A DNA stretch of 64,000 nt from Alphaproteobacteria bacterium. GTDB taxonomy: Bacteria; Pseudomonadota; Alphaproteobacteria; Rs-D84. The DNA is taken from positions 146,359-210,358 of the forward strand of contig JAFYXG010000012.1 of the NCBI GenBank assembly GCA_017546265.1, given 5' to 3'. Below, in pieces: positions 1 through 64,000 of the stretch. A program made the position numbers and the translations under genes. How positions within the stretch are numbered: the stretch's first letter is position 1; every line of letters begins with the position of its first letter. Under the pieces are notes generated by a model. That model did not search any database and was not told where the DNA came from. It was given only the letters and a program-made list of their open reading frames with translations.

Positions 1-43
1 AAAAAAGAAGCATACAGACGGTTGCTGGATAAAGGGGATAATA

Positions 44-598
44 ATGATTAAGTTTGTGGGCAGTTTTGAAACTGTAAAGTCTTTGCCAAATTCCCATTTC
101 GCAGAATATGCCTTTATCGGTCGCAGTAATGTAGGTAAATCTTCGCTGATCAACGCAATTGTTGGACAGCCGATTGCACGTACTTCAAATACACCGGGAC
201 GTACACAAAGTTTGAATCTGTTTAATCTGGATGACCGGATTATGATTGTGGACTTGCCAGGGTATGGTTATGCACGGGTGTCAAAAACTGATGCAATGCG
301 GTGGCTGATGCGACTGGAAGAATATTTGTTAAATCGTAGACAGTTAAAGCTACTGTTTGTTCTGATAGACTCGCGTATTGGGGTAAAAGATGCGGATTTG
401 GATTTGATGGATTTTTGTGATGCAAATGCAATTCCATACCAGGTCGTTTATACAAAAAAAGATAAAAAAGTACGCGAAGCAAAGCAGGTGGAAATTAAAC
501 ATACTGACCATGGGGCGATGGTGCCAGAAGTCTTGCAGACATCTGCAGAAAAAAAGACCGGTTTAGAAACAATAAGGGGAACTCTTGGTATCAAATAA
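44..598 (+). CDS. engB: Ribosome-biogenesis GTPase EngB/YihA
   Basis: P-loop GRSNVGKSS, DLPGYG switch, G4 TKKDK; length 184 aa typical of YihA/EngB; RBS aaagggga upstream. Confidence 0.85.
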   Translation: MIKFVGSFETVKSLPNSHFAEYAFIGRSNVGKSSLINAIVGQPIARTSNTPGRTQSLNLFNLDDRIMIVDLPGYGYARVSKTDAMRWLMRLEEYLLNRRQLKLLFVLIDSRIGVKDADLDLMDFCDANAIPYQVVYTKKDKKVREAKQVEIKHTDHGAMVPEVLQTSAEKKTGLETIRGTLGIK

Positions 599-3089
599 TA
601 ATGTGTTTTGTGTCAGTAATCCTGCCAAAATGTCCGAGGCTTTGTGGAAAATAATCCAGGACAGTCGGGTTGATATTGCAGATATGCTGATATTTCTGCC
701 CAGCAGACGTGCTGTCCGTACTGTAGAAAAAATGATTGCCGATAAAATGGGGGGCGTGGCGATATTGCCAAAGTTGGTCGGACTGGGCGAAGGAGTGGAT
801 GAAGAAAACTTTGATGAAATCACAAAAGCGGATATTATTTCAAATACTGAACGTGTCGTGGCAATCGCACGGTTGTTGGCGGCAGATGCGGATGTGGGAA
901 CTGTGGCTAATGCGTTGCCTGTCGCCGCAGATTTAGTGCGTATGCAGGACTATTTGGAAAACGAAGGTGTGGACGCAACGCAAATAGATTGGGAATCGTT
1001 GGTTGATGAAAAGTATTCAGGGCATTTTCAAAAAAAAGCCAAGATTTTAGGTGTGCTGTCGTCTTTTATGCCAATGTATGCAAATGGACGAATTACATCA
1101 ACTGCTGCACGAAATCGTGATATTAGGACATGGAAAAATGTTTTGCACAAATATAAACTGGTAATCGTGTGTGGGTCAACTGCCAGTGTGCCTGCAACCG
1201 CAGATTTAATGGTTGAAATTGCAAAAATACCACATGGACGAATTATTCTGTCAGGAAAAATTTCAGGGCAGGTGCAGGACTTTGAATTAAACACAAATCC
1301 ATATAATGCCGAGTATAAATTTCTGAATCGATTAGGATTGTGTGCCGAAGATGTCTGTGTTATTGATGTGGGGCCGTCTGTTATGGACTTTATGAACATG
1401 GCGTTCTCTAATCAGGTTGAACCACAAAATATAGATACAAATTTATCAAACTGTCATTTGGTTGAATGTGGTCGTGAAGCAGTCGAGGCAAACGCAGTTG
1501 CTGAAATTGCAGAACGGGCAATCGCACAGAATAAATCCGTGTTGGTGATTACACCAGATGCCGCGGGAAATCAACGTATTGGGTCTGCATTAAATGCACG
1601 GGGAATTGTGGTTGATTCTTCTGGGGGGCTGTCTGGGGTGATGACGTCCGCAGGGCGGGCAATACTGAATATGTTCGATGCGTGGCGAGATACAGCCGAT
1701 AACCAATATGACGAATTGGCAGCAGCAACAGATGGTAATTTGTTCGATACTGTGCAAAATATGATTGAAAAATTTGCTGATAAGTTTATGCCGCAATTTT
1801 ATCCGACTGATAAACAATATGAACAAATGTGGTGGTCGCTGAAACAGGTTTCAGATGCGCTGGTTCAGGCAGATGTAAAACCAGATTTATTGGATGCACG
1901 TTCATTGGTTGAATATGCGTTCGCTGGAGTGTCTGTGCGTAATTTGGCGGTGGATAACCCCCAGGTGGTTGTGCTGGGGACTATTGAATCGCGTATGCAG
2001 ACGGCAGATGTGGTTATTCTGACCGGGTTAAATGATGGTATGTTCCCTGCCCAGGGGTATGAAAATGCATGGCTGCCCAGACGGTTGTGTGAAAAAATAG
2101 GGTTGCCTTCGCCCGATAGAAAGGTGGCTTTGCAATCATTGGATTTTATGAATCTGTCATGTGGTAATGAGGTTTATTGGCTGCGTTCTACCATAGCAGG
2201 TGGGGTTCAAACCACGGAATCGCGTTTCTTGTCGCGGGTGCTGGCACGCAAGGGGATATTCAAAAAAAATACAGATATTGTCCAGAATGTTGCAAAACGC
2301 GATGATGTTCCACGAAAACCGTTGGATTATTCTGTGCCAACTCCGCCAGCAGATTGGTCTGATGTTTATGTGACAGAACTGGAACATTTAATACATAATC
2401 CATATTCGTTCTATGCAAAACATATATTGCGATTAAATGTGCTGGATGATTATTGGACAGGGGTTGATGCACGACATTTTGGTATTTTGGTGCATGATGT
2501 GGTGGAACATGCAACCGATTTAAGACCTGATGCGTTGGTGGCGGAAATGGATAGACGGGCATTGGAAAAAATCGGCGTGGGCAGTGTTATGTTCCATTTC
2601 TGGCATAAACGGTTCTTGGAAATCGCACCCGTTATCGCAAATGAATTGACAGAAATTCAGAACTCGGTTCCAGAAATACAAGGGTATGTTAAAATTGGTG
2701 GACGTACAATTCGAGCCAAGGCTGATCGTGTTTGGGATGGTGGGGTGTTGGATATAAAAACTGGGGCTGCCCCAACAGAATCCCAGTTGGAAAAGGGAAA
2801 TATGCCGCAATTACCATTAGAGGCTTATATGCTGCAAAAAAATGGGTTTCCAATAGAATCCACAGAATTGTCTGTACGACCAATCATGAAGTTTTTACAA
2901 CTGAAAAATGGTGATGCACGTATTGTCCTTATTGATCAAGAAAAAACACAAAATTATATAAACGCCGCCGTGGCAAAGGTTGAAGAACTGGTCAATATTT
3001 ATTCTGTTGGTGGGGCAGGGTATGAATATCGTGACCAGTCCGAGCAAAAATATAAGGGGTATGACGATCTGGCCCGCGTCAAAGACTGA
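585..3089 (+). CDS. addB: AddB-type double-strand-break repair nuclease (PD-(D/E)XK family, no Fe-S cysteines), apparently without adjacent AddA
   Basis: 834 aa; C-terminal RecB-type nuclease motifs (GRTIRAKADRVWD, LDIKTG, QLPLEAYML); N-terminal degenerate UvrD-like region; overlaps engB stop. Confidence 0.6.
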   Translation: MVSNNNVFCVSNPAKMSEALWKIIQDSRVDIADMLIFLPSRRAVRTVEKMIADKMGGVAILPKLVGLGEGVDEENFDEITKADIISNTERVVAIARLLAADADVGTVANALPVAADLVRMQDYLENEGVDATQIDWESLVDEKYSGHFQKKAKILGVLSSFMPMYANGRITSTAARNRDIRTWKNVLHKYKLVIVCGSTASVPATADLMVEIAKIPHGRIILSGKISGQVQDFELNTNPYNAEYKFLNRLGLCAEDVCVIDVGPSVMDFMNMAFSNQVEPQNIDTNLSNCHLVECGREAVEANAVAEIAERAIAQNKSVLVITPDAAGNQRIGSALNARGIVVDSSGGLSGVMTSAGRAILNMFDAWRDTADNQYDELAAATDGNLFDTVQNMIEKFADKFMPQFYPTDKQYEQMWWSLKQVSDALVQADVKPDLLDARSLVEYAFAGVSVRNLAVDNPQVVVLGTIESRMQTADVVILTGLNDGMFPAQGYENAWLPRRLCEKIGLPSPDRKVALQSLDFMNLSCGNEVYWLRSTIAGGVQTTESRFLSRVLARKGIFKKNTDIVQNVAKRDDVPRKPLDYSVPTPPADWSDVYVTELEHLIHNPYSFYAKHILRLNVLDDYWTGVDARHFGILVHDVVEHATDLRPDALVAEMDRRALEKIGVGSVMFHFWHKRFLEIAPVIANELTEIQNSVPEIQGYVKIGGRTIRAKADRVWDGGVLDIKTGAAPTESQLEKGNMPQLPLEAYMLQKNGFPIESTELSVRPIMKFLQLKNGDARIVLIDQEKTQNYINAAVAKVEELVNIYSVGGAGYEYRDQSEQKYKGYDDLARVKD

Positions 3090-3111
3090 AAATAAATTAT
3101 AATAATTCATC

Positions 3112-3312
3112 TAAAAGCAAATCGGGCAACTCATGTAGCGTTTTGTACACTACGTTGCCCGATTTACTTTTATCTAAATCATTCTAATTTATTTTATGCA
3201 CCTGATGGGTGGTTGGTGTGTGTGTAACTCATGTAGCGTATTGTACACTACGTTGCCAGATTTACTTTTATCTAAATCATTCTAATTTATTTTATGCACA
3301 GGGTGGGGTGGG
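3112..3312. repeat. Two tandem copies of a REP-like palindromic element (12-bp inverted arms aaatcgggcaac/gttgcccgattt around the conserved loop tcatgtagcgttttgtacactacg; second copy has degenerate arms)
   Basis: Direct reading: units at ~3112-3225 and ~3225-3312 are near-identical; same core and 3' tail as the elements at 34.0 kb and 39.4 kb. Confidence 0.7.
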
Positions 3313-3342
3313 TAATAAAAAATCCCCCGTTTGGGGGATTCA
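3313..3342 (-). terminator. Rho-independent terminator of yebC (hairpin aatccccc-aaac-gggggatt followed by a T-run on the minus strand)
   Basis: Stem atccccc/gggggat at 3321-3340, A-run 3315-3320 on + (T-run on -). Confidence 0.65.
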
Positions 3343-3343
3343 A

Positions 3344-4060
3344 TTATGCGGCGGCGGTAAATACCTTTTGTACGTCATCGTTATCGTCCAGTGCATCTAC
3401 CAATTTTTCCAACTTGGCATAGGCTTCGTCATCCAGATCCATTGGCATGTTTGGTATCCATGTCAATTCAGCCTGTTCCGGTTCACCCAATTTGTCAGCC
3501 AAATATTTCTGAGCGGTAATAAAGTCTTCGGGTTTGGTTGTGATAATAAAACCTTCTTCGGATGTTTCCAGGTTGTCCGCATTCGCTTCCATAATAATTT
3601 CCATCATTTCATCTTCGGTTTTACCGATACTTGCCGGGTACATAATTTGACCCGCACGGGTGAACATAAATACAACAGAACCTTCTTCACCCATGTTGCC
3701 ACCATTTTTGCCAAAAATATTACGAATTTCTGGTACTGTGCGGCGAGGATTGTCGGTCAAAGCCTCGACAATAACGGGGACTGCCCCTGGGCCGTATCCT
3801 TCGTATCTGACTGCTTCGTAACTTTCCGTGTTGGCACCAGATGCTTTTTCAATCGCACGTTTGATATTGTCGTTCGGCATCGAGTTTTTACGAGCCGTTA
3901 AAATCGCCAATCTTAACCGGGGATTATTATCTGGATTTTTATCACCTAATTTTGCCGCCATGGTAATTTCACGTGCCAGTTTTGTAAATAAACCACTGCG
4001 TGCCGCGTCCGCTGCACCCTTTTTGTGTTGAATATTATGCCATTTACTGTGTCCACTCAT
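3344..4060 (-). CDS. yebC: YebC/PmpR family probable transcriptional regulator
   Basis: N-terminus MSGHSKWHNIQHKKGAADA..., 238 aa; characteristic YebC sequence. Confidence 0.9.
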   Translation of the reverse strand: MSGHSKWHNIQHKKGAADAARSGLFTKLAREITMAAKLGDKNPDNNPRLRLAILTARKNSMPNDNIKRAIEKASGANTESYEAVRYEGYGPGAVPVIVEALTDNPRRTVPEIRNIFGKNGGNMGEEGSVVFMFTRAGQIMYPASIGKTEDEMMEIIMEANADNLETSEEGFIITTKPEDFITAQKYLADKLGEPEQAELTWIPNMPMDLDDEAYAKLEKLVDALDDNDDVQKVFTAAA

Positions 4061-4110
4061 ATTTGACCTTTTTATTTATTTAGATTAAAATTACCACAAA
4101 AGGATAGCAA

Positions 4111-4701
4111 ATGATTGGCAAATTGCAAGGCATAGTTAACTATATCGGTGATGGTTTTGTTATTTTAATGGTAAATGGTGTTGGATACAAGGTGCATACC
4201 GCTGAATATCTGACACACAAATCAACAGTGGAATTATGGATTGAAACGGTTGTTCGTGAAGATTCCATTCGTCTGTTTGGCTTTACATCTTTAAATGGAC
4301 AGAATTTGTTTAATATGTTGACTGGTGTGTCGGGGGTGGGGCCTAAGGTTGCGTTGGCAATACTGGGGACGATAAATTCAGATACGTTGATGTCTGCAAT
4401 CGCAACAGGGGACGCTAAAACAATTGCCACTGCACCGGGGGTGGGGAAAAAGATGGCAGAGAAAATCATTGTTGAACTGAAAAACAAGGTTGGCAGTGTG
4501 TCTGCGACATTGTTTGCCCCAGATGCTGGAACAGATGTGGTGGGGTCAGCACTGGCCGATTTGTTGATGGCGTTAGAGGTATTGGGATATCGCCGTCTGG
4601 ACATTATTGAAATGGCACAGAAATTGGTAAACCAGAATCCATCAGCAGATGTATCCAAACTGGTCCCTATGGCATTAAAGGAAATCAGCAAAGGTAAGTA
4701 A
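4111..4701 (+). CDS. ruvA: Holliday junction DNA helicase subunit RuvA
   Basis: MIGKLQG... OB-fold N-terminus, HhH motifs (GVGPKVA, GVGKKMAEKII), 196 aa. Confidence 0.9.
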   Translation: MIGKLQGIVNYIGDGFVILMVNGVGYKVHTAEYLTHKSTVELWIETVVREDSIRLFGFTSLNGQNLFNMLTGVSGVGPKVALAILGTINSDTLMSAIATGDAKTIATAPGVGKKMAEKIIVELKNKVGSVSATLFAPDAGTDVVGSALADLLMALEVLGYRRLDIIEMAQKLVNQNPSADVSKLVPMALKEISKGK

Positions 4702-4704
4702 AGT

Positions 4705-6024
4705 ATGAATAATAACGATATAATTTTTGCATTATCATCTGGGCACGGTAAATCAGGGGTCGCGGTCATTCGTATATCGGGTGATGGGTTGCACAATATT
4801 TTTTCTGACTTTATCAAGAAAATAGATTTTCAACCCCGTCACGCATATTTTTGCAACTTGTGCGATAATAGCGGAGATTTGATTGACCAATGTTTGGCAA
4901 TGTATTTTTCAGCACCATACTCTTTTACGGGAACGGATGTTATCGAATTACATACCCATGGTGCACCCGCAACTATTAACGCAGTATTTGAATTCTTGAA
5001 ATCGTTGGGAATGCGTATGGCGATGCCAGGTGAATTTTCACGCCGTGCATTTTACAACAATAAAATGGATTTGGCTGATGTTGATGGGTTGGCGGCATTG
5101 CTGGATGCACAGACAGATAAACAGCGACAGTTTGCGTTAAAGTCTATGATGGGGCATGACAGTGATATATATAATTCATGGCGGGAACAGATGGTTGAAA
5201 TATCTGCTTTCGCGGCGGCTGTGTTGGATTATAACTCGGATGATTTGCCGGTAAATATTGGTGAAACAATTGTGACGCGTACACGGCGGTTATATGCCGA
5301 GATTTCAAATGCGTTGGCAAAATATAAAACGGCACGGGCAATTCGTGGGGGGATAAATGTTGTTCTGTGTGGTCAAACCAATGTTGGTAAATCGTCTATA
5401 TTTAATTACTTGGTGGGGACAAATCGTGCAATTGTTTCTGATATTGCGGGGACTACACGTGATGTTGTGTCTGCGAATTTGGATATAGATGGGTATTTGG
5501 TCAATCTGGCCGATACGGCGGGAATTCGTGAAACTGATGATGAAATAGAAAGTATCGGTATTGAACGTACAAAAAATGAAATAGAAAATGCGGATATTAT
5601 TTTGAATGTCTATACGCCAGAAAATATCCCTCAATGGCGAACAGATTATTCGCGTATCGGACCAAATCCAAATATAAATATTGTAAATAAATCTGATACT
5701 GCAACCGATTTTGATTCTGAATTTGGCGTGTATGTGTCCGCCAAAACTGGGGACGGTATGCAACAGTTGTTGGATTTACTGCGGGCAAAGATTCATGAGA
5801 TTACCGATGGTGCAGAGGCTGGCGTGGCAATTAACGCACGAACCCAGGCATTGTTGGAACAGGCACGTTATGAACTGGGGGCTGCAATAGATGCAGGGGA
5901 TAATTTTGATATCTTTGCCGAACATACTCGCCGTGCGGCAGATGCAGTTGGCAAGATATTGGGGACAATCACTGCGACCGAAGTTTTAGATAAAACATTT
6001 AGCCAGTTGTGTCTGGGAAAATAA
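4705..6024 (+). CDS. mnmE: tRNA modification GTPase MnmE/TrmE
   Basis: N-terminal GTD..IELH region, G-domain GQTNVGKSS / DTAGIRE, C-terminal CLGK; 439 aa. Confidence 0.9.
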   Translation: MNNNDIIFALSSGHGKSGVAVIRISGDGLHNIFSDFIKKIDFQPRHAYFCNLCDNSGDLIDQCLAMYFSAPYSFTGTDVIELHTHGAPATINAVFEFLKSLGMRMAMPGEFSRRAFYNNKMDLADVDGLAALLDAQTDKQRQFALKSMMGHDSDIYNSWREQMVEISAFAAAVLDYNSDDLPVNIGETIVTRTRRLYAEISNALAKYKTARAIRGGINVVLCGQTNVGKSSIFNYLVGTNRAIVSDIAGTTRDVVSANLDIDGYLVNLADTAGIRETDDEIESIGIERTKNEIENADIILNVYTPENIPQWRTDYSRIGPNPNINIVNKSDTATDFDSEFGVYVSAKTGDGMQQLLDLLRAKIHEITDGAEAGVAINARTQALLEQARYELGAAIDAGDNFDIFAEHTRRAADAVGKILGTITATEVLDKTFSQLCLGK

Positions 6025-6053
6025 AAAAAATCCCCGTTTTGGGGATTTTTTGT
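6022..6053. terminator. Bidirectional intrinsic terminator (A8-atccccgttttggggat-T6) between mnmE(+) and secB(-)
   Basis: Perfect hairpin flanked by an A-run and a T-run. Confidence 0.7.
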
Positions 6054-6069
6054 TGGTAAGTCTTGCCAA

Positions 6070-6495
6070 TTATTTGGCCTGTTTCTGTTCATACAGGGCC
6101 GCAAAATCAACTGGCTGCATCGCAAAGGTTGGAAAGCCTGATTCAGATGTCAAACGTGTAATCAGGGCACGTACCGAAGGGAACAATAATGTCGGTACGT
6201 CAATTAACAATGTACGTTTTTTGACTTCTTCATCCTTTTCTTCTTCCATCTGAACCAAACCAGAATATGTCGATTCAATCAAAAAGATTGATTTTTCGCC
6301 GGCTTCCAGTTTCGAGTGAACTTTGGTAATCAAATCTACCATGAACAGGTTGTTTTCCGCACCTTTTATCTGAATGTCAATGTTGATTTCCAATTTTGCC
6401 TGGCCGTTGTCGTTCTTGAAAAACAATTCTGGTACGTTTGGACTTTCAAAAGAAATGTCTTTTAAAAACTGAGAGATAATATTAAATTTTGCCAT
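6070..6495 (-). CDS. secB: Protein-export chaperone SecB
   Basis: MAKFNIISQFLKDISFESPN... 141 aa, typical SecB. Confidence 0.85.
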   Translation of the reverse strand: MAKFNIISQFLKDISFESPNVPELFFKNDNGQAKLEINIDIQIKGAENNLFMVDLITKVHSKLEAGEKSIFLIESTYSGLVQMEEEKDEEVKKRTLLIDVPTLLFPSVRALITRLTSESGFPTFAMQPVDFAALYEQKQAK

Positions 6496-6607
6496 TTTGC
6501 TTTCTCCTTATGCTGAATTACTGGCGTAATGTATACTGGACTTGGGTCCGCGTTTTATGATAATATAGCATTATAAATAGGATTTACAAGTGGGGGAGTA
6601 AAGAAAA

Positions 6608-7708
6608 ATGCGTTTCGTGAAAAAAAATATCTTGTTAAACGGGCTGATGGGGATATGTGCTGCTTTGATTTTGGCCTCTTGTGATGTGTCGACACCAACT
6701 GTGTCAGGTGATAATTCCGTTATTCCGTCTAATTTTAAGCGAGTGTCTTATTCAGACCTGCCAGGTTGGCGGGATGATGACGTACGATATGCGTTGCAGG
6801 CATTCAGAAATTCATGCAAGGCGAAAATTCAATTCACTGGACGTTTAATCCCAGATAAAGAATTGTTTGCTGAAAAATGTCGTATGTTGCCGTCTGCGTC
6901 CGCAGATGTTGCAACCGTCAGGGCATGGTTCGAATCTAATTTCCAGCCATATCAGATTTATAATGATAATGGTGGGGACCGCGGGACGTATACCGGGTAC
7001 TATTCCCCAATAATCCCAGCTTGTCGTACACAGACCGCACAGTGTAATGAACCGTTGATGGGGGTGCCAACAGATGGACGATCATACAAAGGCGTGGCAA
7101 AAAAGGATATTGTGGAAAAGAAAATTGGACGCGTTTTGTACTGGGCAAATATTGTCGATGTGCAAAATATCCAAATCCAGGGGTCTGGAAATCTTAGACT
7201 GGAAGATGGGACTGATGTTAAATTGAACTTTGCCGCAGTTAATGATATGCCATTCAAGTCTATTGGTGAAGAGTTGCGTAATCGTGGAATCAGACCCAGT
7301 GGGGGGTATTCGTCCGAGGCAGTGTGGCAACATCTGAAGGCAAATCCAAAATTGGCCAAAGATGTCATCTATAAAAATCCACGTTATGTTTATTTCTATG
7401 AATCAACACCGCCAGATGTTATTGGAAAACTGGGGACGCCATTGTCTAAAATAAGAAGTGTTGCAATGGATGATGATTTGTATACACTGGGGTTGCCAGT
7501 GTATGTGAATACAAATCTGTCAGATGGAAGACCGTTCCGCAGATTGATGATCGCCCAGGATACAGGCAGTGCAATTCGTGGCTGGATTCGTGCCGATATA
7601 TTCTTTGGCAAAGGGGACGAGGCTTATAAATTCGCACAGGGACAGCATGCACAGGGACAAATGTTCATACTGATGCCAAAAGAATATACATATGTCAAAC
7701 CAAGATAA
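6608..7708 (+). CDS. mltA: Membrane-bound lytic murein transglycosylase A (lipoprotein)
   Basis: Signal peptide plus lipobox (LASC), MltA-type beta-barrel and 3D domain region, 366 aa. Confidence 0.7.
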   Translation: MRFVKKNILLNGLMGICAALILASCDVSTPTVSGDNSVIPSNFKRVSYSDLPGWRDDDVRYALQAFRNSCKAKIQFTGRLIPDKELFAEKCRMLPSASADVATVRAWFESNFQPYQIYNDNGGDRGTYTGYYSPIIPACRTQTAQCNEPLMGVPTDGRSYKGVAKKDIVEKKIGRVLYWANIVDVQNIQIQGSGNLRLEDGTDVKLNFAAVNDMPFKSIGEELRNRGIRPSGGYSSEAVWQHLKANPKLAKDVIYKNPRYVYFYESTPPDVIGKLGTPLSKIRSVAMDDDLYTLGLPVYVNTNLSDGRPFRRLMIAQDTGSAIRGWIRADIFFGKGDEAYKFAQGQHAQGQMFILMPKEYTYVKPR

Positions 7709-8021
7709 AAAAATTGACCAAAGATTAAAACGACCCCAGACAATCGCAGGGGCATTGGGGGGACTGATGCAGATTTTTGGCGTCAGGGCATCTGATGCTG
7801 ATTTGGTTGCACGTTGGGACGATATTATGGGGGCAGATATCGCAAATGTCGCAAGGTTGGCCGCAATACGCAAAAATCGCGATAATACGTTCAATGTCGT
7901 GATAAGGCCCGCCGTTCCAGCATATGCGTTGCAGTTGTCGTATCAATCAGACGAAATCATAAAACGAATAAATAAGTACTTTGGTTATAATGCAGTCGGA
8001 AAGATAAGTTTTAGAAAATGA
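7692..8021 (+). CDS. Small DUF721/DciA-like protein
   Basis: 109 aa, 4-bp-class overlap with mltA, immediately upstream of ruvC; assignment by weak motif recall only. Confidence 0.35.
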   Translation: MSNQDKKIDQRLKRPQTIAGALGGLMQIFGVRASDADLVARWDDIMGADIANVARLAAIRKNRDNTFNVVIRPAVPAYALQLSYQSDEIIKRINKYFGYNAVGKISFRK

Positions 8022-8509
8022 TAAAACGTGTTTTGGGAATTGACCCAGGATTATTGCATACAGGTTGGGCGGTTGTTGAATCGCATGGACAATCGCGTAA
8101 ATATATTGCCAGTGGAGTGGTGCTGCCAAATCCAAAAATGGAAATGAGTGAAAGGTTGGTTTATATCTTTCGCGAGATAACAAAAATATGTGAAGACTTT
8201 GAACCAGATGAATGTAGTATTGAAATAACGTTCGTGAATAAAAATCCAAAAACTACACTGATTTTGGGACATGCACGGGCGGCCGCAGTTGTGGCGGTGG
8301 CAAATAAAAATCTGCCAATATATGAATATGAACCAAATAAAATTAAAAAGGCACTGACCGGGGCAGGGCATGCGGATAAGTCGGCCGTTGATAAGATGGT
8401 TCAAATTTTGTTGCCAGTGGCCAAACCAAAAACAGCAGACGAAGCAGATGCTATTGCGATTGCGTTGGCTCATACAAATATGGCCAGTTGGCAGATTGGA
8501 TATAGATAA
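8018..8509 (+). CDS. ruvC: Crossover junction endodeoxyribonuclease RuvC
   Basis: MIKRVLGIDPGL..GWAV; catalytic D/E positions; 163 aa; ATGA overlap with upstream ORF. Confidence 0.9.
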   Translation: MIKRVLGIDPGLLHTGWAVVESHGQSRKYIASGVVLPNPKMEMSERLVYIFREITKICEDFEPDECSIEITFVNKNPKTTLILGHARAAAVVAVANKNLPIYEYEPNKIKKALTGAGHADKSAVDKMVQILLPVAKPKTADEADAIAIALAHTNMASWQIGYR

Positions 8510-8540
8510 ATGTTTGCTGGTGTGATATAATGTAAAAACT

Positions 8541-9725
8541 ATGGCAAGGGATAAGTATATTTCGGTCAGTAATCGGGTCAGTGGATTTTCATTTGCAAAT
8601 CTGGGATTGTTTACAGGATTTGCAGATGGTATTTATAATGCTGTGTATTCGTTGGTTATCCTGGAAATCTTCAGGTCATCTGCAACGGTTGGTGTTTATG
8701 TTGCTATTTATTCGGCCTTTTGTTTCATTGTAGGACTGTTCGCAAATGAAATATTCAGACGTTTTTCCAAGGTGCGGGTGTTCTTTTTCGTTTTAATGAT
8801 GTTGGCTGTTTGCTATGCCATGATGAGTTTTTCGGTGCTGCCACGGACGTTCATTATTTTGGATTTTACAACAGGAATTGCAGCAACGTTGGTTGGAATG
8901 CTGATACCGTTGTTCATGTCTGATTTTTCAAAAAATATCGGTATGGCACGTTTAAATGCACGGTATCATTTGTGGATAAATGTTGGGGCTGTGTTCGCAC
9001 CAACTGTGGCCGTTGCAATCGCAAATCAGTTCGGAAATAGGGCTGCGTTCTTTGCGTCTGCGGTTATATATTTGGCTGCATGGGGGGTGTTTAAGTATTT
9101 TAAAATTGTTCAACAGGATAAAAAAATTAGTCCTGTCAATCCAAATAAAACTTTTCGGGCATTGTGGAAAAATGCTGTTCAGTTTTTTCGATTGCAGGGT
9201 ATGGTACGTGCGTATGTTGTGAATTTTGGATACTATTTTCTGCGGGCAATGCGTGTGCTGTATGTGCCAATTGTTGTAATCGAAAACGGGTTTTCAAAAG
9301 ATGCGTTGGGGTGGGTGTTGACTTTGGGAATTATTCCGTATTTGTTATTAAGTGAAGCAATGGGACGGGCCGTGCGAAAGTATGGTAAAAAATTATGGCT
9401 GATTTTGGGATTTGGGTCGTTCGCAGTATTGTCTGCTATGGCAACAGTAATGACAGGGGTGCCGTTGCTGATGATTTTTGTGGCATGGCAAATTTCTGGT
9501 GCGTTGATGGAATCTGTGCATGATTTGTTGTTTTTTGACGGGACAAAAAAATCCCAACAAACCAAATATTATGGTGTGTTCAGAACCAGTGCAAATCTGC
9601 CAAATATTTTTGCACCAATTTTGGGGGCAGCGGTTATTACTGTGTTTGGAGCAACGCATGCTGTTTGGGCGTTGACCGCCGTTTGTGGTGTGCTTAGCGT
9701 GATTGTGTTGACAGCCAGAAAGTGA
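8541..9725 (+). CDS. MFS-type membrane transporter
   Basis: 394 aa, ~12 hydrophobic segments, MFS-like loop motifs. Confidence 0.65.
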   Translation: MARDKYISVSNRVSGFSFANLGLFTGFADGIYNAVYSLVILEIFRSSATVGVYVAIYSAFCFIVGLFANEIFRRFSKVRVFFFVLMMLAVCYAMMSFSVLPRTFIILDFTTGIAATLVGMLIPLFMSDFSKNIGMARLNARYHLWINVGAVFAPTVAVAIANQFGNRAAFFASAVIYLAAWGVFKYFKIVQQDKKISPVNPNKTFRALWKNAVQFFRLQGMVRAYVVNFGYYFLRAMRVLYVPIVVIENGFSKDALGWVLTLGIIPYLLLSEAMGRAVRKYGKKLWLILGFGSFAVLSAMATVMTGVPLLMIFVAWQISGALMESVHDLLFFDGTKKSQQTKYYGVFRTSANLPNIFAPILGAAVITVFGATHAVWALTAVCGVLSVIVLTARK

Positions 9726-9783
9726 TACTTGCATTTCAGGGTTTTTCTGTGTATGATTTTCTTGAAATCAAAGGGGAAAGTAT

Positions 9784-10863
9784 ATGGCAAAGAAAGATAC
9801 AGCCAAAGAAGCAGTGACAGGTGGCAAAAATCCTGCATTGGAATCTGCGTTGGCACAAATTCAAAAGCAATTCGGTAAAGAAGCAATTATGAAAATGGGG
9901 GATGGGTCCCAACAAACAATCGAAGCGATTTCATCTGGCTCGTTGGGGTTGGATATTGCGTTGGGAATCGGTGGATACCCAAAGGGACGTATCGTGGAAA
10001 TCTATGGCCCAGAAAGCTCAGGTAAAACAACGTTGGCATTGCATGCGGTCGCAGAATCTCAGAAAAAAGGGGGGACATGTGCCTATATCGATGCGGAAAA
10101 TGCTTTGGATCCGTATTATGCAAAAAAATTGGGCGTAGATGTGGCTAATCTGATTATCTCTCAGCCAGATTCAGGTGAACAGGCATTGGAAATCGCAGAT
10201 ACATTGATTAAGTCTGGGGCGGTTGATGTAGTGGTTATCGATTCTGTGGCCGCTTTGGTGCCTAAGGCCGAGTTAGAAGGGAATATTGGTGATTCTTTTG
10301 TGGGAACAACCGCTCGATTGATGAGTCAGTCTTTGAAAAAGTTGGCAGGGTCGGTGTCTCGCAGTAATACACTGTTAATCTTTATTAACCAGATTCGTAT
10401 GAAGATTGGTGTTATGTTTGGAAATCCAGAAACAACATCTGGTGGTAATGCGTTAAAGTTCTATGCGTCTGTGCGTTTGGATGTCAGACGGACAGGGTCG
10501 ATTAAGGATAAAGAGGAAGTACTGGGGAATGAAACACGTGTAAAGGTGGTCAAGAATAAAGTTGCACCTCCATTCCGTACGGTTGATTTTAAGATTATGT
10601 ATGGCGAAGGTATTTCGCGGGTCAGTGAAATCCTGGATATGGGGGTGAAATATGACCTGATTGAAAAAGCTGGCAGTTTTTATTCCTATAACAGTGAACG
10701 TATGGGACAGGGCGAAAATAATGCACGACAATGGTTAAAAGACAGACCAAATGTTCAGCAGGAACTGTTAGACAAGATTATGGCTCGTGCCGCTGGTATT
10801 GCCGAAGAAATGACAACGGGTCCAATCGACGATGATGACGATGCGGTTGGCGTGGAAGAATAA
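9784..10863 (+). CDS. recA: Recombinase RecA
   Basis: GPESSGKTT Walker A, conserved L1/L2 regions, 359 aa. Confidence 0.95.
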
Positions 10864-11011
10864 AACAAAAGGAGTGTATTATGCGTGAAACAGAATACAT
10901 TTATCGAAAGATAAAAAAAGAATCAGATGAATGGTAGGTATTTAATCCCCGGTCGGTGTGTGCTTGGCTGGGGATTAGTTGTCAGATATAACAACAAAAA
11001 AAGGAAATGAA

Positions 11012-11908
11012 ATGAATATATCGCGTATGTGGGCAATGACAAAAATTGTTGTGCAGGGACATATTTTAAACTGGTTTTGGCGGGACAGAAAACACAGACG
11101 TATAGTTCGCAGTGCTGTTATAGAACGTGAAATTCCAAAATATTTTGAAAGATATTTACCCGCCGCCGCCGCAATCAAAGAACGCAAGGTTGTTAATAAC
11201 GATAAAAACGATAAAATATTTTCGTTGTGGTTGCAGGGCGAAGAAAATGCCCCAGAATTGGTTAAGGCATGTTTCCGCAGTGTCAGACGACACTGTAAAC
11301 AGGAATTGGTGGTGTTGGACGAAAAGACTGTGTTTGACTATATTACACTGCCAGATGTGATTATGAAAAAAAGAAAGCAGGGTAAAATATCTCATGCACA
11401 TTTTGCAGATATTTGTCGTGTGGAACTGTTGTACAATCATGGTGGATATTGGTTGGATTCAACTGGATTTGTGACTGAACCGATTCCTGAATGGATCGAA
11501 AAGGAAGATTTCTTTGTCTATATGGCTGGACAAAATGTCGGCAGTCCGTACAGTTATATGCAGAACTGTTTTATTCGTTCACGTAAAGGGGCATATTTGC
11601 TGGATGCGTGGCGGGCGATGATTTTGGATTATTGGATGAATGAAAACAGATGCTTTGATTATTTTATGCATCAGTTGCTGTTCAAAACAATGGTGATGAA
11701 TGACCCGCGTGCAAAAAAGCACTTTGCAAAAATGCCGCATGTTGACCAAGATCCAACACATGCTTTGTGGTGGGCATATCACGATAAAACGTATAATAAA
11801 GAAGAGTTTGAACGGGTGACCAGTGGGGCCTTCTTTCAAAAGACAACATATCATCAGGCCAAAAATCCAAAGCAGGGAACTGTGGCGGCCGAAATGTTGA
11901 AAATGTAA
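11012..11908 (+). CDS. Capsular-polysaccharide-synthesis family glycosyltransferase (Caps_synth / GT32-like)
   Basis: LWLQGEENAPELVKAC and HFADICRVELLYNHGGYWLDSTG motifs typical of PF05704; RBS aaggaaa; an upstream in-frame TTG start is possible. Confidence 0.55.
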   Translation: MNISRMWAMTKIVVQGHILNWFWRDRKHRRIVRSAVIEREIPKYFERYLPAAAAIKERKVVNNDKNDKIFSLWLQGEENAPELVKACFRSVRRHCKQELVVLDEKTVFDYITLPDVIMKKRKQGKISHAHFADICRVELLYNHGGYWLDSTGFVTEPIPEWIEKEDFFVYMAGQNVGSPYSYMQNCFIRSRKGAYLLDAWRAMILDYWMNENRCFDYFMHQLLFKTMVMNDPRAKKHFAKMPHVDQDPTHALWWAYHDKTYNKEEFERVTSGAFFQKTTYHQAKNPKQGTVAAEMLKM

Positions 11909-11928
11909 AGAATAAAAAAGGATGGATT

Positions 11929-12702
11929 ATGCCGGTCGTTTCGGTCGTTGTTCCAGTTTATAAGGTTGAAAAGTATTTGAAGCGTTGTTTGGATTGTTTG
12001 CTGAATCAGACGTTTGATGATTGGCAGGCGATTTGTATAGATGACGGCAGTCCAGATAAGTCGCCCGCAATACTGGATGAATATGCTGCACGGGATAATC
12101 GCTTTGTGGTTATTCATAAACAGAATGCTGGGGTGTCTGCCGCCAGAAATGATGGTATTAAATTGGCAACAGGAAAATTTATTCAATTCTTGGATGCTGA
12201 TGATTGGGTGGATTCTGGATATTTAGAGCAGATGGTCGCAATTGCAGAAAAGTATCAATCTGATATGGTGGTGTCTGGATTTGTCAGCGATAATAAATAT
12301 ACAAAAACTATTGTTTATCAAAAGGAACGTGTGGGGCGGACAATCTGGGAAAAGCTAAGACATTCGTTCGCATTGACAGACTCTTATGTGTGGCGATATC
12401 TGTTCCGTGCAGATTTTATTCGGAAAAATAATCTGGAATTTAATACGGGATTGATTGCCCAGGAAGATACTTTGTTTGTCTTGGATGCAATTGCCATAGC
12501 AAATATGGTGGTGACTGTGCCAGGAGTAAACTATCATTATATGTTTAATGAAAATTCAGCATTAAATTCAAGGGGGGCAGAACACCGAGCCAAGGTGAAA
12601 ATGCAATATCAAATTGGTAAAAAATACAGACGTGATTTTGCAAAAAAGTACGGGGTTATGGGACTGTGGAGATTTAGAAAAATATTAAATCTGTTCAGAT
12701 AA
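11929..12702 (+). CDS. Family 2 glycosyltransferase
   Basis: VVVPVYKVEKYLKRCLDSLLNQT...DDGSPD...FLDADD: classic GT2 N-terminal signature. Confidence 0.8.
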   Translation: MPVVSVVVPVYKVEKYLKRCLDCLLNQTFDDWQAICIDDGSPDKSPAILDEYAARDNRFVVIHKQNAGVSAARNDGIKLATGKFIQFLDADDWVDSGYLEQMVAIAEKYQSDMVVSGFVSDNKYTKTIVYQKERVGRTIWEKLRHSFALTDSYVWRYLFRADFIRKNNLEFNTGLIAQEDTLFVLDAIAIANMVVTVPGVNYHYMFNENSALNSRGAEHRAKVKMQYQIGKKYRRDFAKKYGVMGLWRFRKILNLFR

Positions 12703-12718
12703 AAAAAGGAGGAAATAG

Positions 12719-13747
12719 ATGCCTGCAATTTCTGTGATTATTCCAATCTATAATGTTGAAAAATTCCTGAGAAGATGCTTGGAAAGTGTTCAAAATCAGA
12801 CGTTCCAAAACTGGGAGGCGATTTGTGTCAATGATGGTAGTCCAGATAACAGTGCACAGATAGTCAAGGAATTTGCCGACAAAGATAAACGATTTAAGCT
12901 GGTAAACAAGGAAAATGGTGGATTATCAGATGCCAGAAATGTCGGTATGCAGCACGCAACTGGAGAATATATTTTGTATCTGGATAGTGATGATTTTATT
13001 CACCCACAGACCATGGCGATAACTTATCATCTGGCAAAGCGAGACGGAACAGATATCGTGGCGTTTACATATGACAGAATATACAGACCACAGTTAATGG
13101 TGCGACATTTTCTGAAATTGGATACAGATAATGTTATCCCAAAACGTATAAATAAAAAATATAACCTGGATAAAATACCAACACTGATTACAGATGATGT
13201 TTATGCGTTCGCAACAGAACGTATGCTAAATGTCCCACGCAAGAAAAAGAAATGGATGATAAAACACTGTCAGGTGTGGAAACATCTTTATAAGAAATCA
13301 CTGATAGAAGATATTCCGTATATAAAGGGGATTTTGTTCGAGGACTTTCCATGGTGGAGCGAGGTTATGCTGCGTAATCCACGGGTTACGATTACTAATT
13401 TGCCATTGTATTTCTATGTGCCAAACTTTGGTGGAATTGTGTTAAGTGCTAAACAGTTAAAGATTATGAAAAGTTTGTGTGTGGGATTAAATTCTGCATA
13501 TAAGGTATATCAGGAAAATGCCACACCGTATCAAATGCAAATGTGGTCTGAAAATTTTCAGTGGTATTTTATAGAAAAAGCATTTAGTAAAATTAAATAT
13601 TTGGACGGCGATGATGATGTGGCAATCGCGTGTGAATGTTTCCGTGAACTGGAACGTAATGGGGTGCTGGACAGGCCGCCATATAAATGGGCTGCAAAAC
13701 TGCGAAATGATATTTGCTGTTTATTGCATCAGTGCAAGTGTGAATAA
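12719..13747 (+). CDS. Family 2 glycosyltransferase (second copy)
   Basis: VIIPIYNVEKFLRRCLESVQNQT...NDGSPD...YLDSDD. Confidence 0.8.
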   Translation: MPAISVIIPIYNVEKFLRRCLESVQNQTFQNWEAICVNDGSPDNSAQIVKEFADKDKRFKLVNKENGGLSDARNVGMQHATGEYILYLDSDDFIHPQTMAITYHLAKRDGTDIVAFTYDRIYRPQLMVRHFLKLDTDNVIPKRINKKYNLDKIPTLITDDVYAFATERMLNVPRKKKKWMIKHCQVWKHLYKKSLIEDIPYIKGILFEDFPWWSEVMLRNPRVTITNLPLYFYVPNFGGIVLSAKQLKIMKSLCVGLNSAYKVYQENATPYQMQMWSENFQWYFIEKAFSKIKYLDGDDDVAIACECFRELERNGVLDRPPYKWAAKLRNDICCLLHQCKCE

Positions 13748-13749
13748 AA

Positions 13750-13780
13750 AGTCCCCCAAAAAAAGGGGGGACTTTATTTT
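13750..13780. terminator. Bidirectional terminator (agtccccc-A7-gggggact) between GT2(+) and the Stealth gene(-)
   Basis: Hairpin with flanking A- and T-runs. Confidence 0.6.
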
Positions 13781-14787
13781 TCAAATGTACTTTTGTTTGG
13801 AAAGCGTTCCTGCATAAAACGGGCATTGTTTTCCAGGGTTTTATCGTCTGTGTCCGCAGAATCGTTTATACAGAATATTGGTGCACGCAATATTGCGTTG
13901 CGGCCAGATACTGTGTCCATGCAATAAACAGGGGAATTCTTTATCTGAAATGCAAACAGGGTATTATAAATGGCATCTGTAAATTTGTGACGTGTGAACT
14001 TTCGTGCACGTGAATGTATAAAGCGGGCACGACCATGTACCAAATCATACAGATTAAATAACCAACGTTGAACCTCGGTATTGGTGCGGAATTTGTTAAA
14101 TATCTGTGCATCTATTTGTGGGGCGATTTTTTCGTGTGTGCGACATTCTATCCAAGATGATTTTATGTATGGGTCAACCCCATGTGATGGACGGTACTTA
14201 TATACGTTGCGACCAAATACACGATGGATAAATTCCGCAGATAAAATCAGTGTTTGATTATATTCGTCAACGCGCGATTTCCATTGTTCTATGTTGTTGG
14301 TGCGGCCCGAATGATTGCTGAAACGGACAAGGGCACGGCCGTGACGATCAAAGAAAAAACAGGGCTTTAACGGGCGGTTAAAAAACAAATCGTCATTCAT
14401 CAGTAAAAAGTGTTCCGATAACCCAGGAATGTTCTGTATGCACATTTCAATCGCCGTGGCATTAAAGGTCGGCAGGGCACCAGATGGAAATATCTGTTCG
14501 TGGGGAACAATTGTAATTTTTGGGTGGTTGGTGTCTAGCCATTCTGGAATTTGACCAAATCCAGTAATAATATAAATGTGGTTTACCCAGGGAACAAACT
14601 GTTCAACACTGCGAAGCGAATATCGCAGTTCACCATTGTCTCGCCAACGAGCTTCGACTGCGGCATCGCGATAGACAGGTTTTTCACCCTTGATAATTTC
14701 TAGCCATTTATCTTTCTGGGCACGCCATGCTTTGTCGCCACCGTCAACCCATAAGTATACTAAGTCTATTTTAATGTCGTTCTTCAT
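13774..14787 (-). CDS. Stealth-family capsular polysaccharide phosphotransferase (hexose-1-phosphoryltransferase)
   Basis: CR1 DLVYLWVDGGD, CR2 ELRYSLRSV, CR3 LLMNDDLFF; 337 aa. Confidence 0.8.
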   Translation of the reverse strand: MKNDIKIDLVYLWVDGGDKAWRAQKDKWLEIIKGEKPVYRDAAVEARWRDNGELRYSLRSVEQFVPWVNHIYIITGFGQIPEWLDTNHPKITIVPHEQIFPSGALPTFNATAIEMCIQNIPGLSEHFLLMNDDLFFNRPLKPCFFFDRHGRALVRFSNHSGRTNNIEQWKSRVDEYNQTLILSAEFIHRVFGRNVYKYRPSHGVDPYIKSSWIECRTHEKIAPQIDAQIFNKFRTNTEVQRWLFNLYDLVHGRARFIHSRARKFTRHKFTDAIYNTLFAFQIKNSPVYCMDTVSGRNAILRAPIFCINDSADTDDKTLENNARFMQERFPNKSTFEK

Positions 14788-14793
14788 GGTGTG

Positions 14794-15627
14794 TTAAACC
14801 CCCGATTTTATAAAACGTGTTGGTATTTTTACTATGCGTTTAATCCTAAGCATACCAGGTTTGTCCAATGCGTATATCGGACGAAATATTCGCTGCATAA
14901 TGCGCGCAATTTTCAACCATCTTTCACCATAAGCAGGGCGGTTGGTTACATCGTTTATTGTCCCGTTCCCACGCCGCCGAAGGTGATTGACCCAGTCGGG
15001 ACCCCGGGATGCAGCCTTGGTCACCAGCATGTCCATATCAACAGCGCCAAAATGCAATAAGTATAAATTGGGGTCAATGTGAAAATTATGGCCGCGTATG
15101 CTGTGGAAACCGCTGCCCCAGGAAACAGGTTTGTTTATAACAACCGGTTTTGTATATCGGGTCGATAACAGAGCATAACTGCGTTGGGGTAAAAATGGCT
15201 TAGATGTGTCCAGTGGCTCTTCGTGGGTCATATGTTGCCCAACGTCCAGACCCAAGCCAGATAGTGTCGTTTTTATGTCACGTGATGACAGATATTCTGA
15301 TAATGATATGTTCAGTGCTGGATCTACTATTAAAAATTCATCACAATCACAGCCAATAACCAGGTCATAGCCGTCCGAAAATAACTGTGATGCCAAATCT
15401 GATATCAGCCCAATTCGGTATTTGTCGCCCGCAGCACGAGTCATGTCTTGGTGTGGTAATTTTGTTATGTGAGCATTATTTGCGTTTTCTGGAATGGTTT
15501 GGTCTGTGCCGTCTAAGTATATATACAGGTTTTCTGTGCCAAACTCACGGCCGTAATATTCTATCCATCGGGACAGAAAGAATTCATCGTTACGAGCCAT
15601 GGTTATTGCTGCAATGCGTTTTTTCAT
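14794..15627 (-). CDS. GT2-like glycosyltransferase (Glyco_tranf_2_4 / PF13704 type)
   Basis: N-terminal MARNDEFFLSRWIEYY...LYIYLDGTDQT signature. Confidence 0.55.
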   Translation of the reverse strand: MKKRIAAITMARNDEFFLSRWIEYYGREFGTENLYIYLDGTDQTIPENANNAHITKLPHQDMTRAAGDKYRIGLISDLASQLFSDGYDLVIGCDCDEFLIVDPALNISLSEYLSSRDIKTTLSGLGLDVGQHMTHEEPLDTSKPFLPQRSYALLSTRYTKPVVINKPVSWGSGFHSIRGHNFHIDPNLYLLHFGAVDMDMLVTKAASRGPDWVNHLRRRGNGTINDVTNRPAYGERWLKIARIMQRIFRPIYALDKPGMLRIKRIVKIPTRFIKSGV

Positions 15628-15629
15628 GT

Positions 15630-16514
15630 TCAGATTCCTTTGATAAAGAATTTATACAGTGCATATCGAATGTGACGAAATCCAGAACGAAGTGGATTAA
15701 GCGTCAGAAGCCAATCTACGTGTTGGGTACCGTATTGGGCACGGGCAGACTCCAATATTATTTCACGTAAGTCCGGTGATAATTTGTTCAAAACGTACAG
15801 AATCTGACGGCCAAGAGCACCATAATGACGATCAAATGCAACTTTTTTCATAAAGGGCATGCGGACATTGTATAGATGTTTTATCTTGTTATAAACACCG
15901 CGATTGTGGACGGAATACATACATTTCCAACGTAAACCATGGGCGGTTATCATTTTTGAAAATCCTAGTTCATAAACACGGGTAATGGTGCCTTTGTTTT
16001 TTTGCTTGGTTATACCACGCATGAATTCATCGTACCATGAGGACAAGAATACGGTCGGGTGCATACCAATAAACCAGGATTGAATATGGGCCTTGGTCTG
16101 GTGAGGTTTTTGCACCATGCCGAACGCATCAACGTGATATGATTCAATTTCATGGAAATATGGTGCTATATCAAAAAATGGGCCATAAACGGAATCGTTT
16201 ACCATGTATACAAAATCGTAGTCCGATAATTTTAGATTTTCTGTTGCCCAAATGTATGCCCGCTTGTAAGAGCCAAAGTCATATTCACCATGACGGTTCC
16301 CCGATGCGTACAGGCAATACGGGCGAACACGGGATAACTCGGATTCAGAACAGTCAGAATCCATAACCAGGATGATATCACCAAATTCAGATAGTGAACG
16401 TATGTAATATAACAGGGCAGAATCTATAACCCCAGATGCGTTATAGCCCGCAAATAAAAATAATCGTTTTGGTTTCATATCATATAATGTACATGTTTTA
16501 TTGGGAATTTGCAA
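15630..16514 (-). CDS. RgpF-like (rhamnan synthesis protein F family) polysaccharide glycosyltransferase
   Basis: KRLFLFAGYNASGVIDSALLYYIRSLSEFGDIILV resembles the N-terminal RgpF signature; 294 aa. Confidence 0.5.
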   Translation of the reverse strand: MQIPNKTCTLYDMKPKRLFLFAGYNASGVIDSALLYYIRSLSEFGDIILVMDSDCSESELSRVRPYCLYASGNRHGEYDFGSYKRAYIWATENLKLSDYDFVYMVNDSVYGPFFDIAPYFHEIESYHVDAFGMVQKPHQTKAHIQSWFIGMHPTVFLSSWYDEFMRGITKQKNKGTITRVYELGFSKMITAHGLRWKCMYSVHNRGVYNKIKHLYNVRMPFMKKVAFDRHYGALGRQILYVLNKLSPDLREIILESARAQYGTQHVDWLLTLNPLRSGFRHIRYALYKFFIKGI

Positions 16515-16531
16515 CTGTTCACTTTAATATA

Positions 16532-16560
16532 ACAAATGAAAACACCCCGTGATGGGGTGA
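16532..16560 (-). terminator. Terminator of typA (caccccatcacggggtg + T-run on the minus strand)
   Basis: Hairpin at 16543-16559 read on the minus strand. Confidence 0.55.
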
Positions 16561-16567
16561 TTGGAAG

Positions 16568-18415
16568 TTATTCTTCAGTGTGTTTCTTTAATTTCTTGCG
16601 AGTGTTGCTGTCCAGTTCGCGTTTACGCAGGCGGATGGTGTCGGGTGTAATTTCAACCAATTCATCATCCAAGATATAGGACAGTGCTTCTTCCAATGAA
16701 ATTCGGCGTGGCGGTGCCAAGAATAACTTTTCATCGGCTGTGACAGAACGCATGTTGGTTAATTCTTTGCCCTTAATCGGGTTGACTTCCAGGTCGTTTT
16801 CTTTGCTGTGTTCGCCGATAATCATGCCAGAATAAACTTCGGTCTGGGGGTCGATGAATAATGTGCCGCGTGGCTGCAAGTTAAACAGTGCGTATGTCGC
16901 AGCCGAACCTTTTTCCATGGATACCAATACGCCTGGACGATATTGTTGAATTGGACCACGGTATGTGTCGTATTTATCAAAAACACGGTTCATGATGCCT
17001 GTGCCGCGTGTGTCTGTACGGAATTCCGACAAATATCCAATCAATCCACGTGATGGGGCAGAAAATACTATGCGGGTTTTACCACCGCCTGATGCGCGCA
17101 TTTCGGTAATTGTAGCCTTGCGTTTGGTCATCTTTTCAATAACTACACCAGAAAATTCATCATCTACGTCAATTACAACGTCTTCGATTGGTTCCAGTTT
17201 TTCTCCGTTTTCATTTGTCTGCATTACTACGCGTGGACGAGATACCGATAATTCAAAACCTTCGCGGCGCATGGTTTCAATTAAAATGCCCAGTTGTAAT
17301 TCACCACGACCAGATACTTCGAATGCTTCGTTGTTTTCGCTTTGTTCAACCTTTAATGCGATGTTGGTCTCGGCCTCTTTAAATAATCGTTCGCCAATCA
17401 TGCGGGATGTTAACTTTTTACCAGATTTACCAGCCAAGGGTGATGTGTTTACAAAAAATGTCATTGTTAGGGTTGGTGGATCAATTGGCATTGCTGGAAT
17501 TGGTTCTGAAACAGACGGGTCGCACAATGTGTCTGCTACGGTTGCTTTGGAAAAACCCGCTACAACCACAATGTCGCCAGCAGAGGCTGTGTCGCGAGAA
17601 ACTTTTTCAATGCCACGATGCTCGATAATCTTGGTAATCTTGGCGTTTTCAATAAAATCACCGTTGCGGTTTATTGCTTTGACCGATTGGCCAACACGGA
17701 CTGTGCCAGATTCAATCTTGCCAGTCAAAATACGACCTACGTATGGGTCCGCCTCAAGCGTGGTGGCCAACATTGTAAATGGTGCGTCCAATTGGCAGCG
17801 TTCGCCATTGCAATCGGGGGCAGGGACGTGATCTACGATTAACTGGAATAAAGGGGTTAAATCTTTGCGTTCGTCATTTAAGTCTCGTACTGCCCAACCA
17901 TCACGACCAACAGAATATAAATATGGGAAATCTAACTGGGAATCTGTTGCACCTAATTTATCAAACAGGTCAAATGTTTCTGTTAAAACTTCGTCCGGAC
18001 GGGCATCGGCACGGTCAACTTTGTTTATGCAAACGATTGGACGCAGCCCCAGTTTTAATGCCTTGGATAATACAAATTTGGTCTGGGGCAGGGGGCCTTC
18101 GGCACTGTCAACCAATAAGACTACGCCGTCAACCATCGATAAAATACGTTCCACTTCGCCACCAAAGTCTGCGTGGCCCGGTGTGTCAACTATGTTAATC
18201 TTGTAGTCGCCCCATAATACAGATGTGGGTTTGGCGGAAATTGTAATGCCGCGTTCGCGTTCTATGTCGCCACTGTCCATTACGCGTTCATCAACGCGTT
18301 CATTCTCGCGGAAGGTGCCCGCCTGTTTTAACATGTTGTCGACCAATGTGGTTTTGCCGTGGTCTACGTGTGCAATAATTGCAATGTTGCGAATCTTCAT
18401 CTGTTCTGGCCCCAT
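16568..18415 (-). CDS. typA: Translational GTPase TypA/BipA
   Basis: [22 protein letters not shown]-motifs; 615 aa EF-G-like domain order. Confidence 0.95.
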
Positions 18416-18555
18416 TTTTTTGTTTAATCGGGTACAGGGTATACCTAAAATTATGACTTTTCAACAAAATATACACTTTTTTTATAAAAAAAGTTGACTT
18501 TTATATATTTTTGTCTATCTTTTATAGAGAACAGATAACAAAGGTTTGGTATAAT

Positions 18556-19101
18556 ATGAAAAAAGAATATACAGAGGTAGAAGTTTATGCAGCAATCAAG
18601 TCTGGCTTTACAAATTTGAAAATTTTGGCCAAACAGGATTTGAAAAAACGCTGGAAGAAAATGGAAACTGCGGATAAGTATGATGCGGGGCGTGGCTTGG
18701 TTTATATGGGTGATGTTGCGATGCAGCCAGAAAAACACTTTTCGCGTGCACGGACACAAGATGCCTGGATTGACCGTGCCGAGGCTTTTGCGTTCCGTAA
18801 CAGTTTGGAAAGTGTCGAGTATGCATATTATATTGTCCCGGCACCTCAGCATATTGTTACTGATGCGACACGGGCCGCAATGCGGGGCGAATTATATGGT
18901 GAATATGCACGGTTCTGTGATAGTGTGCAGTCGTGGGAATATGACAGAACTTCGCCAAAGGGTGCGTACAGATGCCTGGCGGAAAAATCTGCGAACGAGA
19001 TTGTGCAGCAATCAAAAAAGTACCAAAAGCTGGTTGATGTTGAATTGGCAAATCCAGTTAAGAAATTTTTTATGGTTTGTTTGAAACAGAAAACAAAATA
19101 A
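18556..19101 (+). CDS. Hypothetical protein (no recognisable domain)
   Basis: ORF with RBS aagg and -10-like tataat upstream; bidirectional terminator downstream. Confidence 0.45.
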   Translation: MKKEYTEVEVYAAIKSGFTNLKILAKQDLKKRWKKMETADKYDAGRGLVYMGDVAMQPEKHFSRARTQDAWIDRAEAFAFRNSLESVEYAYYIVPAPQHIVTDATRAAMRGELYGEYARFCDSVQSWEYDRTSPKGAYRCLAEKSANEIVQQSKKYQKLVDVELANPVKKFFMVCLKQKTK

Positions 19102-19130
19102 AAAAACGCCCGTTTGGGCGTTTCTTTTTT
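19100..19130. terminator. Bidirectional terminator (aacgcccgtttgggcgtt + T-run)
   Basis: Hairpin between convergent genes. Confidence 0.65.
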
Positions 19131-20031
19131 ATGATTGTTTATTCAAATATGCAATTGCGTCCATGCCTGCGGTACAGCCTGTGCCAACGGCTGTTGCAAT
19201 TTGCATCTTGATATCGCTGTGGACATCGCCCGCAACAAAAATGCCGGCGGGCAGGGCTGATGGTGCCAAACGTCCCAACTGGTCACGTTTAATGTCTTCG
19301 CATAGATAGTCTGTGTTTGCCTCGTGCCCGATGGCAACAAATACACCGTCAACAGTCATTTCTGTGCCGTCTGTTGTTGTGACAATCAGTTCGCCGTCCG
19401 CAGAATCAGGCTTTTCTGCGATTTTTACCAAATCTGTGTTAAACAGGCATTCGATATTGTCACGTTCTGCAACACGTTGACGCAAGATATCTTCGGCACG
19501 GGTGAATTCTGATTTGCGGTATACGATTTTTACCGTCTTGGCCAAATCCGCCAAATACAGGGCATCGTTTAATGCACTGTTGCCGCCGCCCAATACAATT
19601 ACCGTTTTGCCACTGTAGAAAAATCCATCACATGTTGCACAATATGATACACCACGACCCATCAATTCGCGGGCACCAGCAATTTCCAATTTGCGGGGTG
19701 ATGCACCCGTTGCAATAATTACACTTTTTCCAGTATATTCAGAACCATTGTCGCACTTTATGACAAAGCCGTTTACGGAATCGCCACAAACGTTGGTCGC
19801 AGATGTAAATTCAACAGTCGCACCAAAGGTTTCACACTGGTTCTTCATAAACAACGCCAAGTCATAACCACTGCCAGACCAACCTGGATAGTTTTCCAAT
19901 ACAGCGATGCCCGCCATCTGACCACCCAAACGATCGCCACCCAATACCAATGTTTTCTTGTTCGCACGGGCCGCATATAATGCAGCAGTTAACCCCGCAG
20001 GCCCTGAACCCAATATAATAATATCATACAT
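19129..20031 (-). CDS. trxB: Thioredoxin reductase
   Basis: GSGPAG FAD motif, redox CATCDG, GGGNSA NADPH motif; 300 aa. Confidence 0.9.
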   Translation of the reverse strand: MYDIIILGSGPAGLTAALYAARANKKTLVLGGDRLGGQMAGIAVLENYPGWSGSGYDLALFMKNQCETFGATVEFTSATNVCGDSVNGFVIKCDNGSEYTGKSVIIATGASPRKLEIAGARELMGRGVSYCATCDGFFYSGKTVIVLGGGNSALNDALYLADLAKTVKIVYRKSEFTRAEDILRQRVAERDNIECLFNTDLVKIAEKPDSADGELIVTTTDGTEMTVDGVFVAIGHEANTDYLCEDIKRDQLGRLAPSALPAGIFVAGDVHSDIKMQIATAVGTGCTAGMDAIAYLNKQS

Positions 20032-20285
20032 TATTTTTTACCTTTCCCTGTTTACGTGGCACAGCATAACATATGCCACGATATTTATGCAAATGAAATA
20101 ATTCAATATAAACATGTTGCACATGGGGTGAATTAAAGTTATAATAATGACTGTTATGATTATGAATTTCCTGTTTTTTGGTTCGTGTTCATCCCCGTTG
20201 GGGGAGTAGTTTATTGTGTATTTTTCTTTACAAAAAACAAACCGTATATACAGTATATTCCAATAAGTAAAAAGAGGTTGATATT

Positions 20286-21563
20286 ATGTTGGATATGAAA
20301 TTTATTCGTGAAAACCCGCAAATCGTAAAAAAGGCATGCGAATTAAAAAGAATGCCTGATTGTGTTGATGAAATACTGGCGTTGGACGTGCGTGTGCGTG
20401 AATTGAAAACAATAACTCAGGCAAAAACTGCGGAAAAAAATAAAATTACACGTGAAATACCAGCCGCTGTGGATAAAGCTGTGCTGATTGCACGCAGTAA
20501 AGAAATCGGGGCGGAAATTGCAAATGATTTAGCAGAATTGGCAGTGGGGGAAGAAAAACTGGCCGATTTGTTGCGGCGAGTACCGCAAATTCCAGCGGCA
20601 GATGCCCCCGTTGGCAAAGATGATACTGAAAATGTAGAAGTAAGACGGGTTGGTATGCCGCGTTCATTTGAATTTACACCACGGGCACAGTGGGATTTGC
20701 TGGAAATGAACGGATGGTGGAGACCTGAAAAAATTGCAGGTATTTGTGGAACTCGTACCTATGCCCTGTTTGGTGAGGCAGCAGAACTGGAACTGGCCAT
20801 TCAGACGTATGTTATGCAGAAACTGATTGCCAAAGGATTTACATTTGTAAATTGTCCATCTATTACAAAACCACAGACTATTTTTAATGCTGGGCACTTT
20901 ATGGGGGCGGATTTGTCAGTGATGAATAATGATGTGTTTATGCTGACCGATACAGACCGCTGTTTGGCAGGAACAGCGGAAATTGTGCTGAATTCGTTGC
21001 ATGCGGATGAAGTTTTAAACGAAAAAGATTTGCCAATTAAATATGCAGGCTATTCACCGTGTTTCAGAAAAGAGGCTGGTGCCGCAGGACGTGATACCCG
21101 TGGAATCGTGCGTATACATCAATTTAACAAGGTGGAACAATATGTGTTCTGTACACCAGAACAGTCCGATGAAATGCACGAACATTTGTTGAATAATTTG
21201 TGCGAGGTTATGGAAGATTTGGAATTGCCATATCGGGTGATTGCGGCGTGTACAGGTGATATGGGATTTAACAAGGTTAAAATGCATGATGTCGAGGCAT
21301 GGTTCCCCAGTGAAAATACATATCGTGAATTGGGATCGTGTTCGTCAATTGGACAATTCCAGGCACGCAGAACCAATACTCGTTATAGGGCAGCAGATGG
21401 TTCAATGCAGTTCTGTGCGACACTGAATAATACTGGTATTGCTTTGCCACGTGCAATTGTGCCCGTGATTGAAAATCATCAGAATCCAGATGGTTCAGTC
21501 AATATTCCAAAAAAATTACAACCACTGATGGGGGGACGTACAAAAATTGGTGGAAAACATTAA
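20286..21563 (+). CDS. serS: Seryl-tRNA synthetase
   Basis: N-terminal coiled-coil arm, class II motifs (FRKEAGAAGRDTRGI.RIHQF), 425 aa. Confidence 0.95.
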   Translation: MLDMKFIRENPQIVKKACELKRMPDCVDEILALDVRVRELKTITQAKTAEKNKITREIPAAVDKAVLIARSKEIGAEIANDLAELAVGEEKLADLLRRVPQIPAADAPVGKDDTENVEVRRVGMPRSFEFTPRAQWDLLEMNGWWRPEKIAGICGTRTYALFGEAAELELAIQTYVMQKLIAKGFTFVNCPSITKPQTIFNAGHFMGADLSVMNNDVFMLTDTDRCLAGTAEIVLNSLHADEVLNEKDLPIKYAGYSPCFRKEAGAAGRDTRGIVRIHQFNKVEQYVFCTPEQSDEMHEHLLNNLCEVMEDLELPYRVIAACTGDMGFNKVKMHDVEAWFPSENTYRELGSCSSIGQFQARRTNTRYRAADGSMQFCATLNNTGIALPRAIVPVIENHQNPDGSVNIPKKLQPLMGGRTKIGGKH

Positions 21564-21573
21564 ATAAAATGAA

Positions 21574-21604
21574 GTAAAACGCCCAAATCGGGCGTTTTTT
21601 GTTT
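21574..21604. terminator. Bidirectional terminator (aaacgcccaaatcgggcgttt + T-run)
   Basis: Hairpin between serS(+) and the J-domain gene(-). Confidence 0.65.
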
Positions 21605-21606
21605 GG

Positions 21607-22110
21607 TTATTTCTGGCCAAAGTGTTTCTTTAATATGTCGTATGCAGCGGAAATCCGAGCAAATTCAGCGGCCGCATTCTTTTTGTCTGTGGCAGTGTCA
21701 GGGTGGTGCTTTTTCGCCAATGCACGATATTTTATACCAACATCACGCCATGATGCGCTGACGCTCAAATCAAATACACGCAGGGCAGATGTCACGTTGG
21801 TTGGTAATTTTGATGGCTGGGGCATCTTGTCAAACTGGCTGCGGCCAGTTAAAAATTCGTTTATGAATTTGGCATAATCTGCCCCAGATGTTTTTTGGCT
21901 TTTCACAGATTTAAGTGGTGAACCAAATACAGAGGTTTCCCAGTCTTCTTCGATTTCTTCGTCTGTCATGCCGGCATAGTAATTCCAATTTTTGTTGTAT
22001 TCGGCGGCATGTTCTGTACAGAACATCCAGTATTCTTTTAATGTTCGGTCCTTGGGGGCACGGCATGTACCAGCCTTGGTGCAGCCAGGGTGATCGCATT
22101 TTCGTATCAT
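21607..22110 (-). CDS. Small J-domain protein (C-terminal DnaJ domain, N-terminal Cys-rich region)
   Basis: YRALAKKHHPD (HPD motif) at the C-terminus; 167 aa. Confidence 0.65.
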   Translation of the reverse strand: MIRKCDHPGCTKAGTCRAPKDRTLKEYWMFCTEHAAEYNKNWNYYAGMTDEEIEEDWETSVFGSPLKSVKSQKTSGADYAKFINEFLTGRSQFDKMPQPSKLPTNVTSALRVFDLSVSASWRDVGIKYRALAKKHHPDTATDKKNAAAEFARISAAYDILKKHFGQK

Positions 22111-22970
22111 TTGTTAGTATCCTTGGAGGTTGCAAGTGGGTGATGTGATACCGTTTCAAGTAATCTTTCTGGCATCACGTGAGTGTATATTTGGGTCGTA
22201 GAAATATCTTCGTGACCCAGCATGGTTTGTATCGCACGCAGGTTCGCACCGCCCGCCAAAAGGTGGGATGCAAACGAATGACGCAGTACATGAGGACTGA
22301 CCCGGTCAGGAGATATGCCAGATAAAATAGCACACTTTTTTAGTATCTTGAAAAATCCATCGCGGGTTATATGACCTGTTTGGCTGTTTGATGGAAATAC
22401 GTATTTAGATGTTTCGTTGTCCCGTATGGACAGCCATTTGTTTAATGCTGTGATTGCTGTGTCGTGCATTGGAACTAAACGTTCTTTGGCACCTTTGCCG
22501 TGTATCAGTAATTTGTTGCCCAAAACACCAGTCATGGGTAATTCACACAATTCCGATACACGCAGGCCCGATGCGTACAGTAATTCTATCATCGCACGCA
22601 GACGGGTTGAATTGCGGGTGTCGCCAGCACTGGATATCAATAGTTCTATTTCTTGTACCGATAAGAACTTTGGCAGCGGGCGATTGCGTTTCGGTAATTC
22701 CAGATTCGTTGTGGGATTTGATGATATCATCTTTTCCAACATTAAAAATTTATAAAAGCCACGCAGGGCAGATGCCTTGCGAGAAATAGATGATGGTTTG
22801 TCAGGCAGGCCAGATAAATAGGTCTGAAGTGCGTGTGTGTCCGCATTCAGTAAACCGCCCGGTATGGCAGCATCCGCCAATCTAAGGTCCGATTCATAGC
22901 TCGCCAAGGTTTTTTCGCTGCGACCACGTTCGGCAGATAAGGCTTCTAGAAAGATGTCTATGTGTTTCAT
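22107..22970 (-). CDS. xerD: Tyrosine recombinase XerD (chromosome dimer resolution)
   Basis: FLEALSAERGRSEKTLASYESDLRL N-terminus typical of alphaproteobacterial XerD; R..HxxR..Y catalytic residues in the C-terminal half. Confidence 0.75.
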   Translation of the reverse strand: MKHIDIFLEALSAERGRSEKTLASYESDLRLADAAIPGGLLNADTHALQTYLSGLPDKPSSISRKASALRGFYKFLMLEKMISSNPTTNLELPKRNRPLPKFLSVQEIELLISSAGDTRNSTRLRAMIELLYASGLRVSELCELPMTGVLGNKLLIHGKGAKERLVPMHDTAITALNKWLSIRDNETSKYVFPSNSQTGHITRDGFFKILKKCAILSGISPDRVSPHVLRHSFASHLLAGGANLRAIQTMLGHEDISTTQIYTHVMPERLLETVSHHPLATSKDTNK

Positions 22971-23121
22971 GGATATACTATAATTTCTGTCATGTGAACG
23001 GGGGTGGAAAAGGATGTTATCATCAGTATAACTAGAACTGCAATCAGCAGCCAGATTAAAACTTTTAACATCTTATGATTTGTTTTCTTTTTCTTTGGCA
23101 TTGTGATAATCCCCCCAGAGT

Positions 23122-24210
23122 TTAGATTGTGTCAAAACTGGTTATAAATATGCCGGATGCTGCAATGATAATCAGTGGAGGGGCAATGATGGATAATACA
23201 GGGGGTAGTGTCCCCGTGGACCCCAGGGCATTAAACATATTTATCAGAAAATATACCGCAAAGCAGGTTATTATACCCAGGCTGAACTTTATACCAAAAC
23301 TGTAATTGCGGCGTTGCTTGGTCTGGGAAAAAGCAATCCCCAGTGTGGCCATGGCAATCATGGTCAATGGTAAAAACAGCAATGTCCACAGTTGTACACG
23401 ATGACCGCGAACGGGTGCACCAATAGATTCCATGCGATGAATAAAATCTGGTAACTGCCAAAATGAAATTTGGTCCGGTTGCAGATAGCGGTCTAATACT
23501 GTTTGGGTGGTTAATAATGTCGGGTTTTCCCATGTGCCAGTTGTGGTGGTACCATCTGCGTGCCATATCGTTGCGTTGTTTGCAGACAGGCCTGTGTCAG
23601 ACAAGGTGATGGTGTCCGCATTTATACGGTTGGTCAATTTGAACGATGGGTCCTGGGTATAGACGGTCGCAGTTTCAAAAATCAGGATTTCGCCCGCCTT
23701 GTGCATGTTTTGGGCATGCAGAGTGATATAACCACTTTCTGATTCTTCACGCAGCCATATTTGGTTGTCAATCAGTTGAAGATGGTCGGGGGTGATGTTG
23801 TCTGAACTGATCCTTACCGAATAGGGGTTTATAACAGTCGTTGCAAAGACACCAATCAAAAACGAACCAACCAAAAATGGACGGCTGGATTGATAGGGGG
23901 ATAAACCAGCACTGGATACAATAATACTTTCACTGGATTTAGTCAGATTGTATGCGGTAAACAGTGTACCCATAAATACCGCCAACGGTAAAAACATTGG
24001 TACATATTCCAACAGACGTACCCATGAATCGTACAGAGCCGCCATCGCAGTCGGATTGGATGGTAGACGTTCTACGAATGTCACCGCCAATATAATTCCA
24101 CATACGACCAACATAACAAGACCAACGCCAGAAAAAAATCGGCGAAGTAAAAATTTGGTTAAGATATTTGTCCTGAACATATTATGTATACTATACATTG
24201 TTAATTTCAT
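23122..24210 (-). CDS. LPS export ABC transporter permease (LptF/LptG family, YjgP/YjgQ)
   Basis: 362 aa, N-terminal TM bundle plus periplasmic beta-jellyroll region, C-terminal TMs. Confidence 0.7.
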   Translation of the reverse strand: MKLTMYSIHNMFRTNILTKFLLRRFFSGVGLVMLVVCGIILAVTFVERLPSNPTAMAALYDSWVRLLEYVPMFLPLAVFMGTLFTAYNLTKSSESIIVSSAGLSPYQSSRPFLVGSFLIGVFATTVINPYSVRISSDNITPDHLQLIDNQIWLREESESGYITLHAQNMHKAGEILIFETATVYTQDPSFKLTNRINADTITLSDTGLSANNATIWHADGTTTTGTWENPTLLTTQTVLDRYLQPDQISFWQLPDFIHRMESIGAPVRGHRVQLWTLLFLPLTMIAMATLGIAFSQTKQRRNYSFGIKFSLGIITCFAVYFLINMFNALGSTGTLPPVLSIIAPPLIIIAASGIFITSFDTI

Positions 24211-24271
24211 AATTGCAAAATTAAAATGAATGCGTATAATTTGCCCATTATAATAACAGCAGGATAATGAT

Positions 24272-24742
24272 ATGGAAAAAAAGCCAATTTCACGTGCAGG
24301 ATTTGAAAATCTGCAAAAAGAACTGAGAGATTTACAGGAAAATCAAAGACCAGAAATATTAAAAACTGTCCAATGGGCCAGATCACTGGGGGATTTGTCG
24401 GAAAATGCTGATTACAGTGCTGCCAAAGAACAACAACGTAAAATAGATAACAGAATCAGATTTATAGAAGACTTGATTCAAAATGCAAATGTTATAGATG
24501 TGGACAGTTTGACAGGGGACAGGGTTGTTTTTGGTGCACGTGTTATTGCAGAAGATGAAGATGGTAATAAGATGCAATGCAGGATTCTGTCTGATGTCGA
24601 ATCTGATGGACGGACGGTTATTTCATGTACTTCGCCAGTTGGAAGGGCGATGATTGGTAAATGTGTTGGAGATACGTGTATCGTTCGGTTGCCAGGGGGC
24701 GAAAAAGAATATGAAATTTTGGAAGTAAAATTCAAAGAATAG
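24272..24742 (+). CDS. greA: Transcription elongation factor GreA
   Basis: Coiled-coil N-terminus with acidic tip (DLSENADY), FKBP-like C-terminus; 156 aa. Confidence 0.9.
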   Translation: MEKKPISRAGFENLQKELRDLQENQRPEILKTVQWARSLGDLSENADYSAAKEQQRKIDNRIRFIEDLIQNANVIDVDSLTGDRVVFGARVIAEDEDGNKMQCRILSDVESDGRTVISCTSPVGRAMIGKCVGDTCIVRLPGGEKEYEILEVKFKE

Positions 24743-24752
24743 GAAAAATATC

Positions 24753-26525
24753 ATGTCTGTACGCGTGCTGCCGGATTTCCTGATTAACCAAATTGCCGCA
24801 GGTGAGGTGGTAGAACGACCCGCCAGTGTGGTTAAAGAATTGGTGGAAAATGCGCTGGATGCGGGGGCTGACCAAATTATGATAGATGTTGTAGATGGTG
24901 GACGTACAATGATTGCTATCATTGACAACGGATCAGGTATGAGTCGTGATGATTTATGTCGTGCAATTACACGTCATGCAACTTCAAAGTTGCCTGATGA
25001 TGATTTGTTAAATATAAACTTTATGGGGTTTCGTGGCGAAGCGTTGCCGTCAATTGCATCTGTGTCTGATATGACAATAGATACGTGTAATGGAATCGAT
25101 GAAAACGGGTGGCAAATAGATGCGACAACGGGCGTTGTGCGACCGTCTGATTGGGAATCTGGTACCAGAATTCGTGTCCAAAATCTGTTCGCAAAAACAC
25201 CAGCACGGTTAAAGTTTCTGCGTGGCGACAGGGCCGAAATGATGTCTGTGTTAGAGGTTGTAAAGCGGTTGGCAATGGCACGGGCAGATGTTGGATTTTC
25301 ACTGAATAATAAATGGCGGTTTCCAAAAAATCAGAATTTGCTGGACAGAATTGTCGCAGTTATGGGGGATGATGTTCATGGACGTATGTTGGAAATAGAT
25401 GTAACTTCAAACAGTTCTAATATGAAATTGACAGGGGTTATATCGGAACCAACATTGCGGCGGGCATCCAGTATAGATCAGTTTCTGTTTGTAAATGGGC
25501 GACCAGTTAAGGATAAGGTGTTGGTTGGTGCGTTGCGAGCTGCGTATATGGATGTTATGCATGCACGGGAATTCCCGCTGTGTGCGTTATATCTGACTTT
25601 GCCAACAAATGCGGTGGATGTTAATGTGTCTCCTGCTAAGACCGAAGTGCATTTTTTAGAACCTAATCATGTGCGATCTTTTATTATCAAGGCTTTGCGG
25701 GACAGGTTGTCGCAGACAATGATGACACAGCCACATGTTGGTAGCCTGGCAATAAATAGTCGGGGGATAAATAGTGTGTCGCCTGTGCATAACCACAGCG
25801 GTTCAACATTTCGTATGGAAAACAGATCAGCACCTGTTAAGTTTGATTTTGGTGTAAAAAGTGATTTACAGACTGTGCGTGATGTTTTGTTTCCTTTTAT
25901 GCCTGAACATCGTGCAGAATCAAACGAAAGCCCCGTTCTGGACAGTACAATTGTTGTGGATTTGCCATTGGGACGTGTCGTAGGGCAGGTGGGAAATAAA
26001 TATATTATTGCACAAAAAGACGATAATATGGTCGTAATTGACCAGCATGCTGCACATGAACGTATTACATATGAAAAACTTAGAAATAACAAAATAAAAA
26101 CTCAGCCATTGTTGACGCCGATTGTTGTAAACCTGCGAGAAGAAGATGTCAGTGCAATTATGTCAATCGCAGATGAAATGAAACAGTCTGGATTGGTGCT
26201 GGACGCGTTTGGTGAAAAGGCAATTGCAATTTTTGAAAAGCCTGCAGATTGGGATTTGGACTGGGAAAGTGTATTGAAGTCAGTTGCAGATGAAGTACGT
26301 GTCAATGGACACTCGGCCCAGTTGGGGGAAAAATTGCATCTGAAACTGGCAAACTGGGCGTGCCATAATTCTGTGCGTGCAGGTCAGAAATTGGATATGA
26401 TGCAAATGGATGCTTTGTTGCGGGATATTGAAAATACAGAACGGGCCGGACAATGTAATCATGGTAGACCTGTTTATAAATTTATTCCAATGACGGAAAT
26501 AGATACTTGGTTCGAAAGATTGTAA
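24753..26525 (+). CDS. mutL: DNA mismatch repair protein MutL (endonuclease type)
   Basis: GHKL ATPase N-terminus (ELVENALDAGA), C-terminal DQHAAHERITYE metal-binding endonuclease motif. Confidence 0.9.
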   Translation: MSVRVLPDFLINQIAAGEVVERPASVVKELVENALDAGADQIMIDVVDGGRTMIAIIDNGSGMSRDDLCRAITRHATSKLPDDDLLNINFMGFRGEALPSIASVSDMTIDTCNGIDENGWQIDATTGVVRPSDWESGTRIRVQNLFAKTPARLKFLRGDRAEMMSVLEVVKRLAMARADVGFSLNNKWRFPKNQNLLDRIVAVMGDDVHGRMLEIDVTSNSSNMKLTGVISEPTLRRASSIDQFLFVNGRPVKDKVLVGALRAAYMDVMHAREFPLCALYLTLPTNAVDVNVSPAKTEVHFLEPNHVRSFIIKALRDRLSQTMMTQPHVGSLAINSRGINSVSPVHNHSGSTFRMENRSAPVKFDFGVKSDLQTVRDVLFPFMPEHRAESNESPVLDSTIVVDLPLGRVVGQVGNKYIIAQKDDNMVVIDQHAAHERITYEKLRNNKIKTQPLLTPIVVNLREEDVSAIMSIADEMKQSGLVLDAFGEKAIAIFEKPADWDLDWESVLKSVADEVRVNGHSAQLGEKLHLKLANWACHNSVRAGQKLDMMQMDALLRDIENTERAGQCNHGRPVYKFIPMTEIDTWFERL

Positions 26526-26597
26526 TTTGTTGTATTTCTGCTTTACTTTGTTGGGTTTATTTACTAATGTTTGGGTATTAAAGTAAGGAGAATTACT

Positions 26598-26909
26598 ATG
26601 GAACAGACGGCAGAAGTTGTTAATGTTGCCACACAAAATGTGCAGGCCGCCCCGCAAAATGGATTCTGGGGGTTGGTAATGTATTGTGCGGTGGTTTTTG
26701 GAATTATTTACCTGTTTATGGTGCGACCAAATAAAAAACGTATGGCGGAATATCAGAAAATGCTGGATTCTTTGCAGGTTGGTAATCGAGTTATGGCCGC
26801 AGGTATTTATGGAACTATTAAAAAAATCAACGAAAAATCATTAGAAGTAGAAATTGCAAAAGGCGTTGTTATCGAAGTTAATAAAAACGCAGTCGCAATT
26901 GCAGAGTAA
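26598..26909 (+). CDS. yajC: Preprotein translocase subunit YajC
   Basis: Single TM plus conserved YajC core; RBS aaggag; directly upstream of secDF. Confidence 0.85.
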   Translation: MEQTAEVVNVATQNVQAAPQNGFWGLVMYCAVVFGIIYLFMVRPNKKRMAEYQKMLDSLQVGNRVMAAGIYGTIKKINEKSLEVEIAKGVVIEVNKNAVAIAE

Positions 26910-26928
26910 TAAAGGAAAGGGTTAGGTT

Positions 26929-28491
26929 ATGTTTAAAAAACTGGCGATTGTATTTGTGTCGGTGTTCTGTGTGATGTTGTCTATTCCGACAATTGCACCA
27001 AGTTTGTCAAAGTATTTTCCATCGTGGATTGAACCTGTTCCATTGGGGCTGGACCTGAAAGGAGGGGCACAGTTGTTGTTAGAGGTTGATACCGCGACTA
27101 TGTTAAAGGAAAAGTCTGAACAGCTGTATGAAGAAACTCGTTCGGCGTTGATTGATAGAAACAAAGGGGTTATTCGTTTTTCTAATTTGCGTAATCATGA
27201 CGGTGTGGTGTCGCTGGTCGTTAGAAATGAGGACGAGGTGTCTGCTGCTAAGGGACGTTTGAAAAGTACTTTTGCAAATACAGTTGATATAACGTCTGAT
27301 GGTAAAACAATTGAACTGAAGTATTCTGATAAACAAAAAGAAGAAATGGTACAAGATGCACTGGCTCGCAGTATCGAAATTGTTCGCCGCCGTATTGACG
27401 CCTTGGGAACAAAAGACCCGTCTATTCAAAGTCAGGGGGGAAAGTATATCTTGATTCAGTTGCCAGGTGTTGATAATCCAGAACGTATCAAAGACTTGAT
27501 TGGGCAAACCGCAAAAATGACATTCCATTTGGTTAATGAATCTGTGTCAATGGAACAGTTACAATCAGGGCGTGCACCAAATGGTACTGAATTTATGCCT
27601 TATATGGATATGCCGGGACAGATGGTGCCAGTTTATACCAGGGTAGAGGTGTCAGGGGATTCGTTAAAGGATTCTCAGGCTGATTTTGACCAGAATAATA
27701 TGCCAGTTGTGACGACTGTGTTTGATGCAACAGGGGCTCGTAAATTTGCAAAACTGACAACAGAACACGTTAATGAACGGTTTGCGATTGTGCTGGACGG
27801 CAAGGTTTTATCCGCACCAACAATTCGTGAACCAATCCCAGGGGGACGTGGTCAGATTTCTGGGGGATTTTCATTACAGGGGGCCAAGGATTTGGCCGTA
27901 CTGCTGAGAAGCGGCGCGTTGCCCGCCCCATTGCAGGTTATCGAAGAACGTACCGTTGGTGCAGGACTGGGGGCAGATACGATTGAACAGGGTAAAGTTG
28001 GTGCAATTGCAGGTGTGATATTTATCTTTATATTCCTGTTTATGGTATATCGTGGCTTTGGTGTTATTGCAGGTATCGCGTTGATGGTTAACCTGGGAAT
28101 GATTGTTGGGGTGACCGCTTTGTTCGGGGCAACACTGACATTGCCGGGTATTGCAGGTATCGTGTTGACGTTGGGTATGGCGGTGGACGCAAATGTATTG
28201 CCGTTTGAACGTATCCGTGACGAAGTGCGTTCAGGCGTACCAACACTGCGTGCCGTGAATATGGGATTTGATCGTGCAATGAAAACCGTTTTGGATGGAA
28301 ACTTAACCACACTGATTTGTGCGTTGGTGTTGTTCCAGTTCGGTGCAGGACCAATTCGTGGATTTGCCGTAACACTGTCAATTGGTATCTTGACAACCTT
28401 GTTTACATGTGTGTGGCTGACCAGAACTTTGGTTGATTGGTATATGAACGGTAAAAACAAAAAAATTGGCTTTATCGGTGGTAAAAAATAA
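26929..28491 (+). CDS. secD: Protein translocase subunit SecD
   Basis: 520 aa, large periplasmic P1 domain, RND-like TMs. Confidence 0.9.
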   Translation: MFKKLAIVFVSVFCVMLSIPTIAPSLSKYFPSWIEPVPLGLDLKGGAQLLLEVDTATMLKEKSEQLYEETRSALIDRNKGVIRFSNLRNHDGVVSLVVRNEDEVSAAKGRLKSTFANTVDITSDGKTIELKYSDKQKEEMVQDALARSIEIVRRRIDALGTKDPSIQSQGGKYILIQLPGVDNPERIKDLIGQTAKMTFHLVNESVSMEQLQSGRAPNGTEFMPYMDMPGQMVPVYTRVEVSGDSLKDSQADFDQNNMPVVTTVFDATGARKFAKLTTEHVNERFAIVLDGKVLSAPTIREPIPGGRGQISGGFSLQGAKDLAVLLRSGALPAPLQVIEERTVGAGLGADTIEQGKVGAIAGVIFIFIFLFMVYRGFGVIAGIALMVNLGMIVGVTALFGATLTLPGIAGIVLTLGMAVDANVLPFERIRDEVRSGVPTLRAVNMGFDRAMKTVLDGNLTTLICALVLFQFGAGPIRGFAVTLSIGILTTLFTCVWLTRTLVDWYMNGKNKKIGFIGGKK

Positions 28492-28514
28492 GAATGCAAA
28501 AAGGGGTAAGGATT

Positions 28515-29381
28515 ATGAAACTGCATTTTATGAAATATCGTAAGTTGGCGTATATTATTTCGGGGGCTTTGATTTTGCTGTCGGTGGTGTCGCTGATGTT
28601 CCGTGGTTTGAATTATGGAATTGACTTTTCTGGTGGTATCTCGATGGAGGTAAAACCAGTCGTTGAAAATTATGGCGTGGAAGATATGCGTATCGCACTG
28701 CAAAACTTTAGCCCAGAATTACAAGAAGTTGATGGTAATGCAATTTTAATTCGTTTGGGACTGCCCAAGGGTGCAACTGATACAGAACAAAATGAACGGG
28801 TGGCACAGATTAAGGATATTCTGGGCGACAAAGTTCAGTATGAACAGGTGCAGGTTGTTGGACCAAAAATTGGGGGCGAATTGGTTCAGGGGGGTATCTT
28901 GGCCATACTGTTCGCGTTCGTTATGATGGCGATTTATGTTTGGATTCGATACAAAGGCGGGTATGCAATCGGGGCATTTTGCTCGTTGTTCCTGGACTTT
29001 GTGTTGATGTTTGGGTTCTTTTCAATCGTTGGGTTGGAATTTAATCAGACGGCAATTGCAGTTATTTTGACGGGTATTGGTTATTCCATTAACGATAAGA
29101 TTGTTAACTATGACAGAATTGACGAAAATGTGAAAAAATATCATAAGATGCCTATGACCGATTTGATTGACTTGTCGGTAAATGAAATGCTGCGGCGTAC
29201 CATGCTGACCAGTATTTCGACACTGTTGGCGATGATTGGATTGCTGATATTCGGTGGTCAGGTGTTGCGTGATTTCTCAATCGCTATGATTTTCAGTGTT
29301 ATCATGGGAACATTTACCAGTATTTATATATCTAATATGATACTGTATAATTTCAATCTGCGTGATACAGACGAAAAATAA
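28515..29381 (+). CDS. secF: Protein translocase subunit SecF
   Basis: Follows secD with RBS aagggg; SecF TM topology. Confidence 0.9.
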   Translation: MKLHFMKYRKLAYIISGALILLSVVSLMFRGLNYGIDFSGGISMEVKPVVENYGVEDMRIALQNFSPELQEVDGNAILIRLGLPKGATDTEQNERVAQIKDILGDKVQYEQVQVVGPKIGGELVQGGILAILFAFVMMAIYVWIRYKGGYAIGAFCSLFLDFVLMFGFFSIVGLEFNQTAIAVILTGIGYSINDKIVNYDRIDENVKKYHKMPMTDLIDLSVNEMLRRTMLTSISTLLAMIGLLIFGGQVLRDFSIAMIFSVIMGTFTSIYISNMILYNFNLRDTDEK

Positions 29382-29418
29382 TCAGGTCTATGCCGCAACC
29401 AAGGGGAGGGGTAAAACA

Positions 29419-30924
29419 ATGGGAATAAAAAAATTCTGTGTTTGGATTATGTTTGTCCTGGGGGCGGTAATGCCGTGTTTGGCAGATGGGTTGTTCTTTG
29501 AAGATGAACCTGTGCAAGATGGTTTGCCTGTTTTTGAAATGTCTGAAACCTTTGCCGAGATTTATCAGAAGCTGGATAATGTAAACTGGGCCGGCAAAGG
29601 GTTAAATGTCGCAATTGAAAGTTTGGAAAATCTGAATAAATCTGCCCATATCGCCGCCACAGATGAAAGGGTGGTTTTGGTCTGGGATGATAGTATTATT
29701 GCAAACTATCCACGGCCAGATGAAAAAGATTGGTACGGGTTCGGTGAAATTACAACTGCGTTGATATTGAAAATGCGTGCAAATGACCCTTATCTGCGGA
29801 ATATGAGCGAAAGTGAAACATATCAGGCGGTTGTTGATACACTGATACGCGGTGTTGATGAAAATGGACGCTATATCTTTTCCAAAGCGGCAGAAATCGC
29901 AGAAGATGGCAGAATCTTGACCAGCGTTGGTATCGAAGGTGAACGTGATGAACGTGGAAACTTTCGAATAAATGGGGTTTATAAAGGGGCACCCGCCGAT
30001 AATGCAGGAATTCGGGCAGGCGATTTAATCGTACAGATGAATGGTGTCAATGTTCGTGATATGACAGATGCGGATTTGGCTGCAGTGATGAGTGGATTTA
30101 ATTCAGGGACTGCTAAGATTAAGTTGCTGACCCCGGCGGGGGAAAAAGATGTCGTCTTGCGGCGAGCAACAATTGTTTTGGCCGATGCCGATATTGTTTA
30201 TCGTGATGATAAGACAGGCGGATTGTTGGAAATTGTTGTGCACAAGGTTTCTGATAATGCCGCCGCAATTATAAATGAGGCATTGGCACGGTATCCCGAT
30301 GTTGCAGGAATCGTCCTGGATTTGCGTGCGACAACCGGTGATGATGAAAGGGCTGCTGCAAAATTGGGGGGATTGTTTGTTGGACAAACTCCTGTTATGC
30401 GAATTGTTGAAACTGCACGAGACGAGGTAGAAGTGGTACCCGGTGGTGATGCTGTTACAGATGCACCTGTTGTGGTGTTGATGTCAAATCAAACACGTGG
30501 TACAGCCGAGGCCTTGGTTGCTGCTTTCTATGAAAATGGACGTGGGGTTTTGGTTGGAACACCAACCGCAGGGTCTGCACGAATTGCATCGCGAATTGAC
30601 CTGAATAATGGTGGTGCGTTGGAATTGCTGAACAAGTCTATTAAAACAGGACAGGGCGGTGTAATAGATGGACGTGGATTGTTCCCAATTGTATGTCTGT
30701 CCAATATCAGAACAAATCAGCAACAAAATGCGTTTTTCCTGAATGTGATAAATAATGAATTTAATGCCCAGGACTTTAACAATCGGTCGGATGTTCGGGC
30801 CGATGATGTTCGGAAGGGATGTCCGGTTATTACCAGTGGGGCAGATGAAGACAGATTAGCTATGGCTGTGGCTGTACAAATTCTGACCGATAAAAAGATT
30901 TATCACAGGCTGGTCGCTGAATAA
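29419..30924 (+). CDS. Secreted PDZ-domain protein related to S41 C-terminal processing peptidases; catalytic Ser/Lys apparently substituted
   Basis: Signal peptide, PDZ (GIRAGDLIVQMNG), S41-like core in which SASASE is replaced by QTRGTAE and TFGKG by TAGSAR. Confidence 0.55.
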   Translation: MGIKKFCVWIMFVLGAVMPCLADGLFFEDEPVQDGLPVFEMSETFAEIYQKLDNVNWAGKGLNVAIESLENLNKSAHIAATDERVVLVWDDSIIANYPRPDEKDWYGFGEITTALILKMRANDPYLRNMSESETYQAVVDTLIRGVDENGRYIFSKAAEIAEDGRILTSVGIEGERDERGNFRINGVYKGAPADNAGIRAGDLIVQMNGVNVRDMTDADLAAVMSGFNSGTAKIKLLTPAGEKDVVLRRATIVLADADIVYRDDKTGGLLEIVVHKVSDNAAAIINEALARYPDVAGIVLDLRATTGDDERAAAKLGGLFVGQTPVMRIVETARDEVEVVPGGDAVTDAPVVVLMSNQTRGTAEALVAAFYENGRGVLVGTPTAGSARIASRIDLNNGGALELLNKSIKTGQGGVIDGRGLFPIVCLSNIRTNQQQNAFFLNVINNEFNAQDFNNRSDVRADDVRKGCPVITSGADEDRLAMAVAVQILTDKKIYHRLVAE

Positions 30925-30944
30925 GTTTAATATGGGGTGTGGAT

Positions 30945-31625
30945 ATGTTTCTAACAAAAGATAATCAGATTAAGTGGAATCAAATTGGATTGGCAGCAGG
31001 TGTTGTTGTTATCTTGATTTTTGCTGGTATTTTGTGGTTTGATAAGCCGCTGTTTGGTTTTTTGCGTGAATTTGATTGTCGGGCCTGGTGGTACTTTGAC
31101 CAGATTTTTTCGGCAAAAAACTGGATTTTCGTGGCGGCGGTTGCAGCAGCGTTTTTTTGTGTTAAAAAGTGCGTAAAAACAGATTGTAGTTTTTTTAAAT
31201 GTGTAAACAAGGTTAATGTAAGGGATTTTTTGTGTGGTTTCTTTGAAAAAACAAAGGCTAGTAATGCGTTTTTGATATTTTACAGCGTGTTGGGAGCTGG
31301 TCTGTTGGTTGGTGTGTTAAAGGTGTTGATTGGACGAGCCAGACCAATTTTTTACGAGGCTTTGGGAATGACAGGATTTTTTCCGCCTTCAACCGAGTGG
31401 GCATTTAATTCCATGCCATCTGGACATACGGCAGTCAGTTTTGCAGGGTTGGTTATGATTGGTATGTTGGCACCACGGTTTAAGCCGTTGACGTGGACGC
31501 TGGCTATTTTTATTGGGATGTCTCGTGTGGCATATGGGGCACATTGGCCAACAGATGTGATTTTTGGGGCTTTTATAGGTATGGTTGTGGCAGACCTTGT
31601 CAAAGGTATCTTAAGAAAGTCATAA
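30945..31625 (+). CDS. PAP2 family lipid phosphatase (undecaprenyl-PP / PGP phosphatase type)
   Basis: KxxxxxxRP (GRARP), PSGH, SRxxxxxHxxxD (SRVAYGAHWPTDV) motifs; alternative GTG start at 30939. Confidence 0.7.
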   Translation: MFLTKDNQIKWNQIGLAAGVVVILIFAGILWFDKPLFGFLREFDCRAWWYFDQIFSAKNWIFVAAVAAAFFCVKKCVKTDCSFFKCVNKVNVRDFLCGFFEKTKASNAFLIFYSVLGAGLLVGVLKVLIGRARPIFYEALGMTGFFPPSTEWAFNSMPSGHTAVSFAGLVMIGMLAPRFKPLTWTLAIFIGMSRVAYGAHWPTDVIFGAFIGMVVADLVKGILRKS

Positions 31626-31627
31626 AT

Positions 31628-31654
31628 TTATCCCCAGTCGGGGATGTTTTTTTG
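31628..31654 (+). terminator. Intrinsic terminator (atccccagtcggggat + T7)
   Basis: Hairpin plus T-run after the PAP2 gene. Confidence 0.65.
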
Positions 31655-31713
31655 CCATATATTCGGTTTGCTTGTTTGTTTTTTTGTGAATTTTATGATA
31701 AAATGCATCCGAT

Positions 31714-34005
31714 ATGGCAGGAAAATCAAATTTTTTACCAAAAAGTATTGCAGAATCTTTGCGATGGCTGATGGGGCGTGTGTTTGGGGCCGTTGTTTGT
31801 GGGGTGGGCCTGTGGGCTGTGTCGGCTTTGTTGTTTTATGACCCAAAATTGGCGGGCTTTGGCGTGGCCAGTACGTTTGGCGAACAGTCGTTGATGGGCT
31901 ATCTGGTTGGTATGCTGAAATATGCAATTGGTTGGATTCCTGGATTCTTTGTTTTGTTGTGTATTGTGCGGTGGGGATTTTTAAAACTGATTGGTTTTAA
32001 TGCAGATGTGGCACCAGAGTATAATTTGCTGCGTGGATTTATTGCGGTGTGTTTGGGGGCGGTCGGATTTGGTGCAATTTCGGTTGGTTCTGCGTTCGGT
32101 GGTATGTTCGGTGCAATTGCAGTGGCGGATTTAGGGGTGGTATTCGGTGAGTTGGTATTGCTAGTTGGAATTGCGTGTTTGATGGGGTTCTTTGTAATGG
32201 CGGGAATGTTGTTACATATTAAATGGTCGCATGTGCGTGGGGCTATGCGGGTTTTTCTGCGTTGTTTGCGTTGGGTTGGGTCGGCATTTCATTTGGTGGG
32301 TGCACCTGCTGCGTGTCCTGTGCGGGCAAAGGCGGTTGATGCTGATGATAAGGCAGAGCAGGCGGTGGTACCGGCCGAGCCAGAAACAGAACCTGAAACG
32401 CAGAAAAAACGTGGCGGATTGCTGGGACGGCGAAAAAAACAGGTGGCGGCACCTGTGGCCGCGGTGGTGGCTAAGTCTGCAATGCCAAATGCAGCCCAGG
32501 CATATTCTGTTTACAGATTGCCAGATACCAGTTTGCTGGAATATTCCAAGGCGGCAAAATATTCCGTTACACCCGAGTTGATGCAAAATGCACGGGCAAT
32601 TGAAACGCACTTTGCGGAATATGGGGTGTTTGGCAAAGTGGTGGGAATTAAACCGGGGCCAGTTGTCACTTTGTATGAGTTCGAACCAGAACCAGGACAA
32701 CGTATCGCAGATATCAGTAAAACAGGAAAGGATATGACACGCGCCATGGCCGTGGAAAATTTCCGTATTGCTTTGATGCCTAAATCAAACTATTTGGGTG
32801 TGGAAATGGCAAATATTAAACGTCAGGTTGTGCGGTACCGTGGCCTGATGGAAGATGAAATGTTTGTCCAGTCTAAGTATAAAATACCGTTGGCATTGGG
32901 GGTGAATATTGGTGGACATCCTATGTACTTTGACCTGGCGAAAATGCCACATATGATGATTGCAGGACGTACAGGATCGGGTAAGTCTGTATTCGTGCAA
33001 TCTATTATCACATCCATAGTTTATCACTTTACCCCGGATAAATGTAAACTGATGATTATTGACCCCAAGGGGGTGGACTTTGGATTCTGGGATGATATTC
33101 CACATCTGATTACACCAATCGTTAAACTGGAACCTCAGCCGGCGATAAATGCGTTAAAGTGGGCCGTGCGTGAAATGGAAGAACGCTATAAAAGACTGGG
33201 GCAACTGAACGCACGTAATATCGAAAGTTATAATGAAATTATGGCACACAAACGTGACAGCGGGGAAAGATTAACCAAACAGGTGGCCGTTGGAACAGAC
33301 CCTGAAACGGGTGAACTGATGTTCGAAACCCAGGAAGTTGATATGTCTGATATGCCATACCTGGTTATAATTATTGACGAGGTGGCTGATCTGATGGCGG
33401 TGGCAAAAAAAGAAGTGGAACTGTGTGTGCAACGTATCGCACAAAAGGCACGTGCTGCGGGTATCCACCTGATTATGGCAACCCAGCGACCAGACGCAAC
33501 AATTATCACAGGTGTTATCAAGGCAAACTTTCCAACACGCGTATCGTTCCAGGCCGCCAGCCGTATCGACAGTATGACGTCCCTGGGGGCCGGTGGGGCA
33601 GAACAACTGTTGGCAATGGGGGATATGTTGTTCAGCGAAGGTGGACATGCCGCAGTGCGTATCCATGGTGCGTTTATCAGTGATGATGAATTGTCAAAAA
33701 TCGGGGATTTCCTGCGTGCACAGGGCGAACCAGAATATACCGAAGGTGTTACCGCAGGCGAAGACGAAGGCGGCGGTTCTGTGATTCCGGGGTTGCCCGG
33801 TGCAATTGGTGGCGGTGGTGCTAAAGATGACCTGTATGAACAGGCCAAAGAAATTGTCATTCGTGATAAAAAACCAACCATTTCATATATTCAACGCCGT
33901 TTGGGGGTCGGATATAACAAGGCCGCTGGATTCATTGAACGCATGGAACAAGACGGAATCCTGTCGGGACCTGATGCGAAAAATAAACGCCAAATCCTGA
34001 TTTAA
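31714..34005 (+). CDS. ftsK: DNA translocase FtsK
   Basis: N-terminal TMs, Pro/Ala-rich linker, AAA+ motor (GRTGSGKSV), C-terminal gamma wHTH; 763 aa. Confidence 0.9.
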   Translation: MAGKSNFLPKSIAESLRWLMGRVFGAVVCGVGLWAVSALLFYDPKLAGFGVASTFGEQSLMGYLVGMLKYAIGWIPGFFVLLCIVRWGFLKLIGFNADVAPEYNLLRGFIAVCLGAVGFGAISVGSAFGGMFGAIAVADLGVVFGELVLLVGIACLMGFFVMAGMLLHIKWSHVRGAMRVFLRCLRWVGSAFHLVGAPAACPVRAKAVDADDKAEQAVVPAEPETEPETQKKRGGLLGRRKKQVAAPVAAVVAKSAMPNAAQAYSVYRLPDTSLLEYSKAAKYSVTPELMQNARAIETHFAEYGVFGKVVGIKPGPVVTLYEFEPEPGQRIADISKTGKDMTRAMAVENFRIALMPKSNYLGVEMANIKRQVVRYRGLMEDEMFVQSKYKIPLALGVNIGGHPMYFDLAKMPHMMIAGRTGSGKSVFVQSIITSIVYHFTPDKCKLMIIDPKGVDFGFWDDIPHLITPIVKLEPQPAINALKWAVREMEERYKRLGQLNARNIESYNEIMAHKRDSGERLTKQVAVGTDPETGELMFETQEVDMSDMPYLVIIIDEVADLMAVAKKEVELCVQRIAQKARAAGIHLIMATQRPDATIITGVIKANFPTRVSFQAASRIDSMTSLGAGGAEQLLAMGDMLFSEGGHAAVRIHGAFISDDELSKIGDFLRAQGEPEYTEGVTAGEDEGGGSVIPGLPGAIGGGGAKDDLYEQAKEIVIRDKKPTISYIQRRLGVGYNKAAGFIERMEQDGILSGPDAKNKRQILI

Positions 34006-34007
34006 AT

Positions 34008-34300
34008 TAAATCTAATGGCACATCTACGGGCGGGGGCGACATCTTATGTAGCGTTATGTACACTACGATGTTGCCCCCATCCCGTATCTATACCATTAT
34101 CTTTTATTTTACGCATCTGATGGGCGGGGCGACATCTTATGTAGCGTTTGTACACTGCACTGGCGGTTTTATCTTGCATCTATACCATTATCTTTTATTT
34201 AACGCACCTGACGGGCAGGGGGGGCTTATGTAGCGTTTGTACACTGCGATGTCGCCCCCATCCCGTATCTGTGCCATTATCTTTTATTTTACGTTTTTGG
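34008..34300. repeat. Three tandem REP-like palindromic elements (core ttatgtagcgtttgtacactgcg; arms gggcgggggcgacatc / gatgttgcccccatccc)
   Basis: Direct reading: units at ~34008-34110, 34113-34205 and 34205-34297 share the core and 3' tail ccattatcttttatttt with the copies at 3.1 and 39.4 kb. Confidence 0.7.
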
Positions 34301-34390
34301 TATTTTACATGCTTTACGGGGTGGGGGGATAATGTTTTTTTACTTTTATATGCTTTGTTTTTGTGATAAAATTATACTAATAGAGAGAGT

Positions 34391-36388
34391 ATGAAGTTCT
34401 TTAAGCATATTTTTGCCGTGTTTATTTGTGCCATGCCTTTTATGGCGGGGGCTAATGTTGCAACAACTGCTGGGAATAATTTGACTGCATGGAACGGTAA
34501 TTCGGGGGCAACAAATAATAATAACTGGAATCAAATGATGAACAGTCGCACGATGGCGACACAAGATGCACCAACTGCAGATTTTGGAAACTGTAATTCA
34601 CTGATACTGCGTTGTGCACAACCAAAATGTTCTGGATGTACGACCATAGATATTGCTCGTCCAATTGTTTCGGGGTGCGTAAACAGTAATGCAACATGCA
34701 AAAAATACGGCAATGATTTAGTCGAATATATTTCTGCCCAGTTGGTGTCAAATGCCAATACCAAGGCACAACAGGCAGAACTGGCGGCACAGACCGCCGC
34801 AGCAAATGCCGCAGCCCAGCAAAGCAGTATGCAAATGCAACAAATGCAGCAGCAGATGGCACAGATGCAGGCCCAAATGCAACAGCAAAATGCACAACAA
34901 ATTGCACAAATGCAGGCCGCACTGGATGAACAAAAGGCATTAACCCAGGCCGCTATGCAAGAGGTTGCCGCACAACAGCAACAGGCCATTCAGCAGGTGC
35001 AAAGTGTATCAACCCCGTCTGGAAATGGTGCGTTGACCGATGCCCAGGTTGCCGCCGCCCAGGCCGGTGTGTCCGCAGATGTCTTGGCACGTGAACAAAT
35101 TGCAGGGCAGATTATGTCCAAGATAGAAAGTGCCGAGGTTGCGTTAAAAACACTGAATGCGACAATGCAAAATGCGTTTATCTATGCGGGGTGTGATTCA
35201 CGCGGAAATAACTGTTCTGGACCAAAGCGGGTCAAGGTGTTTAAGCAAAAGGCAATGGGATTCTTTGAACCATATGACGCAATCGTGGACGAAGCATACG
35301 AAGGATTGGAAATGGCACTGGCCGTGGGGGTGGATGTGTCTGATGTGATTATGATGTTAAGTGGTGCATGTAATCAGTGGGGAAAATTCCTGTGTACGGG
35401 CGAGGGCGATATACACAAGGTGGGGCATTATAATAATGATAATTGTCAGAATGGTCGCTCGGTCAAGGGGGGATATGTTAAAGGGGGAATGGAATGCTCG
35501 GACGGTATGGCGGTGTCACCCCAGGACGATACCCGTTGCACATTAACCAGTTTGATTGGTGGTGATGGTGATAATGATGCCGTTTTGCGTGAATGGTTGG
35601 ATGAAAATTACGAAGGGGACAGACTGGTTCGTGTTGGTTGTGCGACATCTGCGTTGGATTCTATTTCAATATTTGGTCGCAGAAACAGCAAACGGGATAA
35701 TGCATTGGGACTGGATATACTGGAACGTATTTTATTACAGGATTCGCCGGATTATATTGGTAATAACAGATATGTAAAAACAGGGACAGATACCTATACC
35801 GAACGTATGAAGTACTGTGCATTGACACCAAATGGATATCAGAAATTACTGAATGCGGTTAACAGTAAAAAGTTGCCCAAGGATATTTGTGTGGATAATA
35901 AAAAACTGACCAATGATTTTATGTATGGTGGTGCAATCGCGGCCAGTGCATTTGGTGGAACAGGGTTAGATCAGACGATTGTCTCTTCGGCATATGATGA
36001 ACGGTCGTGTAAAGCTTGGGGGAATAATGTCGCACCACAAGGTTGTGGAACGGAATGGGATGGAAAGAATGCACGTTGTGTTGTGACCGGGCCTTGTAAA
36101 TTTACAGGTAATGATATTTTGACGTTGACGCAAATTGAGATAGAACAAAGAGCGACTGTTAGAGAAAAACAGGAGGCATCTTTGAATAATGCTGCGAAAG
36201 CGATGATTGGAACAGTAGTTTGTGTTCATGATTGTGGCGGTGGTCGGCGGAACTCTGCTGCAAAAAGTCAGGACGAATGTTGTTTGTGTGGAACAAGTTC
36301 TTTTAATCCTGTGGTACAAAAATGTGTTGATGGCAAGTTGCAAAGTAATAAAATTCCAACTATTACACTGGGGAACTCAAAAAAATGA
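34391..36388 (+). CDS. Secreted cysteine-rich protein with a long (M/A/Q)-rich low-complexity tract; unknown function
   Basis: Signal peptide (cleavage after MAGA), 665 aa, ~40 Cys, no recognisable domain; tract AQQAELAAQTAAANAAAQQSSMQMQQMQQQMAQMQAQMQQQ... Confidence 0.55.
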   Translation: MKFFKHIFAVFICAMPFMAGANVATTAGNNLTAWNGNSGATNNNNWNQMMNSRTMATQDAPTADFGNCNSLILRCAQPKCSGCTTIDIARPIVSGCVNSNATCKKYGNDLVEYISAQLVSNANTKAQQAELAAQTAAANAAAQQSSMQMQQMQQQMAQMQAQMQQQNAQQIAQMQAALDEQKALTQAAMQEVAAQQQQAIQQVQSVSTPSGNGALTDAQVAAAQAGVSADVLAREQIAGQIMSKIESAEVALKTLNATMQNAFIYAGCDSRGNNCSGPKRVKVFKQKAMGFFEPYDAIVDEAYEGLEMALAVGVDVSDVIMMLSGACNQWGKFLCTGEGDIHKVGHYNNDNCQNGRSVKGGYVKGGMECSDGMAVSPQDDTRCTLTSLIGGDGDNDAVLREWLDENYEGDRLVRVGCATSALDSISIFGRRNSKRDNALGLDILERILLQDSPDYIGNNRYVKTGTDTYTERMKYCALTPNGYQKLLNAVNSKKLPKDICVDNKKLTNDFMYGGAIAASAFGGTGLDQTIVSSAYDERSCKAWGNNVAPQGCGTEWDGKNARCVVTGPCKFTGNDILTLTQIEIEQRATVREKQEASLNNAAKAMIGTVVCVHDCGGGRRNSAAKSQDECCLCGTSSFNPVVQKCVDGKLQSNKIPTITLGNSKK

Positions 36389-37143
36389 AATGGATAAATG
36401 ATAAGATTTTTGCTTGCTTTGGTGTATTGGTGCTTTGTTTCGTTGTTTGTTTTGCCATGCCGGCGGTGGCGGCGGATAACGGCTGTGATGACGAAGATAA
36501 TGATATGATTGCCGCAGAATTGGCACTGTGTTCAACGCATGCGTATAATATCGGTGCACAGACAAATCCAACCGGGGCAGACCGTGATTTGATGCGTGAT
36601 GTTATCGCAATGAAAACAACACTGATTACACAACAGATGTACAAACAGTACGAAGAAATGGAATCTTTGTTGCGGCGGTTGAAAACACAACTGGAAAAGG
36701 CAGTGTTGACCACGGGACTGCAGGCCAAGGGGGCCGATGCGGGAGGAGCTTCGTCTGGCGGTGGCAGTGTCTCTTTTAGGTCGGAGGATAGAAATATCTT
36801 TATGGCTGGGGTTAAGAATTGTAATAATGAGTTATTACCGACTGATGTGATGACTTGTTTAAACAGTAATATGAATACAATTTCAAATATGTCGGGAAAT
36901 GGTAGCGAAGTTAATGCTGAGTTGGCAAAACAGTTGGCGAATGATTTTAGTTTGTTGAATTTAACAAGTGTTAGTGGAGTCTCGTGTACAACAATATCTA
37001 ACACGAATAATAAAGACTGTTTGAAGGGTAAGGAAATTCGAAAGAAAAAAGATTTTCAGGAGTGTTTTGATAATATGCGTGCATGTTTAAGAAGCAAGAG
37101 TTATGAATTGTCAAAACCTGTATCGCAACAAAACAGAAAATAA
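36385..37143 (+). CDS. Secreted cysteine-rich protein, translationally coupled to the upstream gene
   Basis: ATGA start/stop overlap; signal peptide (cleavage after AVA); 252 aa; Gly/Ser-rich segment; terminator follows. Confidence 0.5.
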   Translation: MKWINDKIFACFGVLVLCFVVCFAMPAVAADNGCDDEDNDMIAAELALCSTHAYNIGAQTNPTGADRDLMRDVIAMKTTLITQQMYKQYEEMESLLRRLKTQLEKAVLTTGLQAKGADAGGASSGGGSVSFRSEDRNIFMAGVKNCNNELLPTDVMTCLNSNMNTISNMSGNGSEVNAELAKQLANDFSLLNLTSVSGVSCTTISNTNNKDCLKGKEIRKKKDFQECFDNMRACLRSKSYELSKPVSQQNRK

Positions 37144-37149
37144 TAATTT

Positions 37150-37177
37150 TTACACCCGAATTCGGGTGTTTTTTTGT
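37150..37177 (+). terminator. Intrinsic terminator (acacccgaattcgggtgt + T7)
   Basis: Perfect 7-bp stem plus T-run. Confidence 0.7.
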
Positions 37178-37273
37178 ATTGTAAAGGGCTTCATCCATGC
37201 GGGGCGTGGGGATTTTTATTCTTTTATATTCAGCTTTGTTGTGATATAATTTGGGCAAAAGGAGTTATGTATC

Positions 37274-38566
37274 ATGAAAAAATCTTTGTCTTTGTTTGTA
37301 GGTATGTTGGTCGCAATGGGGGCCTTGTCTGCAGATGCTGCAACCAACTGGGGAACACGTGCAGGGTCCAGTGCAGACCTGACAGGGGCACCCGCAACAC
37401 GTACGCGCGAAAATGTTAATTATGAAAAATATAAAACACGTACACTGACAAAAACGTATGAGGCCAAAGATGCCGCAGATTTATATTATTCTAAGCCTGC
37501 AAACCGCAGTGCGTTGTATAAACAGTACGAAGGGGCAAATTCGTCCGCCGCAACCGCAACAAAAACAACTACGCGGACAACACGTTCAGAAACTCTGGTT
37601 AATAAAATGAAGCGTAAGTATTATTTGGCTCATCCGTTCTTTCAGCCGTTGGGCGGAATGTTTGGGTCGATTACAGATGTTTCATATGGTATGAATTCGT
37701 ATGACTTTACAATAAACCAGACTTTGCCAGTGTGGAACGAGAATACGTCTGCCTATGAAACTGTCTTAAATGGTTTGGGCGGTAAGTGGGATATGAATCG
37801 TATCGCCATCAAAGAAGACTTTAGTTATGGTATTACTGACCGTATCGCAATTCTGGGTATGGCACAGTTCGAAATGAACGAATATAAATTCGAATGGGAC
37901 GATAATTCCCCAACGGATAAAATGGATGATAATGGACTGAATCTGTTCGGGGTCGGTGCACAGTGGCGTTTTGCCGATACATCTGAATGGATTGCAATGG
38001 CGTCTGCATATTTCCAGCATCAAAAAGATGTGTCAAATAATTTCCTGATGGAAATCAAGGCAGGGTATAAGGTGGCACGTTCAACAATTTATGGATTGGC
38101 ACGTGGTTGGTATTTGGATCTGGATGGTAATTCATATGGTAATGGGGTCAGTGGGGCGGATTCGCATGGGAATTCTGCGTTGATGTATATCCCATATCAG
38201 GTTGGTGATTCCAGTGCTATGTATTTCGAAGGTGGTGTCGGTGTATTCAGTGTGCTGGACGAAGATTGGACACTGAATGTCGAGGCAATCATTGGAAATT
38301 ATGACTGGCATAATCAAGGTAATGTCAAGGCCGCAATCGGATGGCAGCCAAATGATTGGTTCGCGTTGAACCTGTATGCTAAGACTGTGTTCTTTGACAG
38401 TGCAGATGGTAAAACACTGGATTTGTATTGGATGGAACCAGGAATCAAGGCACAGGCATCCAATGGAACAGAATTTGAATTAAATCAGTTGACTAAAATT
38501 GGTACCGCTGATTTGGATAATTATGCTGAAACAACCATCGGTTTGCAGGCAATATTCCAGTTCTGA
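37274..38566 (+). CDS. Predicted outer-membrane beta-barrel protein
   Basis: Signal peptide, alternating hydrophobic pattern, C-terminal ...GLQAIFQF ending in Phe; 430 aa. Confidence 0.5.
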   Translation: MKKSLSLFVGMLVAMGALSADAATNWGTRAGSSADLTGAPATRTRENVNYEKYKTRTLTKTYEAKDAADLYYSKPANRSALYKQYEGANSSAATATKTTTRTTRSETLVNKMKRKYYLAHPFFQPLGGMFGSITDVSYGMNSYDFTINQTLPVWNENTSAYETVLNGLGGKWDMNRIAIKEDFSYGITDRIAILGMAQFEMNEYKFEWDDNSPTDKMDDNGLNLFGVGAQWRFADTSEWIAMASAYFQHQKDVSNNFLMEIKAGYKVARSTIYGLARGWYLDLDGNSYGNGVSGADSHGNSALMYIPYQVGDSSAMYFEGGVGVFSVLDEDWTLNVEAIIGNYDWHNQGNVKAAIGWQPNDWFALNLYAKTVFFDSADGKTLDLYWMEPGIKAQASNGTEFELNQLTKIGTADLDNYAETTIGLQAIFQF

Positions 38567-38584
38567 TATTTGTAAATGACAAAA

Positions 38585-38612
38585 TTGCCCCCATGGGTTG
38601 GGGGCCATTTTG
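38585..38612 (+). terminator. Intrinsic terminator hairpin (gcccccatgggttgggggc)
   Basis: Stem-loop followed by cattttgtt. Confidence 0.5.
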
Positions 38613-38641
38613 TTGATATAAAAAAACAAGGGAGAGAGTTT

Positions 38642-39370
38642 ATGCGTAAATTTATTTTTGGGCTGGTTGCCGCTGTAATCCCAGTGTTTGCACAGGCAAA
38701 TGTATTGGAAACAGATACGTCTGACCCGCTGTTCCTGCAAAAGGCAGAAGAGATTTTTACTCGGTCGTCTGTTGCATATTGGGATCATATTCTGCGTGTT
38801 GGGCAATCTGTTTCATATGGTGTGAATAATCGCTTCAGTTTGGGGGCCGATGTGCATTATCAACATGACTTTAATGGTGCTGAAGATGGATTTTCCGCAA
38901 TGGATGTCGGTGCAATATACCGTGTTGCAAATGCAGATGATAATGAATCAAATATAATTTCTGATATTCTGTTCGGCTTTAAATTTGGTGGTAGTTCACA
39001 GGTGCGTACCCCAGACTATGCCGATTCTTCATATTATGTCGGGTTGCGGTTTGGTCGGCAATGGGGCGGGGTAAGTTTGGCCGCAACGATTAAATCAACC
39101 TGGGTTTTCGATGATGAACGTGGTATTGCATTTCTGGATTTTTCGCCCGAGGCATATTTCCGTACCGCACCAGATTGGCGTTTCGGAACAGGTCTGACCA
39201 TTCGCAAAGCAACGCATAAAGATCCAATTTATCATACTGATTATGATCAGGAATGGTTGCATATGAAACTGATACGTCAATATGGTCGTACCCAGTATAT
39301 CGGGCATGTGGACTATGAATTCGAATCTGATGATGCACAGGTGGGGGGACGTATAAATATTCTGTTCTAA
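38642..39370 (+). CDS. Predicted small outer-membrane beta-barrel protein (porin/OmpW-sized)
   Basis: Signal peptide (VFA|QA), C-terminal GRINILF, 242 aa; RBS gggagag. Confidence 0.45.
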   Translation: MRKFIFGLVAAVIPVFAQANVLETDTSDPLFLQKAEEIFTRSSVAYWDHILRVGQSVSYGVNNRFSLGADVHYQHDFNGAEDGFSAMDVGAIYRVANADDNESNIISDILFGFKFGGSSQVRTPDYADSSYYVGLRFGRQWGGVSLAATIKSTWVFDDERGIAFLDFSPEAYFRTAPDWRFGTGLTIRKATHKDPIYHTDYDQEWLHMKLIRQYGRTQYIGHVDYEFESDDAQVGGRINILF

Positions 39371-39371
39371 A

Positions 39372-39478
39372 AAATAAAATCTAATGGCATATCTACGGGC
39401 GGGGCGGCATCTGATGTAGCGTTTGTACACTGCGATGCTGCCCCCATCCCGTATCTGTGCCATTATCTTTTAATTTTT
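39372..39478. repeat. Single REP-like palindromic element (same family as at 3.1 and 34.0 kb)
   Basis: aaatctaatggcatatctacgggcggggcggcatc-tgatgtagcgtttgtacactgcg-atgctgcccccatcccgtatctgtgccattatctttt. Confidence 0.7.
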
Positions 39479-39544
39479 TGCCAAGCAAGGGTGTTGTTTC
39501 CTTTTGTTTGACAAAAGAAAGTATTTGTGTTATATTTCTGTGCT

Positions 39545-40510
39545 ATGCAAGAAAAAATTATTTTTGTTTTTCCAGGGCAAGGTGCGCAATACGTTGGTAT
39601 GGGTGCAGATGTTTTTCGTGAATTTGCATCGGCACGATACGTTTTTGAGCAGGTGTCAGATATTGCAAAGCACGATATTGCAAAACTTTGTTTTGAAGGT
39701 CCGCAAACAGAATTAAACCGGCCGGAAAATACTTCTTTGGCAACGTTTGCGCATTCTGTTGCGATTGCGAATGTTATTGAAAGTGAATTTGGTATGCCAC
39801 TGTACAATATTGCGTATGCGATGGCGGGACATTCAATGGGACAGTATTCTGCATTGTATTGCGTGGGCAGTATGCAGATGGCCGATGCTGTGCAGATGTT
39901 GGCGGCACGTGCAACGTATATGCAGGATGCTGCAGGGGCAGGTGGTATGGCGGCGATTGTTGGACTGCCCAAGGATGTGGTGGATCAATGTATGGTTGTG
40001 GCCGCAGGGCATGGTTATGTACAGATTTCAAATCATAATGCACGTGATCAATTTATTATCAGTGGGCATAATGCTGCGCTGGATGCGGTGGTTGCGGCGG
40101 CACAAAAACAGGGGGCGCGTATTGCAAAGCGTTTAAATGTAGCGGTGCCGGCACACTGTGTATTGATGAGTGATGCAGAAAAGTTAATGCGTACACGCAT
40201 GGAATGTATTCAGTTTGAGGCCCCAAAAACAAATTGGTATTCAAATCAGACGGCCAACTTTATGTCAAATCCACGTGATGTGCGTGATGCACTGTGTAAT
40301 CAGATGATGCATGGGGTGCGTTGGTTGGAAATTATGGAATCTTTTCCAACCTATAATATTACACACAGTTATGAATTGGGCCCAGGGCGGACATTGTCAG
40401 GGCTGATAAAGCGGGCAGGGGTCGGTTGTTCCGCACGGCATACTGATGCACTGGGGAATGTACGTGTGGTGTTGCGTGAAATTGGTAATCTGATGGTCAA
40501 GATGCGTTAA
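39545..40510 (+). CDS. fabD: Malonyl-CoA:ACP transacylase
   Basis: FVFPGQGAQYVGMG, active-site GHSMGQY. Confidence 0.9.
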   Translation: MQEKIIFVFPGQGAQYVGMGADVFREFASARYVFEQVSDIAKHDIAKLCFEGPQTELNRPENTSLATFAHSVAIANVIESEFGMPLYNIAYAMAGHSMGQYSALYCVGSMQMADAVQMLAARATYMQDAAGAGGMAAIVGLPKDVVDQCMVVAAGHGYVQISNHNARDQFIISGHNAALDAVVAAAQKQGARIAKRLNVAVPAHCVLMSDAEKLMRTRMECIQFEAPKTNWYSNQTANFMSNPRDVRDALCNQMMHGVRWLEIMESFPTYNITHSYELGPGRTLSGLIKRAGVGCSARHTDALGNVRVVLREIGNLMVKMR

Positions 40511-40518
40511 AAACGGCA

Positions 40519-41787
40519 TCAGTTTTTATTCATTTTCTCGCGCAGGGATTCCCAGTATTCCAGACGTTTCTTGATTTCACGTTCAAATCCGCGTTCAACA
40601 GGTTGATAAAAACGTCGTCTGGGCATCGATTCTGGGAAGCAGTTTTGACCGGAAAAGCCAGTCGCTGTATCTGGGTCGTAAATATATCCCGCGTTGTACC
40701 CCAAATCACGCATCATTTTAGTCGGGGCATTTAATATGTTTTTTGGGGGCATCAAACTGCCCGTTTCACGGGCTGCGGCATAGGCTGCCTTTTGTGCACG
40801 ATAGTTCCCAATGCTTTTCGGGGCCGTTCCCAAATATATGACCAGTTGGGTCAGGGCCAGGTCGCCTTCGGGGCTGCCCAACCTTTCGTATGCAGACCAG
40901 GCGGCAATCGCAACCTGAAGTGCGTTCGGATCAGCCAAACCAACGTCTTCGACCGCAAAACGTGTTAAACGCCGAAATATGTACATGGGATCCTGGCCAG
41001 ATGTCATCATACGGGCCGTCCAATATAATGCCGCATCGGTATCACTGGCACGCAGGGATTTATGCACTGCAGATATTAAATTATAGTGTTCATCACCAGA
41101 TTTATCCGACAGGGGTGGACGCCGCTGTACGGCGGAAACCAATGTATCCGGGGTTAATGGTTCTGAAAAATTTGCATTAAACAGGTATTCAACAGTGTTT
41201 AATAAAAAGCGTGCATCGCCATCTGCCATCTGGGCCAGGTGAATACGGGCCGTATCGTCCAGTGGTAATTTCTTTGCGGTAAAGTTTTCCGCACGGGACA
41301 TCAGTGTCAATAAATCCTGGGTTGATAATGGTGACAGTACACCAACATGACAACGTGATAACAATGCGTTGTTTAAATTGAAACTGGGGTTCTCGGTGGT
41401 TGCACCAATAAATACAACTGTCCCATCTTCGAGATAGGGCAATAATGTATCCTGTTGTGTTTTGTTAAAGCGATGAATTTCATCTATGAACAGCAATGTG
41501 CCACGGCCAAGGTCGCGATTCATGCGGGCCGCATCCATTGCTTTTTTTATATCAGAGGTGCCAGAAAATACCGCAGACATTGGAACAAAATCCATGTCAA
41601 CACTGTTCGCCAATGCACGGGCAATTGTCGTTTTGCCACAACCAGGAGGACCCCATAAAATCAGGTTTGATAATTTTTGGTTTTCAACCATACGTCTTAT
41701 CAGACCATTGTCGCCTAGCAATGTTGTTTGACCAACAATATCAGAAATTGTATTCGGACGCATCAAATCGGCAAGTGGACGTGTCAT
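40519..41787 (-). CDS. rarA: Replication-associated recombination protein A (AAA+ ATPase RarA/MgsA)
   Basis: GPPGCGKTT Walker A, FIDEIHRFNK, C-terminal MgsA domain; 422 aa. Confidence 0.9.
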   Translation of the reverse strand: MTRPLADLMRPNTISDIVGQTTLLGDNGLIRRMVENQKLSNLILWGPPGCGKTTIARALANSVDMDFVPMSAVFSGTSDIKKAMDAARMNRDLGRGTLLFIDEIHRFNKTQQDTLLPYLEDGTVVFIGATTENPSFNLNNALLSRCHVGVLSPLSTQDLLTLMSRAENFTAKKLPLDDTARIHLAQMADGDARFLLNTVEYLFNANFSEPLTPDTLVSAVQRRPPLSDKSGDEHYNLISAVHKSLRASDTDAALYWTARMMTSGQDPMYIFRRLTRFAVEDVGLADPNALQVAIAAWSAYERLGSPEGDLALTQLVIYLGTAPKSIGNYRAQKAAYAAARETGSLMPPKNILNAPTKMMRDLGYNAGYIYDPDTATGFSGQNCFPESMPRRRFYQPVERGFEREIKKRLEYWESLREKMNKN

Positions 41788-41807
41788 GATTTTTACTTAA
41801 CTTTTAT

Positions 41808-42218
41808 TTGGTCTTTATTTGTGATATAATAATGTTATTAAATTATAAAGGTTTTGGCAAGTTGGTAAATAAAAATTCTGATTTTACGTTGGCTGTGGCA
41901 AATTTGGCCGCAGCCGCAATTTCGGCAAATCCAAAGTTGTCTATGGAAGAGGCTGTAAAAAATGCACGTGAAATTCTGCGGGGAACATCGCTGACGGCCC
42001 AGCAAATAGAAGATTCTGTACAATTGGATAAAATTCAATGTTTCGAAGATGGAACATGGCATGTGATGCTGCGGAGATATATAAAACGCAGATTTAACCT
42101 GACACCAGAACAATATCGGGATAAATGGGGACTGCCAAATGATTATCCCTTTGTGGCACCAGCATATGCAAAAAAACGTTCGAAAATTGCAAAAAAATCT
42201 GGATTGGGGCGGAAGTAA
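41808..42218 (+). CDS. mucR: Ros/MucR family transcriptional regulator (zinc-finger residues substituted)
   Basis: C-terminal TPEQYRDKWGLPNDYPFVAPAYAKKRSKIAKKSGLGRK is diagnostic of Ros/MucR; the Cys2His2 positions read C-D-R-R. Confidence 0.7.
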   Translation: MVFICDIIMLLNYKGFGKLVNKNSDFTLAVANLAAAAISANPKLSMEEAVKNAREILRGTSLTAQQIEDSVQLDKIQCFEDGTWHVMLRRYIKRRFNLTPEQYRDKWGLPNDYPFVAPAYAKKRSKIAKKSGLGRK

Positions 42219-42242
42219 ATTTTGTTAAAAAGCAGGGAAATT

Positions 42243-44237
42243 ATGAAAGTATTTGTTGATGTTCATGATAAGCGGTGGAATAAACTGAAAGTCGATTTTC
42301 AGAAAATTGCTAATATGGTCGCAGGGGCAAAATATAAAAATGCCGAAGTGTCAATTATCCTGACTGATGATGCAGAAATTCATCAGATAAATAAAAATTT
42401 TCGAGGGGTTGATAAGCCTACTAATGTGTTGTCATTTGAACTGGGGGATGATGTATTGCTGGGGGATATTTATATTTCGTATGATACTGTTCTGTGTCAG
42501 GCCAAAGATGCACAAATTCCAATGGAAAATCACGTGGCACATATGGTTGTGCACGGTGTGTTGCATTTGATGGGATATGACCATATTACTGATGACGAAG
42601 CACAGATTATGGAATTCAAAGAAATCAAGGTGTTGCAAAAAATGGGAATAAAAAATCCATATGAAGATGATATTCAGTGTGTGGATGGTGATTGCTGTCC
42701 AGGGGCACGATTTGTTGCGTGGATAAATAAATTTAAAATTCCTGAAAATGGTGTGTGGCAATATTTGCTGTACGCACTGTTTGGTGCGGTTGCCAGTTTT
42801 GGGTTTGCACCGTTTTATCAATGGTGGTGGACAATAATTGGTATTGGTGGGGCATACTGGCTGACCGTCAGAAATAAAAATATTGGTGGGTTTTGGCGGT
42901 CTTGGATACGGGTGGTGCCGTTTGGGGCGATGTATTCTGTGGCCATGTTTTGGTGGGTTTTGCATTCTATTTATGTGGTGCCAGAACTGACACAGCAATT
43001 TGCAATTTGGACCATCCCAGGTGTCGTTGGTTTGGCAATTGCAGGGGCTTTTATTTTTACGTGGCCGTTTGTTGCAATTGCACAAAAAAAAATCTGTTCC
43101 GTCCGGCGGGTGGTGTTGTTTGCAACGGTGTGGACACTGGTGCTGTGGGCACGTGAATGGATGTTTACAGGTTTCCCATGGAATCCAATTGCCAATATAA
43201 CAATGCAAATCCCAATGTTGGCAAATTCAATGGCAGTGTGGGGGGCATTGGGATTGACCTTTGTTATTGTGGGGGCTGTGGCTGCATTGGTCGAGTTTAT
43301 TAGAAATCCAAAATTAAAACCAAATGGTGTTTTGTGCCTGGTGTGGGTTGTGCTGGGGATTATTGGATGCGGTGCGGGGTATTATAATATGCAACGTGCG
43401 GACAGGGGGGACACAGATGAAAATATTTTAATTCGAATCATTCAACCCGCAGAAAGTCAATCTAAAAAGGCGACCCATAATCGCGAACAGGCCCTGAAAC
43501 AGGCAGAAGAAAACCTGGCAAGGTTGTATGAATTGGCAACAAGACCCGGTGAACCGCAGATTGTTATCCTGCCAGAGACTTCGTATCCATATGTGGTGAT
43601 GGACGGTGATGTGTTTGGATTTGTAAATGCAATAAATAAGCCCGTGATTATGGGGGCGATGTCAGTTGATGTGGGGGGAATGTATAACTCCTTGGTTTCT
43701 GTCAATGCAAATGGTGAAATAGATAAAATTTATAGTAAATCGCATCTGGTGCCGTTTGGGGAATATCGCCCGCTGGGATTTTTGCCGACACCTGCAAATT
43801 TAACCCCAGGAAACGGGCCTGAAATAATCGAGGTTATGGGGTTTAACTTTGTTCCCGCAGTTTGCTATGAGGTGATTTTTTCCGATTCGCTGATGCCACA
43901 GGGAAATACAGAACGAATAAATGCGATCGTAAATATTACAAATGATAGTTGGTTTGGTAATACACCGGGGACGTATCAGCATTTGGATATGGTGCGGCGG
44001 TATGCAATCGAATCGGGATTGCCAATTGTGCGGGCAAATTATTCGGGCGTCAGTGCTTTTATTGCATCGGATGGTTCTATAATTTCATCGCTGCCAGTGG
44101 GGGAGGTTGGTGTTCTGGATGGGTTTGTATGGGGGGAACATATAACACTATATCGCGTAATCGGACTGAATGGTATGATGATTGTTATTTTGATGATTGC
44201 TGTTGTGATTGTCGCTGGATACAGGGATAAAGAATAA
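42243..44237 (+). CDS. Fusion protein: endoribonuclease YbeY (N-terminal) plus apolipoprotein N-acyltransferase Lnt (C-terminal)
   Basis: YbeY HGVLHLMGYDH zinc motif at ~aa 105-115, then no stop codon before a typical Lnt (6-8 TMs plus CN-hydrolase domain with catalytic Cys in VCYEVIF); single continuous 664-671 aa frame. Confidence 0.7.
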   Translation: MKVFVDVHDKRWNKLKVDFQKIANMVAGAKYKNAEVSIILTDDAEIHQINKNFRGVDKPTNVLSFELGDDVLLGDIYISYDTVLCQAKDAQIPMENHVAHMVVHGVLHLMGYDHITDDEAQIMEFKEIKVLQKMGIKNPYEDDIQCVDGDCCPGARFVAWINKFKIPENGVWQYLLYALFGAVASFGFAPFYQWWWTIIGIGGAYWLTVRNKNIGGFWRSWIRVVPFGAMYSVAMFWWVLHSIYVVPELTQQFAIWTIPGVVGLAIAGAFIFTWPFVAIAQKKICSVRRVVLFATVWTLVLWAREWMFTGFPWNPIANITMQIPMLANSMAVWGALGLTFVIVGAVAALVEFIRNPKLKPNGVLCLVWVVLGIIGCGAGYYNMQRADRGDTDENILIRIIQPAESQSKKATHNREQALKQAEENLARLYELATRPGEPQIVILPETSYPYVVMDGDVFGFVNAINKPVIMGAMSVDVGGMYNSLVSVNANGEIDKIYSKSHLVPFGEYRPLGFLPTPANLTPGNGPEIIEVMGFNFVPAVCYEVIFSDSLMPQGNTERINAIVNITNDSWFGNTPGTYQHLDMVRRYAIESGLPIVRANYSGVSAFIASDGSIISSLPVGEVGVLDGFVWGEHITLYRVIGLNGMMIVILMIAVVIVAGYRDKE

Positions 44238-44264
44238 AATAAATAAACCGCCAATGTAGCGGTT

Positions 44265-44486
44265 TTATTGTTTAATTTCACGAAAGGTCATTTGATTCAG
44301 TATCCATACACGTACTGCTGATGACAGGTTCATGTTTCCAGTTCGAGTTGCATCTATTTCATTTATTATGCCCGCAACTGATTTCCCCATTTGGGCAGCC
44401 AGGGTGGTAAGGGCAGTGAAAAATTCAGGCTCGAGAGTAATGCTGGTTTGGTGACCCGATAAAGAAATAGATAGTTTTTTCATCAT
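44265..44486 (-). CDS. Ribbon-helix-helix (RHH_4 / PF13467-like) domain protein
   Basis: KKLSISLSGHQTSITLEPEFFTAL...LAAQMGKSVAGIINEID pattern typical of RHH_4 proteins. Confidence 0.55.
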   Translation of the reverse strand: MMKKLSISLSGHQTSITLEPEFFTALTTLAAQMGKSVAGIINEIDATRTGNMNLSSAVRVWILNQMTFREIKQ

Positions 44487-44494
44487 TTGTTTTT

Positions 44495-45450
44495 CTATAT
44501 TTTGCCAATGATTAAACAGTCCGATAATGCACGATATGGATTGTCATATTTACGAATCGGTGCCAGGGATAGGTTGTCCAGCATAAAGCATGTGCCAAAT
44601 GCATCAAATGCAAACCAAAATAAATCATTGCGACCAAATATCGTATAACCCAATGTTTGGGGCAGGTTGGTTATCTGGTCATTTATCTGTAAAATAGACG
44701 GCACCGGATAACGTGGTTCACGGCTTATTTCGTTTGGACCAAAAATATAGCCGTTGCCCATGTTGATGCCACCACAACTTTGGTATAACTCGTTCATGAA
44801 TTTTGGTAACATTGCACGGCGGCGTTGCTGTAATGATGTGTTGGTTAATGTTATGTTTGCAACTGTTGCTGCGGGGGCCAATATTCCCCCACGGGATTTT
44901 ATGGATGATAAAAATTCAGAACATGTCATAGATATTTCCCCCGTCTTTACATGTCGCGGTCCGCCGCAATTTGTGCAGATATTTGGGCCAGACGGTCTTC
45001 GGTTGCGTTCCCGCCATCGCCACCCGTTGCCGTGTGTGCAGGCAGGTATATTTTCTGGGTCGGGTTTGGCAACCATACGATTTCATTGCGTGATTGTTCC
45101 ATTATGAATCTGTCCAAATTATGGGAATGCGGAAAGGTCCAGCACATGAACATGTTATCCAGTTCTAATTTGCCACCCCATACCAATGGTACACGCAGGC
45201 GAAATGACATGTTTTCAGGGACAGCCTTGCCCATAATCAGATTCATAAATTCGTCCTGGGATAAATTCATAAAAGCCAATGTTTCAACCGTATCTGTCAA
45301 TGAGGTCATAAATTGACGGCATAATTGTTTATATTTTGGAAACCAATCAGGAGATACCGCCGTACGGGTTGGGCGAAACTCTGATACTGGCATGTCGGAC
45401 ATGCCCATGTCGGAAAGTATTTTTTCTGCATTGTTCAAAGTCAGATACAT
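44495..45450 (-). CDS. Hypothetical protein encoded in two overlapping frames (44947-45450 and 44495-45076); possible frameshift, pseudogene or two overlapping genes
   Basis: Two same-strand ORFs overlap by 130 nt; together they would encode ~318 aa; no recognisable domain. Confidence 0.35.
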
Positions 45451-46412
45451 TACATTTTGCCCAGGTATTCTATCACGGTTGATATGTATGACGAAAACGC
45501 ATCAAAGTTGCCATCATCGTCAGATGGAATTGGTGGATTTTCGTGTTCATGCATATATTTATCCAAAGATGACGGTGTGTCAAATGTTAATATATTTGGC
45601 GATTCGGGATTTGCCGAATCGGGGGCAGATAATACAAAGCCGTTTACATTTATGATTATGTCGTCCAGGGTATCTGCAAATACCTGGTTGATAATGTCCA
45701 GGGCAGATTGCAGGGTGGATGTTTTTATGCCAACTGCACCAATCCAAATCGTTTCGTTTATGCCAATCGCGAACAGTGATGTTTGAACACCACCGATTCG
45801 GGGTGTTGGCTTTATAACATAGCCCGCAGATTCAAATATTTCACGTAGTTGGGGCCAGTCATTAGTTTCTGTTTTTTGTGGTGTCTTTGGCGTGTGTGTT
45901 GGAGTCGCTTGCACAACCGGTGTCGGGTGCAAGATTGGTGTTACCGACAGGTTCAGTCGTGGTGGACGTGACAGATTTATTTCAGGAATTTGTTGTGTCT
46001 GCAGTGCAGGTGCGGATTCCGATTTTGTTGGTTGCGGGACAGAGACCACAGATACTGATATGGGCGGTTGTATAGTGCTGGGCGACTTGGTCGCCGCAGG
46101 TGTAGTCGTTTTTTCTGGGTTTTTTGTATAATTTGAATGAACTGTATAGCGATGTGGAATTGGAATTTTGCGTATGCGTGGCCGTAACAGCAAATATAAA
46201 ACATAGATAGTTAAAAATATTGCAATTATCATCGAGATGTAAAATAGCGGGGTGACAGGATTTTGTGCCGCCTGCATATAACCAAGGTATTTCCAATGGG
46301 ATGTGGAAAATATGTTAAAACCAAATTGACTGTTAAACCAAAAGCATGCCCCAAGGGCCGCAACCATCAGCCACAAGGTGCCTAGTAAAATATTGTTTAT
46401 TTTGTCTCTCAT
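45450..46412 (-). CDS. Membrane protein with two N-terminal TMs, a Pro/Thr-rich linker and a C-terminal globular domain; unknown function
   Basis: 320-335 aa; an alternative upstream Met at 46457 is possible. Confidence 0.45.
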   Translation of the reverse strand: MRDKINNILLGTLWLMVAALGACFWFNSQFGFNIFSTSHWKYLGYMQAAQNPVTPLFYISMIIAIFLTIYVLYLLLRPRIRKIPIPHRYTVHSNYTKNPEKTTTPAATKSPSTIQPPISVSVVSVPQPTKSESAPALQTQQIPEINLSRPPRLNLSVTPILHPTPVVQATPTHTPKTPQKTETNDWPQLREIFESAGYVIKPTPRIGGVQTSLFAIGINETIWIGAVGIKTSTLQSALDIINQVFADTLDDIIINVNGFVLSAPDSANPESPNILTFDTPSSLDKYMHEHENPPIPSDDDGNFDAFSSYISTVIEYLGKM

Positions 46413-46456
46413 TGCGATTTTAATTGTATCATATTTGTGATAAACTAGAAAGTACA

Positions 46457-47131
46457 ATGATGAATAACGATATTATTTTTGATGATTTTTCACAAAATAC
46501 TGCACTGTGGTGCGGGGGTGATATGGAACAGGGTGAACTGGCACGGGCCGTGGAATATGTGCTGGAAAATAAAATGCATATGATTTCGGTGCCGGCAGAG
46601 GTCGTAAAAGTTGTCTGGCCGTGGCTGGAACAGACGGATGTTAAGATTGTGTCTAGATTCTATTTAACTGGAAATAAAATTTCTGAAAAACAAATATCGG
46701 ATGCGACAATAAATATAAATAATGTTTTTAAACAGGGGGCAAATGGGGCTCAGGTCTTTCTGAGAAATGCTGGATTGGGTGAACTGGTCGAACAGACACA
46801 TGTTATTCGTGATGATTTGTTCTTTGATAAAGATTTAATAATCGGACTGGATATCGCAGATGTAGAACCATGTGACTGGGAAAGTGTTTATGAAAAATTG
46901 CGTAAAATAAATGCGTCTGCATTGATGTTGGTGTTGACACGCGATATGGGAATAAAGTCGGACTTTCTGGGGCGATTTTTTGGGGCGATGAATGCGTGGA
47001 ATCCTGGTAATAATTTCGATTTGCATTTTATGCTGGGGAATAATCCAATGCGTATCGAACAGGTAATGCGAATCGCAAAACAAACGAAACCGCATTTGTT
47101 GAAAAATATGCGGTTCTTTGTGAATTACTGA
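46457..47131 (+). CDS. Hypothetical cytoplasmic protein
   Basis: ~225 aa ORF divergent from the membrane-protein operon; no confident domain call. Confidence 0.45.
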   Translation: MMNNDIIFDDFSQNTALWCGGDMEQGELARAVEYVLENKMHMISVPAEVVKVVWPWLEQTDVKIVSRFYLTGNKISEKQISDATININNVFKQGANGAQVFLRNAGLGELVEQTHVIRDDLFFDKDLIIGLDIADVEPCDWESVYEKLRKINASALMLVLTRDMGIKSDFLGRFFGAMNAWNPGNNFDLHFMLGNNPMRIEQVMRIAKQTKPHLLKNMRFFVNY

Positions 47132-47748
47132 TTTTTCAGAATTAAATATCGTGGGGAATCTGTGCCGGCCTTGTTTTTATGCTGGTACCGCGTCTGGATT
47201 ATTGCCATATCTGGAATTGTTGCGACCAGATTTGTGTCTTTGATTTGTTCTAAAATCCAATCAAAGTATTCCCAGTGATCTGTACCAATAATAATTTCAC
47301 CGTTATCTGCCAGGTATTTTGATAATGTGGTTAAAAAATCGGCAGACAGTAAACGGCGTTTTTCATGGCGGGCCTTGGGCCAGGGGTCTGGGTGCAATAC
47401 CCAGATTTGTTCAAATTTAGAATCTGTATCCCGCAGAAAATCACGAACATCGTCCGCCCAAATGCGAATGCCGGTATATTCGTCCAAAACCCGATTCGTT
47501 TTTTCGTCTGTTATCGCAGACATCAGGCTGGCCACGCCGTTCATAAAAGGCTCGGCCCCGATGATGATTTTCTCTGGATTTTCGCGTGCCAAATCGCGTA
47601 CGTGTTCGCCCGCGCCAAAGCCAATTTCAAGAATGTCGCCAGTTGTTGGTTTTAAGTTAGGCAACAGGTTTTCAACCAGCCAATTTTGCCGGGTCGATAA
47701 TTTTTTGCCGTGACGGCGACCAAATGTTCTTATTTCTTGTTTTTCCAT
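47125..47748 (-). CDS. trmB: tRNA (guanine-N7)-methyltransferase
   Basis: SAM-binding EIGFGAGEH, conserved TrmB C-terminal region; 207 aa. Confidence 0.85.
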   Translation of the reverse strand: MEKQEIRTFGRRHGKKLSTRQNWLVENLLPNLKPTTGDILEIGFGAGEHVRDLARENPEKIIIGAEPFMNGVASLMSAITDEKTNRVLDEYTGIRIWADDVRDFLRDTDSKFEQIWVLHPDPWPKARHEKRRLLSADFLTTLSKYLADNGEIIIGTDHWEYFDWILEQIKDTNLVATIPDMAIIQTRYQHKNKAGTDSPRYLILKNQ

Positions 47749-47796
47749 ATATTTAGTATAGAATTGAGTTTTGTAAAATACAAGGAATATGTAGAT

Positions 47797-48357
47797 ATGG
47801 CAGAATTTCCAACGCGAATAGATTGTGGTTGTTTTGAAATGTGTAAGCCTGAGGCGACTTTTCAGTTGGCGACAGACTTGTTTCGCATGGTTGATAAAAA
47901 TCGTGCTTTTTTAGAGCCTTGGTTGGGCTGGGTAGATTTTGTAAAGGGGCCAGAAGATGAGTTTTGTATTGTGCAATCTGTGGCACAAAAAGATACGGGA
48001 AAATATTTTATTTCTGTAAATGGTGCGGTACATGGTATGGTTGGTTTTGTCCAAGAGCATAAATCAAAACAGACTGTTGAAATTGGGTATTGGTTGGATA
48101 ATGCAATGAATGGTCGTGGTGTTATGACCCGTGCAGTAGATGAATTAACAGGATTGGCATTTGGTATTTTGGGGGCAAATCGTGTTGAAATTCAGGCGGC
48201 GGTTGAAAACAGGAAGTCGCGTGCAATTCCAGAAAGACTTGGGTTCAATCAAGATGGTATTTTGCGTCAGCGTGAGATTGTTCGTCCGGGTGTAATTCAA
48301 GATGTGGCAATTTATTCAAAATTAAAGTCAGAATGGGCAAAAGGAAAACAAAAATGA
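47797..48357 (+). CDS. GNAT family N-acetyltransferase (RimJ/RimL-like)
   Basis: IGYWLD...GRGVMTRAVDEL acetyl-CoA binding motif; ATGA overlap with gltX. Confidence 0.7.
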   Translation: MAEFPTRIDCGCFEMCKPEATFQLATDLFRMVDKNRAFLEPWLGWVDFVKGPEDEFCIVQSVAQKDTGKYFISVNGAVHGMVGFVQEHKSKQTVEIGYWLDNAMNGRGVMTRAVDELTGLAFGILGANRVEIQAAVENRKSRAIPERLGFNQDGILRQREIVRPGVIQDVAIYSKLKSEWAKGKQK

Positions 48358-49931
48358 GAAATGGTTTATCAAAAGATTTAATCGCGCGTGTGTTGGGGGA
48401 TGCACCAAAGTATACTTTGGATGATTTAGAAGCAAAATTTCCACCACGCAATTTAGCAGATGGGGCAATGGTGACACGTTTCGCACCCAGCCCAACAGGA
48501 TATATGCATATTGGTGGTTTGTATGGTGCGTTGATAGACTGTAAGTTAGCACAACAGTCGGGTGGTGTATTTATGTTGCGAATTGAAGACACTGATACAA
48601 AGCGTGAGGTTGCAGATGCTGTTGAAATCATAAATGCGTCTATGGACCGATTCGGTTTGAAGTATAATAATGTTGAAAGTTATGGACCATACTATCAGTC
48701 ACAACGCAAGGATATTTATCATTCTGTCGCGGCAGAGTTGTTGGCGACTGGACAGGCGTACCCGTGTTTTTTAAGCACAACTGATATGGAGGAAATCAGA
48801 GAAAATCAAAAAGCAGCAGGATTCCCAACTGGTATTTATGGGGAATTTGCACGTGATAGAAATCTGACCGAAGAAGAAATCGCTGCGTATTTGGATAAAG
48901 GTTTGGTGCCATCGATTCGTTTGTATTCAATGGGAAAACCTGAACAAAGAATTTTCTGCAAAGATGCTGTGCGTGGTTCAATTGGCTTTCCGGAAAATAA
49001 TGAAGATATTGTTTTGATTAAATCAAATGATGGATTGCCAACGTATCATTTTGCACATTTATGTGATGATCATTTTATGCGTACAACACATGTTATTCGT
49101 GGTGAAGAATGGTTGCCTTCGTTGCCATTGCATGTGCAGTTGTTCCGTATGATGGGGTGGAATCCTCCATTGTATATTCATACGTCAACTATCGATAAAA
49201 TTGATGAAGAAACAGGTAAACAACGTAAATTGTCTAAACGTAAAGACCCAGAAGCAAATGTTGCGTTTTTCTTGGAGGCGGGTTGGCCGGTCGAGGCGGT
49301 AATTGAATACCTGGGTAATATCGCGGCATCGGGATATGAAGAATCTAAAATGAAGGGGCAGGTTAAAACTTTCTGGGATTATGAAATGCGTGCTAAAAAG
49401 ATTCCTATGTCGGGTGCGTTGTTTGATATGAAAAAACTGGAATGGTGGGCGAAAGAGTTTATTGGTTCGCTGCCGGTGCCTGATTTGGTTTGTCGTGTTG
49501 TAAATTGGGCAAATGAATATGGTACAGATATCAACAAAATGCAAATCGCAGACGAATCGTATCTGACGAGTGTGTTGGGTATCGAACGTGATAATCCAAA
49601 ACGTGTACGTAAAGACTTTATCACTTGGTCGCAGACATTGGAAAATGTTGCGTTTTTCTGGGATGAATTGTTTGTCCCAAACACCGAATATGAATTTAAT
49701 AATGATGTGTTAAAGGCGTTTTTGGAAACTTATAACGAATCGGATGACAAAGATACTTGGTGGGGAAAAATTGTTGCAGTTGCCGAATCGCTGGGGGGTA
49801 AAAATGGTGATGTTGCAATGAATTTGCGTGTGGCTTTGTCGGGTCGCACAAATACACCAGACCTGTATTCAATTATGTCGGTTATGGGCGGTGAACGTGT
49901 TAAAAAACGAATCGAAGGAGTAATCAAATGA
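48354..49931 (+). CDS. gltX: Glutamyl-tRNA synthetase (or closely related GluRS-type class I ligase)
   Basis: FAPSPTGYMHIGG HIGH-type motif, KLSKR KMSKS-type motif; 526 aa. Confidence 0.8.
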   Translation: MRNGLSKDLIARVLGDAPKYTLDDLEAKFPPRNLADGAMVTRFAPSPTGYMHIGGLYGALIDCKLAQQSGGVFMLRIEDTDTKREVADAVEIINASMDRFGLKYNNVESYGPYYQSQRKDIYHSVAAELLATGQAYPCFLSTTDMEEIRENQKAAGFPTGIYGEFARDRNLTEEEIAAYLDKGLVPSIRLYSMGKPEQRIFCKDAVRGSIGFPENNEDIVLIKSNDGLPTYHFAHLCDDHFMRTTHVIRGEEWLPSLPLHVQLFRMMGWNPPLYIHTSTIDKIDEETGKQRKLSKRKDPEANVAFFLEAGWPVEAVIEYLGNIAASGYEESKMKGQVKTFWDYEMRAKKIPMSGALFDMKKLEWWAKEFIGSLPVPDLVCRVVNWANEYGTDINKMQIADESYLTSVLGIERDNPKRVRKDFITWSQTLENVAFFWDELFVPNTEYEFNNDVLKAFLETYNESDDKDTWWGKIVAVAESLGGKNGDVAMNLRVALSGRTNTPDLYSIMSVMGGERVKKRIEGVIK

Positions 49932-50665
49932 CGCAGACAAAACGGGCCAGAATCAAGGCTGTTAAGAAAGATGAACATGCATCAAAATTGTTAAAAGTTC
50001 TGCGGGCAACTGGGTTGTTCCGTTGGGAAAAGCCAAGCACACACGCAGAAGAGGTGGTAAATATTTTAACCCACGGGATTGGTATAGGACTGGCGATTGC
50101 TGCTTTGACATTGCTGGTTGTGTTTGCCGGTATCAAAGGTGATGCATGGGCAATCGTATCGTGTGCTATTTTTGGTGTGACGATGATAAACCTGTATTTT
50201 GGGTCAACGATGTGCCATGCGACAATTGGTAAAAAGAACGAGTGTTTTTTCGAGGTCTGGGACAGTGTTGCAATCTATGCATTGATTGCTGGGACATATA
50301 CACCGTTTTTATTGGTAAATTTGCGTGGGTTTATTGGTTGGATTGTGTTCGCAATTTTGTGGGGAATTGTGTTGTTTGGTTCGTACATGAAAATTAAAAA
50401 TCCACGTCAACAACCAAAATGGATGGTGGCGTTGTATGTCGCGATGGGGTGGACTTTGCTGTTCATATTGCCGGCAATGATTCGCAGTATCCCGGTGCGC
50501 GGTTTGTGGTTTATTCTGGCGGGGGGATTGGCATATACCATTGGGGTTATATTCTATCTGTGGCGGCGTATGAAATTCTCGCATGCGGTGTGGCACCTGT
50601 TCGTAATCGGGGGCAGTGTGTGCTTCTTCTTTGCAGTGCTGTTCGGGTGTATATTTGATTTGTAA
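49928..50665 (+). CDS. Hemolysin III / PAQR family membrane protein
   Basis: 7-TM pattern with conserved His residues (HGIGIGL, CHAT, HLFV); 245 aa. Confidence 0.8.
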   Translation: MTQTKRARIKAVKKDEHASKLLKVLRATGLFRWEKPSTHAEEVVNILTHGIGIGLAIAALTLLVVFAGIKGDAWAIVSCAIFGVTMINLYFGSTMCHATIGKKNECFFEVWDSVAIYALIAGTYTPFLLVNLRGFIGWIVFAILWGIVLFGSYMKIKNPRQQPKWMVALYVAMGWTLLFILPAMIRSIPVRGLWFILAGGLAYTIGVIFYLWRRMKFSHAVWHLFVIGGSVCFFFAVLFGCIFDL

Positions 50666-50677
50666 GGGAGGTGTGTT

Positions 50678-51025
50678 ATGCCGTATGAACGTAATGTTGC
50701 AAAAGATATAAGCGATTGTGAATGGCCAAAGCCTGAGTTGCCGGCAGATTTATGTTGTGACGGTTGTGACACGCATTGCAAACTTTCTATGCAGTTAAAT
50801 GTAAGAGATGAAAAGTTTATGCCCGAAAGCGGTAAGCAGAACTTTTATGTTAAACCTGTAATATATGCAGGTGGTGTGGAATTGTATGGTTGTGGTTTGG
50901 CGGCTAGTAAGTCTGCAGAACTTCTTACTGCAGAAACGATGATTGAAATATGTAACGCAGATCTTTTGTATCAAGATGCGTTGGCATGGTGTCGTGCAAC
51001 CTGCAAGCATAGTAAGGTAAAATAA
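50678..51025 (+). CDS. Small cysteine-rich hypothetical protein (CCDGCDTHC cluster)
   Basis: 115 aa ORF with RBS gggagg; 9 Cys; no recognisable family. Confidence 0.4.
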   Translation: MPYERNVAKDISDCEWPKPELPADLCCDGCDTHCKLSMQLNVRDEKFMPESGKQNFYVKPVIYAGGVELYGCGLAASKSAELLTAETMIEICNADLLYQDALAWCRATCKHSKVK

Positions 51026-51026
51026 A

Positions 51027-51143
51027 GTGGAATAATAGACTGGATTGCTACGCTTCGCTCGCAATGACAAAAGTGATTAAGAATCCAAGAGGTTAGACAC
51101 AATTGTCATCGCGAGGGAGTGTAAACGACCGTGGCGATCCAGT
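51027..51143. repeat. Direct repeat copy 1 (~117 bp, internally hairpin-forming) flanking the GIY-YIG gene
   Basis: ggaataatagactggattgc...ctcgcaatgacaa-N33-ttgtcatcgcgag...ggcgatccagt; ~96% identical to 51466-51582. Confidence 0.8.
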
Positions 51144-51155
51144 AAAAAAATCAAA

Positions 51156-51464
51156 ATGAATGAACGAAAGTTTTATGTTTATATAATGTTTAATCGTAGG
51201 AATGGTACACTGTATACTGGCGTAACCAATGACATTGTTAAACGTGTTTGGGAACATAAGAATAAAATAAATCCAGATTCGTTTTCTGCGAAGTATAATT
51301 GTGATAAGTTGGGGTATTGGGAAGATTTTCAATATGTAAATGATGCGATTGAACGTGAAAAGCATATCAAGGCACAATCAAGAAATTATAAATTAGGTTT
51401 GATTGAAAGTATAAATCCAGATTGGTTGGATTTGAGTGTACAAGATATGTTTTGGATTAGGTAA
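51156..51464 (+). CDS. Small GIY-YIG nuclease family protein (COG2827 / UPF0213-like)
   Basis: FYVYIM...GTLYTGVTNDIVKRVWEHK...KYNCDKLGYWEDF...REKHIKAQSRNYKLGLIESINPDW matches the ~100-aa stand-alone GIY-YIG family. Confidence 0.8.
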   Translation: MNERKFYVYIMFNRRNGTLYTGVTNDIVKRVWEHKNKINPDSFSAKYNCDKLGYWEDFQYVNDAIEREKHIKAQSRNYKLGLIESINPDWLDLSVQDMFWIR

Positions 51465-51465
51465 A

Positions 51466-51582
51466 GCGGAATAATAGACTGGATTGCCATGCTTCGCTCG
51501 CAATGACAAAAGTGATTAAGAATCCAAGAGGTTAGACACAATTGTCATCGCGAGGGAGTGCAACGACCGTGGCGATCCAGTG
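51466..51582. repeat. Direct repeat copy 2 flanking the GIY-YIG gene
   Basis: Differs from copy 1 at ~5 positions (gctacgc/gccatgc; gtgtaaacg/gtgcaacg). Confidence 0.8.
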
Positions 51583-51784
51583 AATAGAATCAAATTATAA
51601 ATCTTGATTTTGTTAAAAAATAAGCATATGATATAAAACATGATTTTATTTAAGACTTTCTTTACTACAACTACTACAACCCCGTTGGGGGTGTAATTTC
51701 TGTATTGCGGGCGACTGCGTAAATTCTTATAATCAAACAAGTTTATTTAACAAACGTACTAAATATAAAAAAAGGTAGATAATC

Positions 51785-53518
51785 ATGGCATATGATATTG
51801 AGTTGATGCGTCATTCATTGGCACACGTTATGGCGGCAGCAGTTAAAAAACTGCACCCAGAGGTTAAGTTCGCAGGGGGACCTGCAATTGAAAATGGGTT
51901 CTATTATGACTTTGATACAGAATATCGTTTTTCCGAAGAAGACTTTGCACAAATCGAAAAGGAAATGCGGGATTTAATCAAATCTAATGGACGGTTTGAA
52001 CAACGTAATGTATCAATTGATGAAGCAAAAGAAATCTTTGCAGACCAGCCATATAAAATGGAATGGTTAAACGAATACGATGCGGCAGGTGAAGCGTTGT
52101 CTATCTATACTTTCCGTGATTTTACGGATTTATGCCGTGGACCACACGTTGAATCCTCTAAAGATTTGCCAAGGGATGGATTCAAAATCCGCAGTGTTGC
52201 AGGGGCGTACTGGAAAGGTGATTCCAAAAATAAAATGTTGCAACGTATCTATGTTGATGCATTTGCCAGCAAAGATGAATTAGATAATTTCCTGAAAATG
52301 CAAGAAGAAGCCGCAGCACGCGATAACCGCAAGTTGGGGAAAGATATGGACCTGTTCCACTTTGAACCAGAATATGCACCAGGAGCGGTGTTCTGGCATG
52401 ACAAAGGGTACAAGATGTATCGCCGCCTGATTGAATATGTGCGTGCACGTCAGGAACGGGCAGGGTATCAGGAAATTTCAACGCCGGCGGTTATGGACAG
52501 ATGTCTGTGGGAACGTTCTGGACATTGGGCAAAGTATGGTGAACACAACTATTCCGGTAAAACCCAAGACGGCAAAGTGTTCTGTATTAAACCTATGTCG
52601 TGCCCAGGGGGGATGTTGGTATTCGGACATGGTTTGCGTTCGTACAAAGACCTGCCGTTGTATATGGCCGAATTTGGCAAGGTGCATCGCTATGAAGCAG
52701 CCGGTGGTTTGTCAGGACTGATGCGTGTTCGTGAGTTTACCCAGGACGATGCTCATATCTTCTGTACAGAAGAACAGTTGGAAGAAGAAGTTGTTAAAAT
52801 CCTGAAATTCATCAAGGATATTTATGGTAAGTTTGGATTCGATAAGATTTCTATGAAGTTGGCAACACGTAAAGAATCTGAATTCCGAATCGGGTCAGAT
52901 GAAATCTGGGACAAGGCCGAAGGGGCATTAAAAGCCGCGTTGGATAAAAATGGTATCGAATATGAAATCGCCGAAGGGGATGCCGCCTTCTATGGACCAA
53001 AGATTGATAATTATTTGAAAGATTCTATGGGGCGTGTATGGCAATGTGGTACGGTGCAGTTGGATATGAATCTGCCAGAACGATTTGATTTGTCATATGT
53101 TGGCGAAGATGGTGAAAAGCATCGCCCGATTATGTTGCATCGTGCAATGTTGGGGTCGATTGAACGATTCATGGGTGTGTTGCTGGAATCAACGGGGGGG
53201 AATTTGCCATTGTGGTTAAGCCCAGAGCCGGTCGTAGTCGCACCAATTTCACAAAAGCATGCAGATTACGCAAACGAAGTTGTAGCGGCACTGCGTGATG
53301 CGGGTGTAAATGTGCGTGCAGATTTGCGTGATGAAAAAGTAAACTATAAAATCCGTGAATTGTCGTTGGCAAAAACACCAATTATCGCGGTCGTTGGTGA
53401 AAAAGAAATGGCAGAAAAAATGGTTACTTTGCGTAAATTGGGCCAGGAAAAACAGGAAGTTATGCCACTGGACGAATTTGTCGCAATGATGCAAAATGCA
53501 GTTAAAATGCCATTATAA
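51785..53518 (+). CDS. thrS: Threonyl-tRNA synthetase lacking the N-terminal TGS domain
   Basis: Starts at the editing domain (RHSLAHVM His pair), class II catalytic core and anticodon-binding domain present; 577 aa vs ~640 typical. Confidence 0.9.
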   Translation: MAYDIELMRHSLAHVMAAAVKKLHPEVKFAGGPAIENGFYYDFDTEYRFSEEDFAQIEKEMRDLIKSNGRFEQRNVSIDEAKEIFADQPYKMEWLNEYDAAGEALSIYTFRDFTDLCRGPHVESSKDLPRDGFKIRSVAGAYWKGDSKNKMLQRIYVDAFASKDELDNFLKMQEEAAARDNRKLGKDMDLFHFEPEYAPGAVFWHDKGYKMYRRLIEYVRARQERAGYQEISTPAVMDRCLWERSGHWAKYGEHNYSGKTQDGKVFCIKPMSCPGGMLVFGHGLRSYKDLPLYMAEFGKVHRYEAAGGLSGLMRVREFTQDDAHIFCTEEQLEEEVVKILKFIKDIYGKFGFDKISMKLATRKESEFRIGSDEIWDKAEGALKAALDKNGIEYEIAEGDAAFYGPKIDNYLKDSMGRVWQCGTVQLDMNLPERFDLSYVGEDGEKHRPIMLHRAMLGSIERFMGVLLESTGGNLPLWLSPEPVVVAPISQKHADYANEVVAALRDAGVNVRADLRDEKVNYKIRELSLAKTPIIAVVGEKEMAEKMVTLRKLGQEKQEVMPLDEFVAMMQNAVKMPL

Positions 53519-53570
53519 TTCAGTGTGGGGTGAAAAAAACACCCCACGGAATTAAACAGGGGGAATAAAA

Positions 53571-53714
53571 ATGAAAAAGATTTTATTTTTGTGTGCACTG
53601 GTGATGGTGCCTGTGGTGGTCGCAGGATGTGCAAAAAAGTGCGAGGTTGAACCAATTGTTGAACAAAATCATAAACTGATTGTACCTCCAAACTTTGGAA
53701 ATATGCCAAAATAA
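53571..53714 (+). CDS. Small lipoprotein (47 aa)
   Basis: MKKILFLCALVMVPVVVAGC lipobox; RBS aggggga; below the ORF-track size cutoff. Confidence 0.4.
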   Translation: MKKILFLCALVMVPVVVAGCAKKCEVEPIVEQNHKLIVPPNFGNMPK

Positions 53715-53775
53715 CTTTTATGCCAAAGACATTTTGTTTTTGGCGTTTTTTATGATATAATGTCCATAACAATGT

Positions 53776-54606
53776 ATGGGGGATTTTATCATGAATGATG
53801 ATAACAACTTGGATTTATTAGACTTAGATGATAATGGTGCAATGGACACACTGCCCGAGGCAACACTGTTCGCGAATCCGCGACCAAAAAAACCATGGCT
53901 GTTGTTGGGGGTGGGAATTGTTGTTATTATCCTGGCGACTTATATTATTATCAGTGCAATTCGTGATGATTCAAATTCTGTAATCGAAGTTGATTTAGAT
54001 GTGCCAGTGGCGGTCGTTGATGAACCAGGACAGCCAGTTGATTTAAATGTTATGCCGGCACCAAAACCAATGCCGGTGGCCGTTGAACATACCGCAGGTG
54101 TTCCTGTGCGTGTGGTCGAAGAACGTAAAGAGGTTGTTTTTAACCCAGCCGCCGTGGATGTTAAGCCACAGCCTGTGGTTCAACCACAACCGCAACCAAT
54201 TGCAAAGCCTGTTGTGGCACCAGCGGCACAACCCGCCGCAGCTCAGGTGGCAAAGCCTGCTACAAAACCAGTTGTTCAGGCTCAACCAAAAGTGGCGACA
54301 ACAAAACCTGTCGCAAAGCCTGCACCAAAACCAGCACCAAAATCAGCGGCAAAAACCGCTGCGGGGTCTTGGTATGTCCAGTTCGGTTCATACAGCACAC
54401 GTGCATTGGCTGAAAATGCCCAGCGACAGATGCGTAATGCACACCCAAGTTTGTTTGAAGGTCATCAGTTTGTTATATTGGCTGCTCAGTTAAAAGATGG
54501 TAAGACGACATATCGTTTGCGTGTTGCGTTCAAGACATCAAATGATGCAAATGGTTTCTGTCGAAATGCAAAATCTGATGGATTGGATTGCTATGTTGCA
54601 AAATAA
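53776..54606 (+). CDS. SPOR-domain septal peptidoglycan-binding protein
   Basis: Acidic N-terminus, one TM, Pro/Ala/Val/Gln-rich linker, C-terminal SPOR (SWYVQFGSY...A..A). Confidence 0.7.
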   Translation: MGDFIMNDDNNLDLLDLDDNGAMDTLPEATLFANPRPKKPWLLLGVGIVVIILATYIIISAIRDDSNSVIEVDLDVPVAVVDEPGQPVDLNVMPAPKPMPVAVEHTAGVPVRVVEERKEVVFNPAAVDVKPQPVVQPQPQPIAKPVVAPAAQPAAAQVAKPATKPVVQAQPKVATTKPVAKPAPKPAPKSAAKTAAGSWYVQFGSYSTRALAENAQRQMRNAHPSLFEGHQFVILAAQLKDGKTTYRLRVAFKTSNDANGFCRNAKSDGLDCYVAK

Positions 54607-54622
54607 ACAATAGGGGATAGGT

Positions 54623-54823
54623 ATGAGATTAGGTTGGATGGAAATTGCGTTAATAGTTGTGCTGGTTGTAATATTGTTTGGTCATAACAAGATTCCAGGC
54701 ATGATGAAAAATTTGGCGGATGGACTGAATGTCTTTAAAAAAGAAATGAAGTCCGAGGCGAAACCTGAAAAAAAGCCGGTGGCAAAAAAGAAACCGGTTA
54801 AAAAGGTCGCTAAAAAGAAATAA
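54623..54823 (+). CDS. tatA: Twin-arginine translocase subunit TatA/E
   Basis: N-terminal TM plus amphipathic helix (LVVILFGHNKIPGMMKNLADGLNVFKK), Lys-rich tail; 66 aa. Confidence 0.75.
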   Translation: MRLGWMEIALIVVLVVILFGHNKIPGMMKNLADGLNVFKKEMKSEAKPEKKPVAKKKPVKKVAKKK

Positions 54824-54856
54824 TAAAAATCCCCCGTTTGGGGGATTCTTTTGTTC
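54824..54856. terminator. Bidirectional terminator (aatcccccgtttgggggatt, identical 20-mer to the one at 3321)
   Basis: Hairpin between tatA(+) and dksA(-). Confidence 0.7.
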
Positions 54857-54875
54857 GTGCAATTTATTGTTGTGT

Positions 54876-55307
54876 TTAGTTTTTCCGGCGTTCGTATTCT
54901 TCCTGTTCTTCGGTGGTCATGGTCGCCAATGGACGGGCCAGCATGCGTTGCAGACCAATTTCTTCGCCAGATACAACACTGAAACCAAAGGTGCCATTCG
55001 CAATTCGCTCCAGGGCCGCGTTTATTTTCTGCAACAGTTTGTTGTTGCGTTCAGACATACGCAAATCCATCGTTATGTCCTGGTTAAATGATGCGTTGTC
55101 CGATTCGTCACCGACACCAACTGCCTCGGTCTTATCGGCAAGACGAACTGCACTTAATACCGCGTCACTGTCGCTGACCAATTCTGCACGCTGGGCATTT
55201 AATATGTTATAAAAATAGGCCAGGTGCATTGGGCACATATATGGTTCCGTTTTTTTGGGCTTGTAATTCGCCGGTAATTCAATGGTCTTGTAATTTTCTG
55301 TTGACAT
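54876..55307 (-). CDS. dksA: DksA/TraR-family RNA polymerase-binding factor lacking the C4 zinc finger
   Basis: Coiled-coil with acidic tip (VGDESD), C-terminal region GTFGFSVVSGEEIGLQRMLARP without Cys. Confidence 0.75.
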   Translation of the reverse strand: MSTENYKTIELPANYKPKKTEPYMCPMHLAYFYNILNAQRAELVSDSDAVLSAVRLADKTEAVGVGDESDNASFNQDITMDLRMSERNNKLLQKINAALERIANGTFGFSVVSGEEIGLQRMLARPLATMTTEEQEEYERRKN

Positions 55308-55310
55308 TTT

Positions 55311-55628
55311 TTAACCTTTTAACTCTTGTATCCATGACAATAATGTGTCTGAATCCATCAAACCTGTGCGGGCAGCAACCAATTCACCGTCTTTGAATGC
55401 CAATACAGATGGAATACTGCGAATGCCATATTTCGCAGGTGTCCGGCGATTCGATTCGTCTATTTCAAATTTAACAAATTTTGCATCGCTGGTTTTCTCA
55501 GAGGTTTCTTCGAAAATTGGGCCAAACATACGGCATGGGCCGCACCAAGATGCCCAAAAATCAACCAAGGTTATACCACTGCTGATTAAATCGTCAATCG
55601 TTGCATCGTTTGCATGTGATAATGCCAT
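55311..55628 (-). CDS. trxA: Thioredoxin
   Basis: WASWCGPC active site; 106 aa from the internal Met with RBS ggagaaaa. Confidence 0.9.
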   Translation of the reverse strand: MALSHANDATIDDLISSGITLVDFWASWCGPCRMFGPIFEETSEKTSDAKFVKFEIDESNRRTPAKYGIRSIPSVLAFKDGELVAARTGLMDSDTLLSWIQELKG

Positions 55629-55703
55629 ATTTTTTCTCCTTTCTGTTGTTGATATTTGGCATGAGTGTATTATAATCACCAAAAAATGCAAGAGAAATCA
55701 TAA

Positions 55704-56807
55704 ATGAATAAAATCATATACTTAGATGCCGCAGCAACATACCAAAAACCGTCCGCTGTTATAGATGCAATGAATGATTTTTTGGCAAATCATTATGCAA
55801 ATGCAGGACGCGGTGTGTGTGGACGTGTTGAATATGTTGATGATATGATTGTGCGTACCAGGGCACGGGTCGCAGGTTTTATGAATGCACGACCAAATCA
55901 GATTGCCTTTGTGTCTGGTACAACAATGGCAATGAATATGGTCGCAGATATGATTCCAATGCGGGCAACAACGCGTCTGTTGGTGTCAGATTTAGACCAT
56001 CACAGTGCAAGGCTGCCATTCGTTCAGCGTGTAAATGAACGGGCCGGGCAGGTGTTGGTATGCCCATTGGACGAGCATTATAATCTGGATGCGGAAAAGA
56101 TACCGGTCGCAGATGTCTTTGTTATAACCGCAATGTCAAATGTGCTGGGAAAATCACAGGATGTTGCAAAAATTATTCAGACTGCCAAAGAAAAAAATCC
56201 AAATGTTATAACCGTTGTTGATGCTGCACAGTTTGTCGTGCATGAAAAAATAGATGTGCGAGCATGGGGGGCGGATTTTGTTTGCTGGTCAGCACATAAA
56301 ATTGGGGCTGATACGGGTGTCGGTATTTTATATATTAAAAATCCCGATGATTACAGTCCTGCTTTTATCGGCGGTGGGATGGTTAAACGTGTCGGGGCAG
56401 ATGGTAAAATTTTCTTGGCAGATTCAATAGAACGATTCGAGGCGGGGACTTTGCCGTTGACGCAAATTGCGGGAATTATCCCAGCAATAGATAATCTGGA
56501 AAAAAATAGACCGAACCAGGAACTGATTCAATATATGTATGATGAATTAAGCAAAATAGACAGAGTTAAAATATTGACCAAACGTGATGCAAGTGTGTTG
56601 ACGTTTGTTGTTGATGGAATGCATTCATTGGATTGTGGTGCGTATCTGGGGGTGCGTGGGTTCTGTGTGCGTGTGGGGGTGATGTGTGCGTCTTGGATTA
56701 TGGGACGATTAAATGTTGATGGAGCGGTGCGTGTGTCTGTCGGTGTGTATAACAGTCAGGCAGATGCAGAAGCCTTTGTCAAGGCAATCAAAGAAGTTGT
56801 AAAATGA
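55704..56807 (+). CDS. Cysteine desulfurase (class V aminotransferase, SufS/CsdA-like)
   Basis: PLP-fold; SAHKIGADTG (Lys for PLP), 367 aa; followed by sufT and sufE. Confidence 0.75.
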   Translation: MNKIIYLDAAATYQKPSAVIDAMNDFLANHYANAGRGVCGRVEYVDDMIVRTRARVAGFMNARPNQIAFVSGTTMAMNMVADMIPMRATTRLLVSDLDHHSARLPFVQRVNERAGQVLVCPLDEHYNLDAEKIPVADVFVITAMSNVLGKSQDVAKIIQTAKEKNPNVITVVDAAQFVVHEKIDVRAWGADFVCWSAHKIGADTGVGILYIKNPDDYSPAFIGGGMVKRVGADGKIFLADSIERFEAGTLPLTQIAGIIPAIDNLEKNRPNQELIQYMYDELSKIDRVKILTKRDASVLTFVVDGMHSLDCGAYLGVRGFCVRVGVMCASWIMGRLNVDGAVRVSVGVYNSQADAEAFVKAIKEVVK

Positions 56808-57118
56808 GTTTTAGTAAAGATGATATTATTGCAGCACTAAAAACTGTATTTGACCCAGAAATCCCAGTTAATGTATGGGATATGGGATTGATTTACGAGA
56901 TAAATATCGGACAGACCGAGGTTGTGATTAAAATGACATTTACCAGTCCAACATGTCCCATGATGGAACAGTTGATGGCACAGGTAAAAGATGCCGCCCA
57001 GGGTGTTGTTGGGGATGTGCCTGTGCGGGTAGAACTGGTGTGGGACCCACCGTGGGATTTATCAAAAATGTCAGATGCTGCACGTATAGAGTTAGATTTG
57101 ATGAACGAAGGGTGGTAA
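56804..57118 (+). CDS. sufT: Fe-S assembly DUF59 protein (SufT / MIP18-like)
   Basis: DPEIPVNVWDMGLIY...TSPTCPM conserved DUF59 motifs. Confidence 0.75.
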   Translation: MSFSKDDIIAALKTVFDPEIPVNVWDMGLIYEINIGQTEVVIKMTFTSPTCPMMEQLMAQVKDAAQGVVGDVPVRVELVWDPPWDLSKMSDAARIELDLMNEGW

Positions 57119-57123
57119 ACACA

Positions 57124-57486
57124 ATGACATTTGATGACATAAAAAAATATTTGGCTGTATTGGATGGACCCGTTGAAAAACTGGAATTTGTTATGGATTT
57201 GGGAAACACATTGCAGGCAGTGCCCGCAAATGCAAAATGTCACGAGATTGCCGGATGTGCTTCGTTTGTGAAAATTTGTCAAAATGAAAACGGGTTTTAT
57301 GCAAATGCCGATTCGGCACTGGTGCGGGGAATTGTGGCAATATTTATCGCAATGGTTGATGGGAAAAACGTCCAGCAAATCAAAAAAATGAATTTGGCAG
57401 ATGAGTTTTATGCGTTGAATTTACAGTTAGGGGCGGGGCGAACCAATGGTGTGAATTCTATGATTAGATTTTTTGAAAATTTGTGA
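57124..57486 (+). CDS. sufE: Sulfur acceptor SufE/CsdE
   Basis: Conserved GCAS region (EIAGCASFV) with the active Cys; 120 aa. Confidence 0.8.
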   Translation: MTFDDIKKYLAVLDGPVEKLEFVMDLGNTLQAVPANAKCHEIAGCASFVKICQNENGFYANADSALVRGIVAIFIAMVDGKNVQQIKKMNLADEFYALNLQLGAGRTNGVNSMIRFFENL

Positions 57487-57529
57487 TAAAATGCCAACAA
57501 AGGCTTCTGTTGGGGGGGGGATATTGGGT

Positions 57530-57823
57530 ATGAATTATGATAAAAAAATTCTGCGTTTTGGTATGTGGACACTGGGGGCGGCTTTGTTATTAAGTGTTAT
57601 GCTGCAGGTGGGATTTAGAACGCAAAGCAGACAGATAAACAGGGCAAAACGTGAAATTGAACAAATCCAGCCAAAAATTGCAGAGGCCAAGGCAAACTTT
57701 GCCGCAAACGTTCGACCAGAAGTGCTTAGGAATTTGGTGCTGGGGTTAGAGCCCAAAGCGGCGGCAATCAGTTTTAATAAGTCTGTGGATGTAAATGCGT
57801 TGAAAAACAGGGAAAGTTTATAA
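57530..57823 (+). CDS. ftsL: FtsL-like small bitopic division protein
   Basis: Single TM plus coiled-coil, position immediately upstream of ftsI with 1-nt stop/start overlap; a G9 run lies in its 5' region. Confidence 0.45.
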   Translation: MNYDKKILRFGMWTLGAALLLSVMLQVGFRTQSRQINRAKREIEQIQPKIAEAKANFAANVRPEVLRNLVLGLEPKAAAISFNKSVDVNALKNRESL

Positions 57824-59460
57824 TGTTTGAAATTGGTAAAGATATTTTTAAGCATGGTTTTTCTGGTGCCAGATGTGATGGGGTGGGACGGAAAAGACTG
57901 GGGGTTATTTACAAATTTTTCGTTGTTGCATTTGTTATCTTTATCGGGCGAACAATTCAGTTGGGAATACAGGGAACTGACCGGTCCAGATTAGCTGGGG
58001 CAAATGGTGAGTGGGATGTTCAACGTGCAGATATAGTCGATAGAAATGGTGATATTTTGGCAAAAAATGTTGCGTCTGGACACATCATTCTGCGAAATCG
58101 TGCCGTGCGGGAAAAAGATCGTGATGCTGTTGCTCAGACAATTCACCAGGCGTTGCCTTATGAGTACTCTTTGGCCCAGGCGTTGGAATTGGTTAATTCA
58201 GATAGACGCTTTATCAGATTGAAAAAGTATGCCAGTGATGAACAGCGGGCTATTGTTCAAAACGCACGATTGGAAGGCTTAGAGATAGAAAAAATTCAAA
58301 CAAGAAAATATCCAAAACGCAGATTGTTTTCTCATGTTGTTGGGTTCGTTGGCGAAGAAGGTCTTGGATTGGAGGGGGCAGAACGTGTCTTTGATGATTA
58401 TTTAAGTGAAAATAAAGACCCGCTGCGTTTGTCAGTCGATTCGCGTATCCAGGCGGTCTTCTATGACCAACTGGCATTTGCTATGCAGAAATATCAGACT
58501 AAGGCTGCAATGGGAATGCTGATGAATTCTAGAACAGGGGAAATTATCGCGATGGTGTCATTGCCAGACTTTGATCCAGAAAATCTGCGTGCAGACCCAG
58601 TCGCAAACAGATTGAATAAACCTATGCGAAGTGTGTATGAACTGGGGTCTATTTTTAAGATATTTAATACTGCCTTGGCTTTGGAAAATGGCATAGATGT
58701 TAAAAAAGAATATTTTGTTGCAAAACCATTCCCGATATATGATAAAAATGGACGGTTGGCAAAAAATATTACAGATATTCGCAGCTTTAAACCACCAAGA
58801 CCCAGCTTGAATGTAGAAGAAATTATGATGCATTCTTGTAATGTGGGTAGTGCACAAATCGCATTAGAATTACCAGATGGTGCACAAAAGGAATTCTTTG
58901 AAAGATTGCATATGGACAAGGCATTAAGCCTGGAGTTCGGACGGACGGAAAATAGTATTCCACAACGTAAATGGGGACCTGTTGAAAGGGCAACCGTTGC
59001 ATATGGACAGGGGTATGCGGTTACACCTATGCATCTGATGTTGGCTGTGAATGCTGTGACAAATGGAGGAATCTATATCTATCCAACATTGCAGAAACGA
59101 AGCGTTGGAGTCGTACGTGGTGAACGTGTCTTGGCAGATGAAATATCTGCTAAGTTGCGACCAATTATGTTGCGAGTGGCCGAAGAAACCAGTGGTAAGC
59201 AGGCTAGGGTCGCAGGAATTCAAATCGGAGGAAAAACATCAACCGCAGAAAAATATACAAATGGTAAAATAGATAATAAACGTAATGTGACTGCGTTCGT
59301 TGGTGTTTTCCCTGCACATGCACCGCAATATACAATTTTGGTCGTGCTGGATGAACCAAAGGGAACCAAGGAATCTTGGGGATGGCGTACAGCCGCATGG
59401 AATGCTGTGCCAACAACGGGAAAAATACTGGACAGCATACTGCCGTTGCTATTTGAATAA
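57823..59460 (+). CDS. ftsI: Peptidoglycan D,D-transpeptidase FtsI (class B PBP)
   Basis: SxxK (GSIFK), SxN (SCN), KTGT-like (GKTSTA) motifs; N-terminal TM. Confidence 0.85.
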   Translation: MFEIGKDIFKHGFSGARCDGVGRKRLGVIYKFFVVAFVIFIGRTIQLGIQGTDRSRLAGANGEWDVQRADIVDRNGDILAKNVASGHIILRNRAVREKDRDAVAQTIHQALPYEYSLAQALELVNSDRRFIRLKKYASDEQRAIVQNARLEGLEIEKIQTRKYPKRRLFSHVVGFVGEEGLGLEGAERVFDDYLSENKDPLRLSVDSRIQAVFYDQLAFAMQKYQTKAAMGMLMNSRTGEIIAMVSLPDFDPENLRADPVANRLNKPMRSVYELGSIFKIFNTALALENGIDVKKEYFVAKPFPIYDKNGRLAKNITDIRSFKPPRPSLNVEEIMMHSCNVGSAQIALELPDGAQKEFFERLHMDKALSLEFGRTENSIPQRKWGPVERATVAYGQGYAVTPMHLMLAVNAVTNGGIYIYPTLQKRSVGVVRGERVLADEISAKLRPIMLRVAEETSGKQARVAGIQIGGKTSTAEKYTNGKIDNKRNVTAFVGVFPAHAPQYTILVVLDEPKGTKESWGWRTAAWNAVPTTGKILDSILPLLFE

Positions 59461-59505
59461 TTTTTGATTATAATACGCTTGATAATAAAAAAAAGAGTAT
59501 GAAGC

Positions 59506-61239
59506 GTGAAAAGAATAGTGGAAAAATCCGTGCTGGGCCGAGCATGGGTGTTGGCAGATGATAGGGGAGATAAGTCGGACGATTTAGTAAAAAATATCTT
59601 GGCCAGACGGGGAATTGATTCTGATGTAGATATTCAAAGGTTTTTAAACCCCAGTATCAAAGAGTATATGCCAAATCCTTCGGTGTTGGTTGATATGGAC
59701 AAGGCCGCAAATTTAATCGCAAATGCAATTGAACAAAATAAAAAAATTGCAATTTATGGCGATTATGATGTTGATGGTATTACATCTACGGCTGTTTTTG
59801 TTAAGTATTTGAGAATGATGGGGGTTGATGTCGTATGGCATTTGCCAACACGAGAGGGTGAAGGATATGGACTGAATAATAATGCGATTGCTGAAATCGC
59901 AAGTCGGGGTGTGGAACTGATTATTACTGTGGATTGTGGTATCAGTTGTGTGACAGAGGTTGACTTTGCTCATTCTTTGGGAATGAAAATGGTTGTGACC
60001 GACCACCATTCTCCGGATTCTGTTATTCCAAATGCTGATGCGGTTGTAAATCCAAAACGTGCAGATGATGATTCGGGACTGACATATCTGGCAGGGGTTG
60101 GAGTGGCATTCTTGACACTGGTCGCTGTTAACCGTGAAATGAAAAAACGTGGACGTGGACTGGACAGTTCCGAACTGATGAACAGTATGGATTTGGTCGC
60201 GTTGGGGACAATTTGTGATACTATGTCATTGGTAGGTCTTAATAGGGCATTTGTTGCAACAGGATTAAAGGTTATGGGGTTGCGGAAAAATCTGGGGTTG
60301 CGGGTGTTGATGGATGTGGCAAAAATAAAAGAACCGTCCGTCTATGCCGCAGGTTTTGCGTTGGGGCCAAGGTTAAATGCCGCAGGAAGATTGGATTCTG
60401 CTACACCTGCACTGGAATTGTTGTTGACTGATAATCCGCTGATTGCACATGATTTGGCAAATAAATTACACGCGATGAATCAAGACAGAATCGATATTCA
60501 AAATGCAATTATGTTGCGGGCAACAGAAATGGCTGAACATTGCTGTAAAAACGGAAAATGCAGTTTGTTTGTTTGTGGCGATAATTGGCATGGCGGTGTA
60601 ATGGGGATAATCGCAGGACGGTTAAAGGATAAGTTTAATTTGCCTGCCTGTGTGGCAACCAAATCAGACGGTATGATAAATGGTTCCGGACGTTCAATCC
60701 CAGGTGTCGATTTGGGTAAGATTATTCATGATGCCTTGGCTGCGGGTATCGTCAGCGAAGGTGGAGGACATGCCGCCGCTGCGGGATTTTCGTTGCCTCA
60801 GGACCAAGAAAATGTTTTTTGCCAGTTCTTGGAACAGGCTGTGATAGAGCAGTTGCATGGTGAAGTGCCGCAACCAGAAATGATTGTTGATGCAGAACTG
60901 GATTCAGGTGGGGCGAATTTAAGATTGGTTGAACAAATGAAGGCACTGGAACCTTTTGGACAGGGAAATCCAGAACCAACCTTGGTGCTGCGTGGGGCAG
61001 TGTTAAGTAGTGTCTCGGTTATGGGAAATGAAAAACAACATTTGCGGGGAACTGTTAAAACCAGTCTGGGAACAAAATTGCCTTTTGTTGGGTTTAATAT
61101 GGTCGGTACACCGTTGGGTAATTTTTTGCTGGACGATGTAAATATGAATACTAAAATAAGATTGTTGGGTAAATTAAAAGACAATAACCACAAAGGACGT
61201 GTGAATGCACAGTTTGTTTTGGAAGATATTGCAATATAA
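59506..61239 (+). CDS. recJ: Single-stranded-DNA-specific exonuclease RecJ
   Basis: DHH motifs (IYGDYDVDGITS, DHH at TDHHS), DHHA1 and OB domains; 577 aa. Confidence 0.9.
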   Translation: MKRIVEKSVLGRAWVLADDRGDKSDDLVKNILARRGIDSDVDIQRFLNPSIKEYMPNPSVLVDMDKAANLIANAIEQNKKIAIYGDYDVDGITSTAVFVKYLRMMGVDVVWHLPTREGEGYGLNNNAIAEIASRGVELIITVDCGISCVTEVDFAHSLGMKMVVTDHHSPDSVIPNADAVVNPKRADDDSGLTYLAGVGVAFLTLVAVNREMKKRGRGLDSSELMNSMDLVALGTICDTMSLVGLNRAFVATGLKVMGLRKNLGLRVLMDVAKIKEPSVYAAGFALGPRLNAAGRLDSATPALELLLTDNPLIAHDLANKLHAMNQDRIDIQNAIMLRATEMAEHCCKNGKCSLFVCGDNWHGGVMGIIAGRLKDKFNLPACVATKSDGMINGSGRSIPGVDLGKIIHDALAAGIVSEGGGHAAAAGFSLPQDQENVFCQFLEQAVIEQLHGEVPQPEMIVDAELDSGGANLRLVEQMKALEPFGQGNPEPTLVLRGAVLSSVSVMGNEKQHLRGTVKTSLGTKLPFVGFNMVGTPLGNFLLDDVNMNTKIRLLGKLKDNNHKGRVNAQFVLEDIAI

Positions 61240-61251
61240 AAATGGTCACGA

Positions 61252-62202
61252 ATGGAACAGAAAATAGAACAATTTTTAGATATAATTCGTAATGCTAAAT
61301 CTGTGGTGCTGATGGGACATAAAAATCCTGATGGGGATTCTATGTGCAGTGTGTTGGCTTTGGGGCATTTGTTGGAAAAAAATTTTGGTGTTCAGGTTCT
61401 GTGTATCTATGATGGAAATATTCCAGATAATTTAGATGCCGTGCCATTGCGATCCAGAATTAAATATTTTGAACGGGCGGATTTAACACAATGTTTTGAT
61501 GTCGCAATTGTTATGGACTATGGTAATCCTGTGCATATCGGTGGATGTAGGCCTGCAGTTGATAATGCAAAGGTTGTTGTCGAAATTGACCATCACAGAA
61601 ATGATAATACGGTTGGAGAATTGTGTATAAATGATGATATGGCCGCCGCAACCGCAGTCATCGTTTATCAAATCGCACGTTATGGAAAGTTGGACATAGA
61701 TTCTGTAAGTGCGGATTTGTTGGCCTTGGCAATTCTGACAGATACAGGTAATTTTAAGTTTGCACGAAATGGAGATTCTTTGCGGATTATGGCTGATTTG
61801 GTCGATTCGGGGGTAAATATCAGAAACTTGATTGAACTGATGAATAATAAACCACGTAAAACCGTTCAGTTAGAAGCAAGAACCGCCGCAAATGCAGAGT
61901 TCTTTTATCATAGTCGATTGGCTTTGGCAACCGTGTGCAAAAAGGACTATAAATACCTGGATGGTCGGGGAGAAATGGTGCTTAGTTTATTAGGACAAAT
62001 TCAAGGGGTGGAATATATTGTTTTGTTGAAAGAACAAAAACCAGAACAAATTGGTATATCAATTCGCAGTAGAAAAAATCCTATTGACCAGATCGCGATT
62101 GAACTGGGGGGCGGGGGACATGAACGTGCCGCAGGGGCAATCGTACGGGATTCTTTGGAAAATGTGCGAAAACGTGTGTTGGAATTATTCAAAGAGGTGT
62201 AA
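61252..62202 (+). CDS. nrnA: DHH/DHHA1 phosphoesterase (NrnA-like oligoribonuclease / pAp phosphatase)
   Basis: HKNPDGDS, DHH (EIDHH), C-terminal GGGH; 316 aa. Confidence 0.8.
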   Translation: MEQKIEQFLDIIRNAKSVVLMGHKNPDGDSMCSVLALGHLLEKNFGVQVLCIYDGNIPDNLDAVPLRSRIKYFERADLTQCFDVAIVMDYGNPVHIGGCRPAVDNAKVVVEIDHHRNDNTVGELCINDDMAAATAVIVYQIARYGKLDIDSVSADLLALAILTDTGNFKFARNGDSLRIMADLVDSGVNIRNLIELMNNKPRKTVQLEARTAANAEFFYHSRLALATVCKKDYKYLDGRGEMVLSLLGQIQGVEYIVLLKEQKPEQIGISIRSRKNPIDQIAIELGGGGHERAAGAIVRDSLENVRKRVLELFKEV

Positions 62203-62206
62203 AGGA

Positions 62207-62821
62207 ATGAGAAAAGTTATTTGTGCAATTTTTATCTGTCTTTTTGCGTTCACAGCAAATGCCGCAGTGGATGCAAAGTTAGTAGCTAATGCAGAAAAAT
62301 ATTTGAACTCGATTACTGGATTGACCGGGACATTTGTTCAGACCGCAAATGGCAAACAGGAAACAGGTGTGTTTTCTATGATGCGACCAGGGAGAGTGCG
62401 GCTGGATTATGATAATATGCCAGTGCAACTGATTGCAGATGGTCAGGACTTGTATTTCTTTGATAAGTCTTTGGATCAGATCACGACTGTCCCAATTACT
62501 AGTACACCAGCTGGTATTTTAATCAGAAAAAATATCAATTTGGTTAATGCGGATATTAACGTGGTGGACACAACTGACTATAAAAATTCGTTCGCTTTGA
62601 AATTAAATTTGAAAGGCCAAGAAGGACTGGGAAATATGACGGTCGTATTTGATAAAAATCCCGTAAAATTAAATTCTTGGACTGTGGTCGATGCAACGGG
62701 TGCCACAACAGATGTCGCGTTTCGCGGGTTAAAAGAAAAAACAAACTTTGGTAAAAATTATTTCCAAATACAAAGACATAAAACAATCAGCACCAGTGGT
62801 GGTGATGATTACTATGATTAA
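62207..62821 (+). CDS. lolA: Outer-membrane lipoprotein carrier protein LolA
   Basis: Signal peptide, GTFVQ...FSMMRPGRVRLDY LolA signature; ~204 aa. Confidence 0.75.
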   Translation: MRKVICAIFICLFAFTANAAVDAKLVANAEKYLNSITGLTGTFVQTANGKQETGVFSMMRPGRVRLDYDNMPVQLIADGQDLYFFDKSLDQITTVPITSTPAGILIRKNINLVNADINVVDTTDYKNSFALKLNLKGQEGLGNMTVVFDKNPVKLNSWTVVDATGATTDVAFRGLKEKTNFGKNYFQIQRHKTISTSGGDDYYD

Positions 62822-62823
62822 AA

Positions 62824-63120
62824 ATGTTCGGAATCAGTTGGGCGGAATTCTTTGTTATTATTTTGGTGGCGGTGCTGGTCGTGCCGGCCAGATTGTGGCC
62901 TGATGTTGCACGTTTCTTGGCACGGGGGGTGAAATTTATTCGGTCTTTGATTTGGAAAATTACAGATGCGTCTGAAAATATTAAACAACAAATTGAGTTG
63001 GAACAGCCTGTGGATGAAATGCTGAAAAAAACAACAGATGAAATTTTGGATACCTTTTCAACCGTTATTTCAAAGCAGAAAAAAGTGCGTAAAACAACCA
63101 AGAAAAAGGTCGCAAAATGA
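62824..63120 (+). CDS. tatB: Twin-arginine translocase subunit TatB
   Basis: MFGISWAEFFVIILVAVLVV...ARGVKFIRSL resembles E. coli TatB; immediately upstream of tatC. Confidence 0.7.
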   Translation: MFGISWAEFFVIILVAVLVVPARLWPDVARFLARGVKFIRSLIWKITDASENIKQQIELEQPVDEMLKKTTDEILDTFSTVISKQKKVRKTTKKKVAK

Positions 63121-63824
63121 AAAAAATGACACTGAGTCAGCATTTTGCAGAACTGAGACGGAGAATTTTATGGGGGGCTGCAGTTTTTGTTGGGGCGTTT
63201 TTGTTGGGTATGATGGTGGCGCCATGGATTCAACAGTGTTTGACGTGGCCGCTGATGAATATTTGGTCAGATGGGATTTTGTTATATACCGGATTGGCAG
63301 ATGGGTTGATGATTAACTTTTCTTTGGCGGGATTGTTTGCGTTGCTGATAACGTTACCGTTCGGGTTGTGGCAGTTGTGGATGTTTGTCGAACCAGGACT
63401 GAAAAAAAATGAACGCAGATTTATCTGGCCTGTTTTAGTTCTGTCTCCGGGGTTGTTTTTGTTGGGGGCAGGATTTGCGTTTTTTGTTTTGTTCCCTGTT
63501 GTCTTCAAATTCTTTGTGGAATTAAATCAGGTGGCACCGGTGCCAAGCGTTTTGATGCCAGCTGTGCGGGACTATCTGGGATTCGCAATCGGTATGCTGA
63601 AGGTGTTCGGAATCGCGTTCCAGTTGCCGTTGGTGTTAGTGCTGTTGAACAGAATAGAGGTTTTGAAAAAAAATCAAATGATTGCTGCACGAAGATATGC
63701 AATCATTTTGATTGTCGTTGTGGCTGCCATTTTGACTCCGCCAGATATTGTGTCGCAATTACTGTTGGCAATTCCAATGTGGTTGTTGTTTGAAATCAGT
63801 ATTTTATGTATGCGGCATGACTGA
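63117..63824 (+). CDS. tatC: Twin-arginine translocase subunit TatC
   Basis: FAELRRRIL N-terminus, 6 TMs, conserved TatC loops; 235 aa. Confidence 0.9.
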   Translation: MKKMTLSQHFAELRRRILWGAAVFVGAFLLGMMVAPWIQQCLTWPLMNIWSDGILLYTGLADGLMINFSLAGLFALLITLPFGLWQLWMFVEPGLKKNERRFIWPVLVLSPGLFLLGAGFAFFVLFPVVFKFFVELNQVAPVPSVLMPAVRDYLGFAIGMLKVFGIAFQLPLVLVLLNRIEVLKKNQMIAARRYAIILIVVVAAILTPPDIVSQLLLAIPMWLLFEISILCMRHD

Positions 63825-63844
63825 TTTTATGATATAATGACTGT

Positions 63845-64000
63845 GTGAAATATTTCAGATGGATTTTTTTCGGATTGGTAATGTTGCAAACCGCATGTGA
63901 TTTGCAACCAAAGATTTTATCCTTGCCGGATTCGGTGGGCGAGTTTATTTCGCAACGATATCCTGCATTGTTGGCCGACCCAAATGTGAATCCTGAAATT
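63845..64000 (+). CDS. Partial CDS: probable lipoprotein (GTG start; ...FFGLVMLQTAC lipobox), runs off the window
   Basis: tataat -10 at 63833-63838; open frame to the window end. Confidence 0.3.
   Translation, partial: MKYFRWIFFGLVMLQTACDLQPKILSLPDSVGEFISQRYPALLADPNVNPEI

Follow-up and report, generated by a model that had tools for sequence, protein, structure and literature searches.

The window analysed here is a 64-kb stretch of DNA from an alphaproteobacterial genome of the order Rs-D84, in which Enterousia, with genomes of 0.75-1.0 Mb, has been placed (PMC12306168). A palindromic repeat, called the Enterousia element below, lies at three places in it, each time at the end of a gene. 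Unit 1 is located directly 3' of a gene for an AddB-like nuclease (addB-like; stop codon TGA at 3087-3089), the left repeat of unit 3 begins with the stop codon of ftsK (TAA at 34003-34005), and unit 6 directly follows TAA 39368-39370, the end of an ORF of 264 aa without assigned function that precedes fabD. These stop codons overlap or touch the left repeats, and the first-pass annotation, which had placed all copies in intergenic space, has to be amended in this respect. The genes upstream of the element in the window (addB-like, ftsK and others) are syntenic housekeeping genes, and the gene after ftsK is also present in relatives that lack the element. Because the upstream genes are unrelated to each other, the copies are not duplicated gene 3' UTRs, an origin that the annotation had considered. 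Its remark that the copies bracket an island of secreted-protein genes carries no special meaning, as the arrays concerned are merely located behind a stop codon, in one case that of ftsK and in the other that of the ORF preceding fabD.

Six copies of the core, with the window pattern ATGTAGCGT(N1-2)TGTACACT(A/G)CG, are found, all on the + strand (at 3133-3154, 3231-3252, 34047-34068, 34139-34159, 34228-34248 and 39414-39434), where shuffled window sequence gives an expectation of 0 copies by chance, and a covariance model built from relatives and run with filters off detects no seventh in the 64 kb. The earlier description of a six-unit repeat at three places is thus borne out, except that its unit length of 95-105 bp was too short, the 24-nt left inverted repeat having been omitted; the full unit is about 110 nt long (108-112 nt when intact). 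An intact unit consists, in this order, of a left repeat (AAAATAAATTATAATAATTCATCT or AAAATAAAATCTAATGGCATATCT), a left arm of 18-20 nt, TCA, the core, a right arm and a right repeat (ATCTAAATCATTCTAATTTATTTT or ATCTATACCATTATCTTTTATTTT), and the core of the family as a whole, taken from the aligned copies, reads TGTAGCGT(N)TGTACACTAC. The outer inverted repeat is AT-rich and 24 nt long, the inner stem is constant in length (18-20 nt), free in sequence and strict in pairing, and the apex, TCATGTAGCGTTTGTACACTAC, is invariant, asymmetric and 22 nt long. In addition, T(A/C)TAAT is conserved within the left repeat, ATCT is invariant at both feet of the inner stem, and GTAG and CTAC are invariant and located in the apex of the single hairpin of about 42 pairs into which the whole unit folds, with an A-tract and a T-tract flanking it. 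The "tail" that had been described as common to the units is indeed a shared sequence, but it is actually the right inverted repeat plus linker.

Table 1. Positions of the element units and neighbouring features in the window, with covariance model scores and DNA folding z-scores relative to shuffled sequences.
Feature	Position	Strand	Score (bits)	Folding z	Parts and remarks
Intact unit 1	3089-3195	+	123	-7.1	left repeat 3089-3112 (AAAATAAATTATAATAATTCATCT), left arm 3113-3130, core 3131-3153, right arm 3154-3171, right repeat 3172-3195; DNA fold -23.1 kcal/mol
Linker of units 1 and 2	3196-3225	+			ATGCACCTGATGG plus G/T-rich stretch
Truncated unit 2	~3226-3293	+	32 (model positions 28-101)	+0.9	core 3229-3251, right arm 3252-3269, right repeat 3270-3293; no left repeat, no matching left arm
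Orphan G-rich tail after unit 2	3294-3312	+			
Canonical intrinsic terminator of convergent yebC (3344-4060, -)	3318-3341	-			GAATCCCCCAAACGGGGGATTT then TTTATT
Intact unit 3	34003-34110	+	104	-6.1	left repeat 34003-34026, left arm 34027-34044, core 34045-34067, right arm 34068-34086, right repeat 34087-34110
Chimeric unit 4	34111-34201	+	24	+0.3	linker ACGC, then CATCT-like start and unit-3-class left arm 34115-34136, core 34137-34158, right arm of other class 34159-34177, right repeat 34178-34201
Truncated unit 5	34202-34290	+	35	-1.0	linker, degenerate G-rich left arm 34206-34225, core 34226-34247, right arm 34248-34266, right repeat 34267-34290
Intact unit 6	39371-39476	+	93	-7.4	left repeat 39371-39394, left arm 39395-39411, core 39412-39433, right arm 39434-39452, right repeat 39453-39476
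Tail 3' of unit 6	39480-39496	+			GCCAAGCAAGGGTGTTG

Only three of the six units in the window (1, 3 and 6) are intact and fold (Table 1), whereas the truncated or chimeric units 2, 4 and 5 (folding tested over ~3226-3293, 34115-34201 and 34206-34290) fold like shuffled sequences, the left repeat being missing or the arms unmatched. Unit 2 is 94% identical to unit 1 over 82 nt, and in unit 4 the left and right arms do not pair with each other. Therefore the view that every unit carries flanking inverted arms holds for the three intact units and fails for their three non-folding derivatives.

A scan of species-representative genomes with the core pattern gave at least 119 loci (cited here by L numbers), and among the loci listed there are at least 175 units in at least 58 genomes. 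The matches listed come nearly all from gut metagenome-assembled genomes labelled Candidatus Enterousia or Alphaproteobacteria, and the holders of the element are Candidatus Enterousia/Rs-D84 genomes. With at least 84 different right-arm 10-mers among these units, and with the core present well beyond the three loci of the window, the initial identification of a REP/MITE-like family of dispersed palindromes, in which the loop is conserved and the stems covary, stands. Core matches in Pseudoalteromonas, Chromobacterium, Alistipes and others, and the single match in viral contigs, lack arms and were set aside as chance or unrelated sites. In Pseudoalteromonas (L001, L010, L041, L042, L055) the match is an 18-mer, TGTAGCGTTTTGTACACT, that occurs once per genome in a conserved upstream region without a hairpin; it has the look of an operator and bears no relation to the Enterousia element family. 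A similarity search against plasmids gave AT-rich chance matches only, and Rfam gave no family at gathering score for the whole window and none at E <= 10 for 33950-34400.

Within the family, one arm or arm-plus-core subfamily may occupy up to 3-4 loci per genome, together with either type of outer repeat, and neighbouring units within an array are near-identical, in agreement with the tandem amplification proposed in the first-pass annotation. A variant apex, TCATGTATCATTTGTACACATC, is always accompanied by the arm class AAACGCGGTGCCGGAAAC (L033:250-680, L052 (-) 900-1400, L062:5650-6020), and several loci in two genomes have arrays in which units of this kind alternate with standard ones; apex and arm are therefore inherited together. 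A single flipped apex is seen among more than 170 units, at L092:5709-5822, where an element follows a yebC orthologue with its outer repeats facing the yebC stop codon and its apical core inverted. At L028 (~2711-2830, - strand), a site that carries the element in L013, L022 and L044, there is a hairpin whose left end and arms resemble those of the element (AAAAACAATTCGGGAATC...GATTCCCGTTTTT) and whose loop is unrelated and lacks the core; this hairpin could be a decayed copy or a precursor. Furthermore, Enterousia elements are often found at contig ends of metagenome-assembled genomes, and these repeats probably break the assemblies there.

Pairing of the arms was examined in 48 clean copies from other genomes. 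Paired cells make up 94.6%, a figure inflated by the choice of these copies for good pairing, compared with 78% in shuffles and 35-43% when partners are slid; the double changes, which are unaffected by this choice, occur at 23 of 42 pairs, with up to four pair types per position. The outer repeats also covary (AAAATAAATTA/TAATTTATTTT versus AAAATTAAATA/TATTTAATTTT). Compensatory pairing of the arms is thus confirmed, and structure-preserving substitutions are abundant once more copies are aligned. However, the further step taken in the earlier reading, from covariation to selection on a hairpin or cruciform, does not follow from covariation alone, because in palindromic DNA the same pattern also arises when hairpin-competent copies propagate and when one arm serves as the template for the other. 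The latter is illustrated by L144: its right outer arm, CCGTTATAAAATATG, corresponds to the native ftsK end in reverse complement, so that at least part of the palindrome was made by copying the flank inverted. Variable arms as captured stems of host terminators were considered and rejected, in that the arms do not vary in length and the same classes of arm are met again at unrelated loci. Wobble pairs on the + strand are few (16 G-U at one pair and 5 U-G in GUAG/CUGC), and an asymmetry of this kind as a sign of a + strand RNA is not borne out by folding energies, which give the + strand no advantage over the - strand. This lack of an advantage, and the confinement of all copies to the leading strand, disfavour the small structured RNA that had been listed among the possible identities of the unit.

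All real copies lie on the leading (G-rich) strand. Among the matches listed, 100 of 101 arrays are on the G-rich strand and one is on the C-rich strand; the latter, the sole opposite-strand match in any locus (L091), is spurious and lies inside a gene, leaving real copies at 100 to 0. Counted by gene, the element follows 79 of 470 genes on the G-rich strand versus 0 of 225 on the C-rich strand, and genes on the other strand make up about 30% of the total (17/61 in the window, 225/695 in the loci). Several loci of one contig always show the same strand. In the window GC skew remains positive even in blocks of - strand genes, and the skew therefore reports the direction of replication.

The position relative to genes is also regular. 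In 103 of the 106 arrays among the matches listed, the core is preceded at a distance of 29-52 nt by the end of a co-oriented ORF, whose stop codon lies inside or immediately before the left repeat and is TAA in 97 cases; the three exceptions are a false match, an ORF below the length cut-off, and L092 with its inverted apex. The core itself was also considered as an ATG-TAG "start-stop" with the upstream AAGGGG as the ribosome-binding site, a reading that fails on a spacing of ~14-16 nt, which is too long, and on the absence of the motif from the first units. The linker contains a hammerhead-like CTGATG that other genomes do not conserve, and no IHF consensus was seen by eye in the core. Two other repeats in the window also touch ORF boundaries. 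A direct repeat of 102 nt with 96% identity (51023-51124 and 51462-51563), which contains GGATTGCTACGCTTCGCTCGCAATGACAAAAG, starts in both copies at the stops of small paralogous ORFs (50678-51025 and 51156-51464) and belongs to a family other than the Enterousia element; a direct repeat of 131 nt with 72% identity (11929-12059 and 12719-12849) lies at the starts of adjacent ORFs (11929-12702 and 12719-13747), which are probably tandem paralogues.

Where some species have a filled site, the orthologous site of close relatives may be empty, and these empty sites indicate what the element appears to replace. A canonical terminator directly follows the stop codon at 17 of 32 empty sites in a strict scan, and at about 22 of 27 real empties by eye, compared with a terminator within 100 nt after the array at 13 of 101 filled sites and a background of 5% of random windows. 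In four pairs of loci (L098/L019, L038/L084, L039/L016 and L072/L059) the element occupies the very position of the relative's terminator hairpin. Behind the arrays of the window come promoter-like sites, at 34304-34372 and, before fabD, at 39508-39536, with no terminator in between. Given this mutual exclusion with canonical terminators, the element probably acts as a terminator or 3' hairpin for the gene that it follows, and the slot right after the stop codon and the layout of A-tract, hairpin and T-tract are also those of an intrinsic terminator. However, there are also differences. The stem comprises ~45 bp rather than the 5-12 bp of a terminator, the sequence blocks are homologous at every site, and only leading-strand genes are followed. 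The T-tract does not adjoin the G+C-rich stem but is parted from it by an AU-rich imperfect helix, and terminator activity is therefore not assured; a simple terminator scan does not call the units. In addition, two copies lie within operons, between the stop codon and the next ribosome-binding site (L087, L108); the element is thus not confined to operon ends, and because a strong terminator inside an operon would be harmful, these copies count against a terminator function.

An ordinary terminator of this genome is exemplified by that of yebC, which lies outside the element (Table 1). Near-identical canonical bidirectional terminators, AAAAATCCCCCGTTTGGGGGATT or AAACGCCCGTTTGGGCGTTT, recur between unrelated convergent pairs at 3318-3340, 6025-6047, 54825-54846 and 19101-19123, and may reflect convergence or another small repeat family. 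An extended -10 sequence, TTTGTGATATAAT/TTATGATAAAAT, is common to promoter regions at 34344-34373, 37221-37250, 41802-41831, 46418-46447, 53733-53763 and 57469-57494.

Turnover of the element is seen behind ftsK. Among FtsK orthologues from metagenomes, 18 relatives have an empty end and several a filled one, interleaved by relatedness, and the filled ends represent at least five different subfamilies, all beginning right after TAA. In L144, compared with its closest relative L129 (85% identity), a three-unit array with a G/T-rich tail forms an exact insertion between TAA and the promoter region that follows, and is flanked on both sides by TTATAA. This 6-nt repeat is confined to the L144/L129 pair, and no target-site duplication is consistent among the filled/empty pairs; nor do the flanks of empty sites share a fixed short target, the ftsK sites being T-rich or terminator-bearing.

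Overall, the absolute strand polarity, the copying between loci, the templated arms and the non-folding derivatives point to a palindrome that exists at the level of DNA and is handled as a single-stranded hairpin on the lagging-strand template. The explanation that we favour, at about even odds (a probability of roughly 0.5), is a lineage-specific, REPIN-like palindromic DNA repeat that is copied as a single-strand DNA hairpin into the stop-codon/terminator slot behind genes of the leading strand. The copying machinery would read the conserved apex together with the outer repeats, and the inner stem would need only to pair. Handling as a hairpin on the lagging-strand template would place every copy on the leading-strand sequence, and new copies would enter the slot between the stop codon and the next transcription unit, displace the intrinsic terminator there and very probably assume its function with their hairpin between A-tract and T-tract. 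Arrays may then enlarge as units duplicate in tandem and exchange sequence at the conserved core, giving rise to truncated and chimeric units that no longer fold; an exchange of this kind is suggested by the sequences of the chimeric units. Arm complementarity would be maintained partly by the spread of foldable copies and partly by templated copying of arm onto arm.

Among the results that count against this explanation are the inconsistent target duplications and the failure to detect a transposase. Neither a Y1/HUH transposase nor a RAYT gene, which the first-pass annotation had proposed to look for, was found in about 0.9 Mb of element-centred DNA (the loci and the window) by tblastn with IS608 TnpA and E. 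coli RAYT (approximate query sequences) or by a scan of 2695 ORFs for HUH...Y, and no element-flanked gene (REPtron) was seen in the same ~0.9 Mb. Since many sites are conserved across species, a host function would fit as well. To our knowledge, no single-strand transposon shows targeting of stop codons. A more far-reaching version, which is tentative and in our estimate somewhat unlikely, describes the repeat as a self-propagating terminator cassette that would home, precise to the nucleotide, to the stop-codon/terminator slot of genes on the leading strand by an undescribed replication-coupled single-strand DNA mechanism, overwrite the terminator and extend its palindrome with a copy of the gene end. 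Host enzymes might be responsible for such a mechanism, in that no transposase was seen in these 0.75-1.0 Mb genomes (~0.9 Mb sampled).

It is unlikely, but worth weighing, that the element acts purely at the RNA level, as a terminator, mRNA-stabilising hairpin or ribosome staller in the 3' UTR with a protein-bound apex, and spreads by gene conversion only. Its co-orientation with the upstream gene whose stop it touches, its occurrence in place of terminators and the + strand wobble pairs that are tolerated would all be consistent with this, as would the finding, attributed to Liang et al. (2015) in PMC12306157, that ribosomes stall and expression drops where a REP lies within 15 nt of a stop codon. 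However, an RNA function gives no reason for the count of 79/470 leading-strand against 0/225 lagging-strand genes, nor for the orientation being fixed in tight convergent pairs, in which an element would meet a stop codon whichever way it pointed. The + strand folds no better than the - strand, Rfam has no match even at E <= 10, the truncated units fail to fold, and gene conversion could not fill a site that was previously empty. A host DNA site with replication polarity, such as an ssoA-like site of single-strand initiation or priming or another polar chromosome site bound at the apex, would account for the placement on the lagging-strand template in every case, for the conserved T(A/C)TAAT and for the constant inner stem of 18-20 nt. 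The apex motif TAGCGT is identical to the CS-6 consensus of ssoA (PMC4598088), and ssoA is likewise a long hairpin, active on one strand only and primed by RNA polymerase, with CS-6 in the loop, a conserved block at the base and variable stems (PMC4598088, PMC5703833). Nevertheless we regard this as quite improbable, as the similarity is limited to a 6-mer, CS-6 lies in a side hairpin in pT181, the fold is unlike that of pT181 palA, and the RSB box TTTATGCCGAGAAAACTT has no counterpart. ssoA is a hairpin of about 160 nt on the displaced strand of rolling-circle replicons, whereas the Enterousia element is chromosomal, located at gene ends and without similarity to any plasmid. About one array per 20 kb (three in 64 kb) is far too sparse for Okazaki priming, and stop-codon adjacency, presence or absence among close relatives and the non-folding units would be left unexplained.

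Two further explanations involve recombination or transposition. A site for site-specific recombination, of integron attC or Xer/dif type, either folded or duplex and with its crossover in the core, would suit an imperfect palindrome of attC-like size right after a co-oriented stop codon, and core exchange predicts both the chimeric units with arms of different classes (34115-34201 in the window; L029) and a core flipped relative to the repeats, as in L092. However, attC sites carry R''/R' boxes and occur in cassette arrays next to an integrase, whereas the alignment is free of R boxes (RYYYAAC/GTTRRRY), the upstream genes are syntenic core genes and not cassettes, and no integron-like gene arrays are present. 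The arms that a recombinase would bind are the variable part, and a non-exhaustive look near the elements showed no integrase, leaving this a very improbable account. A classical cut-and-paste MITE derived from a DDE-type insertion sequence with matching terminal inverted repeats would fit the ~24-nt terminal inverted repeats, the size of ~110 nt, the AT-rich ends and the 6-nt direct repeat at the junctions in one case (L144/L129). We give it a similarly slim chance, in that DDE MITEs have neither replication-strand polarity nor a fixed gene orientation, the other filled/empty pairs show no consistent target duplication, a parent insertion sequence with these ends was seen in no locus, and in some subfamilies the outer repeats vary with the site and can copy the gene end.

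The REPIN-like reading rests on similarities to known repeats, and there are differences. Like REPs and REPINs, in which conserved ends enclose a variable spacer of fixed length and compensatory changes are common, the element is a hairpin of ~100 nt (PMC3116915, PMC3333891); in addition, it has a high copy number, is extragenic and vertically persistent, forms tandem clusters with linkers and contains GTAG/CTAC. However, GTAG lies 5' of the hairpin foot in REPs (PMC3333891), whereas in the Enterousia element it lies in an extra invariant, asymmetric apex and the feet are ATCT. REPINs are randomly scattered in extragenic DNA, whereas the arrays studied here are tied to stop codons (103/106) and are absolute in their strand polarity. 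With GTAG misplaced, the distribution non-random and no RAYT in ~0.9 Mb, membership in the REP/RAYT family is not established. Elements of the IS200/IS605 family act on the lagging-strand template, and a similar handling of single-strand hairpins there has been proposed for REP/BIME (PMC3333891, PMC5027513). The Enterousia element shares with IS200/IS605 and their miniature derivatives, the PATEs ("peel and paste"), the orientation bias, the lack of a classical target duplication and, in the reading favoured here, the use of single-strand DNA hairpins on this template (PMC5027513, PMC3333891). IS200/IS605 elements have two subterminal hairpins and a target of 4-5 nt, in contrast to the one long hairpin found here, in which ATCT...ATCT at the inner-stem feet is the sole direct feature and for which no TnpA was detected (~0.9 Mb, approximate query sequence).

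Two further groups of repeats are comparable in size. Correia elements (CREE) of Neisseria and ERIC- or RUP-type MITEs are palindromic repeats of 100-155 nt with inverted ends, are co-transcribed with their neighbours and have been reported as terminators and RNase III targets. They have no sequence similarity to the Enterousia element, and Correia elements differ in their TA duplication, their IHF site and their occurrence in both orientations, none of which was seen here. Rickettsia palindromic elements (RPE), of 100-150 nt and without a known transposase, are also found in reduced alphaproteobacterial genomes; unlike the Enterousia element, which is unrelated in sequence and lies at or just past the stop codon, they reside in frame within genes and in RNA genes. 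The family is a new variety of the REP/REPIN/MITE kind already known, and no new kind of system. What is unusual in it is the abutment on the stop codon with replacement of the terminator, together with the absolute leading-strand polarity.

Finally, it should be noted that strong compensatory covariation in a repeated hairpin is no evidence of a structured RNA. REP-like repeats are common, and their maintenance and use by the host are still debated. The present family has been retained in dozens of species whose genomes are very small, and is tied there to the replication strand and to the exact end of the gene. If confirmed, it would provide a test case for a selfish hairpin becoming part of gene-end architecture, and possibly a view of how repeats move without a dedicated transposase.

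Follow-up and report, generated by a model that had tools for sequence, protein, structure and literature searches.

The closest precedents for the glycosyltransferase locus described here are the Stealth-type protein GtrOC7 of the lipooligosaccharide (LOS) outer-core locus (OCL) of Acinetobacter baumannii and the O-unit enzyme WfgC. In the A. baumannii OCL, genes of the Gly_transf_sug, GT2/PF13704 and GT4 families accompany GtrOC7, a Stealth CR1/CR2 protein (PMC10327509). WfgC, from Escherichia coli O152 and Shigella dysenteriae 12, and 20D, from Haemophilus parainfluenzae strain 20, are small Stealth enzymes of single addition, each about 340 aa long and with the CR spacing seen here. They make alpha-GlcNAc-1-P-6-Glc in O-units, and each is predicted to place a single sugar-1-phosphate within an oligosaccharide, not to polymerise (PMC3989065). 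Both act on Und-PP-linked units and are encoded in classical O-antigen clusters, together with wzx/wzy or an ABC transporter and sugar-synthesis genes. The Stealth capsule polymerases, which share with the enzyme studied here the catalytic family and the predicted transfer of hexosamine-1-phosphate from a UDP-sugar, are larger, multidomain proteins of 485-545 aa. Their genes belong to group-2 capsule loci, which also carry ctr/kps genes for export and lipA/lipB (kpsC/S) for priming. Among solved structures, the closest by sequence are Mycobacterium tuberculosis CpsY and the eukaryotic GlcNAc-1-phosphotransferase GNPTAB, although their acceptors (glucan and N-glycans of lysosomal enzymes, respectively) are unrelated. 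CpsY is longer by an N-terminal region of 200 residues, and GNPTAB is a large enzyme of the Golgi with many domains.

We analysed a 64-kb stretch of DNA (hereafter, the window) from Candidatus Enterousia, a gut bacterium of the order Rs-D84 with genomes of about 0.75-1 Mb. Its Stealth gene belongs to an ancient, vertically inherited surface-glycan locus that consists only of glycosyltransferases and extends genus-wide.

Gene content and operon organisation

Six ORFs occupy the interval between recA (9784-10863, + strand; PF00154, E 3e-139), the conserved left flank, and typA/bipA (16568-18415, - strand; GTP_EFTU, E 3e-54; BipA_C, E 1e-46), the conserved right flank, which is 88-98% identical in relatives. 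The MFS transporter gene upstream of recA (8541-9725) served as synteny anchor; recA was found in 79 of 80 fetched species loci and the MFS-recA pair is conserved. The six genes form two convergent three-gene operons with a bidirectional intrinsic terminator in between (13748-13775; AAAGTCCCCC-loop-GGGGGGACTTT, with T-runs on both strands), whose stem of 10 bp contains 6 GC pairs and for which the terminator scan also gave a 5-pair match on the minus strand. The preliminary description had singled out the Stealth gene as convergently transcribed; it does lie on the minus strand facing the plus-strand genes, but so does the whole operon to which it belongs.

A Caps_synth/GT32-like glycosyltransferase gene with a DXD sugar-binding region heads the plus-strand operon (11012-11908; Caps_synth PF05704, E 3e-65; Gly_transf_sug PF04488, E 1e-5); its longest ORF starts from a TTG at 10979, and gene callers use the 298-aa form on identical contigs. 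It is followed by an accessory family-2 glycosyltransferase gene, GT2a (11929-12702, + strand; PF00535, E 1e-38), a tandem paralogue of the next gene, GT2b (12719-13747, + strand; PF00535, E 2.5e-39), both being 72% identical over their 5' 131 nt and RBS region. Among solved structures, GalT1 (5hea, E 2e-30) comes closest to GT2b, the match being confined to residues 4-119, which form the generic GT-A core. The minus-strand operon starts with an RgpF-like glycosyltransferase gene (15630-16478; RgpF PF05045, E 1e-17), followed after 2 nt by a PF13704 (Glyco_tranf_2_4) GT-A-like glycosyltransferase gene (14794-15627; E 1e-10) and, after 6 nt, by the Stealth gene (13774-14787). A search of the PDB for sequence relatives of the PF13704 protein found none. 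The RgpF-like protein is short (282 aa; the longest ORF extends to a TTG at 16514) and its Pfam match covers only the N-terminal 202 of 503 profile positions. Its AlphaFold model (pLDDT 94.6, pTM 0.91) predicts a GT-A/nucleotide-diphospho-sugar transferase fold far from every solved structure, the best structural match being GfsA (8yrl, E 6e-6, TM 0.45). A second intrinsic terminator found in the scan downstream of typA (16543-16559, - strand; 6-bp stem, 5 GC pairs, T-run) parts this gene from the RgpF-like operon, which therefore needs its own promoter within about 16479-16542.

Pfam profile searches supported all six family assignments made in the preliminary description, and no transmembrane helix was found in any of the six proteins. 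Also as described there, genes for export, polymerisation, initiation and nucleotide-sugar synthesis are absent from the locus; wzx/wzy, ABC-2, phosphoglycosyltransferase and nucleotide-sugar genes were likewise not found among the scanned ORFs of at least 150 aa of the window.

A minimal Stealth protein

The Stealth-family hexose(NAc)-1-phosphate transferase is a minimal catalytic core of 337 aa. CR1 and CR2, two of the three motifs initially ascribed to it, were detected by Pfam (E 2e-9 and 8e-41, respectively); the third, CR3, was not reported by Pfam, but the alignment to solved CpsY (8j2n, E 9e-35) extends through this region. It pairs Arg234 of the Stealth 'FRT' motif with the arginine of the CpsY 'FRS' motif, which we identify with the essential R419 on the assumption that residue 201 is the first of the 320-residue chain. 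CR4 is weak and falls below the Pfam threshold (E 8e-4, 19.8 bits against a cut-off of 27.4), and contains the tetrapeptide CIND at residues 306-309, conserved, like the CR3 arginine, in CpsY and in the second solved relative, GNPTAB (7s6n, E 2e-31). The motifs IDLVYLW, FRT (R234) and CIND (306-309) are invariant in 28 Stealth orthologues. Their arrangement (CR1 6-30, CR2 47-150, CR3 around R234, CR4 299-337) is almost the same as in 20D (CR1 5-16, CR2 40-139, CR3 223-271, CR4 308-343; PMC3989065). A sugar-1-phosphate linkage is a reasonable prediction for its product. The preliminary description calls Stealth enzymes uncommon in alphaproteobacteria, which is not supported for this clade: the site carries one in 23 of 77 species, and we found more than 120 distinct 90%-identity clusters at no less than 56% identity to this protein.

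A conserved scaffold with a variable slot

Conservation was counted over 77 informative species-representative Enterousia genomes. Caps_synth and GT2b lie downstream of recA in all of them, the PF13704 gene was called as an ORF in 64 (tblastn finds more) and the RgpF-like gene in 61, whereas GT2a is present in just 16. The conserved scaffold therefore comprises the Caps_synth/GT32-like, GT2b, PF13704 GT-A and short RgpF-like GT-A genes, with up to three optional positions around them, including GT61 and GT92/PF13704 genes (Pfam) adjoining typA. The cluster is thus universally conserved within the genus, and the whole scaffold remains syntenic down to 59% Stealth identity.

The main variable slot, between GT2b and PF13704, takes one of several mutually exclusive transferase cassettes, identified with Pfam: a GT4 (PF00534) in 27 of the 77 species, Stealth, as here, in 23, an extra GT2 in about 14, another GT4-like gene in 4 and nothing in 2; one species (L019) has a pyruvyl transferase in it. 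The cassette borders are clean, with collinear homology ending at the end of GT2b and restarting at the PF13704 stop codon, so that Stealth on the minus strand is cleanly swapped for GT4 on the plus strand. Slot contents are patchy on the MFS+recA tree, and sister species differ. The glycosyltransferases evolve fast, their amino-acid identity being about 70% where that of the backbone is 85%, and they follow the backbone tree only weakly: L016 and L023, for example, share a backbone 95% identical and Stealth proteins only 67% identical. This divergence shows recombination inside the genus. Each of the 56 recA-typA intervals that are closed spans 4.0-7.5 kb and holds 4-8 ORFs. Nearly all of these ORFs fall in transferase-type clusters, and genes for a flippase, a polymerase, an ABC transporter or sugar synthesis were not identified. 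Such transferase-only content fits an export step indifferent to glycan structure.

Possible function of the locus

Outside the locus, the window contains a predicted gene for the LPS export permease LptG (23122-24210, - strand; PF03739, E 2e-43), whose best NCBIfam match is TIGR04408 LptG (E 5e-50) with 170 bits, under the 240-bit equivalog cut-off. This gene indicates that the organism exports a lipid A-based glycolipid. In L022, L023 and L031, the RgpF-like gene has an LptF/G-type gene (ORF cluster 14, labelled by Pfam annotation carried over from the equivalent L006 and L010 genes) at a distance of about 1.5 kb.

The explanation that we favour, with a probability of about 0.5, is that of an LOS outer-core-type locus made only of glycosyltransferases, in which Stealth contributes an optional, single phosphodiester-linked hexose(NAc)-1-phosphate. 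The six enzymes would be soluble or peripheral cytoplasmic transferases that use lipid A-core itself as acceptor and, on the cytoplasmic side of the inner membrane, extend it by a short oligosaccharide in about six transfers; the finished glycolipid would then be flipped by MsbA and carried outward by the Lpt machinery. The acceptor, the donor sugar and this route are what we infer, and the route would make a dedicated flippase, polymerase, ligase and initiating phosphoglycosyltransferase unneeded. Stealth would use a UDP-hexose or UDP-HexNAc donor, release UMP and add one sugar-1-phosphate via a phosphodiester. Since the slot is empty or holds ordinary glycosyltransferases in sister species with the scaffold unchanged, this residue is most likely a terminal or side-branch decoration. 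An 'unusual phosphoglycan', as proposed initially, is not required: a glycosyltransferase-only locus devoid of exporter is the normal anatomy of LOS core loci. The A. baumannii OCL is likewise wedged between conserved housekeeping genes (ilvE/aspS), without wzx/wzy, exporter or initiating transferase, varies between lineages by gene replacement and has the same family palette. It differs in its phylum-level lineage and flanking genes, in carrying also a deacetylase and other modification genes, and in varying in larger modules, whereas Stealth is here one allele of a single-gene slot; the lipid A-core acceptor of the Enterousia locus is, by comparison, putative.

Several observations sit less well with LOS. 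Enzymes of the RgpF and Caps_synth families are chiefly known for making polymers (rhamnan, capsule), and pyruvylation, as suggested by the L019 slot, is more typical of polysaccharides. We found none of the homopolymeric tracts or short repeats through which LOS loci commonly undergo phase variation, nor a Kdo transferase, heptosyltransferase or lipid A gene adjoining the locus that would provide a direct lipid A-core link. The several central sugar-metabolism genes that Rs-D84 genomes are reported to lack also make the supply of nucleotide sugars uncertain. The locus might instead make an Und-P-linked polymer (an ABC-transporter-dependent O-antigen, a capsule or a teichoic-acid-like phosphoglycan) with initiation, export and ligase genes elsewhere in the genome, an option that the preliminary description had also raised for the missing functions. 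RgpF-family enzymes act in ABC-transporter-dependent rhamnan synthesis, Caps_synth is named after capsule loci, and Stealth enzymes include the capsule polymerases of Neisseria meningitidis A and X as well as the O-unit transferases of E. coli O152 and H. parainfluenzae. We nevertheless regard this possibility as rather doubtful, since exporter, flippase, polymerase, initiating transferase and sugar-synthesis genes normally co-localise and co-vary with the glycosyltransferases and were seen neither in the 56 closed intervals nor in the window, in a genome of less than 1 Mb. In addition, the Stealth core lacks the extra domains of the capsule polymerases, as the locus lacks their export and priming genes and the export and sugar-synthesis genes linked to WfgC and 20D; being interchangeable with single ordinary glycosyltransferases in a slot that may be empty, it is better suited to adding a single decoration than to polymerising.

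A target other than LPS appears improbable. The enzymes could modify a surface or secreted protein, by sequential cytoplasmic O-glycosylation, or a membrane glycolipid, Stealth adding a GNPTAB-like GlcNAc-1-phosphate tag; six soluble enzymes would do so without lipid-carrier machinery, GNPTAB modifies glycoprotein glycans, and Rs-D84 genomes encode many uncharacterised membrane proteins, possibly for cell-cell contact. GalT1, an enzyme of the streptococcal serine-rich-adhesin glycosylation pathway, would also agree with this, but GT2b matches it only in the generic GT-A core. In none of the loci are these genes linked to a candidate acceptor protein, an accessory secretion gene or an oligosaccharyltransferase, and we found no precedent for a genus-wide locus of this kind in Gram-negative bacteria.

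Composition and evolution of the locus

With 40.5% GC, against 41.9% and 43.4% in the left and right flanks and 42.5% in the window, the locus is indeed AT-rich, as had been noticed. Among 5.5-kb windows it ranks in the lowest 2%, but the deviation, 2 points under the window mean, is small and comes from the three genes on the plus strand only, the Stealth gene being at 42.0% GC. GC across the region is nearly uniform. Both GC3 (z-scores of -0.76 to +0.52) and strand skew are native: third-position GC skew is 0.34-0.46 in the plus-strand genes and -0.12 to -0.25 in the minus-strand ones, compared with 0.41±0.12 and -0.13±0.10, respectively, in resident same-strand genes. We found no tRNA genes in the window, no direct repeats bounding the locus and no mobility gene or integrase within it. 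The recent acquisition of an AT-rich island inserted between recA and typA, as first proposed from the GC dip and to which the fast, weakly congruent divergence of the glycosyltransferase genes might also point, is thus extremely unlikely, given that the scaffold occupies the same site in essentially every species and is itself part of the conserved neighbourhood, the mobile unit being a single-gene cassette inside an old locus. If the locus does build an LOS outer core, recombination in the conserved glycosyltransferase genes flanking the slot would exchange these cassettes and may thereby diversify the surface antigen between Enterousia species.

Organization of the recA-typA locus

Six ORFs lie between recA (9784-10863, plus strand), the left flank of the locus, and typA (16568-18415, minus strand), its right flank. 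Pfam bore out, for each of them, the family name proposed in the preliminary description, and the gene calls proved correct. A Caps_synth gene (PF05704, E 3e-65), which also has the DXD region of Gly_transf_sug, and two GT2 glycosyltransferase (GT) genes (PF00535), GT2a (11929-12702; E 1e-38) and GT2b (12719-13747; E 2.5e-39), form a plus-strand operon in which 20 and 16 nt separate successive genes. The minus-strand operon, whose genes are 2 and 6 nt apart, contains an RgpF-like gene (PF05045, E 1e-17, a match confined to the N-terminal 202 of the profile's 503 positions), a PF13704 (Glyco_tranf_2_4) gene (E 1e-10) and the Stealth gene (CR2, E 8e-41; CR1, E 2e-9). These two tight operons converge on a bidirectional terminator at 13748-13775, separate from the terminator that typA has downstream. 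The ribosome-binding region and first 131 nt of GT2a and GT2b are ~72% identical (11892-12059 versus 12680-12849), which is consistent with GT2a being a tandem duplicate of GT2b.

None of the six locus proteins contains a hydrophobic stretch compatible with a transmembrane helix, and all of them are predicted to be soluble transferases. Four of the six matched no NCBIfam equivalog and the other two had GT2 matches far below the cut-off; PDB sequence searches yielded no useful match to the RgpF-like, PF13704 or Caps_synth protein. The AlphaFold model of the RgpF-like protein (pLDDT 94.6) shows a GT-A nucleotide-sugar transferase fold far from all solved structures (best TM-score 0.45); since it matches this fold only generically, donor and acceptor specificity are not derivable from it.

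A small Stealth protein

The 337-aa Stealth protein carries features of all four conserved regions, CR1 to CR4, and its sequence places it in the Stealth family. CR1, defined by an IDVVYTF-like N-terminal motif (PMC10668966), is represented by IDLVYLW at residues 7-13 (PF17101, E 2.4e-9, 37.2 bits versus a 27.2 cut-off), and CR2, a block of about 100 conserved residues, by residues 47-150, which align with positions 1-104 of the 108 in PF11380 (139 bits versus 39.4). CR3 had no Pfam match at E<=0.01. CpsY, a Stealth enzyme of known structure (8j2n), aligns through this region (phmmer, E 9e-35), placing the FRT of our protein, with R234, opposite the FRS at chain position 219. If residue 201 is the first of the 320-residue chain, as we assume, the arginine at that position is R419. 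R419 is strictly required in CpsY (PMC10668966). CR4, whose tetrapeptide is CLND or CIND, is represented by CIND at 306-309, in a sub-threshold Pfam match (E 8e-4, 19.8 bits versus 27.4). Across 28 Stealth orthologues IDLVYLW is conserved, and both CIND and the K, F, R and T at 232-235 are invariant. The earlier assignment of CR1, CR2 and CR3 thus holds, for the first two by Pfam and for the third by the alignment of R234 with CpsY.

Such an enzyme would move one hexose(NAc)-1-phosphate from a UDP-sugar, its predicted donor, to an acceptor with release of UMP, leaving a phosphodiester-linked residue. In size and CR spacing it is closest to WfgC (E. coli O152/S. dysenteriae 12) and 20D (H. parainfluenzae), small single-addition O-unit Stealth enzymes that make alpha-GlcNAc-1-P-6-Glc (PMC3989065). 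The exact protein was found on eight metagenomic contigs with identical synteny. A 574-aa ORF (P0002) on a 15.9-kb ENA contig comprises a partial Stealth copy followed by a complete second one, so tandem Stealth genes (or a fused pair) exist in a relative. Another Stealth protein, 63% identical to that of the window, is encoded in a different locus after rpsF-rpsR-rplI (L005, 10001-17094; GCA_045647355.1, JAZRMF010000001.1), where genes for a DegT aminotransferase, hexapeptide transferases, a GT2, KAS III, ACP, an SDR and a phosphopantetheinyl transferase come next. This locus, whose GC content of 42.0% was reported as the same as that of the window locus, resembles a pathway for making an N-acylated amino sugar.

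A conserved scaffold and a variable position across the genus

A scan of species-representative genomes for the MFS transporter gene next to recA yielded 80 loci, from Candidatus Enterousia or gut Alphaproteobacteria in sheep, goat, deer, yak, buffalo, chicken, horse and human samples. Enterousia is part of the uncultured order Rs-D84; its genomes, of ~0.75-1.0 Mb, are devoid of respiration and parts of glycolysis and point to a partner-dependent lifestyle (PMC12306168). Our literature search found nothing on the envelope or LPS of Enterousia or Rs-D84. One of the loci (L080, CAVGNU010000003.1) is labelled Bacteroides fragilis (cleanbin_000047), yet it has the Enterousia synteny MFS-recA-GT locus-typA, with 75% identity in the MFS protein and 93% in RecA; it looks like a mislabelled or contaminated bin.

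We clustered, over every locus, the ORFs of at least 120 aa located in the recA-typA interval or no more than 10 kb from recA, which left 77 informative species representatives. Caps_synth and GT2b occur in all 77 species loci, PF13704 in 64 as called ORFs (and in more by tblastn) and the RgpF-like gene in 61, and the order and orientation of these four scaffold genes are constant in all loci. In three loci (L014, L055 and L085) PF13704 is detectable by tblastn at 85-90% identity with no intact clustering ORF of at least 120 aa, which may reflect a frameshifted gene, a pseudogene or a fault in the assembly. The interval is closed by typA in 56 loci, where it measures 4.0-7.5 kb and contains 4-8 genes; nearly all ORFs seen in the interval belong to clusters of sugar- or substituent-transferases.

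Variation is found in a slot between GT2b and PF13704. Where both of these genes were called, the slot contains a GT4 gene (PF00534) in 25 loci (27 in wider totals), Stealth in 19 (23 in wider totals), one or two extra GT2b paralogues in 14, a second GT4-like gene in four and nothing in two. GT2a, between Caps_synth and GT2b, is present in 16 species, including that of the window, and the position beside typA can be taken by GT61 (19 species) or GT92/PF13704 (nine species). The locus is genus-wide and diversifying, with Stealth as one of several alleles at a dispensable site. The idea that Stealth is uncommon in alphaproteobacteria fails for Enterousia, with the gene in the slot of 23 of the 77 species. 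GT2b is duplicated or triplicated in ~14 other species. The longest recA-typA interval, the 7.5 kb of L019, has ~1.9 kb of additional sequence in its slot, a polysaccharide pyruvyl transferase gene (PF04230) and a DUF6492 gene between GT2b and the GT4-like gene.

Partner functions and the possible acceptor

Genes for an exporter, a flippase, a polymerase, an initiating transferase or nucleotide-sugar synthesis are absent from the locus and from the other window ORFs scanned; for the locus, Pfam and NCBIfam scans agree with the first description, which had noted the lack of wzx/wzy, ABC-2, phosphoglycosyltransferase and nucleotide-sugar genes. Elsewhere in the window, ~40 further ORFs scanned for exporter or LPS partners showed only housekeeping functions, LptG and a PAP2 phosphatase. 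Four consecutive plus-strand ORFs (665, 252, 430 and 264 aa; 34391-39370) with no significant Pfam match form a block of unknown proteins in this otherwise housekeeping region. An uninterrupted plus-strand ORF of 671 aa (42222-44237) combines the rRNA-maturation RNase YbeY (residues 22-140) and the apolipoprotein N-acyltransferase Lnt (~188-632), normally separate genes, and represents a gene fusion or, alternatively, an error in reading a start or stop. In six related loci (L024, L033, L047, L049, L053 and L057) typA was out of reach; the extra ORFs there appear, by sequence inspection without family search, to be housekeeping (SufS, PBP, RecJ, TolB, LolD/E, Obg and GyrB/ParE-like), none being exporter-like, and look as if brought in by rearrangement.

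The window locus and the 56 closed intervals of other species contain GTs and modifying enzymes almost exclusively, with no gene identified for wzx/wzy, an ABC exporter, an initiating phosphoglycosyltransferase or a ligase, at a fixed housekeeping site with varying content, as expected of loci for lipooligosaccharide (LOS). This anatomy matches the LOS outer-core class, with lipid A-core as a candidate acceptor. The closest analogue is the LOS outer-core locus of A. baumannii, also GT-only, located between housekeeping genes and varying by gene replacement, which has the same Pfam palette, including the Stealth CR1/CR2 protein GtrOC7 (PMC10327509). LOS-type phase-variable repeats were not found in the locus, which has only two G6 runs versus 30 G-runs of at least six in the window. 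We do not see here a new kind of system, and the suggestion of an unusual phosphoglycan loses its appeal, given that the anatomy is that of known LOS core loci, in which Stealth enzymes are already recorded.

The six enzymes would build a short oligosaccharide on an acceptor at the cytoplasmic face, whose export would be indifferent to the structure of the glycan; such export would account for the GTs having no flippase, polymerase, ligase or initiating transferase beside them in any of the 56 variants. Lipid A-core, with MsbA as flippase and Lpt for onward transport, would be the most economical candidate, and we consider the chances that an LOS lipid A-core is the acceptor to be evenly balanced. 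LptG is encoded in the window (23122-24210) and LptF/G in related loci, in line with LPS export machinery in the organism. Because the four scaffold enzymes are unchanged whether the slot holds Stealth, GT4, GT2 or nothing, the residue added by Stealth is probably a terminal or branch decoration.

An O-antigen or capsule linked to undecaprenyl-phosphate, with its initiation and export genes unlinked, is a rather unlikely alternative towards which the RgpF and Caps_synth families lean, as does the pyruvyl transferase of L019. The kpsMTED/ctrABCD export genes and kpsSC/lipAB priming genes are absent from the 64-kb window and the related loci, so that the linked export and priming genes of a group 2 capsule locus are not found; in this the locus differs from the kps/ctr setting of the meningococcal Stealth capsule polymerases. 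Glycosylation of a protein or of another lipid, suggested by a generic GT-A similarity to GalT1 and nothing more specific, appears very unlikely.

Exchange of single genes in an old locus

Slot states are scattered on a neighbour-joining tree of MFS and recA: a locus with an extra GT2 (L022) and one with GT4 (L031) are nearest neighbours, with a Stealth locus (L023) in the clade next to them; L076 and L086 have unlike slot states too, and GT4 species surround one Stealth species. In pairwise nucleotide comparisons, collinear homology breaks off where GT2b ends and returns at the PF13704 stop codon, the minus-strand Stealth gene being precisely swapped for a plus-strand GT4 gene between these points. 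The GT proteins have ~70% identity versus ~85% for the backbone, and their divergence tracks the backbone tree weakly (Spearman 0.26-0.56); in L016 and L023, the backbone is 95% identical and Stealth 67%. The variation is best read as single-gene cassette exchange by recombination inside an old locus, not as island insertion. We assign a probability of about 0.9 to an old, variable GT-only locus.

The AT-richness noted in the preliminary description is real, with 40.5% GC versus 42.5% in the window (left flank 41.9%, right flank 43.4%), within the lowest 2% of 5.5-kb windows, but trivial and no evidence of foreign origin; the dip is due to the three plus-strand genes only, and the Stealth gene has 42.0% GC. 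Third-position GC of all six genes is -0.76 to +0.52 sd relative to the other 46 genes, and third-position GC skew is 0.34-0.46 in the plus-strand locus genes (residents 0.41±0.12) and -0.12 to -0.25 in the minus-strand ones (residents -0.13±0.10). The seemingly foreign codon usage of the three minus-strand genes (distance 0.38-0.51 versus 0.26±0.09) was discarded as a replication-strand effect common to all minus-strand genes. Across the whole window (1-64000), the plus strand has a very strong, monotonic positive GC skew, with cumulative skew climbing throughout, and ORFs are mostly on the plus strand (third-position skew +0.41 in plus-strand and -0.13 in minus-strand genes); a single replichore under strong strand-biased mutation seems to span the entire window.

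The recent horizontal acquisition proposed earlier, for which the overall GC content two points low could speak, is highly improbable, being contradicted by the presence of the scaffold at the same site in all 77 informative species representatives, where a genomic island would be absent from relatives, by native third-position GC and strand skew, and by the lack of tRNA genes in the window and of direct repeats bounding the locus, so that the foreign composition and mobility signatures of an island are not seen.

Probable surface glycan diversity in a reduced genome

Widespread in the guts of ruminants, birds, horses and humans, Candidatus Enterousia is uncultured and has a drastically reduced genome. 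A doubtful, more ambitious reading, for a bacterium with less than 1 Mb of genome that probably depends on a partner, would see in the locus the chief source of a surface code specific to each species, with the Stealth allele giving a phosphodiester-linked sugar as an LOS decoration or a short poly(sugar-phosphate), exporter-free through a minimal Stealth enzyme polymerizing on lipid A-core, with swapping driven by partner, host or phage recognition. Slot content (Stealth, GT4, GT2 or none) provides a simple genotyping marker for glycan type and predicts which species have a phosphodiester-linked sugar. The 4-7.5-kb transferase locus, ~0.6% of the genome, is kept in essentially every species, with single genes swapped between sisters, and is of added interest in that a genome below 1 Mb retains and diversifies it across the whole genus. 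This near-universal retention, together with gene swaps between sister species, indicates strong, diversifying selection on a surface glycan that is probably important in how hosts, partner cells or phages recognize the bacterium.

What the first reader, a model, noticed from the sequence alone, without database searches (positions are those of the whole stretch)
51027..51582. Stand-alone GIY-YIG nuclease gene precisely bracketed by two 117-bp structured direct repeats
A 102-aa COG2827/UPF0213-type GIY-YIG protein (FYVYIM...GTLYTGVTNDIVKRVWEHK...) sits between a Cys-rich orphan ORF and thrS. It is flanked 10-13 bp away on each side by ~96%-identical direct repeats (51027-51143 and 51466-51582).

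Each repeat is itself a long imperfect hairpin: an outer stem actggat.../...atccagt and an inner stem ctcgcaatgacaa / ttgtcatcgcgag around a ~33-nt loop.

This looks like a self-contained cassette, such as a homing-endonuclease-like element that duplicated its structured target on insertion, or a MITE that captured a nuclease. This small GIY-YIG family is widespread but poorly understood, so a copy with clear mobile-element-like boundaries is informative.
Basis: seen in the sequence. Interest (0 to 1): 0.6.

Follow-up and report, generated by a model that had tools for sequence, protein, structure and literature searches.

The report
Ssn ssDNA nuclease gene with hairpin repeats
The small nuclease gene and its two flanking structured repeats are real, but they are a new example of the Ssn system described in 2025, in which a single-strand-specific GIY-YIG DNA nuclease gene sits between copies of the hairpin motif it recognises.

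Summary
A 102-aa GIY-YIG gene (51156-51464) lies between two direct repeats that are about 96% identical. Each repeat folds into a 105-nt imperfect hairpin, and the 64-kb window has no other copy.

The kind of system is already known. It is an Ssn-family gene (Chenal et al. 2025, Nat Commun, PMC11893778), a site-specific ssDNA endonuclease flanked by Ssn-related motifs (SRM/NTS).
- The protein is 42% identical (E 6e-23) to the 94-aa N. gonorrhoeae SsnA orthologue, and Y9, Y20 and E68 align with its Y6, Y17 and E64.
- Each "117-bp repeat" is two SRM-like modules (GTC, 5-bp stem, loop, stem, C) placed head-to-head around a 34-nt spacer.
- In 80 homologous loci from many phyla, 71 carry such modules within 200 bp of the gene, an 11-fold enrichment.

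Three details appear to go beyond that paper, as far as I read it:
- This ATTGC/GCAAT module class is missed by the published SRM search string.
- The modules occur as doublets, and as tandem arrays in relatives.
- Relatives show three states at the same site: no hairpin, one hairpin, or hairpin-gene-hairpin. Trees favour loss by recombination between the repeats.

Whether the cassette moves actively is not shown. It is a new member of a known kind, of moderate interest.

The parts
51023..51157 (+). Left copy of the direct repeat. It runs from the TAA stop of the Cys-rich ORF to the ATG of ssn.
   Evidence: It is 94% identical to 51462-51595.
51039..51143 (.). Left 105-nt SRM doublet, a long imperfect hairpin.
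   Evidence: DNA fold -23.6 (+) / -21.6 (-) kcal/mol, z about -5.4. RNA fold -45.3, z -6.9.
51040..51069 (-). SRM-like module on the minus strand: TGTCATTGCGAGCGAAGCGTAGCAATCCAG (GTC, ATTGC stem, GCAAT, C).
   Evidence: It has the same architecture as the Neisseria NTS CGTCATTCCCGCG..GCGGGAATCYRG (PMC11893778; L254).
51070..51103 (.). 34-nt spacer between the two head-to-head modules. The inferred Ssn cut sites on both strands would fall here.
   Evidence: Sequence. The cut position is inferred from the statement in PMC11893778 that cleavage occurs a few nt 5' of the motif.
51104..51142 (+). SRM-like module on the plus strand: TGTCATCGCGAGGGAGTGTAAACGACCGTGGCGATCCAG (GTC, ATCGC stem, GCGAT, C). 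It points towards ssn.
   Evidence: In 46 of 61 homologous loci the nearest upstream module has this orientation.
51156..51464 (+). ssn gene: a 102-aa single-domain GIY-YIG nuclease of the Ssn family.
   Evidence: Pfam PF01541, E 7e-15. 42% identity, E 6e-23, to the N. gonorrhoeae SsnA orthologue, with Y9/Y20/E68 aligned to Y6/Y17/E64. AF2 pLDDT 92. GC 31% against 42.5% for the window.
51462..51595 (+). Right copy of the direct repeat. It starts at the TAA stop of ssn.
51478..51581 (.). Right 104-nt SRM doublet hairpin.
   Evidence: 96.2% identical to the left doublet. RNA fold -47.0, z -5.7.
51479..51508 (-). SRM-like module on the minus strand: TGTCATTGCGAGCGAAGCATGGCAATCCAG. It points towards ssn.
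   Evidence: In 45 of 62 homologous loci the nearest downstream module has this orientation.
51543..51580 (+). SRM-like module on the plus strand: TGTCATCGCGAGGGAGTGCAACGACCGTGGCGATCCAG.
50678..51025 (+). Cys-rich orphan ORF (115 aa). It is the left neighbour and was used as the anchor for orthologous sites.
   Evidence: No Pfam or NCBIfam hit. Only 8 homologues were found.
51785..53518 (+). thrS, the right neighbour. A promoter-like site lies at 51604-51632, just past the right repeat.
   Evidence: Pfam domains tRNA-synt_2b, HGTP_anticodon and tRNA_SAD. Promoter scan.

Best explanation
The locus is an Ssn-family gene, a single-domain GIY-YIG site-specific ssDNA endonuclease, embedded in its own recognition repeats (Ssn-related motifs, SRM).

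**Anatomy.** Each 105-nt "structured repeat" is a doublet of two SRM-like modules. One is on each strand, and their 5' GTC ends face each other across a 34-nt spacer. The gene sits between the 3' (CCAG) ends of two modules.

**Inferred mechanism, by homology with Neisseria SsnA.** The protein would bind the module when the DNA is single-stranded, for example during replication, repair, or uptake of transforming or conjugative DNA. It would read the stem together with the GTC on the 5' side and the C just 3' of the stem. It would then nick a few nucleotides 5' of the motif, which here falls inside the spacer. It would not cut dsDNA or RNA.

**The 439-bp unit.** The unit of gene plus one doublet is bounded by direct repeats of about 134 bp. 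In this lineage it is lost, or possibly gained, by recombination between those repeats. That leaves a solo doublet.

**What is shown and what is inferred**
- Shown: anatomy, homology, the repeat-gene association, and the site polymorphism.
- Inferred: enzymatic activity, cut sites and biological role.
For: **Homology**
- tblastn E 1e-13 and BLASTP 42% identity / E 6e-23 to the 94-aa N. gonorrhoeae SsnA orthologue. That gene is itself flanked by canonical NTS repeats.
- The residues mutated in the paper (Y6, Y17, E64) align with Y9, Y20 and E68.
- 49-56% identity (E 1e-29 to 1e-33) to 15 proteins whose genes are flanked by motifs that match the published SRM string. L122 carries an exact NTS.

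**Module anatomy**
- GTC, then a 5-bp stem, a loop of up to 45 nt, the return stem and a C. This applies to all four window modules.
- These are the features that mutagenesis showed to matter for cleavage (the 3 nt upstream of the stem) and for binding (the C after the stem) (PMC11893778).

**Association across 80 loci from many phyla**
- 71 loci have at least one module within 200 bp of the gene, and 52 have one on both sides.
- Density is 6.0 per kb near the gene against 0.54 per kb further away.
- The arrangement SRM(+), gene, SRM(-) holds in about 75% of loci.

**Reverse direction**
- Of 120 metagenomic loci with doublets, 12 have an ssn gene within 400 bp.
- None of the 28 viral-contig loci has one. 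This is the pattern of a dispersed repeat with a rare master gene.

**Close homologues (70-81% identity)**
- They sit in different genomic contexts, always next to such hairpins.
- One, L012, has a tandem array of about 8 + 3 units.

**Site states in relatives**
- Occupied: window, L001/L002, L042, L046.
- Solo hairpin: L047, L128.
- Naive (no hairpin, no gene): L131.
Against: - The published degenerate SRM search string finds nothing in the window. The ATTGC/ATCGC stems fall outside it.
- The single modules fold only weakly as DNA (-3.4 to -6.1 kcal/mol, z not significant), whereas the whole doublet folds strongly. In ssDNA the long hairpin could hide the individual SRM stem-loops, so the real substrate geometry is unknown.
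- The 64-kb window holds only these four modules. Other matches to the loose definition are at chance level, 20 observed against 14.5 expected. A genome-wide marking role like that in Neisseria cannot be assumed here.
- No biochemistry exists for this clade.
- The CDD cd10448 assignment could not be checked.
- No promoter-like site lies between the hairpin and the ATG.
Confidence: 0.85

Rival explanations
1. Active mobile cassette. Gene plus doublet would be an autonomous element. The Ssn nick at a hairpin would start recombination or copying into another hairpin, so the target hairpin ends up duplicated on both sides. Solo doublets would then be non-autonomous copies, as REPINs are for RAYTs.
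For: - IS-like inverted modules flank the gene in about 65% of 80 loci.
- Close homologues lie in different contexts.
- Presence/absence polymorphism occurs at one site, including within about 94-97% nucleotide identity (L001 versus L128).
- The gene's GC is 31% against 42.5% for the window.
- Doublets are dispersed in contigs of 29-65% GC, and tandem arrays exist.
- Proteins are 50-64% identical across phyla.
- The authors of PMC11893778 raise the same hypothesis.
Against: - Trees put occupied sites basally, and the solo site L128 nests inside the occupied clade. Deletion between the 134-bp direct repeats therefore explains the empty sites without any insertion.
- No consistent target-site duplication was seen by inspection of the flanks.
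- No ligase or strand-transfer activity is known for GIY-YIG domains.
- The cassette is syntenic in relatives whose Cys-rich ORF is only 70% identical, so it is long-lived at this site.
Confidence: 0.25
2. The hairpins act at the RNA level, as terminators, attenuators, stabilisers or a small RNA. Their position next to the nuclease gene would then be incidental.
For: - Strong RNA fold (z -5.7 to -6.9).
- The left hairpin follows the stop of the Cys-rich ORF, and the right one follows the stop of ssn.
- REP-type elements are known to affect mRNA stability (general knowledge).
Against: - No Rfam match.
- Both strands fold equally well.
- No T-tract follows the hairpins, and the terminator scan does not report either long hairpin as a terminator.
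- The conserved parts are the GTC...C tags and the stems, which are shared with motifs shown to be bound as ssDNA and not as RNA (PMC11893778).
- The association with ssn holds across phyla whatever the neighbouring genes.
Confidence: 0.05
3. Assembly artefact. The duplicated hairpin, or the solo-hairpin alleles, would come from mis-assembly of a repeat in metagenomic data.
For: - Many related contigs break inside the hairpin (L001, L129, L130, L046).
- The window is 100% identical to a MEGAHIT contig (L253).
Against: - L002, from another sample, spans hairpin, gene, hairpin and the thrS leader at 98.7% identity.
- L042 and L003 show the same architecture with diverged sequence.
- The solo allele L128 has a private SNP in the spacer (AAAGTTATT) and was recovered in two samples.
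- L047 is an independent, diverged solo allele.
Confidence: 0.02

Closest known systems
Ssn nucleases with NTS/SRM repeats (SsnA of Neisseria meningitidis; Chenal et al. 2025, Nat Commun 16:2388, PMC11893778)
   Same: - A single-domain GIY-YIG protein of about 100 aa, 42% identical to gonococcal SsnA, with the catalytic Y, Y and E conserved.
- The gene is flanked on both sides by oriented hairpin motifs of the form GTC, stem-loop, C.
- The motifs are also dispersed without the gene.
- The layout is IS-like.
   Different: - The stems are ATTGC/GCAAT and ATCGC/GCGAT rather than ATTCCCGC/GCGGGAAT, and they are not matched by the published SRM search string.
- One module has a long internal segment of about 21 nt between the stem halves.
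- The modules are organised as head-to-head doublets that form a 105-nt hairpin. I did not find doublets, tandem arrays or empty sites mentioned in the paper.
- Only four modules occur in 64 kb, against hundreds per Neisseria genome.
- Activity and biological role are untested here.
REP/REPIN elements with RAYT (TnpA-REP) genes
   Same: - A single-copy nuclease gene flanked by inverted copies of a short tagged palindrome.
- The same palindromes are dispersed through intergenic regions, often as inverted doublets (REPIN-like) or clusters (BIME-like).
- Recognition occurs as ssDNA hairpins.
   Different: - The enzyme is a GIY-YIG nuclease, not an HUH/Y1 transposase.
- The tag is GTC...C rather than GTAG/CGTC.
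- No evidence exists for strand transfer.
Neisseria dRS3 / NIME repeats
   Same: The NTS is an extended dRS3, and the modules have the same layout as those in the window. Repeats cluster around genes.
   Different: The sequence class and host differ. dRS3 elements are also phage integration targets, and nothing of that kind was seen here.
UPF0213 / YhbQ-type GIY-YIG proteins (E. coli YhbQ, B. halodurans BH0048, PDB 1zg2)
   Same: Same fold and size. 1zg2 is the best structural match.
   Different: Identity to YhbQ is only about 21%. No SRM association was examined or is known for that subfamily.
Free-standing GIY-YIG homing endonucleases (I-TevI, Seg proteins)
   Same: GIY-YIG catalytic domain, and a gene with mobile-element-like behaviour.
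   Different: - No DNA-binding domain.
- TIGR01453 scores 18 bits against a cut-off of 56.
- No phage homologue was found.
- Characterised Ssn relatives cut ssDNA only.

Membership tests
Ssn family (cd10448-type GIY-YIG ssDNA endonucleases) | Single-domain GIY-YIG protein of about 94-105 aa with no extra DNA-binding domain. | tested here: met
   102 aa. PF01541 covers residues 5-77 and nothing else matches. The AF2 model is one compact domain with pLDDT 92. PDB fold matches are GIY-YIG domains.
Ssn family (cd10448-type GIY-YIG ssDNA endonucleases) | Homology to Neisseria SsnA at E < 1e-10, the criterion used in the paper. | tested here: met
   tblastn E 1e-13 in a 7.3-Gb database. BLASTP 42% identity over 86 aa, E 6e-23, to the 94-aa N. 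gonorrhoeae orthologue L254:1489-1773. The meningococcal protein itself was not available.
Ssn family (cd10448-type GIY-YIG ssDNA endonucleases) | Catalytic residues equivalent to SsnA Y6, Y17 and E64. | tested here: met
   Y9, Y20 and E68 align with them. Y20, R30, E68 and N87 are invariant in 35 homologues.
Ssn family (cd10448-type GIY-YIG ssDNA endonucleases) | Assignment to CDD model cd10448. | not testable with these tools
   CDD is not among the libraries. Indirectly, the protein is far from E. coli YhbQ/UPF0213.
Ssn family (cd10448-type GIY-YIG ssDNA endonucleases) | Gene flanked by motifs that match the published SRM search string HGTCWYN(0-2)YYVSBRHN(0-5)WNVSBRGN(0-2)RNCYNB. | tested here: not met
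   0 matches in the window. Only 15 of 80 homologous loci match within 250 bp. The string requires YY after GTCWY, and ATTGC stems violate that.
Ssn family (cd10448-type GIY-YIG ssDNA endonucleases) | Gene flanked on both sides by oriented hairpin motifs with the features shown to matter: GTC 5' of the stem, a palindromic stem, and C just 3' of it. | tested here: met
   Four modules at 51040-51069(-), 51104-51142(+), 51479-51508(-) and 51543-51580(+). The same definition gives an 11-fold enrichment next to 80 homologues.
Ssn family (cd10448-type GIY-YIG ssDNA endonucleases) | Site-specific cleavage of ssDNA only, a few nt 5' of the motif. | not testable with these tools
   This needs purified protein and oligonucleotides.
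UPF0213 / YhbQ subfamily | Close sequence similarity to E. coli YhbQ. | tested here: not met
   BLASTP aligns only 28 residues (32% identity, E 2e-5). hhalign gives 21% identity and probability 86%.
GIY-YIG homing endonucleases | Catalytic domain joined to a DNA-binding domain, with a match to the group I intron endonuclease model. | tested here: not met
   Single domain. TIGR01453 scores 18.4 bits against a cut-off of 56. No homologue in 50,697 phage records.
REP/RAYT (REPIN) systems | HUH/Y1 tyrosine transposase-like gene. | tested here: not met
   The protein is GIY-YIG. The resemblance is in architecture only.
Insertion sequence / MITE | Terminal inverted repeats with a short target-site duplication, and a recognised transposase. 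| tested here: inconclusive
   Inverted modules flank the gene. No consistent short duplication was seen at doublet borders (by inspection). GIY-YIG is not a known transposase fold, so this is inference.

The most novel reading that the evidence does not exclude
Gene plus SRM doublet is an autonomous mobile cassette of a new mechanistic class. A GIY-YIG ssDNA nickase, rather than a DDE, HUH, serine or tyrosine enzyme, would drive copying of itself and of its non-autonomous doublets (a GIY-YIG analogue of RAYT/REPIN) through hairpin-targeted nicks and host recombination or replication. The three-state site seen here (naive, solo doublet, doublet-gene-doublet) would then be a natural record of that mobility.
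Probability: 0.2. Interest if true: 0.75.

Novelty: new member of a known kind. Interest (0 to 1): 0.35.

Why it matters
The finding independently picks out, from raw sequence, a system that was only characterised in 2025. Ssn nucleases are the first known site-specific ssDNA-only endonucleases and have biotechnological uses.

This example adds three practical points:
- A large class of cognate motifs, with ATTGC/GCAAT stems, lies next to about half of the 80 sampled homologues but is invisible to the published search string. Published SRM counts are therefore probably underestimates.
- The motifs can be organised as head-to-head doublets and as tandem arrays. This strengthens the parallel with REPINs and BIMEs.
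- One orthologous site shows naive, solo-doublet and occupied states in related gut Alphaproteobacteria. That gives a concrete place to test whether Ssn cassettes are mobile or are merely lost by repeat recombination.

None of this overturns current understanding.

Tried and rejected
- **Rfam.** Searches of the whole window, of the locus at a permissive threshold, and of the L012 array gave nothing relevant.
- **PDB sequence search.** No hit, so no Ssn structure has been deposited.
- **NCBIfam.** Only a sub-threshold intron-endonuclease hit.
- **Literature.** Searches for GIY-YIG with COG2827, UPF0213, YhbQ, MITE or REPIN/RAYT, and for the motif sequence itself, found nothing useful. The link came only after I recognised the GTCATTCC..GGAATCCAG variants as Neisseria dRS3-like and searched for that term.
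- **Meningococcal SsnA sequence.** The paper's supplements are not held. A protein search seeded with a betaproteobacterial homologue returned only Gallionellaceae-type proteins in its top 120. Gonococcal chromosomes mislabelled as plasmids in PLSDB supplied the orthologue instead.
- **CRISPR-like reading of the L012 array.** Rejected, because the spacers between units are near-identical and not variable.
- **Integron attC reading.** Rejected by inspection, because the hairpins have no GTTRRRY/RYYYAAC core sites.
- **Target-site duplications.** Looked for at doublet borders by eye. None was consistent.
- **Phage origin.** No homologue in GenBank phages.
Full report
**1. The observation**

- An ATG-initiated ORF at 51156-51464 encodes a 102-aa protein. 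Its only family match is the GIY-YIG catalytic domain, PF01541, at E 7e-15 over residues 5-77.
- It lies between a 115-aa Cys-rich ORF with no family match (50678-51025) and thrS (51785-53518).
- The duplicated stretch is a little longer: 51023-51157 and 51462-51595, 94% identical. In both copies it begins at the TAA stop of the gene upstream.
- Each copy contains a hairpin of about 105 nt (51039-51143 and 51478-51581). The outer stem is ACTGGAT/ATCCAGT, the inner stem is CTCGCAATGACAA/TTGTCATCGCGAG, and the centre is 34 nt.
- The fold is far better than that of shuffled sequence, with RNA or DNA parameters and on either strand. z-scores run from -5.3 to -6.9, and 0 of 200 shuffles fold as well.
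- The 58-nt core occurs exactly twice in the window, against none expected by chance.
- Contigs from other samples reproduce the arrangement: L002 at 98.7% identity over 51023-51800, and L001 at 96.7%.

**2. Relatives of the gene**

The protein has hundreds of homologues. Those at 70-81% identity lie in quite different neighbourhoods:

| Locus | Neighbouring genes |
|---|---|
| L003 | mraZ / L33 |
| L005 | dnaA / bipA |
| L006-L011 | L17 / DUF3419 |
| L012 | era / rlpA-like |

Each of these has the same kind of hairpin beside the gene. It may be on both sides, on one side only, or present as half-units. In L012, from NCBI assembly GCA_949011545.1, about eight hairpin units with a period of about 137 bp precede the gene and three follow it. 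The units are near-identical, so this is a tandem array of the repeat and not a spacer-bearing array.

Comparing the hairpins shows that the arms are conserved and the centres are not. Each arm is a module of about 30-40 nt: CTGGATTGC, a variable segment, then CTCGCAATGACA, or its reverse complement.

**3. The module is widespread**

An exact-pattern scan of IMG/VR found the module in 28 loci of very different base composition. None of them had a GIY-YIG gene.

A profile-guided scan of one genome per species returned 80 loci with homologues. These were 46-71% identical to the window protein and came from Alphaproteobacteria, Bacteroidales, Gastranaerophilales, Firmicutes, Patescibacteria, Verrucomicrobiota, Nitrospirales and others.
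- About half carry the GGATTGC...GCAATGAC module within about 100 bp of the gene.
- Reading the flanks of the rest showed variants of the same design: GTCATTCCGGCGCAGGCCGGAATCCAG, GTCATCCCGGGCTTGACCCGGGATCCAG and so on.
- The common design is GTC, a stem-loop whose sequence differs between lineages, then C(CAG).

I then used a purely structural definition: GTC, a 5-bp stem, a loop of up to 45 nt, the return stem, then C.
- 71 of 80 loci have at least one such element within 200 bp of the gene, and 52 of 80 have one on both sides.
- Density is 6.0 per kb near the gene against 0.54 per kb more than 1 kb away.
- The nearest upstream element points towards the gene in 46 of 61 loci, and the nearest downstream element does so in 45 of 62.
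- The window has exactly this layout.

**4. It is a known system**

The GTCATTCC...GGAATCCAG variants resemble the Neisseria dRS3 repeat. That lead came from my own knowledge. Searching for the term found Chenal et al. 2025 (PMC11893778). The paper reports the following:
- The 94-aa GIY-YIG protein SsnA of N. meningitidis binds the 28-nt NTS motif CGTCATTCCCGCGMAVGCGGGAATCYRG only as ssDNA and cuts a few nt upstream.
- The three nucleotides 5' of the palindrome govern cleavage, and the C after the palindrome governs binding.
- dsDNA and RNA are not substrates.
- SsnA lowers transformation by NTS-bearing DNA.
- Homologues (CDD cd10448) across phyla are flanked by "Ssn-related motifs" (SRM): 71% have at least one and 42% have one on both sides.
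- The authors note the IS-like NTS-ssnA-NTS layout and the parallel with REP/RAYT.

**5. Membership tests**

The meningococcal sequence was not obtainable. Two N. gonorrhoeae chromosomes filed as plasmids in PLSDB matched the window protein at E 1e-13.
- The locus L254 holds a 94-aa ORF with Y6, Y17 and E64, the residues mutated in the paper. It is surrounded by canonical NTS copies.
- The window protein is 42% identical to it over 86 residues (E 6e-23), with Y9, Y20 and E68 aligned.
- The window protein is also 49-56% identical (E 1e-29 to 1e-33) to the 15 proteins in my 80-locus set whose flanks match the published SRM string. One of these, L122, has an exact NTS.
- The AF2 model (pLDDT 92) is a single GIY-YIG domain. 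The nearest solved folds are BH0048, Slx1 and UvrC-N, and no Ssn structure is deposited.

One defining feature fails as literally written. The published degenerate SRM string finds nothing in the window, because ATTGC/ATCGC stems break its YY requirement. The features that the paper's mutagenesis shows to matter are all present.

**6. What each "117-bp repeat" is**

Each is a doublet. One module lies on the minus strand (51040-51069 and 51479-51508) and one on the plus strand (51104-51142 and 51543-51580). Their GTC ends face each other across a 34-nt spacer.

If the enzyme behaves like SsnA, both strands would be nicked inside that spacer. This is inference.

As DNA, the single modules fold only weakly (-3.4 to -6.1 kcal/mol, not better than shuffles), whereas the doublet folds at about -22 to -24 kcal/mol. 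Which structure the enzyme sees is therefore open.

Thirteen of them have an ssn gene in the locus, twelve within 400 bp of a doublet. A single-copy gene in a genome of a few Mb would lie that close to a random site well under 0.1% of the time. That estimate is my own, not a computed control. So doublets are mostly dispersed without the gene, yet are strongly linked to it.

In a term search of the paper's main text I found no mention of doublets, tandem arrays or REPINs. I also saw no discussion of empty sites in the sections I read.

**7. The empty-site test**

Homologues of the Cys-rich ORF served as anchors. Relatives show three states between that ORF and thrS:

| State | Loci |
|---|---|
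| Doublet, ssn, doublet | window, L001/L002, L042, L046 (its right doublet is truncated after ACTGGATTGCCAC and followed by unrelated sequence) |
| Single doublet followed directly by the thrS leader | L047, L128 |
| No doublet and no gene; a second Cys-rich paralogue and a small hairpin instead | L131 |

L128 encodes the same Cys-rich protein as the occupied L001, was recovered in two samples, and has a private SNP in the spacer.

The difference between the occupied and solo states is exactly one 439-bp unit.

Neighbour-joining trees of the Cys-rich protein and of the HlyIII gene put occupied sites basally and nest L128 within the occupied clade. Deletion by recombination between the direct repeats is therefore the more economical reading, although insertion is not excluded.

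The left and right doublets are 96% identical in the window but 86% identical in L042. This suggests homogenisation between the copies in the window's lineage.

The gene's GC is 31% against 42.5% for the window. Together with its scattered genomic contexts, this argues that the cassette has moved between loci and genomes at some time.

**8. Verdict**

The finding is real and correctly described. It is a new member of the Ssn/SRM system, not a new kind of element.

The points worth keeping are:
- a motif class that the published search string misses;
- the doublet and array organisation;
- a three-state orthologous site that makes the mobility hypothesis testable.

Activity, cut sites and biological role in this organism are inferred, not shown. 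The organism is probably an uncultured alphaproteobacterium, judging from the nearest named loci (uncultured Alphaproteobacteria and Rickettsiales MAGs, L048 and L049).

Noticed in passing
window 51604-51700: thrS leader. A promoter-like TTGATT-17-TATGAT sits at 51604-51632, directly after the right repeat. A small GC hairpin, ACCCCGTTGGGGGT, lies at 51679-51692. Both are conserved in relatives with and without the cassette (L047, L128, L131), so they may be a thrS regulatory leader.
   Followed up: partly
window 50678-51025; L131 1027-1768: The Cys-rich 115-aa ORF is a true orphan, with only 8 homologues among 5.8 billion proteins and no Pfam or NCBIfam hit. It has a conserved C-terminal ...ALAWCR.TCKHSK. 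In L131 it is present as two tandem paralogues.
   Followed up: partly
L012 1461-2001; also L003 about 4540-4860 and the last 60 nt of L046: A second, unrelated palindromic repeat family (GGTTGGAG..ATTAAGAAC...CTCCAACC, about 80-108 nt) lies next to the SRM arrays in relatives. L012 has three copies. It has no Rfam match.
   Followed up: partly
L014-L041 (IMG/VR contigs): SRM modules occur on 28 contigs classed as viral, often as tail-to-tail pairs 15-25 nt apart. None has an ssn gene, and no ssn homologue exists in 50,697 GenBank phage records. They could be targets of host Ssn enzymes, or the contigs could be prophage or host fragments.
   Followed up: partly
L049 4983-5294 and 8657-8968; L057 4992-5714; L099 4989-5669: Some genomes carry two ssn copies close together. 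They are inverted and 3.4 kb apart in L049, and tandem in L057 and L099. Each copy has its own modules.
   Followed up: no
L254 (NZ_CP119140.1) and NZ_CP119142.1: PLSDB lists two 2.17-Mb N. gonorrhoeae chromosomes as plasmids. The ssnA orthologue there is not in the gene table that PLSDB distributes.
   Followed up: yes
P0020, P0067: Over-long gene calls for some homologues read through the modules and give peptide tails such as VIASEVKQS, LDCF..LAMT and WIASL..RNDM. In annotated proteomes such tails may mark SRM read-through.
   Followed up: partly
window 1-64000: No Rfam family reaches its gathering score anywhere in the 64-kb window, so there is no tRNA, riboswitch or other known RNA gene in this stretch.
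   Followed up: no
window 51156-51464: No sigma-70-like promoter and no clear Shine-Dalgarno sequence lie in the 12 nt between the left hairpin and the ATG (AAAAAAATCAAA). The gene may be read through from the gltX-like / HlyIII / Cys-rich ORF operon, or from a promoter inside the hairpin.
   Followed up: partly
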